This document shows positions 1 to 26,362 of a stretch of DNA of 26,362 nucleotides, piece by piece. The DNA is from a virus (taxonomy: Duplodnaviria; Caudoviricetes): IMG/VR virus record IMGVR_UViG_3300020183_003544, positions 1 to 26,362 of that record. One strand, written 5' to 3'. Below the pieces are notes generated by a model. The model worked only from the letters and a program-made list of their open reading frames with translations, did not search any database and was not told where the DNA came from. The position numbers were made by a program, and so were the translations under genes. Positions within the stretch are counted from its first letter, which is position 1. Each line of letters begins with the position of its first letter.

Positions 1-2
1 AG

Positions 3-113
3 GCAGCAGGAAGCCAGCCAACACAAGCCCAGCCAGCAGGAAACCAGAAGCCACCCGCAGCACAAGCCAAGACAGCAAGACAGCCAGCACCACAAACCAC
101 CATTGTAAAATAA
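3..113 (+). CDS. 3' end of an upstream CDS with a low-complexity Q/P/A-rich tail (partial)
   Basis: Frame from nt 3 reads AAGSQPTQAQPAGNQKPPAAQAKTARQPAPQTTIVK and ends at TAA 111-113. Truncated by the window edge. Confidence 0.6.
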   Translation, partial: AAGSQPTQAQPAGNQKPPAAQAKTARQPAPQTTIVK

Positions 114-120
114 TCTCTGC

Positions 121-127
121 ATAATTA
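121..127 (+). promoter_or_regulatory. Possible T4-type late promoter variant (ATAATTA)
   Basis: GCATAATTAC lies just before ATG 134 and resembles GCATAAATAC at 25137-25146. One mismatch to ATAAATA. Confidence 0.3.
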
Positions 128-133
128 CTGTAT

Positions 134-781
134 ATGAACTTTGTAGTCAATGTGCCTTATACACAGTGTTGGATCAAAAAAGAATTCCTATATGATCATC
201 AAAAAGGTCATGGTGAATTTGTTCCATGTGTGTGGGTCACAATGAAATCTATTCCACGCAGAGCTTTCTATGTGGAAGCATACTTGCCTGACTATGGAGC
301 ATTGTATGACAAATTGCCGTTGAGTGCATTTGTGTGGCGCACAGACATCAAAGAAAGTGAACAACTGCCTTTGGATTTTCTACAACTGTGGGACGGATTC
401 AGCTATCACATCACTGTGATTGAAAAACAGTATCTACAATTCAGCAGAGTGGATGTGATTTTGAAAGATGGACGCAAAATGGGTGGAGTGTATTTGTTCA
501 CCATAGACAGTGCTCATTCTGATCCAAATACGCCCAATGTTTCAGAATCTGAAGTGCCATCCGAGCACAAAGGACACAACATAGGCAAATTAGACAATGG
601 TCAATATTTTGCACAACCAAACAATAGAATGTTGTGGTATGAAGCCAGTTTGAACAAACAAAAAATGACTGCACCAGATTTCAAAGTAAGTACCAAATAT
701 TATCACTGCGAACAGAACTCCAAGTGGGTTTTTGGTGACACAGATGACTACAATTATCCTGGCAAAGAAAAGAAAGAATAA
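134..781 (+). CDS. Conserved-looking phage hypothetical protein (215 aa)
   Basis: Long ORF with normal composition. No motif I can assign. Confidence 0.8.
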   Translation: MNFVVNVPYTQCWIKKEFLYDHQKGHGEFVPCVWVTMKSIPRRAFYVEAYLPDYGALYDKLPLSAFVWRTDIKESEQLPLDFLQLWDGFSYHITVIEKQYLQFSRVDVILKDGRKMGGVYLFTIDSAHSDPNTPNVSESEVPSEHKGHNIGKLDNGQYFAQPNNRMLWYEASLNKQKMTAPDFKVSTKYYHCEQNSKWVFGDTDDYNYPGKEKKE

Positions 782-786
782 AACAA

Positions 787-816
787 TTGACTTTACACAA
801 TATCATCGTGTATAAT
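787..816 (+). promoter_or_regulatory. Sigma70-type promoter
   Basis: TTGACT (787-792), 18-nt spacer, TATAAT (811-816), followed by AAGGAG and ATG 839. Confidence 0.75.
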
Positions 817-820
817 ATCA

Positions 821-841
821 CAAACAAAGGAGAAACAAATG
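821..841 (+). repeat. 21-bp leader/RBS direct repeat, copy 1
   Basis: CAAACAAAGGAGAAACAAATG, identical to 1093-1113. Confidence 0.9.
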
Positions 842-1072
842 AGTACTAGCACACTAAAAATATACAGCAATACCAAACCCAATTTGGGTTCCATTGAATT
901 GGAAATCTATGATTTGAAACATGGTGTGAGATCCATCAGTCAATTCTACACAGAATTGTGTGGAGAGTATCATAGTCTAGCAGAACAACTTAGACTGCAA
1001 GGGTATAGATCCAAACCTGCATCAAGCACGGAGATCTCATCGGGGTTGTGGTCAATTTTTGTTAGAGCTTAA
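839..1072 (+). CDS. Small hypothetical protein (77 aa)
   Basis: ATG with a strong AAGGAG RBS directly behind a promoter. Confidence 0.75.
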   Translation: MSTSTLKIYSNTKPNLGSIELEIYDLKHGVRSISQFYTELCGEYHSLAEQLRLQGYRSKPASSTEISSGLWSIFVRA

Positions 1073-1092
1073 CAAAATATTCTAATACAACG

Positions 1093-1113
1093 CAAACAAA
1101 GGAGAAACAAATG
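1093..1113 (+). repeat. 21-bp leader/RBS direct repeat, copy 2
   Basis: CAAACAAAGGAGAAACAAATG, identical to 821-841. Confidence 0.9.
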
Positions 1114-1371
1114 GCAGGTAGAACATACGGACCAGAAGAGCAAGCCAAACTTAAAAAAATCGTGGAAGAAGGCGTGAATGTGCTTTCTGAAATTGAAGAC
1201 CTCAGCACAGGTTTAAAAGACACCATCAAAGCGGTGGCTGAAGAGTTGGAAATCAAACCCGCGCTGATCAATCGAGCAATAAAAATTGCACAAAAAGGCG
1301 ATTGGAGCAAGGTAGCTGAAGAGTTTGATAGTTTGGAAAATTTGGTTATTGCAGTTGGCAAAGACAAGTAA
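1111..1371 (+). CDS. T4 DsbA-like / GapR-like dsDNA-binding protein (86 aa)
   Basis: Size and helical pattern (LKKIVEEG..LSEIEDL...LKDTIKAVAEELEIKPALINRAIKIAQK) resemble the T4 DsbA and GapR (DUF2312) family. Strong RBS. Confidence 0.6.
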   Translation: MAGRTYGPEEQAKLKKIVEEGVNVLSEIEDLSTGLKDTIKAVAEELEIKPALINRAIKIAQKGDWSKVAEEFDSLENLVIAVGKDK

Positions 1372-1654
1372 TTTCTATCAGACTTTATTAGAATTTTGGC
1401 AACACAGTTATCAATCGGATAAGACCGCTTTCTATTTCGAGTGTGTGAGTGTGGTGTTCACCATCATGGGCAGTGTGTTTCTCACTTTCACTTCTCCCCA
1501 TCCTCTGATGCATTTAGTATTTCCTTGCTATCTTGTGGGCAGCACCACCATGTTGATCAGTGCCTTACGCAGGAGAAATGTTTGGATCACTGTGTTGACC
1601 ACCTGGTTTACTGTGATGAATTTGGTAGGAAATTACAAAGTATTTTTGGAATAA
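1355..1654 (+). CDS. Small integral membrane protein (about 3 TM segments), start uncertain
   Basis: Three hydrophobic stretches. In-frame TTG at 1355 is a plausible start (ORF track begins at 1325). Stop overlaps the next ATG (TAATG). Confidence 0.65.
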   Translation: MAKTSNFYQTLLEFWQHSYQSDKTAFYFECVSVVFTIMGSVFLTFTSPHPLMHLVFPCYLVGSTTMLISALRRRNVWITVLTTWFTVMNLVGNYKVFLE

Positions 1655-1947
1655 TGAAATACATTATTGACATAGACAACACCATATGCTATACTGAGGG
1701 CAGCGATTATCAACACAGTCAACCGGACATGCAACGCATTGAAAAAATTAATCAGTTGTTTGATCAAGGGCATGAAATTCATTATTACACTGCTAGAGGT
1801 GGCAACTCTGGACTTGATTGGAGCCAACTCACTGCACAACAATTAGAACAGTGGGGTGCCAAACATCACAAACTGATTATGGGAAAACCTGTGTATGATG
1901 TTTGGGTAGACGATAGAGCAATCACAGCAAAAGATTTTTTTAAATGA
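1654..1947 (+). CDS. Minimal HAD-superfamily phosphatase (capsule-biosynthesis phosphatase-like, 97 aa)
   Basis: Motif I DIDNT, motif II YTAR, motif III/IV GKP...VDDRA. ATG 1654 is coupled to the upstream stop. Confidence 0.8.
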   Translation: MKYIIDIDNTICYTEGSDYQHSQPDMQRIEKINQLFDQGHEIHYYTARGGNSGLDWSQLTAQQLEQWGAKHHKLIMGKPVYDVWVDDRAITAKDFFK

Positions 1948-3053
1948 GAATAGATCACAACATACATTTGGATTACAGTGATGTGCTGTTAAAACCCAAA
2001 AGAAGCACACTCAGCAGCAGAAGAGATGTGGACATCACCAGAGAATTTAAATTTAGAAACAGCGGACAGTCTGCCAAATTTGTACCCATAGTGGCCAGCA
2101 ACATGGATGGTGTGGGCACATTTGAAATAGCCAAAGTTTTGCAGGAACATCACATGCTGACTGTGCTGAGCAAACACTACGACATTTTGGATTGGGACAG
2201 AGCAATGGGCAAAGGCCTCAAACTGCAGCACGTGAGTGTATGCACAGGCACAGGTGCCATATGGGACAACAATGCCAACGATTATCAAACTCTCAAACAG
2301 GTGTTGCAAAAATATCCAGATGTGAATTTTATTACCATAGACGTGGCCAATGCCTATCATGAACAATTTGTGGATTTCGTTAAAAGAATAAGATCTGAAT
2401 ATCCAGATAAAACCATTATAGCAGGCAACGTGGTGACTCCAGAAATGGTTGAAGAACTAATAATCAATGGAGCAGACATGGTAAAAGTGGGCATAGGACC
2501 AGGTTCTGTGTGCACCACCAGAACACAAACTGGCGTGGGTGTGCCTCAATTTTCTGCAGTGATAGAATGTGCTGATGCTGCCAATGGAGTCGGTGGACAC
2601 ATTATGGCAGACGGTGGATGCACAGCGCCAGGCGATGTGGCCAAAGCATTGGCAGCAGGAGCTCACACAGTGATGTTGGGCGGATTGTTGGCTGGTCATG
2701 ATGAAGGCGGTGGAAAAATTATTGAAGAAAAAGTACAATTAAATAAATTACAGAATCAATCACCACAGATTGAAGTTAAAAAATATATAGAATTTTATGG
2801 CATGAGTTCAGAATCTGCTTTTGAACGTCATGGGGCTCGCAAGGATGGATACAGAGGCACTGAAGGCAAAACAGTGAGATTAGAATACAAAGGCGCAGTT
2901 AAAAACACAGTGGAACAGATATTGGGTGGCGTTAGGAGTACATGCACATACATAGGTGCCAGACGTATCAAAGACATGCCCAAATGTGCACATTTTGTGC
3001 GAGTAAACAATGTGATCAACAGAGTGTTTGATAGCAATGAAGTTAAAGCCTAA
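1944..3053 (+). CDS. guaC: GMP reductase (E. coli GuaC type)
   Basis: DVLLKPKRSTLSSR, NMDGVGTF, IDVANAY, AGNVVT, KVGIGPGSVCTTR (catalytic Cys), DGGC..PGDVAKA, FYGMSS and EGKTV. No CBS domains. Confidence 0.93.
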   Translation: MRIDHNIHLDYSDVLLKPKRSTLSSRRDVDITREFKFRNSGQSAKFVPIVASNMDGVGTFEIAKVLQEHHMLTVLSKHYDILDWDRAMGKGLKLQHVSVCTGTGAIWDNNANDYQTLKQVLQKYPDVNFITIDVANAYHEQFVDFVKRIRSEYPDKTIIAGNVVTPEMVEELIINGADMVKVGIGPGSVCTTRTQTGVGVPQFSAVIECADAANGVGGHIMADGGCTAPGDVAKALAAGAHTVMLGGLLAGHDEGGGKIIEEKVQLNKLQNQSPQIEVKKYIEFYGMSSESAFERHGARKDGYRGTEGKTVRLEYKGAVKNTVEQILGGVRSTCTYIGARRIKDMPKCAHFVRVNNVINRVFDSNEVKA

Positions 3054-3264
3054 ACCATATCAGACATTGGCTTGGTCAGGCACTGTGGTGTTGTTGGTAG
3101 CAGCCAGTTTGGCAGCTTTCAATGTGTATCCTATATATGTGTATCTTTTCTGTGTGGCCAATGGCATTTGGGTTTTGGTAGGTGTACTTTGGAGAGAAAA
3201 GTCCTTGATTATTTTAAACACAGGCCTTACACTGATATATATAATAGGACTGTTGTTCAAATAA
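3037..3264 (+). CDS. Small membrane protein (75 aa, about 3 TM segments)
   Basis: ATG 3037 overlaps the end of guaC. Three hydrophobic segments. Confidence 0.7.
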   Translation: MKLKPKPYQTLAWSGTVVLLVAASLAAFNVYPIYVYLFCVANGIWVLVGVLWREKSLIILNTGLTLIYIIGLLFK

Positions 3265-3269
3265 AGGTT

Positions 3270-3318
3270 TGGTTGGCCACAAGCAACCATATGGTATGTG
3301 TCAGCCTTAAATGACACA
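3270..3318 (+). promoter_or_regulatory. Tandem hairpins upstream of DNA polymerase (putative translational operator)
   Basis: TGGTTG-GCCACAAG-CAACCA (3270-3289) and TGTGTCA-GCCTTAAA-TGACACA (3297-3318), ending 11 nt before ATG 3330. Confidence 0.6.
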
Positions 3319-3329
3319 GATTGAGACAT

Positions 3330-5996
3330 ATGAGTTACATAGACGCATTTTTTGATCGTAATCAAGACGTGATCAGAATAGTGGAACGCAAAGATGGTTT
3401 GCGTGTGTTCAAAGAATATCCCATAAGATACACTTTTTATTATGAAGATTCCAATGGCAAACATCGCAGCATCTATGGTCAAAATCTCAGCAGAATACTG
3501 TGCAAAAACACAAAGGATTTTCACAAAGAACTTGCAATCAATAGAAATAAGAAACTGTTTGAATCCGACATCAATCCTATATTTCAATGCCTCAGTGAAA
3601 ACTATCTCAATCATGATGCGCCTAAATTGCACGTGGCATTTTTTGACATAGAAGCTGACTTTGATCCTGAAAAAGGATTCGCAGATCCCAAAGAACCATT
3701 CATGCCGGTCACTGCCATCACAGTGTATTTGCAATGGCTGCAATCGCTGATAACTTTCGCTTTGATTCCTAAAAAAACTACAAGAGCACAGGCAGAAGTC
3801 GCAGTGAAAGGCATAGACAATGTGTATTTGTATGAAAAAGAAGCTGACATGTTGAAGGCTTTTTTAGATATACTAGAAGACGTGGATGTGCTGAGCGGTT
3901 GGAACAGTGAAGGATATGATTTGCCCTATCTTATCAATAGAGTCAGCACTGTGTTGAGTAAGGATGACACAAGACGTTTTTGCTTGTGGCAGCAAATGCC
4001 TAAGAAGAGAACATATGAAAAATATGGCAGAGAGCAAGAAACATATGACCTTGTGGGAAGGGTACACATGGACAGTTTAGAGTTGTATCGCAAATACAAT
4101 TATGAAGAAAGACACAGCTATAGACTGGATGCCATAGGTGAAATGGAACTGGGGGATACTAAAACTGTGTATGAAGGCACGTTGGATCAATTGTACAACA
4201 ACGACTTTAGAACATTCATAGAATACAATAGACAAGATGTTGCTTTATTGAACAAATTGGATCAAAAATTAAAATTTTTAGAATTAAGCAATGAACTCGC
4301 ACACGCCAACACTGTGTTGATGCAAACCACCATGGGCGCGGTGGCAGTGACAGAACAGGCAATTATTAACGAAGCTCACAAACGTGGAATGGCAGTGCCC
4401 AATAGACCTCGTCAGAGTGATGACAATACCACTGCTGCTGGTGCTTATGTGGCATTCCCAAAAAAAGGACTGCATGATTGGATCGGATCAATGGACTTGA
4501 ATTCACTGTATCCGTCGGTCATACGTGCACTCAACATGGCTCCTGAATGTGTGGTTGGACAACTGAGAAGCACCTACACTGATCAATACATAAGTGATCA
4601 AATCAATCTGCAAGGCAAATCTTTTGCAGGCGCTTGGGAGAATAAATTTGGCAGTCTTGAGTATGAATTTGTGATGAATCAACGCAGAGACATCAACATC
4701 ACTATAGATTGGGAAAATGGTCGCACAGAAGAGAAAAGCGCTGCTGAAATTTATAAAATGATCTTTGACAGCAATAATCCCATCATGTTGAGTGCCAATG
4801 GCACCATGTTTACTACTGAGTTTGAAGGAGTGATTCCAGGATTATTAAAAACATGGTATCAAGAGAGAAAAGAAATGCAAACCATGAAAAAGAAAGCCAC
4901 AGAAGCTGCCAATCAAACAGAAATAGAATTTTGGGATAAAAGACAGTTGGTCAAAAAAATTAATCTTAACTCATTGTATGGCGCCATACTGAATCCAGGC
5001 TGTCGTTTCTTTGACAAACGCATAGGACAAAGTACCACATTGACAGGTAGAGCTATCAGCAAACACATGGCAGCGAAAATTAATGAAGTAATCACAGGCA
5101 AATATGATCATCTAGGTGATGCCATAATATATGGCGACACAGACAGTGCATATTTCAGTGCTTACAAAGTGCTTAAAGATGACATCAGCAAAGGACTGAT
5201 TCCTTGGAACAAAGAAAGCATAATCAAACTGTATGATCAAGTGGCACAGGAAGTCAATCACAGTTTCAAAAACTTCATGCAGGAAGCATTTCACTGTGGT
5301 AAAAATAGATCAGAAGTGATACAAGCGGGCAGAGAAACAGTCAGTGAAACAGGACTGTTCATAACCAAAAAGAGATACGCTGTACTAATATATGAGTTAG
5401 AAAACAAACGCATGGATCAAGATCAACCTGGCAAAGTGAAAGCCATGGGGTTGGATCTCAAACGTTCGGATACGCCGGTTTATGTGCAAGATTTCCTCAG
5501 CGAAATACTGCTGATGGTTCTTACAAAATCTGATGAAAAATCTGTGCTGAATAGGATTACTGAATTCCGAAATGAATTTAAACTGCGTCCGGGTTGGGAA
5601 AAAGGATCTCCCAAACGTGCCAACAACATAGGCGACTATTTCAAAGAAGAAAAAAACAAAGGCAAGGCCAACATGCCTGGTCATGTGAGGGCCAGTCTCA
5701 ATTGGAATATGTTGAAAAAAATGAACAATGATAGATACAGTTTAGAAATAGTGGACGGAATGAAAGTGATTGTGTGCAAGCTCAAACATAATCCTTTAAA
5801 TTACACTTCTGTGGCATATCCCACAGATGAATTGAGATTGCCACAGTGGTTCAAAGAATTACCTTTTGATCACAGTGCTATGGAAGGCACAGTGATTGAC
5901 AGCAAATTAGAAAACTTGTTGAGTGTGTTGAATTGGGATATCAAATCCACAGAACAAAACAACACATTCAATTCATTATTTGATTTTGGAGTTTGA
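3330..5996 (+). CDS. polB: Family B DNA polymerase with 3'-5' proofreading exonuclease (T4 gp43-like)
   Basis: ExoI FDIEAD, ExoII GWNSEGYD, ExoIII YNRQD. Polymerase motifs DLNSLYPS, KKINLNSLYG, YGDTDS and KKRYA. C-terminal SLFDF. Confidence 0.97.
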   Translation: MSYIDAFFDRNQDVIRIVERKDGLRVFKEYPIRYTFYYEDSNGKHRSIYGQNLSRILCKNTKDFHKELAINRNKKLFESDINPIFQCLSENYLNHDAPKLHVAFFDIEADFDPEKGFADPKEPFMPVTAITVYLQWLQSLITFALIPKKTTRAQAEVAVKGIDNVYLYEKEADMLKAFLDILEDVDVLSGWNSEGYDLPYLINRVSTVLSKDDTRRFCLWQQMPKKRTYEKYGREQETYDLVGRVHMDSLELYRKYNYEERHSYRLDAIGEMELGDTKTVYEGTLDQLYNNDFRTFIEYNRQDVALLNKLDQKLKFLELSNELAHANTVLMQTTMGAVAVTEQAIINEAHKRGMAVPNRPRQSDDNTTAAGAYVAFPKKGLHDWIGSMDLNSLYPSVIRALNMAPECVVGQLRSTYTDQYISDQINLQGKSFAGAWENKFGSLEYEFVMNQRRDINITIDWENGRTEEKSAAEIYKMIFDSNNPIMLSANGTMFTTEFEGVIPGLLKTWYQERKEMQTMKKKATEAANQTEIEFWDKRQLVKKINLNSLYGAILNPGCRFFDKRIGQSTTLTGRAISKHMAAKINEVITGKYDHLGDAIIYGDTDSAYFSAYKVLKDDISKGLIPWNKESIIKLYDQVAQEVNHSFKNFMQEAFHCGKNRSEVIQAGRETVSETGLFITKKRYAVLIYELENKRMDQDQPGKVKAMGLDLKRSDTPVYVQDFLSEILLMVLTKSDEKSVLNRITEFRNEFKLRPGWEKGSPKRANNIGDYFKEEKNKGKANMPGHVRASLNWNMLKKMNNDRYSLEIVDGMKVIVCKLKHNPLNYTSVAYPTDELRLPQWFKELPFDHSAMEGTVIDSKLENLLSVLNWDIKSTEQNNTFNSLFDFGV

Positions 5997-5997
5997 A

Positions 5998-6537
5998 ATG
6001 GCAACATATGGCATGATAGATTTGGAAACACTGAGCACCAGACCAGATGCTGCTATTTTGACTGTAGGAGCAATAAAGTTCAATCCACACGCAGATGTTG
6101 AACCGCACTCAGGTAGATATTGGAGGTTGAATGTGGACGAACAAACAGCATTGGGCCGTCACGTGGATGAAGGCACACTCACTTGGTGGAATCAGCAACC
6201 AGCAGCAATCAAAGATGAAGCACTGAGTGATCACGATCGCACAAATGTTTTAATTTTTCTCAAAGAGCTAAACAAATGGGCTGTGGGATTAGATCTACTG
6301 TGGTGTCAAGGACCTTTGTTTGACTATCAAATACTGCAAAATTTATATGCTCAGATGCAGACACCAGTGCCTTGGAACTATTGGCAAATTAGGGACAGCA
6401 GAACACTGTTTGACCTGTTGCCAGAAGATCCTAGAAAAAAAATGCAGACAAGTCTACACAATGCGTTGGCTGATTGCTACTATCAAGCCAAATGTGTGCA
6501 ACAAACTTTCAAACAATTAGGAGTTAAAACAAAATGA
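5998..6537 (+). CDS. DEDDh 3'-5' exonuclease (T4 DexA / RNase AS-like)
   Basis: MIDLETL, WCQGPLFD, RDSRT and HNALAD motifs. ATG at 5998. Confidence 0.85.
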   Translation: MATYGMIDLETLSTRPDAAILTVGAIKFNPHADVEPHSGRYWRLNVDEQTALGRHVDEGTLTWWNQQPAAIKDEALSDHDRTNVLIFLKELNKWAVGLDLLWCQGPLFDYQILQNLYAQMQTPVPWNYWQIRDSRTLFDLLPEDPRKKMQTSLHNALADCYYQAKCVQQTFKQLGVKTK

Positions 6538-7325
6538 AAATTTTACTTACTGGCCATAGAGGATTCATAGGCAGCAGATTGATCAGCTATCTTAAATTAC
6601 ATAAAAAAATGCGCAATGGGATATTGTGTAATACTTATTCAGTGACTGGACTGGATATTCAAAACGGAGATGATCTCTTAACTTGTGATCTAAATTATGA
6701 TGTGGATGTGGTGATTCATCTAGCAGGAGTAGCAGCAGTGAGAGACAGTCTACTTGACCCTATAAAATATTGGCAGAACAATGTGATGGCCAGTGAAAGA
6801 ATTTTTAAAAAATTTGCCAGCAAAAGAATCATATATGCCAGCAGCAGTTCAGCAGCTGAGCCTGCACTAAATCCTTATGGATTCAGCAAATATGCTATGG
6901 AGTTGATTGCCCCCAAATCAGCATTGGGTTTGAGATTTACCACTGTGTGGGAGGAAGATGGTAGACCAGACATGTTTATGACCAAACTATTAAATGGTCA
7001 ATTGAAATACATCACTGATCATTCGAGAGATTTCATACATGTGCAAGATGTGGTGGATGTGATTCAAATGCTGTTGCACACTGACCTATCTGGAGTATTG
7101 AATGTGGGCACAGGCATCAGCATGAGTCTCAAATCGCTCACTGATTTGATGAATATAAAAGAAATTGAACAGCGCAAGGGAGAAATTTTTGAAAGACAGG
7201 ATAATTTGGCAGACATAACAAAATTACGGAATTTAGGTTGGCAGCCCAAAGTCAATTTGGTAGAGTATATCAAAAACAAATACAACTTGACTTATAGGGT
7301 TGACCTAAATATAATAAACAAATAG
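6534..7325 (+). CDS. NAD-dependent NDP-sugar epimerase/dehydratase (extended SDR)
   Basis: TGHRGFIG Rossmann motif, VIHLAG, YASSSS, YGFSK (YxxxK), RDFIHVQD and NVGTG. Confidence 0.9.
   Translation: MKILLTGHRGFIGSRLISYLKLHKKMRNGILCNTYSVTGLDIQNGDDLLTCDLNYDVDVVIHLAGVAAVRDSLLDPIKYWQNNVMASERIFKKFASKRIIYASSSSAAEPALNPYGFSKYAMELIAPKSALGLRFTTVWEEDGRPDMFMTKLLNGQLKYITDHSRDFIHVQDVVDVIQMLLHTDLSGVLNVGTGISMSLKSLTDLMNIKEIEQRKGEIFERQDNLADITKLRNLGWQPKVNLVEYIKNKYNLTYRVDLNIINK
7287..7315 (+). promoter_or_regulatory. Sigma70-type promoter with an overlapping late-like CTAAATA
   Basis: TTGACT (7287-7292), 17 nt, TATAAT (7310-7315). CTAAATA at 7305-7311. AGGAG RBS before ATG 7335. Confidence 0.75.
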
Positions 7326-7334
7326 GAGAACGCA

Positions 7335-8063
7335 ATGAAAGACATCTTACAAGACATGGTGGCGCACACTCATCAACTGGGCTTCTTGAGTCTAGTAAAG
7401 GTCACCAACGACAATCAGACCAAAATAGAAAGTATGGCAGAAGATAGATCAGTGATACTGTCAGCCATAACCAACAGCAAAGTGTCTGAATTTACTGGCA
7501 CATTTGGCATGCCTAATTTAGACAAATTAGCACTGCATCTGAAATGCCCTGAGTATCAAAAGGACGCCAAATTGAATGTGGTCAAATCCACACGCAATGG
7601 GGTTGAAATTCCTACTCATATACATTTTGAAAACGCATCTGGTGATTTTCAGAATGATTATAGATTTATGAACACTGAAATTATAAATGAAAAATTAAAA
7701 TCAGTTAAGTTTAAAGGCACAACTTGGAACATAGAGTTTGAACCCACACTGGCCAGTATTCAGAGATTAAAACTACAGGCAGCAGCACACGTGGAGGAAA
7801 CTGTGTTTACAGTGAAAACTGAAAATAAAAATTTAATGTTTTACTTTGGTGATGTGAACTCTCACGCAGGTAGTTTTATATTTCAGAACAACGTGGCGGG
7901 CACACTCACCCAAGGTTGGAGTTGGCCTATACAACAAGTGATCAGTATATTAAATCTTGATGGCAAAATTAAAATGAAAATAAGTGATCAAGGCGCGATG
8001 CAGATTTCTGTGGACAGTGGTATTGCTGAATACAATTATATACTGCCGGCACAAACCAAATAG
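7335..8063 (+). CDS. Putative DNA polymerase sliding clamp (gp45/PCNA-like)
   Basis: 242 aa, beta-rich two-domain pattern and a C-terminal YNYILPA strand typical of PCNA-like clamps. Close to the polymerase gene. Confidence 0.6.
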   Translation: MKDILQDMVAHTHQLGFLSLVKVTNDNQTKIESMAEDRSVILSAITNSKVSEFTGTFGMPNLDKLALHLKCPEYQKDAKLNVVKSTRNGVEIPTHIHFENASGDFQNDYRFMNTEIINEKLKSVKFKGTTWNIEFEPTLASIQRLKLQAAAHVEETVFTVKTENKNLMFYFGDVNSHAGSFIFQNNVAGTLTQGWSWPIQQVISILNLDGKIKMKISDQGAMQISVDSGIAEYNYILPAQTK

Positions 8064-8078
8064 CGTAAAATACACTTG

Positions 8079-9545
8079 ATGCACACTGATTTGACAGCAC
8101 AACAGAAAGACTACGCAGTATTTTTGCCTGCTCTGAGCAGTTTTTATGCCAGTGAATTAGGCAAAGCACTGATGGTAAAAGATTATATTGCTGCCAAACG
8201 TATGCCACAACAATTCAATCACGGGGTAGCAGGTATGAATTATCTTAGTCCCAACAACACTTATTTCTATTACAAGTGGCATTTGTATTCAGCAGGACAT
8301 GCTGACCTAAATATGAATAAGCCATCTGTGCGTGATGAAATAATCAGAAATAGAAATCGCTCTCACAATTTTGTATTGGGCGACTCTGGCGGATTTCAGA
8401 TAGGCAAAGGTGTATGGGAAGGTAATTGGAAAGATGTTAACTGTGTCAAAGCGAAGAAAAAACGAGAGCAAGTGCTTGCATGGATGGATGCTAACATGGA
8501 CTACGGAATGATATTGGATATTCCTGCTTGGGTATCGCGTTCTCCAGAAGGAGCCAAAGCCAGCAATATCAATTCTTATCAGGAAGCTGTGGATGGCACA
8601 AGAATTAACAATGATTATTTTATGAAACATAGAACAGGCAGTTGTAAATTTCTAAACGTATTACAGGGTGAAAACTTCCAGCAGGCAGATGATTGGTATG
8701 ATCAAATGAAAGACTACTGCGATCCAAAAAAATATCCTACAACACATTTTAATGGATGGGCAATGGGAGGACAAAATATGTGTGATGTGCATCTTGTGCT
8801 GAAAAGACTGGTGGCTTTGAGATTTGATGGACTGTTGGAAAAAGGAGTGCATGATTGGATGCATTTTTTAGGCACCAGCAAACTGGAGTGGGCAGTGTTG
8901 TTGACAGACATACAAAGAGCTGTGAGAAAATATCACAATGAAAATTTTACCATATCTTTTGATTGTGCTTCACCTTTTCTAGCCACAGCAAATGGGCAAC
9001 TGTACATAGAAACAGACATCAAAGATAGAGACAAATGGAGTTATAGAATGGCTCCCAGCATTGATGATAAAAAATATGCCACAGACACACGCAAATTTAG
9101 AGACGCTGTGCTGCAGGAAAAAATATTTGATAATTTTGAAGACAGTCCAATCAGTGAAAGATTAACCCTGAAGGACATCACTTGTTATGCGCCAGGTGAT
9201 AAGAACAAAATGGGCAAGGAAGGCAGAACATCTTGGGATAGTTTCAGTTATGCTTTGCAGATGGCTCACAATGTTTGGACACACATTTTTGCTGTGCAGG
9301 AGGCAAATAGAAAATATGATCAAGGACTGAAGCCTGCTATGTTGGTAGAAGAAAAGTTTGACAAAACTGAATTCAAACACATTGTTGAAGCAGTATTTTC
9401 CACTGACAGTAGAGACACTGCTGAAGCAGTGATTGAAGAATACAGTAGATTCTGGATGAGCATAATTGGCACTAGAGGAGCCACTGGTAAAAAAACGGTG
9501 AATGCCAGCACACAATTTTCTAACTTGTTTGAGGAGGTACAATGA
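8079..9545 (+). CDS. dpdA: TGT-fold base-exchange transglycosylase, DpdA-like (likely inserts a 7-deazaguanine into DNA)
   Basis: DSGGFQ, MILDIP, LNVLQG, GWAMGG, HFLG and SFDCASP are TGT-barrel motifs. No CxCxxC zinc site of tRNA TGTs. Clustered with folE and queE. Confidence 0.75.
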   Translation: MHTDLTAQQKDYAVFLPALSSFYASELGKALMVKDYIAAKRMPQQFNHGVAGMNYLSPNNTYFYYKWHLYSAGHADLNMNKPSVRDEIIRNRNRSHNFVLGDSGGFQIGKGVWEGNWKDVNCVKAKKKREQVLAWMDANMDYGMILDIPAWVSRSPEGAKASNINSYQEAVDGTRINNDYFMKHRTGSCKFLNVLQGENFQQADDWYDQMKDYCDPKKYPTTHFNGWAMGGQNMCDVHLVLKRLVALRFDGLLEKGVHDWMHFLGTSKLEWAVLLTDIQRAVRKYHNENFTISFDCASPFLATANGQLYIETDIKDRDKWSYRMAPSIDDKKYATDTRKFRDAVLQEKIFDNFEDSPISERLTLKDITCYAPGDKNKMGKEGRTSWDSFSYALQMAHNVWTHIFAVQEANRKYDQGLKPAMLVEEKFDKTEFKHIVEAVFSTDSRDTAEAVIEEYSRFWMSIIGTRGATGKKTVNASTQFSNLFEEVQ

Positions 9546-9736
9546 GTAAAAAAAATAAAAGTCTAAAAAAATTAGAAAGAGAATTTGATTATTATCATAG
9601 AAAGACAGCGGAGATGGAACAGGAACGTGACTATGATAGAAGTTGGGAAAGCAAGGTATTGTTGAAAAATTACAAAAAGATTAAACTGGCGCTTAAAACA
9701 CAGATAGAAGAATATAAAAAACAATTGGATATATGA
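9542..9736 (+). CDS. Small charged coiled-coil protein (64 aa)
   Basis: ATGA overlaps at both ends. GAGGAGG RBS. Helical-hairpin pattern. Confidence 0.7.
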   Translation: MSKKNKSLKKLEREFDYYHRKTAEMEQERDYDRSWESKVLLKNYKKIKLALKTQIEEYKKQLDI

Positions 9737-10617
9737 AAACATTAGTAATTGGTTTAGGCATAGGAAGGTTGTATGAAAAGGCACTGACCAAACTGGGTCA
9801 CAAAGTGTTCACAATGGATCCAGATCAGAGCAAACAGGCCACGTTCACCAGTCTTTCCACTGCGGTGTATGCACATCCTAAATTGGATGCTGTTTTTATC
9901 TGCACTCCAAACAGCACACACGACAGCATAGCACAACTGATGGCAAAACACAGCAGGATTGTGTTTGTGGAAAAACCAGGGGTGATGAACAGCCAGCGCT
10001 GGAAAGGTTTGAAAGCTGGTTATCCTAATGTGAGATTTATGATGTGTAAAAATAACATGTGGAGGAGCTACAATGAAGAATTTAGATTGCGCACACAGGC
10101 AGCTGATTTGATCAAGATCAATTGGATCAATGAAAACAGAGTGCCTTCTCCTGGTGGATGGTTCACAAATAAGAAATTAGCTTTTGGTGGAGTCAGCAAG
10201 GACTTGATGCCGCATCTCTTGAGCATATTCATTGGTTTGAATCCAAACACATATGAAGATTTTACTGTGACCAAAAATACAAAAACACAAAGGTGGCAAT
10301 TGCAAGATGTTTTAAACACGCAATATGGCACTGTGAATCAAGAGGGTGTGTATGATGTGGATGATTTTGCTGAAATTACTTTGACTGATGGCAACAAAAC
10401 TTATGAACTCACAGCAGATTGGCGCAGCAAACAAATCACAGACATTGGCATACATTGTTATCAAAGAGGAGAGCGAGTGAAAAGTTTTGATCTCGGACTT
10501 TGTCCAGAAGCAGCATATGAACAAATGATTAAAGATGTGTTCACACAGGTGGACAATGAAGACTTTTGGCAAAAACAGTTTAATTATGATGTGTGGATAC
10601 ATGAAAGGACTGCATGA
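9733..10617 (+). CDS. Gfo/Idh/MocA-family NAD(P)-dependent oxidoreductase
   Basis: VIGLGIG, ICTPNSTH, VFVEKP and GGVSKDLMPH (DxxxH). Confidence 0.88.
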   Translation: MKTLVIGLGIGRLYEKALTKLGHKVFTMDPDQSKQATFTSLSTAVYAHPKLDAVFICTPNSTHDSIAQLMAKHSRIVFVEKPGVMNSQRWKGLKAGYPNVRFMMCKNNMWRSYNEEFRLRTQAADLIKINWINENRVPSPGGWFTNKKLAFGGVSKDLMPHLLSIFIGLNPNTYEDFTVTKNTKTQRWQLQDVLNTQYGTVNQEGVYDVDDFAEITLTDGNKTYELTADWRSKQITDIGIHCYQRGERVKSFDLGLCPEAAYEQMIKDVFTQVDNEDFWQKQFNYDVWIHERTA

Positions 10618-11525
10618 TGAAAACTAAAATTTTATGCACATATGGTGATGGAAAATTTCATGAAACCATGATAGAAATACCTCCCATAGAAAGTACAGAA
10701 ATACAAGTACAAAACATTATGACTGGTATCTGTAGAAGTGATATTGATATGATGTTGGGCAATTTTAAACTGTTGCCATTGCACATGCAAGGTCATGAAG
10801 GATTGGCACAAGTCACAGCAATAGGTGACAAAGTCACAGACATATCTGTGGGAGACGTTGTGGCAACTAGAGGTGAACCTGCATATGCTGATGTTTACAA
10901 TTGCAAACACAACACATACGTGAAAGTGCCTGCAGCTGATCCTAAATATATTGTGGAACCTGTGGCATGTGCAATCAATTGTGTGAAACAATTTGAAACT
11001 CAGATAAGACACAAACTGCACAACAAGGTGAAATGTTTGATCATAGGCAGTGGGTTTCTGGCATCTGTGCTGTACAAGTATATGAAACATAAAAATTTAC
11101 AGTCAGACATCACTGTGTTGGGCAACAGTAATCAAGAATTCTGGGGAGAAAAACTCACACAAAAATTAGAAGGTCGTTTTGATCTAGTGTTTGATCTCAA
11201 CACACGCAATGAAATGTTTGAGGGAGATCATTTCAATGCAGAAGCGTTCTATGTTGTGGCTGCTGAAAAAGAACATGCAATCAACAGCAAATTAGGCAAT
11301 CTTTTGTGGCATGCTGTCACTGTGGGTTTTCCTAGTCCAAGAAATAAAAAATTTATAGAGTGCATGCGTGAAGCAGTAATGTTGATTGAAACAGGAGTAA
11401 TTGATGTGGCACAGTTTTGGAGTAAAGGCTATAACAGGCACAAAGAATGGCAGAAGGCGTTTGCTGACAGTGTACAGAGACGTCCAGGATTCAACAGAGC
11501 TTATATAGATTGGAGACAACAATGA
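10614..11525 (+). CDS. Zinc-dependent medium-chain (polyol/sugar) dehydrogenase
   Basis: GICRSD, GHEG, VGDVV, EPVAC and IIGSGFLA. Lacks the 4-Cys structural zinc loop. Confidence 0.85.
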   Translation: MMKTKILCTYGDGKFHETMIEIPPIESTEIQVQNIMTGICRSDIDMMLGNFKLLPLHMQGHEGLAQVTAIGDKVTDISVGDVVATRGEPAYADVYNCKHNTYVKVPAADPKYIVEPVACAINCVKQFETQIRHKLHNKVKCLIIGSGFLASVLYKYMKHKNLQSDITVLGNSNQEFWGEKLTQKLEGRFDLVFDLNTRNEMFEGDHFNAEAFYVVAAEKEHAINSKLGNLLWHAVTVGFPSPRNKKFIECMREAVMLIETGVIDVAQFWSKGYNRHKEWQKAFADSVQRRPGFNRAYIDWRQQ

Positions 11526-12043
11526 TTTTAAACACAGACAAAAGAAAAAAAATTAAATTTTTTGTGGGTAAAGAGATTGAAAATACACAAATGAAAGGCA
11601 AGATGACACTGTTTGTGGTGGGACTGCAATCAGTACCTGACATCATTAGATATGCCAATAGAACACATGTGGAACACATCTATTTGGGAACCAGTCAAAG
11701 TTTCAATCCAGAAAATGAATCGGACTGGCAAGATTGGAACAATCTCATACACAATCTACTGCACAGCGGACTCACAGTGACATTAGATTATGATGTAAAA
11801 TATGCACATGAAATCAGCAAAAAATCTTGGATCAAGCAGAATAATTTTATCAGTATGATTTCGGTAAAATTGCCCAACATTGAACTTTTGAAAAATTCAA
11901 CTATCAAACTGGATGATATCACTTGGGGAGCCACCAACACTGGAGTTTGGACACATAATTTGGCTGAACTGATGCAAAAAGAACAGTACACAGACTGGAG
12001 TGATTACAAAGGTGATTTTGAAGTCAAAGTTGACAATGAATGA
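11522..12043 (+). CDS. Hypothetical protein within the deazaguanine cluster (173 aa)
   Basis: ATGA-coupled to the MDR gene. Alpha/beta pattern (TLFVVG, HIYLGTSQSF, IKLDD, TNTGVW). Confidence 0.75.
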   Translation: MILNTDKRKKIKFFVGKEIENTQMKGKMTLFVVGLQSVPDIIRYANRTHVEHIYLGTSQSFNPENESDWQDWNNLIHNLLHSGLTVTLDYDVKYAHEISKKSWIKQNNFISMISVKLPNIELLKNSTIKLDDITWGATNTGVWTHNLAELMQKEQYTDWSDYKGDFEVKVDNE

Positions 12044-12058
12044 AAATATTGCTATAAT
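12030..12058 (+). promoter_or_regulatory. Consensus sigma70 promoter with extended -10
   Basis: TTGACA (12030-12035), 17 nt, TATAAT (12053-12058), with TG at 12050-12051. Confidence 0.88.
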
Positions 12059-12073
12059 AAAAGCCTTTAATTT

Positions 12074-12475
12074 ATGAACAAGAATGTGAAATCTAAAATA
12101 TGGGTGACTTTCCAAAAAGAAGGCATACACAAATATCCTGCTGCACTGACTGACCCCAAATTGGCCACGGGTGATGAATATGATGTGAGTTTTTTAGGAT
12201 ATCCTCACAGACACATGTTTCATTTTCGTGTGGCAATTGAAGTGTTTCACGATGACAGAGAAATAGAATTCATACAATTCAAACGTTGGCTGCTAAAACA
12301 TTATCAGGAAAAAATATTAAATTTAGATTATAAAAGTTGTGAAATGATGGCCACTGAACTGCACGCTAAAATCAGTGAACGATATCCCAATAGAGAAATC
12401 ATCATTGACGTGAGTGAAGATGGTGAAAATGGAGCCTGCATTACATTTGAAGCTGATGCAGTCACATTGAATTAG
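12074..12475 (+). CDS. dpdL: QueD-paralog T-fold protein, DpdL-like (putative CDG decarboxylase)
   Basis: EGIH...LGYPHRHMF keeps three metal-binding His but has Leu in place of the Cys of QueD CxxxHGH. SCEMMA and VSEDGENG match T-fold C-terminal elements. Confidence 0.6.
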   Translation: MNKNVKSKIWVTFQKEGIHKYPAALTDPKLATGDEYDVSFLGYPHRHMFHFRVAIEVFHDDREIEFIQFKRWLLKHYQEKILNLDYKSCEMMATELHAKISERYPNREIIIDVSEDGENGACITFEADAVTLN

Positions 12476-12483
12476 GAGCAAAT

Positions 12484-13533
12484 ATGACCATATATGTGGT
12501 TGATCTGGAAGAAGTAGAAACAAGATACACTAAACAGTGGAAAAAGCATCTGCCTCTGCAGTTGAAGAAACATTGTGGTAAGACTGTGCAGGTGATCAGT
12601 GGAGGTGACAGTGTGAAATCAGCTTCACCAGGTGCTTTTTTGAATTTTGGATACACCAACGTGTACAAAGCCAAACAGATACAAAAGATAGCTGAACTGT
12701 TTAGCCGTAATGAAATCAAGTCTGGTGACTATTTCCTATACACTGATGCATGGAATCCCACAGTACTGCAATTGAAATACATGGCAGAGCTGCTGAATAT
12801 CAAGATCAAAATAGGGGGCATGTGGCATGCAGGTTCTTATGATCCTCAAGATTTCTTAGGTAGATTGATAGGCGACAAGCCTTGGGTAAGACAGTCTGAG
12901 ATAGCCATGTTCAATGCGTTTGATCATAATTTTTTTGCTACTGAGTTTCACATAGAGCTCTTTTTACAGAGTTTTCCTCAGGCAGAAAAAAATAAAATGT
13001 ACAGAGTGGGCTGGCCTATGGAATATCTAGATGATGATCTTACCACATACAAGAATATTACCAAAGAAAACATCATATTGTTTCCACACAGACTGGCTCC
13101 AGAAAAACAGCATGACATTTTTATGGATCTTAGCAAAGAGTTACCCAAATACAGTTTTATCACATGTCTTGATGTGTGTCAAAACAAAAATGATTATCAT
13201 AATTTACTGGCAAAAGCAAAAATAATATTCAGTGCTAATCTCCAAGAAACGTTAGGCATCAGTTGGTATGAAGGTTGTGTGTTGGGAGTGATTCCTATGA
13301 TACCAAATAGATTGAGCTACAAAGAAATGGCTTTGAGCAACTTCAAATATCCCAGCGAATGGACATTGACCAAAGAAGGTTATTTCAAACACAAAGAATT
13401 GATCAAATCAGTCATAGTGGACTATATTGAAAATTACAAAAAACATGCGCCCATGATATGGAAGCAGAAATTAGAATTAGAACATAAATTTTTCAGTGGC
13501 ACACTGTTGTACAAGGTGATTCAAAATGTCTGA
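12484..13533 (+). CDS. GT-B fold glycosyltransferase (GT4-like)
   Basis: FPHRLAPEKQ and ANLQETLGISWYEG (E-x7-E nucleotide-sugar binding). AGGAG RBS. Confidence 0.82.
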   Translation: MTIYVVDLEEVETRYTKQWKKHLPLQLKKHCGKTVQVISGGDSVKSASPGAFLNFGYTNVYKAKQIQKIAELFSRNEIKSGDYFLYTDAWNPTVLQLKYMAELLNIKIKIGGMWHAGSYDPQDFLGRLIGDKPWVRQSEIAMFNAFDHNFFATEFHIELFLQSFPQAEKNKMYRVGWPMEYLDDDLTTYKNITKENIILFPHRLAPEKQHDIFMDLSKELPKYSFITCLDVCQNKNDYHNLLAKAKIIFSANLQETLGISWYEGCVLGVIPMIPNRLSYKEMALSNFKYPSEWTLTKEGYFKHKELIKSVIVDYIENYKKHAPMIWKQKLELEHKFFSGTLLYKVIQNV

Positions 13534-13873
13534 TGAGTCCCAAACTTTTACTGCACCACTGGATATAAACGTAGGCACTACCACTTGGAGTGCAAATGTG
13601 TCTGGATTAGGCACAAGCAGCATCACAGTGCCCTACACCAATCAAGTGAACCTGTCCGGCGGCACAATTGATTTCGAAGCAGACGCTATGAAGGGCGTGC
13701 ATTTTGCAGATTATCAATTGCCTCAATTGTGGGTGGACATACTGCCTAGTGTACACAAGATCAAAGAAATGTGCGAACTGTATCCGAGCTTTGAAAAAGT
13801 TTTTGAAAAGTTTAAAACACTTTATGAAATATGTGTAGATGACTATGAATCCAGAAACAAAAATAATCAATAA
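13526..13873 (+). CDS. Hypothetical protein (115 aa)
   Basis: Overlaps both neighbours. Ser/Thr-rich N-terminus and helical C-terminus. Confidence 0.7.
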   Translation: MSDESQTFTAPLDINVGTTTWSANVSGLGTSSITVPYTNQVNLSGGTIDFEADAMKGVHFADYQLPQLWVDILPSVHKIKEMCELYPSFEKVFEKFKTLYEICVDDYESRNKNNQ

Positions 13874-14312
13874 GAACTACTTCACTCACATACAGATGCG
13901 CCAAGCACTGGAGAACATTATGCAACAGATTTCTCAAAGTGATCAAATGCCACAAATAGTTTTGGGCATCAATCGAGGTGGCTGCATACCAGGCATTTAC
14001 CTTTCACACAGACTTAATGTGCCACACGTGACATTGAATGTAGCTCTTAGGGATCACAACATTAAACCTGATCTTTCAGCGCTGGAAAAAGCATATGCTT
14101 GGCAGAAAAAAATATTAGTTGTTGATGATATCAATGACACAGGATCGACTTTTAACTACATTTTAGAAAATTTTGGCAAACCTGACCGTCTGAAGTTTGG
14201 TGTTTTGCTGCATAATATACACAGTGAATGTCAACAATTGGATTACAAAGGTTACGACATAGACAAGGTCAAAGATCCGCGCTGGATAGTGTTTCCTTGG
14301 GAGCAATGGTGA
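13839..14312 (+). CDS. Type I phosphoribosyltransferase (xanthine/guanine PRT, Gpt-like)
   Basis: LGINRGG, PRPP-binding ILVVDDINDTGST and C-terminal WIVFPWE. Start is 13839 or 13845. Confidence 0.87.
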   Translation: MTMNPETKIINKNYFTHIQMRQALENIMQQISQSDQMPQIVLGINRGGCIPGIYLSHRLNVPHVTLNVALRDHNIKPDLSALEKAYAWQKKILVVDDINDTGSTFNYILENFGKPDRLKFGVLLHNIHSECQQLDYKGYDIDKVKDPRWIVFPWEQW

Positions 14313-14692
14313 TGAAAGAAGACACTTTGCAAAAAGCTCAGCAGGAGGGCAGAGCACCATGGTCCAAAATACTGTTTGAGTTGAAAGACTGTGTGTGGTT
14401 TGAAGATGGTTATCCGGTGACCCCGGGGCATTCATTGATAGTGCCCAGAGTGGTAAATCAAAAAAATCTAATGAAATGTTTTGATTTGGCACTGAAGGTG
14501 GCCAATGAAAACATACAGAAAGGCACCTGCGATGGCTATAATATTGGCATAAACATGGGCACAGCAGCAGGGCAGACATGCATGTATCCGCATGTGCATC
14601 TGATTCCACGACGCAAAGGAGATTGTGAAAATCCCAAAGGCGGAGTGAGACATGTGATACCCGGCAAAGGAGATTACACTGCACATGAGTAG
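14312..14692 (+). CDS. HIT-family nucleotide hydrolase
   Basis: DGYPVTPGHSLIVP, GYNIGIN.G.AAGQT and YPHVHLIPRR. TGATG-coupled start with GGGAG RBS. Confidence 0.88.
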   Translation: MKEDTLQKAQQEGRAPWSKILFELKDCVWFEDGYPVTPGHSLIVPRVVNQKNLMKCFDLALKVANENIQKGTCDGYNIGINMGTAAGQTCMYPHVHLIPRRKGDCENPKGGVRHVIPGKGDYTAHE

Positions 14693-15542
14693 AAGTTTGT
14701 TCATAGGTGACAGTCATGTGTGTGGGTATGTGACCAAACCCAATCAAGTGGGCCCGGGCAGTTATGATTTATGGCAGGACAACAACTATGCTGAATTATA
14801 CAGCATAGAAAACAACAATCGTCCTACAGTGGTGTATGCAATGCCAGGCACCACCAACAGTGCCTACACAGATTGGATCTATGCCATGTTGAAAAAATAC
14901 AATGATATAGATGAAATTTTTGTGTTGATGAGTGCTTTCAATAGATTTATGTTGGCTTTTGATGGCAGTTTGTCTACGGATTCCATACCAGTAGATTATT
15001 TCACCAAGCAATTATTTTTTACATCTTCTGGCACATGGAGACACGCTGGCAAACACAATGTAGATATCTACGTGGATCTCACCACTAAAGGTGATAAATT
15101 TCAATTGTTCAACAAGCCCACACAGGATGACTATAAAAATTTTGTAGGCATCAGCTACACAGATGAAAAAGGATTGATGATTCCGGACCTGCGCAAACAC
15201 ACATATATGCAGGTAAAAATGTTTTTTGAAATGAACACACATTTGGAACAGAGAGAATTTTACAAAAACATATACATTTGGAACAGTCTGTGTGAAAAAA
15301 GAAATATCAAATGCTATCTTTTCAACATGAGAGAAAGGCAAAAATTACCTAACAATTACAACTACTATGGTGAACTGAACCACACTGTTATATCTTCTAT
15401 GTCCATAGAAGAGTATTTCAAATCAGAAAATATTGATCACAACAAGTATTTTATTAGTGATCAAGAACATTACAACAAAGAATATCACCAGTTGATTGCA
15501 ACTAAATTTATACCATGGCTAAAAAATCAAAAATCCTCATAG
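14685..15542 (+). CDS. SGNH/GDSL-like hydrolase or acyltransferase (285 aa)
   Basis: N-terminal FIGDSH and C-terminal DQEH (DxxH). Confidence 0.65.
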   Translation: MSRSLFIGDSHVCGYVTKPNQVGPGSYDLWQDNNYAELYSIENNNRPTVVYAMPGTTNSAYTDWIYAMLKKYNDIDEIFVLMSAFNRFMLAFDGSLSTDSIPVDYFTKQLFFTSSGTWRHAGKHNVDIYVDLTTKGDKFQLFNKPTQDDYKNFVGISYTDEKGLMIPDLRKHTYMQVKMFFEMNTHLEQREFYKNIYIWNSLCEKRNIKCYLFNMRERQKLPNNYNYYGELNHTVISSMSIEEYFKSENIDHNKYFISDQEHYNKEYHQLIATKFIPWLKNQKSS

Positions 15543-16108
15543 CAGGCGATAGTTTTGCCTGCGATTGGCCCAACAGCAATGTTGGTTGGCCCACTCTGTT
15601 GAAAGAAAAATTTGAAGTGACCAACGTGGCACAAGCAGGCGTGGGAGAATATAAAATATTGCAACAGATTAGACAGCAGGATATGTCATTGTACAATGCC
15701 GTAATTGTGTGTCACACCAGTGTGAGCAGAGTACACACCAGACATCATCCCATACACACCACAGGACTGCACAAAGACTGTGATCTCATCTACACAGACA
15801 TTGCAGCCAAAAGTGATTGGTTCAATCCCGCACTGAAAGCTGCCAAAAATTGGTTCAAGCATCACTATGATGACCAGTATCAAAAACACATCTACAGCCT
15901 GTTGAGACAGGAGATCAATCGTTTGATCACTGTGCCTTATTTGGCTGTGGATCATTTTGTTGATGCTGCATTTTGGTCTATAGAGAAACACAAGATGGAA
16001 TGTTTTGCACTGTGGCCTAAATACAGAGGTGATGTGAATCATTACACAGAGGAGGGTAACCAAAAACTACTGTTGGAAATAATTGACAAACTGGAGCATA
16101 TCTGTTAA
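15515..16108 (+). CDS. SGNH/GDSL-like hydrolase or acyltransferase (197 aa)
   Basis: IAGDSF, NVAQAG (block II) and C-terminal DVNH (DxxH). Confidence 0.7.
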   Translation: MAKKSKILIAGDSFACDWPNSNVGWPTLLKEKFEVTNVAQAGVGEYKILQQIRQQDMSLYNAVIVCHTSVSRVHTRHHPIHTTGLHKDCDLIYTDIAAKSDWFNPALKAAKNWFKHHYDDQYQKHIYSLLRQEINRLITVPYLAVDHFVDAAFWSIEKHKMECFALWPKYRGDVNHYTEEGNQKLLLEIIDKLEHIC

Positions 16109-16111
16109 AAT
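16083..16111 (+). promoter_or_regulatory. Sigma70-type promoter upstream of folE
   Basis: TTGACA (16083-16088), 17 nt, TAAAAT (16106-16111), with extended TG at 16103-16104. Confidence 0.8.
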
Positions 16112-16131
16112 AACAGGGTATAAACATTACT

Positions 16132-16818
16132 ATGAAAGTATCTGAAAAGATCAAACAAAGATTGACTGCGGCTGGAGCTAAATTTCATGCCAATGACAAC
16201 ATTGCAGCACACATAGAGCAGGGAGAACTGCCATTGTTAGAACAAGAATTGGCTCAGTCTTTCGCATCAGTGTTGAACAGTCTTGTGATTGACACAGATA
16301 ATGATCCCAACAGCAAAAACACTGCCAAGCGATTGGCCAAAATGTATCTCACAGAGTTAATGAGTGGTAGATATGAATCGAGACCAGATGCCACTGCGTT
16401 CCCCAATGTGGGTGAACACGCCTACACAGGAATGCTGGTGATACGTTCTGAATTAAAATCTGTGTGCAGTCATCACCATCAACCAGTAAATGGTGTGGCA
16501 TACATTGGCATCATACCCAACGGTCAAGTGATAGGATTGAGCAAATACACAAGAATAGCACAATGGTGTGCTAGGAGAGGCACACTGCAGGAGGCACTGT
16601 GCAACAGCATCGCTGACGAAATACAAAAAGCCACTGGGGCTAAAGATTTAGGAGTGTACATACAGGCCACACATGGCTGTTGCGAAAATAGAGGCATAAT
16701 GGCACACAGTTCACTCACACAAACCACTGTGTTAAAAGGAGCTTTCAAAGATGATGTTGGTACTAAAAAAGAATTCATGGACAATATTAATTTGCAACAA
16801 CAATTTGCACCAAGATAG
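16132..16818 (+). CDS. folE: GTP cyclohydrolase I (type IA)
   Basis: TAKRLAKMY, SVCSHHHQP, GLSKYTRI, LQE and HGCCENRG. Confidence 0.95.
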   Translation: MKVSEKIKQRLTAAGAKFHANDNIAAHIEQGELPLLEQELAQSFASVLNSLVIDTDNDPNSKNTAKRLAKMYLTELMSGRYESRPDATAFPNVGEHAYTGMLVIRSELKSVCSHHHQPVNGVAYIGIIPNGQVIGLSKYTRIAQWCARRGTLQEALCNSIADEIQKATGAKDLGVYIQATHGCCENRGIMAHSSLTQTTVLKGAFKDDVGTKKEFMDNINLQQQFAPR

Positions 16819-16827
16819 GAGACACAT

Positions 16828-17031
16828 ATGAATAAAGATGGACCATTCTACGCAGCATTTGAAGGTGATACAACCGGAGTAATCAAACAGGAACTGATCA
16901 CATACAAGGTAAAAAATGGTATGTTGATTAAAGAAATAGTGAATAGAGATTATCAAGATTCAGGTAATGATTACACTGATTCGTCCACAATAATACCATT
17001 GAGAGAAATAAAAAATGAAAGCACAACCTAA
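16828..17031 (+). CDS. Hypothetical protein (67 aa)
   Basis: AGGAG RBS with ATG directly after folE. Confidence 0.7.
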   Translation: MNKDGPFYAAFEGDTTGVIKQELITYKVKNGMLIKEIVNRDYQDSGNDYTDSSTIIPLREIKNESTT

Positions 17032-17182
17032 ATCTATCAGCAACGGACATTTTTATATTTCATTGGTAAAAAGTGGAATAAGAATTATAGCAGGTATCAG
17101 TCTAGTGTTTGGCATGTTTGTGTGGGCCGGTGCTCTGTTTATCACAGCTGAACTGTTGGGAGTGTTAGAAGAACTGGTATAA
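17015..17182 (+). CDS. Small membrane protein (55 aa, not in ORF track)
   Basis: MKAQPKSISNGHFYISLVKSGIRIIAGISLVFGMFVWAGALFITAELLGVLEELV*. Fills the gap, and its TAA overlaps the queE ATG (TAATG). Confidence 0.75.
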   Translation: MKAQPKSISNGHFYISLVKSGIRIIAGISLVFGMFVWAGALFITAELLGVLEELV

Positions 17183-18036
17183 TGAGCAAGATCAAAGTGG
17201 CAGAATTGTTTTACAGCATACAGGGTGAAGGCCGATACATGGGTGTGCCCAGTGTGTTCTTGAGAACTTTCGGCTGTAATTTCACCTGTGCTGGATTCGG
17301 CATGCCCAAAGGTGAACGCAGCACACAGAATGATTTGGTGCACAGAGACATAGACAAATTTAAAACTTACAATGAACTGCCTTTGGTGGACACAGGTTGT
17401 GACAGCTATGCTTCTTGGGATCCAAGATTCAAACATTTGTCACCACTGCTGCAATCAGATGTCATAGCTGAAAGAACAATGGCTTTATTGCCCAACAATC
17501 GTTGGCAGGATGAACATTTCATATTCACAGGTGGTGAACCATTGCTGGGATGGCAGAAGAGCTATCCAGATCTTTTGGAACATGAACACATGCAGCCGCT
17601 GAAAGAAATCACATTTGAAACTAATGGCACTCAATCTCTACACAAAGATTTCAAAGATTATCTCATAAAATGGAGTAACAAAAATGGAAGAACTAGAGAG
17701 TCTATTACATTTTCTGTCAGTGCTAAATTGAGTGTGAGTGGTGAAAAGAGAGAAGACGCAATCAAACCTGATGTGATTGCTGAATACCAATCAGTGGGAC
17801 ACGCATATTTGAAATATGTGGTGGCCAATATTGATGATGTGCATGAAGCTGTTGAGGTCACAGATATGTATAGAAAAAAAGGATTCAATGGCTCAGTGTA
17901 TCTAATGCCAGTGGGCGGAGTAGAAAATGTGTACTACATGAACAATCGCGCAGTGGCTCAGATGGCAATGAAGATGGGTTACAGATACAGTGACAGATTG
18001 CAGGTGCCATTGTTTAAAAATGCATGGGGAACATAG
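17182..18036 (+). CDS. queE: 7-carboxy-7-deazaguanine synthase (radical SAM)
   Basis: ELFYSIQGEG, VFLRTFGCNFTC...GCDS, FTGGEP, FETNGT, SAKL, YLMP and RLQ. Near folE. Confidence 0.9.
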   Translation: MSKIKVAELFYSIQGEGRYMGVPSVFLRTFGCNFTCAGFGMPKGERSTQNDLVHRDIDKFKTYNELPLVDTGCDSYASWDPRFKHLSPLLQSDVIAERTMALLPNNRWQDEHFIFTGGEPLLGWQKSYPDLLEHEHMQPLKEITFETNGTQSLHKDFKDYLIKWSNKNGRTRESITFSVSAKLSVSGEKREDAIKPDVIAEYQSVGHAYLKYVVANIDDVHEAVEVTDMYRKKGFNGSVYLMPVGGVENVYYMNNRAVAQMAMKMGYRYSDRLQVPLFKNAWGT

Positions 18037-18045
18037 GAGGACAAT

Positions 18046-18411
18046 ATGCTAGATAAAATAAAGAAAATTTTTCAAAGAAACAAAACTGTGCCACAAACTG
18101 ATAGACACAAACTTTTGATGGCTGAAAAAGAAGCAGCAACCAAAGCAGGCAAACCTTGGGTAGCAGTGCTGGAGACACACTTGAACAAAGAAAACATACG
18201 CAATGGTTTTTTTGAACTGGATTGGAACAACGCCTTCATAGAAGACTTGTTGGATGCTGGATACAAAGGTGAAACCAACGAAGAGATAGTGGAAGGCTGG
18301 TTCAAAGATGTCACAAGAAATGTGCTGAATGAACAAGGTCAAGACACCACAAGAGGAGCTGGTTATATCAATGTCAATAAACTTGGCAAGGATAGATCAG
18401 AAGTTAGTTAA
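18046..18411 (+). CDS. Hypothetical protein (121 aa)
   Basis: AGGAGG RBS. Stop overlaps the next ATG. Confidence 0.8.
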   Translation: MLDKIKKIFQRNKTVPQTDRHKLLMAEKEAATKAGKPWVAVLETHLNKENIRNGFFELDWNNAFIEDLLDAGYKGETNEEIVEGWFKDVTRNVLNEQGQDTTRGAGYINVNKLGKDRSEVS

Positions 18412-19412
18412 TGAGTTACATACTGGTGGATTTAGCCAACGTTTTTTTTAGAGCACGCCATGTGGTAGAAGGTGATATCAACAGCAAAATTGGAATGGCT
18501 ATACACATTACTTTGAACAGTATCAAAAAGGCTTGGAAAGATTTCAATGGCAGTCATGTGGTTTTTTGCATGGAAGGTCGCAGTTGGCGTAAGGATTTTT
18601 ATCCTCCTTACAAAAGAAACAGGTCCGATGCTAGAGCAGCACTGACTCCGCGTGAACAGGAAGAAGAAAAATTATTTTGGGAAACATTTGATTCATTCAA
18701 AGAATACATACAATCTAAAACCAACTGCACAGTGTTGCACAACACTAGATTGGAAGCAGATGACTGCATCAGTGCTTGGATACAGGCCCATCCTAGAGAT
18801 CAACATGTGATTGTGAGCACTGACAGCGATTTCGCTCAATTGATCTGTGACAATGTAAAACAATACAATGGAGTGCAAGAAATCACCATTAGTAAAGAAG
18901 GATATTTTGATCACAAGGGTAAACACGTGATTGACAAAAAAACTGGTGAAAATAAAGCAGCACCAGATCCTGAATGGTTATTGTTTGAAAAATGCATGAG
19001 AGGTGACTCCACTGACAATATCTTTAGTGCTTTTCCTGGTGTAAGGACCAAAGGCACAAAAAATAGAGTGGGACTGGCAGAAGCATTTGCGGATAGAAAA
19101 ACCAAAGGGTTCAGTTGGAACAACATGATGTTGCAGAGATGGTTGGATCATGAAGGCATTGAGCACAGAGTGTTGGATGATTACAACAGAAACGTTGTAT
19201 TATGTGATCTCAAATCACAACCAGAGGAGATTAAAAATATTATGGCAAACACAGTGATAGAAAATGCAAAAACAAAGTCCGTGGACCAAGTAGGTATCAA
19301 GTTAATGAGATTTTGTGCCAAATGGGACATGGTTAAGATAGCAGAAAATGCTCAACAGTATGCTGAACCATTGAATGCAAGATATCAACAAACACAGGGA
19401 GTGGTAGCATGA
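18411..19412 (+). CDS. rnh: 5'-3' exonuclease / flap endonuclease (T4 RNase H-like)
   Basis: ILVDLAN, SWRK..YPPYKRNR, EADD, STDSDFAQL and GDSTDNI (H3TH). Confidence 0.9.
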   Translation: MSYILVDLANVFFRARHVVEGDINSKIGMAIHITLNSIKKAWKDFNGSHVVFCMEGRSWRKDFYPPYKRNRSDARAALTPREQEEEKLFWETFDSFKEYIQSKTNCTVLHNTRLEADDCISAWIQAHPRDQHVIVSTDSDFAQLICDNVKQYNGVQEITISKEGYFDHKGKHVIDKKTGENKAAPDPEWLLFEKCMRGDSTDNIFSAFPGVRTKGTKNRVGLAEAFADRKTKGFSWNNMMLQRWLDHEGIEHRVLDDYNRNVVLCDLKSQPEEIKNIMANTVIENAKTKSVDQVGIKLMRFCAKWDMVKIAENAQQYAEPLNARYQQTQGVVA

Positions 19413-19918
19413 CAGTGGTAGCAAAACCCATATTGGAAGGTAAATTCTGGATAGTGGAATCCAATGGCGAAAAATTAGGCACTTTGTGCAGACAGGACGA
19501 TCATAGATACATGTTCAGTTGTGCCACAGGCACCAGAATGTTTGATAATGAGCAACAACTCAAGCAGGAATTCAAGAATGATTGGCTGTGGGGCACCACT
19601 GGACACTTGGCCACAGCAGAAATAGTGGACAAGAATGTGGTGTATGGATATCCCACAAGATTTGAACCATGCAATCCTATATTCGATGTCAAAAAACAAT
19701 TGCCATTGTTCACCAAGAGTAAAAAATCAAGATCTTTATACTGTGCTGGCTACTACATAATCAAGTTTGAAAAAGGTTGGGTCAAGAGCTACTGCCCCAA
19801 ATTGGTCACCATAGAAAGATATCCCAACAAAGGCCCGTTCAAAACTGTGTTGGAAATGCGACAGGAATTGAGCAGTGCCAACAAACAGGAGACTTACAAC
19901 AATGACACAACCAATTAA
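19409..19918 (+). CDS. Hypothetical protein (169 aa)
   Basis: ATGA-coupled to rnh. GGGAG RBS. Confidence 0.8.
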   Translation: MTVVAKPILEGKFWIVESNGEKLGTLCRQDDHRYMFSCATGTRMFDNEQQLKQEFKNDWLWGTTGHLATAEIVDKNVVYGYPTRFEPCNPIFDVKKQLPLFTKSKKSRSLYCAGYYIIKFEKGWVKSYCPKLVTIERYPNKGPFKTVLEMRQELSSANKQETYNNDTTN

Positions 19919-20129
19919 CACAGCGCCGCTGCAGCAGCTGATACAGCAGATCAAAGCAGCAGATCAAAGTCAACAAAAAGAGATCAGATTGGATATTCAA
20001 TCTGCAAAAAGCGTGGCCTACACCTTAGGCATTGTGATGAGCAGATTAGCAGGTGATTATGAACAATTGCTGGCTAAAAAAGACAAAGAAGACACCATAC
20101 AAATACAAATGGATGGTGGCAAACTGTGA
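19902..20129 (+). CDS. Hypothetical protein (75 aa)
   Basis: ATG 19902 with AGGAG at 19887-19891. Confidence 0.75.
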   Translation: MTQPINTAPLQQLIQQIKAADQSQQKEIRLDIQSAKSVAYTLGIVMSRLAGDYEQLLAKKDKEDTIQIQMDGGKL

Positions 20130-20323
20130 TTACTGACAAAGAAATTGAACAGTTGGCATCAACAAATCTGCCCGACAATAACTTCAATCCATATGCTGCA
20201 GCACCAGACATTTTTGGTGAAAATCTACAACAATATCAAATAGACATCAAAGTTGCACTTTTTTATCCTGTGTGTATGTGGGCCTTAGCAGCCACTATTA
20301 TTGCCCTTGTATTGGCTTTATAA
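20126..20323 (+). CDS. Small protein with a C-terminal TM helix (65 aa)
   Basis: GTGA overlap with the upstream stop. Hydrophobic C-terminus. Confidence 0.6.
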   Translation: MITDKEIEQLASTNLPDNNFNPYAAAPDIFGENLQQYQIDIKVALFYPVCMWALAATIIALVLAL

Positions 20324-20358
20324 TTGATTTAAACACTATTTTTTTTGGTACAAGACAG

Positions 20359-20365
20359 ATAAATA
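20359..20365 (+). promoter_or_regulatory. T4-type late promoter core (ATAAATA)
   Basis: Intergenic GATAAATA, no -35 element, about 30 nt upstream of ATG 20397. Confidence 0.55.
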
Positions 20366-20396
20366 TATGTGTATAACTCACACATGCAAGGAAAAT

Positions 20397-20687
20397 ATGA
20401 GTAGACCCAAACCAGTAGTTCTTTTGGAAAATGTAAACAAGAAAGACTACAAAGCAGAACAGATTTTGGAAGCAGAAGCCATCTGGGCAGTGTTTTACAA
20501 GGACAAGCCTTTCAATTTGAAATCGTCCAACGTGACCACCAACTATCCAGGGCCCAAGTACAAAAAAGTATCCTTCAGCAATCCAGGTCATGCATTTAAC
20601 CTTGCTAAGAAATTGAACACTCTATTCAATGTGCAGGATTTTTCGGTGGTCAAGCTGAACAAGGGCGAGACTGTGACTGAAAAATAA
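20397..20687 (+). CDS. Hypothetical basic protein (96 aa)
   Basis: ATG 20397 with AAGGA RBS. Begins MSRPKP. TAATG-coupled to the next gene. Confidence 0.8.
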   Translation: MSRPKPVVLLENVNKKDYKAEQILEAEAIWAVFYKDKPFNLKSSNVTTNYPGPKYKKVSFSNPGHAFNLAKKLNTLFNVQDFSVVKLNKGETVTEK

Positions 20688-21076
20688 TGGACTGGAAAAG
20701 CACCTACACTAAAATATTTCTCACACAAGCTAACATATCTGTCACTGACAATTCATTGGCGGAATATATGCCAAAATGGTGGCGTAGTGCCAAATCCAAA
20801 CAGCATGGTGGATTGAGGTTGTCTGAAGAAGGCCTTAAATTTATCACAGACAAACTGGACATGCAAACCTATGATGTGCCTTTTCCACAAGATTTCACTA
20901 TCACCACTCAGGTCATATTGTTTCTAGATAAATTCATTGATTGCCCTTATTATGTGGCAGCAGATGGAATCATAGTTACCAATGAAAAAAAAGCCATAGA
21001 ATTGCACTTGTTTTCAGGTGATATAAGAAAGTATGGACTGGTGAAAGCCATGCAAAGACCTTTCACACAGGAGTGA
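20687..21076 (+). CDS. Hypothetical protein (129 aa)
   Basis: Translationally coupled ORF. Confidence 0.8.
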   Translation: MDWKSTYTKIFLTQANISVTDNSLAEYMPKWWRSAKSKQHGGLRLSEEGLKFITDKLDMQTYDVPFPQDFTITTQVILFLDKFIDCPYYVAADGIIVTNEKKAIELHLFSGDIRKYGLVKAMQRPFTQE

Positions 21077-21157
21077 CCCGCTATTTTGTTGAATAATACA
21101 TCATTGATTTTGTTGACTTTTTTTATCCACAAAATTCATATTTCGACACAATATAGT

Positions 21158-21186
21158 TTGACTTTGACATAGGGTGATGCTATACT
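21158..21186 (+). promoter_or_regulatory. Sigma70-type promoter upstream of the AAA ATPase
   Basis: TTGACT (21158-21163), 17 nt, TATACT (21181-21186) with extended TG. A second TTGACA (21164-21169) and a TATAAT (21190-21195) overlap it. AAGGAG RBS. Confidence 0.75.
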
Positions 21187-21210
21187 GTATATAATTTAAC
21201 AAGGAGCAAC

Positions 21211-22314
21211 ATGGCAAAAGATAAAGACAGTTTAGCGGTTAGGCAGTTAGGACCTAATCAGGCAAAAAACAGCATACGACACGCAATCACAAAGAGAAGA
21301 CCTATATTTTTATGGGGAGCACCAGGCATAGGCAAGTCTGATATTGTGCATCAAATAGCAGAAGCAATCGAAGCTCATGTAATTGATATAAGATTGAGTC
21401 TGTGGGAACCCACAGATATCAAAGGCATTCCATATTTTGATTCCAATGACAAACAAATGGTTTGGGCGCCTCCAAGTGAATTGCCAAACGAATCAGTGGC
21501 AAAGAAACACAAACAAATTATATTATTTTTAGACGAAATGAATTCAGCAGCACCTGCTGTGCAGGCAGCTGCCTATCAATTGATATTGAATCGCAGAGTG
21601 GGCACATACAAATTGCCTGACAATGTGGTTATCATTGCAGCAGGCAACAGAGAAGTTGACAGGGGTATTGTGTACAGAATGCCAGCTCCTTTAGCCAATA
21701 GATTCATACACATTGAAATGAAAGTGGATTTTGAAGACTGGTTTCAATGGGCTGTGTCACACAACATACACAAGGATGTGGTGGGTTTTCTCACATTCAG
21801 TAAGAAAGATTTATATGATTTCGACCCTAAAAATTCGGGTCGATCCTTTGCAACTCCACGCAGTTGGACATTTGTAAGTGAATTACTTACAGATGAAATT
21901 GATGAGAGTGTCACATCGGACCTAGTGAGCGGTGCGGTGGGCGAAGGATTAGCAGTAAAATTCATGGCTCACAGGAAAGTAGCAAAAGATCTACCTAATC
22001 CTTCGGACATACTGTTGGGTAAGGTGGAAAAAATGAAGACTAGAGAAATCAGTGCCATGTATTCCTTGACAGTCTCATTGTGCTACGAACTGAAAGAAGC
22101 AAGTGATAAGAAAGATAAGAAATTTAATGAGAAAGTCAATAGATTTCTTAGATTTGCTATGGATAACTTTGACACAGAAATTGTGGTCATGGGTATCAAG
22201 GTGGCATTGACACAATATCAATTGCCAATTGATCCAGACAGTATCAAGTGCTTCGATGAGTTCCATGAAAAGTACGGCAAGTATGTCATTGCCGCACAAA
22301 AAACTACTGAGTAA
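21211..22314 (+). CDS. MoxR / dynein-related AAA+ ATPase
   Basis: Walker A GAPGIGKS, Walker B LFLDEMN, sensor I AAGN, arginine finger PLANRF and sensor II TPRSW. Confidence 0.9.
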   Translation: MAKDKDSLAVRQLGPNQAKNSIRHAITKRRPIFLWGAPGIGKSDIVHQIAEAIEAHVIDIRLSLWEPTDIKGIPYFDSNDKQMVWAPPSELPNESVAKKHKQIILFLDEMNSAAPAVQAAAYQLILNRRVGTYKLPDNVVIIAAGNREVDRGIVYRMPAPLANRFIHIEMKVDFEDWFQWAVSHNIHKDVVGFLTFSKKDLYDFDPKNSGRSFATPRSWTFVSELLTDEIDESVTSDLVSGAVGEGLAVKFMAHRKVAKDLPNPSDILLGKVEKMKTREISAMYSLTVSLCYELKEASDKKDKKFNEKVNRFLRFAMDNFDTEIVVMGIKVALTQYQLPIDPDSIKCFDEFHEKYGKYVIAAQKTTE

Positions 22315-22321
22315 ATCAGCT

Positions 22322-22350
22322 TGCGGGGTGTGAACACATACCCCGCATTT
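22322..22350 (+). terminator. GC-rich hairpin with a short U tract (partial terminator or mRNA-stabilising stem)
   Basis: TGCGGGGTGTG-AACA-CATACCCCGCA forms 11 bp with one G-U pair, followed by TTT. Confidence 0.6.
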
Positions 22351-22354
22351 AAAG

Positions 22355-23575
22355 ATGGCACTTATGAATAAAAAAGAAAAACTTTCGAAACTACAGGAAG
22401 AAGTACTAGATAAAATTGTTGTAGCAAGAATTGGTTTACTGCTGAGACATCCTTTTTTCGGCAACATGGCAACAAGATTGGGCATTCAAGAATGTGATGA
22501 ATGGTGTCCAACTGCTGCCACAGATGGTAGAAATCTGTATTACAACACAAAATTTTTTAATAAACTTGATACGAGAGAGATCGAATTTGTAATTGCTCAC
22601 GAAATATTGCATTGTGTGTTTGATCATATCACAAGAGCAGAAGACAGAGATAGAAACATCTACAATGTGGCCTGTGATTATGTGGTAAACAACACATTGG
22701 TGCGTGATAACATAGGCAAGCAGCCTAAAAAAATTCCTATATTTCAAGACTTCAAGTATGAAGGCTGGAGTTCTGAAAGAGTTTATGATGAATTGTATAA
22801 AAAATATGATGACAAACAATTAGAGAAACTGGGACAACTGTTGGATGAACATGTGGACTGGGAAAAACAAAATGGAAAGAATTCCAAGCCCGATAGTGAC
22901 AAGAAACCAGCTTACTCTAAAGAAGAGCTGAGAAAGATTCGAGACGAAATAAAAGATTCCATACTGCAATCTGCACAAGCAGCTGGTGCAGGCAATCTAC
23001 CTGCTGAAATACAAAGAATTGTAGAAAATCTAACTAACCCTAAAATGAGTTGGAGAGAATTACTACAAACTCAAATACAAAGTTCAATCAAAAGCGATTA
23101 CAGTTTCACTCGACCCAGCAGAAAGGGCTGGCACACCAATGTGGTACTGCCAGGTTCACAGTTTGAAAACACCATAGATATTTGTGTGGCAATAGATGCC
23201 AGCGGCAGCATAGACAACAATCAACTGAAAACTTTCCTCACTGAAGTAAAAGGAATCATGGATCAATACAAAGATTACAAGATTAAAGTTTGGACTTTCG
23301 ATACTGAAATCTATAATGAAAAAGATTTTACTCCATATGATGATGATATATCCAAATACAAATTAGAAGGTGGTGGGGGCACTGAATTCATGGCCAATTG
23401 GGACTACATGAAAGAAAACAACATAATGCCAAAAAAACTCATAGTGTTCACTGATGGTTTACCTTGGGGCAGTTGGGGTGATCCAGACTACTGTGACACT
23501 CTGTTTATCATCAATAATCCATTTGAAAAGAAGATCAAAGCACCGTTTGGAGTCAGCGTCAACTACGAGGAATAG
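22355..23575 (+). CDS. Zincin-like metallopeptidase plus VWA domain protein (DUF2201-like)
   Basis: TAATDG, HEILH (HExxH), N.ACD..VN. C-terminal MIDAS IDASGS, GGGTEF and FTDG. Confidence 0.88.
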   Translation: MALMNKKEKLSKLQEEVLDKIVVARIGLLLRHPFFGNMATRLGIQECDEWCPTAATDGRNLYYNTKFFNKLDTREIEFVIAHEILHCVFDHITRAEDRDRNIYNVACDYVVNNTLVRDNIGKQPKKIPIFQDFKYEGWSSERVYDELYKKYDDKQLEKLGQLLDEHVDWEKQNGKNSKPDSDKKPAYSKEELRKIRDEIKDSILQSAQAAGAGNLPAEIQRIVENLTNPKMSWRELLQTQIQSSIKSDYSFTRPSRKGWHTNVVLPGSQFENTIDICVAIDASGSIDNNQLKTFLTEVKGIMDQYKDYKIKVWTFDTEIYNEKDFTPYDDDISKYKLEGGGGTEFMANWDYMKENNIMPKKLIVFTDGLPWGSWGDPDYCDTLFIINNPFEKKIKAPFGVSVNYEE

Positions 23576-23860
23576 ATGCTGCAGAAAACAGGTGAACCAA
23601 ATCCACATAATTTTTTTGGTACTAGACGAACCAAAAAGTGTCTGCCTCATTTCAAAATAATTGAAATCAAATTTGATTACTCTGTGGAAGAAAAAGTCAG
23701 CAGATGGATCTACAACAATCTCAAGAGTAGATTTTTTATTGGCAAAGTGCTGGTGAACACAGAAGAAAAACGAGCAGAGTACGCAATAAAAATTGGTTTC
23801 GAAGATCCAAAAGAAGTCACAATATTCAGTTTGAGTTGCCCACACATACTACGAAGTTAA
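23576..23860 (+). CDS. Hypothetical protein (94 aa)
   Basis: ATG immediately after the upstream TAG. GAGGA RBS. Confidence 0.75.
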   Translation: MLQKTGEPNPHNFFGTRRTKKCLPHFKIIEIKFDYSVEEKVSRWIYNNLKSRFFIGKVLVNTEEKRAEYAIKIGFEDPKEVTIFSLSCPHILRS

Positions 23861-23894
23861 ATAATTTCGTATATACAAACAAGGAGTAACTCTA

Positions 23895-24203
23895 ATGACA
23901 ATCGAAAATAAAAATCCTGCAGCGAATCCTACTGCAACCACTAGTATGGTCATGCCAAAAGCAGCCACACCACCAGCTGGTGCAGCCAGTGATCTCACTG
24001 TGCAGGATCTTAACACAATCAAAGCCATCATAGATGTGGCATCACAAAGGGGCGCTTTCAAGGCAGGCGAAATGCAGGCTGTGGGCACCACCTACAACAA
24101 ATTGGAAGCATTTCTCAATGCTATTCAAGCACAGCAGGCAGCAGCAGCCAAAACCACTGGTCCCGCAGCAACCACTGCAGGAAGTGAGAATAAAAATGTC
24201 TGA
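23895..24203 (+). CDS. Hypothetical protein (102 aa) with Ala/Thr/Pro-rich termini
   Basis: AAGGAG RBS. Core LTVQDL..IIDVASQRGAFKAGEM..VG..YNKL. Confidence 0.8.
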   Translation: MTIENKNPAANPTATTSMVMPKAATPPAGAASDLTVQDLNTIKAIIDVASQRGAFKAGEMQAVGTTYNKLEAFLNAIQAQQAAAAKTTGPAATTAGSENKNV

Positions 24204-24783
24204 AGTCAAACATTTGGGCCGATTCAAACACAACAAAGAAGTGGTGGGAGTGGTGTATAGAGTGCTGCCCAGTGATCCAGAATACGCATTGGTGGTACCC
24301 ACCAGTGAATTGGACACAGACGAGCATACAAGATTGATGGACCTGATACACAGCTCTGCCAGTCAAAGTTCGTATGAATTGGCCGAAGCCATGGCCCGTA
24401 CCTCACTGGGTGATGGTTCCATCATGCTGGCTAGATTTCATGTGAAAGGATTGATGAAAAAAGTCAAAGCCAACGAAATAGAAATGACTCCCAATCCAGT
24501 CACCAACATCAGTTTGGATGCTTTAAATGCTGCCATAGCTCAGCAAAAAGGTTTAAAAATTGCTGAACTGGCCATCACTGCTGACAAAGAAACTCCAGCC
24601 AATTCACAAGCAAAACGCATAGTGAATCCAGTGCTGGAATCATTGAAGAACGAAACTGTGATGACTGATGATCAGCTGGCAGCCAAATTGAGAAGTGATG
24701 CTGACAGACTGTACAAGGAAGCTGCTAGATTGAGAAAACAAGCGGACGAGCTCAAAGCAAAATCAAAAGAATCTACAGAATAG
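24196..24783 (+). CDS. Hypothetical protein with a C-terminal coiled coil (195 aa)
   Basis: ATG 24196 overlaps the upstream gene end. Begins MSEVKHLGR. Confidence 0.8.
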   Translation: MSEVKHLGRFKHNKEVVGVVYRVLPSDPEYALVVPTSELDTDEHTRLMDLIHSSASQSSYELAEAMARTSLGDGSIMLARFHVKGLMKKVKANEIEMTPNPVTNISLDALNAAIAQQKGLKIAELAITADKETPANSQAKRIVNPVLESLKNETVMTDDQLAAKLRSDADRLYKEAARLRKQADELKAKSKESTE

Positions 24784-24791
24784 GCTCAGTT

Positions 24792-25106
24792 GTGGTGCTT
24801 TTTGACAAAAAACAACTGCCGAAGAATGTGGTGGACAAATGGCCTGACGTATTCAATGAAGTTACTGTTAAGGCCATTCCCATACAGTATCTGCTCAGCA
24901 TCAAAGTCACATTCAATGATGGGAAAAAATGGGACATCAAAGTGAAAAAAAACCACAAAAAACAGGAGAAAGAAAACCTGGAAGACACACTGAATGAGCT
25001 GTTTAAAAACTACAGCAAAAGCATTAAAAGTGTGGATTTTAGATTGGATACTGACAAAGTTAAACAGGACATTGAAAAACGCACCAAAAAGTTCCTAAAA
25101 AAGTAA
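24792..25106 (+). CDS. Hypothetical Lys-rich protein (104 aa)
   Basis: GTG start shortly after the upstream stop. Fills the gap. Confidence 0.7.
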   Translation: MVLFDKKQLPKNVVDKWPDVFNEVTVKAIPIQYLLSIKVTFNDGKKWDIKVKKNHKKQEKENLEDTLNELFKNYSKSIKSVDFRLDTDKVKQDIEKRTKKFLKK

Positions 25107-25138
25107 AGATCAAACGGTTTGCATTGCTAGTAGTCAGC

Positions 25139-25145
25139 ATAAATA
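25139..25145 (+). promoter_or_regulatory. T4-type late promoter core (ATAAATA)
   Basis: Intergenic CATAAATAC about 25 nt upstream of a virion structural gene. Confidence 0.65.
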
Positions 25146-25169
25146 CATTGTAATTTACACAAGAAACAT

Positions 25170-26362
25170 ATGGCATTCAAACTTAGACGCGGCACAGATG
25201 CACAGCGATTAGGCATAACTCCAGCAGAAGGAGAACTGATCTACACCACGGATACCAAAGAGTTGTACGTGGGTGATGGTTCCACAGTGGGCGGCGTGGC
25301 AGTGGACACAGGCACTGTGTCATTCACAGGAGTAGCCAGCAACATCACTCCAGATGCAAACAACACAAGAACTTTAGGCACATCAGCACTGCGTTGGAAC
25401 AATGGTTTTTTCACCAATGTGAATGCCAGCGGCACTGTGACTGCAGCAATCACAGGCAATGTCACAGGCAATTTGACAGGCAATGTGACCGGCAACGTCA
25501 CAGGAAATTTAACAGGCGATGTAAGTGGTGATGTATCAGGTGATCTTAAAGGGTCAGTGTTTGGAGATGACTCCACAGTGATGGTGGATGGCATAACCAA
25601 AAGAATCAAAGCAGACATCTACGACACCGCAGGCACGCTCTTATTGAGCACCAATCCTGCAACGGATTATTTCTCCAATGGCAGTGTGGTGATTCAAAAC
25701 AATGTGGTCACTGTGACAGGCGCTTTAGACACTGTGCAGATTGGGGTGAATGATTCTGCCAACGGTGTAGGCCTAAGAATAAAAGCACCAGTGCTCACAA
25801 ACAAATCCATTAGAGTGTCAGCTCTGACAGATGGTGTGTCTTCAGACGCTATAGAAATTGAAGCCAGCAGAGGCACTTTGAATGTGCCCACAATTCTCAC
25901 ACAAGGTGATCCAATAGGTGGCATGACATTTTTGGGCTATGACGGCACAGCCTATAGAGTAAGCAGCGGATTATTTGCATCTGTGGAAGCAGACAGCGGC
26001 AATCCAGTAGCGCCAGGCGCAGTGCCAGGCACAGTGGGATTTTTTACCACTCCTGATGGTGGCACCACAACATTCACTGCAATCTTAGATTCATTTGGTA
26101 ACTTTGGAATAGGTACCGCAAATCCCACTCAGAGATTATCAGTGGAAGAAAGTATAGCTCTGCAAGTGGACAATATTGAGAGAGTAAAAATCTCCATACT
26201 TGACGGATCATATACACAAGCAGTCAGCTCTACTTCTGAAACCTACACAGCCTTTGAATATCCTCACGCACTTTATAGATCAGCCAAAGTGACTCTTCGC
26301 GTGCATTACAGCGCCAATGACACTTTCATTGGAGAATTTTTAATTGTGAATACTGCAGCAGC
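25170..26362 (+). CDS. Tail fibre / virion fibre protein, N-terminal part (runs off the window, absent from ORF track)
   Basis: MAFKLRRGTDAQRLGITPAEGELIYTTDTKELYVGDGSTVGG resembles the Mtd N-terminal / hyaluronidase-type anchor. TGN[VL] repeats and a GNFGIGTANP fibre motif follow. No stop before the window end. Confidence 0.85.
   Translation, partial: MAFKLRRGTDAQRLGITPAEGELIYTTDTKELYVGDGSTVGGVAVDTGTVSFTGVASNITPDANNTRTLGTSALRWNNGFFTNVNASGTVTAAITGNVTGNLTGNVTGNVTGNLTGDVSGDVSGDLKGSVFGDDSTVMVDGITKRIKADIYDTAGTLLLSTNPATDYFSNGSVVIQNNVVTVTGALDTVQIGVNDSANGVGLRIKAPVLTNKSIRVSALTDGVSSDAIEIEASRGTLNVPTILTQGDPIGGMTFLGYDGTAYRVSSGLFASVEADSGNPVAPGAVPGTVGFFTTPDGGTTTFTAILDSFGNFGIGTANPTQRLSVEESIALQVDNIERVKISILDGSYTQAVSSTSETYTAFEYPHALYRSAKVTLRVHYSANDTFIGEFLIVNTAA
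25452..25547 (+). repeat. Eight degenerate 12-bp coding repeats ([TS]G[ND][VL])
   Basis: ACAGGCAATGTC, ACAGGCAATTTG, ACAGGCAATGTG, ACCGGCAACGTC, ACAGGAAATTTA, ACAGGCGATGTA, AGTGGTGATGTA, TCAGGTGATCTT. Confidence 0.85.

Follow-up and report, generated by a model that had tools for sequence, protein, structure and literature searches.

A GT4-like glycosyltransferase coupled to DpdL in predicted 7-deazaguanine DNA-modification loci of phages and some bacteria

Results

A deazaguanine gene cluster in a jumbo phage fragment

We analysed a 26,362-nucleotide stretch of DNA (here called the window), a fragment of an uncultured jumbo phage (IMGVR_UViG_3300020183_003544) with a gene set predicted to replace guanine in DNA by 7-deazaguanine. 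The features of the locus are as follows.

6534..7325, plus strand: NAD-dependent nucleotide-sugar epimerase, accessory, upstream of the cluster (PF01370, E 3.4e-20)
8079..9545, plus strand: long DpdA-type guanine transglycosylase, 488 aa, core (36% identity to QCG76197.1; motifs; profile)
9733..10617, plus strand: Gfo/Idh/MocA oxidoreductase, accessory (PF01408, E 8.4e-9)
10614..11525, plus strand: Zn-type MDR dehydrogenase, accessory (PF08240, ADH_N, E 4e-9; CxSD and GHE motifs)
11519..12043, plus strand: o177, conserved 174-aa protein, near-core partner of the glycosyltransferase (locus counts)
12030..12058, plus strand: predicted sigma-70 promoter, 12/12 with extended -10, before dpdL-GT (consensus match only)
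12074..12475, plus strand: DpdL, QueD paralogue and proposed CDG decarboxylase, core (LGYPHRHMF motif)
12484..13533, plus strand: GT-B glycosyltransferase (GT), GT4-like, 349 aa, core (predicted fold, motifs)
13839..14312, plus strand: purine phosphoribosyltransferase (PRTase, Gpt-like), frequent neighbour (PF00156, E 1.7e-11; NF006613 below cut-off)
14309..14692, plus strand: HIT hydrolase, frequent neighbour (PF01230, E 2e-11)
14685..15542, plus strand: SGNH-like protein 1, accessory (motifs only)
15515..16108, plus strand: SGNH-like protein 2, accessory (motifs only)
16083..16111, plus strand: predicted sigma-70 promoter, 11/12, before folE (consensus match)
16132..16818, plus strand: FolE, GTP cyclohydrolase I, core (PF01227, E 1.7e-40)
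17182..18036, plus strand: QueE, CDG synthase, core (phrog_2076, E 6.9e-52; QueE NCBIfam models below cut-off)

All the reading frames named in an earlier note on this DNA were found in place on the plus strand, and Pfam agreed with its Gfo/Idh/MocA, MDR, PRTase, HIT, FolE and radical SAM identities, as did PHROGs with QueE. For its two SGNH proteins the GDS and DxxH motifs were confirmed, but Pfam, PHROGs and NCBIfam all came back empty. The o177 frame had been overlooked. The note had also placed GT second behind a promoter shared with the QueD paralogue, and indeed a perfect sigma-70 consensus precedes dpdL-GT, although as a consensus match only; it is the sole perfect site, and the number of weak sites (32) equals chance.

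FolE, QueD and QueE together produce CDG. A canonical QueD is absent from the window; QueD was found in the relatives G004, G005 and G006 and in PA5oct, and gave no match in four incomplete contigs. The reported lack of queC was borne out, with no match to QueC, QueF or ArcS among the 30 window ORFs scanned, a set that covers all but 19875-21076, 23576-26360 and a few small ORFs. In relatives, weak QueC matches proved on reading the sequences to be NAD synthetases, going by the motifs that we take to distinguish the two. As a novelty, the QueC-less set has to be given up, this being an already described class (PMC10516641). Indeed, table DS1 of Cui 2023 (PMC10516641) lists PA5oct orthologues of the window's DpdA, DpdL, FolE and QueE set; the paper leaves the gene between PA5oct dpdA and dpdL unmentioned, and "glycosyl" occurs 0 times in its main text.

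The window QueD paralogue carries the DpdL signature LxxxHRHxF and is 58% identical to the listed DpdL of PA5oct and 32% to that of phiST; the conserved pocket residues are H19, H45, H47, R62, E65, S88, E90 and E115. DpdL occurs with DpdA, FolE, QueE and QueD and without QueC. Decarboxylation of free CDG to 7-deazaguanine by DpdL has been proposed in print and is unproven, and an attempt at DpdL activity in E. coli, made with dpdA and dpdL alone, failed, perhaps for want of GT and o177.

The window DpdA had no match in Pfam, PHROGs, NCBIfam or PDB-sequence searches, the PDB having also been searched with a DpdA profile. It does contain DSGG, HFLG and DCAS motifs, invariant across 39 relatives, which correspond to the DSGG, H-x-x-G and nucleophile Asp that we take to be the motifs of the TGT superfamily; the short phiST-type DpdA3 has DNG in place of DSGG. 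Profile comparison favoured DpdA2 (probability 96.8, E 2.4e-10) over the short DpdA3 (probability 14.9, E 0.0018). By profile, then, the window transglycosylase is nearer to DpdA2 than to phiST-type DpdA3, despite its listed orthologue QCG76197.1 being classed as DpdA3 (PMC10516641). The phiST system (PMC10516641) likewise combines FolE, QueD, QueE, DpdL and a TGT-like DpdA without QueC, but it has a short 259-aa DpdA3, an adjoining kinase and full G replacement, whereas the window has the 488-aa DpdA together with GT and o177. In phiST, where plain dDG was measured, GT is absent genome-wide. Cui 2023 gives an m/z of 267.109 for dDG.

A predicted GT4-like fold for the glycosyltransferase

GT matched PF00534 below cut-off (E 1.5e-4), and comparisons of its profile with PDB sequences and with T4 alpha- or beta-GT gave nothing significant. 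Its predicted model (pLDDT 86.5) is a two-domain GT-B fold, in keeping with the GT-B identity given in the earlier note, and it aligned with BshA (Z 23.1, rmsd 3.3, 306 aligned) and with T4 alpha-glucosyltransferase (Z 18.7, rmsd 4.2, 304 aligned). H115, R203/K208 and E255-x7-E263, in which the first Glu is Asp in a type-B subgroup, supply the His, R...K and E-x7-E that we presume to mark GT4-like retaining GT-B enzymes. On its model the protein is a GT4-like glycosyltransferase, but the fold by itself does not tell what the acceptor is.

T4 alpha-GT, which acts on 5-hydroxymethylcytosine, also has a similar LQ...E...P stretch, but it is outscored by BshA, sucrose-phosphate synthase and the pterin glucosyltransferase 5zer (Z 20.0). 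Since small-molecule GT4 enzymes, including a tetrahydrobiopterin glucosyltransferase, are thus the top structural matches, GT could act on free 7-deazaguanine, CDG or a pterin, the glycoside serving as a sink, store or secreted metabolite and the DNA holding plain dDG or dCDG. DpdL, as modelled, would accept only the free base, and in huimycin HuiG puts a sugar on N2 of a free deazapurine (PMC7439116). The huimycin/dapiramicin cluster is similar in that its glycosyltransferase lies with FolE, QueD and QueE and places a sugar on a 7-deazapurine; however, huimycin is a free, preQ0-based metabolite, and its cluster has QueC and a methyltransferase and lacks DpdA (PMC7439116), while the window has DpdA and no QueC match. 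Action on a free molecule is in our judgement unlikely, because nucleic-acid insertion enzymes are missing from known deazapurine metabolite clusters, because the GT and dpdA reading frames overlap in Paride and ACP17, and because short-DpdA3 phages make the same free intermediates and yet have GT in 0/30 loci.

The glycosyltransferase is coupled to DpdL

After dereplication, DpdL loci extending 3 kb or more in each direction had GT in 72/72 with long DpdA (mostly one syntenic clade), in 8/9 with DpdA2 and in 0/10 with the short phiST-type DpdA3 of the plain-dDG class. Loci not anchored on GT (dereplicated, at least 3 kb downstream) gave a similar picture, with GT in 45/45 for long DpdA, 4/5 for DpdA2, 0/13 for short DpdA3, 3/3 and 2/2 for other DpdA types, and 5/9 where no DpdA was seen. 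One DpdA2 and DpdL lineage (L176-L178), whose contig is 12% complete, has no GT. From the other side, DpdL lies in 79 of 80 GT-anchored loci, the one miss starting ~150 bases before GT. We estimate the GT family at ~3,900 matching stretches in IMG/VR.

In cultured phages, 18 of the 23 records with a GT match also hold DpdL, and in six groups that were inspected the two genes lie within ~3 kb of each other: Wroclawvirus (dpdA-GT-dpdL), ACP17 (dpdA2-GT-dpdL), BUDD/X1, BCSR5, BUCT-ZZ01 and Phosso (dpdL-GT, with its own dpdA 170 kb away). Five Xanthomonas/Erwinia phage records have a 24% GT homologue and no DpdL match; in the one examined, the neighbours of this homologue include GlmS and a deacetylase. 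A GT-dpdL-dpdA-queD module is also found in Magnetospirillum, on contigs up to 1.4 Mb long. In a DpdL tree of 69 rows (one of which, L205, is unreliable for its abnormal branch length), the GT state changes 9 times, 6 of them forced by supported branches, and the GT-less short-DpdA3 rows are scattered among GT rows.

GT is coupled to DpdL by sequence and synteny, and a sugar-transferring enzyme accompanies the deazaguanine set in phages that are unrelated to one another and in some bacteria. The earlier note had staked its proposal on GT keeping company with dpdA, and judged by co-occurrence and synteny it is neither lost nor unlinked in relatives.

GT presence tracks DpdA type as much as it tracks DpdL, which would suit a GT-fold protein that aids insertion and puts no sugar on the base, for instance one that binds or caps a flipped or abasic site, or that glycosylates DpdA or DpdL, with partial dDG as the product; the matched T4 alpha-GT structure is in fact bound to abasic DNA. 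We regard such a role as quite unlikely. A dedicated partner protein would hardly be expected to occur with four or more divergent types of DpdA, as GT does; sugar-nucleotide enzymes come after GT in many loci; and Vibrio phage 2.275.O has its long DpdA together with QueC and QueF and without GT.

Accessory genes and o177

The earlier note had counted the sugar-redox and SGNH genes as parts of the system, and the locus counts make them accessory. Across GT-anchored loci reaching dpdA, Gfo and MDR, which are usually paired, each occur in 9/67 (MDR in 9/80 of all GT-anchored loci), and in those reaching folE SGNH1 occurs in 24/61 and SGNH2, downstream of GT, in 8/61; the loci of Paride, ACP17, BUDD and BCSR5 have no Gfo, MDR or SGNH gene. 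As core genes they are ruled out by these counts. PRTase (55/61 loci reaching folE) and HIT (45/61) are more frequent, and PRTase also adjoins short-DpdA3 clusters. The upstream epimerase, which many relatives have and some lack, could possibly supply a sugar donor.

In contrast, o177 is present in 66/67 GT loci reaching dpdA and in 0/30 short-DpdA3 loci. In cultured phages it was seen only in Wroclawviruses and ACP17; a distant form stands immediately before GT in BUDD, BCSR5, L170 and L250, and no match was found in Phosso or BUCT-ZZ01. Its model aligned with three QueE structures (Z 6.1-6.3, rmsd 2.9-3.9, 100-121 aligned), and unrelated folds scored equally well. Foldseek gave a weak match to QueE (E 0.11, TM 0.39) and none to any structure under E 0.001, and a profile match to QueE (E 9e-4) covers only 15 columns in the BUDD-type subgroup only. 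The radical-SAM CxxxCxxC occurs in 0/73 o177 sequences. A QueE-like fold that lacks the Fe-S motif is thus a weak lead from modelling. Among other candidates, a piece of the DpdA barrel was ruled out by profile, an ESM Atlas match to MupG_N (0.82) was at chance level, and the o177 models gave no match to the "glycosylase" that precedes dpdL in Phosso.

Search for a cytosine acceptor

The earlier note had asked whether hydroxymethylpyrimidines might supply the GT substrate, and no source of them was found in GT-positive genomes. Searches for dCMP/dUMP hydroxymethylase gave 0/14 among GT-positive genomes or contigs, several of them incomplete, with the T4 gp42 control detected; three of the 14 had only full-length ThyA-like matches. 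C5-methyltransferase was found in 0/5, with the control detected in 9/14, and TET/JBP dioxygenase in 0/5, in a search whose controls gave no signal. The window is CpG-poor (rho 0.37), but this depletion does not track GT (Paride 1.0, ACP17 1.03), and we discount it as evidence for a cytosine acceptor.

It is therefore very unlikely, in our view, that GT is a mere neighbour unrelated to guanine, acting on a hydroxymethylpyrimidine, a virion protein or the host surface. The low CpG of the window and the want of a positive control for TET lean that way, as does PhiXhv-12, in which a distant GT homologue sits in a glycan-like cluster without DpdL; however, the GT-DpdL linkage persists where gene order, DpdA type and host differ.

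Discussion

We think it probable, judging from gene content and synteny, that in this DpdL-type set the transglycosylase inserts 7-deazaguanine and GT then caps the base with a sugar, likely at C7. FolE, QueE and QueD, the last of which complete genomes of relatives encode at another place, would make CDG, DpdL would convert free CDG to 7-deazaguanine, and the long DpdA would place this in already replicated DNA, at some of the sites only. GT would then use a nucleotide-sugar as donor to glycosylate the base within DNA, much as T4 alpha-GT does on hmC. The sugar may be attached at C7 or through a handle there, because GT was seen only together with DpdL and in no case with QueC, while an N2 acceptor would exist on preQ0 too. 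o177 may assist the glycosylation step, and Gfo, MDR, the epimerases and the SGNH proteins may vary the sugar between sub-lineages.

The proposed cap would resemble that of T4 as a post-replicative sugar on a modified base serving counter-defence, although the two transferases lack significant sequence or profile similarity and the acceptor here would be a purine. To our knowledge, every sugar cap so far described from phage DNA is on a pyrimidine, and literature searches turned up no purine case. DpdM and DpdN offer another parallel, as tailoring enzymes that adjoin dpdA and decorate the inserted deazaguanine; however, they add methyl or formyl to the preQ1 amine and need QueC and QueF (PMC10516641), which were not found here.

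Published data on PA5oct bear on this proposal. Its DNA is reported to resist 5/10 restriction enzymes, which the authors, in the available text, read as modified G in GA/GG (PMC12191111), and these data point to a motif-limited modification. We found no mass spectrum of PA5oct DNA in print, nor chemical data on any other GT-positive phage in the accessible literature, and term searches of the MIJ3 (PMC6892783) and Paride (PMC10761892) papers returned nothing on DNA modification. The cap would likely serve to block restriction enzymes and to hide deazaguanine from glycosylases that target it; Dag glycosylases, by the accessible part of one report, cut DNA with 7-deazaguanine (10.1101/2025.10.29.685425). 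END nucleases still restrict PA5oct, so a cap would leave the DNA visible to some sensors.

A more specific version is tentative, and we hold it possible but doubtful: a C7 C-glycoside (or C7-linked glycoside) of 7-deazaguanine in DNA, widespread in phages and bacteria, in which DpdL frees C7, the GT4-like enzyme adds a sugar that varies by lineage, and o177 helps as a cluster-less QueE paralogue. It would already be present in Paride, PA5oct and ACP17, and would be the first sugar-capped purine in DNA. C-glycosylation is unusual for retaining GT4 enzymes, and 7-deazaguanine has no hydroxyl at C7. A glycosylated deazaguanine, if true, would be a new DNA base made by a new transferase chemistry. 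Paride and PA5oct, phages of therapeutic interest in which modified G has been noted, carry the module. More broadly, our comparison suggests that DpdL phages follow two routes, partial insertion with capping, and full replacement tied to nucleotide-pool enzymes.

A glycosyltransferase beside DpdL in a jumbo phage

The window covers 26 kb of a jumbo phage genome, and relatives with the same gene order span 316-344 kb at 91-99% completeness. All the genes named in an earlier note were found on the + strand, and the cluster and its flanks include:

8079..9545 (+), long DpdA, the first gene
11519..12043 (+), o177, a conserved 174-aa ORF
12074..12475 (+), dpdL, a QueD paralogue
12484..13533 (+), GT, a GT4-like glycosyltransferase
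13839..14312 (+), PRT, a purine phosphoribosyltransferase
flanking the cluster, a family B polymerase
a probable clamp
an RNase H-like nuclease
a MoxR/VWA pair

The QueD paralogue carries the DpdL signature LxxxHRHxF and the pocket residues defined by Cui et al. (PMC10516641), and the GT is predicted to adopt a GT-B, GT4-like fold (structure prediction, pLDDT 86.5). The promoter said to serve both genes stands as a perfect consensus match upstream of dpdL-GT, and the two SGNH assignments as calls from motifs alone, the motifs being present. Upstream of the polymerase, a gene of the IMPDH/GMP-reductase family (1944-3053) could shift guanine nucleotide pools. Across 1-26362, CpG (rho 0.37) and TpA (0.59) are strongly depleted and CpA/TpG in excess, a bias common to the 86% relative, not to Paride.

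The QueC-less FolE/QueD/QueE/DpdL set is a class already described by Cui et al., who list both PA5oct and ACP17 and measured full replacement of dG by the 7-deazaguanine nucleoside dDG in Cellulophaga phage phiST (PMC10516641). The GT is the gene left out of their listing between dpdA and dpdL in PA5oct and ACP17, and 'glycosyl' does not occur in the main text. When dpdA and dpdL were expressed alone no dDG was obtained, and the authors suggest that unknown enzymes may be needed (PMC10516641). We found no glycosylated deazaguanine in DNA in the literature searched, whose coverage excluded most subscription papers. PA5oct DNA is listed as blocked to ApaLI (GTGCAC), although this site lacks GA or GG (PMC12191111, section 8).

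Linkage of the GT to DpdL

Among 50,697 phage records, 23 had GT matches, 29 DpdL matches and 18 both. These 18 form six groups with differing gene orders. The GT is not, as the earlier note had allowed, lost or unlinked in relatives. Seven representatives of the 11 DpdL records without a GT were examined; short DpdA3 is found in six of them and another DpdA type in the seventh, Roos. The GT occurs without a DpdL match in five records, in one of which, on examination, GlmS and a deacetylase adjoin it. We also collected 264 DpdL loci; dereplication at 90% DpdL identity left 139, of which 104 have at least 3 kb of sequence on each flank.

Table. Loci with a GT, by DpdA type. The second count excludes GT-fetched loci (dereplicated, at least 3 kb downstream required).
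DpdA type; 104-locus set; GT-fetched excluded
Long DpdA; 72/72; 45/45
DpdA2; 8/9; 4/5
Other types; 3/3 and 1/1; 3/3 and 2/2
No DpdA seen; 5/9; 5/9
Short DpdA3; 0/10; 0/13

Because the long-DpdA rows are mostly one clade, the weight of the linkage evidence lies in the mixed cases. A DpdL tree requires 9 changes of GT label, 6 of them forced by supported branches, in a short alignment of 69 of 125 rows (large clade randomly thinned) that leaves 34 of 66 branches open. In most of this clade, though not in the window, an uncharacterised 60-90 aa ORF lies between dpdL and the GT (L031:12752-12970 and relatives).

The 36 genome contigs examined probably include many mis-binned phages; on Magnetospirillum contigs, GT-dpdL-dpdA-queD is surrounded by bacterial genes. 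This bacterial module (L269-L272, L287 from Magnetospirillum; L274) adjoins a CoiA-like nuclease gene immediately upstream in L269 and a YhhQ-type transporter in L274, and is possibly a modification-restriction system. Methanoperedens-type loci have DpdL and a methyltransferase without a GT. Their archaeal operon (L278 and L280:2800-8400) comprises queD-queE-folE, two terpene-cyclase/linalool-dehydratase-like genes, dpdL and the methyltransferase, lacks DpdA, and may make a prenylated deazapurine metabolite.

Core and accessory genes

DpdL is present in 79 of 80 GT-anchored loci, and o177 in 66 of the 67 that reach dpdA. Gfo, MDR and SGNH do not belong to the core: Gfo and MDR occur in 9 GT-anchored loci, and the 61 GT loci reaching folE have SGNH1 in 24 and SGNH2 in 8, with PRT in 55 and HIT in 45. 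In other lineages an epimerase or dehydratase, UDP-glucose dehydrogenase, ManC, a second GT, or a PAPS-reductase-like gene paired with a PIG-L deacetylase-like one lies near the GT, differences that fit a varied sugar. The last pair, ahead of o177-GT in L067:7374-8523, L068:7137-8504 and L250, is possibly for amino-sugar tailoring. Two GTs flank dpdA2-dpdL in L070:6001-10158 and L246; in the cultured cyanophage BUCT-ZZ01 they could build a disaccharide cap. QueD lies elsewhere in the genome of more complete relatives, and a search of four contigs (completeness 10-72%) did not find it.

Among cultured phages, o177 is confined to ACP17, where it precedes dpdA2, and the Wroclawviruses, where it lies 28 kb from the GT; a distant form (E 4.4e-4) lies directly ahead of the GT in BUDD, BCSR5, L170 and L250. 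None of the 30 short-DpdA3 loci has o177. When its model (pLDDT 87.1) was compared with 48,161 chains, three QueE structures ranked in the top nine, but their Z of about 6 was matched by unrelated folds. The N-terminus of BUDD-type o177 resembles the QGEG stretch of QueE (E 9e-4), which came first among 14 profiles for this subgroup only; the main o177 profile scored the GT and clamp about equally well. The cysteine motif of QueE was not found in o177 sequences. Because of the structural ties and the subgroup-only match, a QueE paralogue without the cluster motif is only a lead.

The long DpdA and its relation to DpdA2

The long DpdA (488 aa) matched no family in the libraries searched; its DSGG, HFLG and DCAS motifs are invariant across 39 relatives, and its closest cultured relatives belong to the Pseudomonas Wroclawviruses (Paride, PA5oct and MIJ3). 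Table DS1 of Cui et al. 2023 (PMC10516641) enters the PA5oct orthologue (QCG76197.1) under DpdA3. Profile comparison puts the protein closer to DpdA2 (prob 96.8) than to short DpdA3 (prob 14.9), and we therefore do not file it as a phiST-type DpdA3. Nucleotide kinases, DUF3310, dCTP-deaminase-like or dGTP diphosphohydrolase genes adjoin short DpdA3 in 21/30 loci and long DpdA in 0/185, a partly circular contrast since the models were built from short-DpdA3 neighbours. These neighbours hint at full G replacement at the nucleotide level, contrary to the published all-post-replicative view. The same nucleotide-pool genes flank the short phiST-type DpdA3 of L071-L076, L175, L186, L203 and L286, with a kinase fused to DpdL in L203.

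In Vibrio phage 2.275.O a long DpdA is accompanied by QueC, QueF and a weak amidoligase match, and neither GT nor DpdL is present; thus the GT tracks the combination of DpdL with a DpdA2-like inserter, and not the presence of the inserter by itself. Its locus (L064:14908-20986) runs from long DpdA through a 370-aa protein, which has the amidoligase match, to QueF, YhhQ, QueC and a glutaminase, and is a candidate for acylated preQ1 in DNA.

The acceptor of the GT

A hydroxymethylpyrimidine would be an alternative acceptor, and the earlier note had proposed looking for its supply. A PF00303 search of 14 GT-positive genomes and contigs, which detected the T4 gp42 control, found no remote hydroxymethylase, and full-length ThyA-like genes in 3/14. 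PF00145 (C5-methyltransferase) gave 0/5 with controls detected; a TET search was blank, with no control detected. QueC was found in 0/264 DpdL loci and in none of the GT phage records examined for it; matches to QueC were rejected as NAD synthetases. In structure comparison, the modelled phage GT matches GTs that act on metabolites or pterins as well as it matches a DNA GT, and the predicted fold does not identify the acceptor.

The known enzymes FolE, QueD and QueE would supply CDG, which DpdL, as proposed in print, would decarboxylate to 7-deazaguanine. We infer that this base would be inserted post-replicatively in part of the sites and capped with a sugar by the GT, presumably at C7, because the GT was never seen with QueC, while huimycin shows that a preQ0 derivative can be glycosylated at N2 (PMC7439116). 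Glycosylases acting on 7-deazaguanine DNA exist (10.1101/2025.10.29.685425) and are a plausible pressure favouring a cap. On balance, phage DNA of this type probably contains a sugar-bearing deazaguanine.
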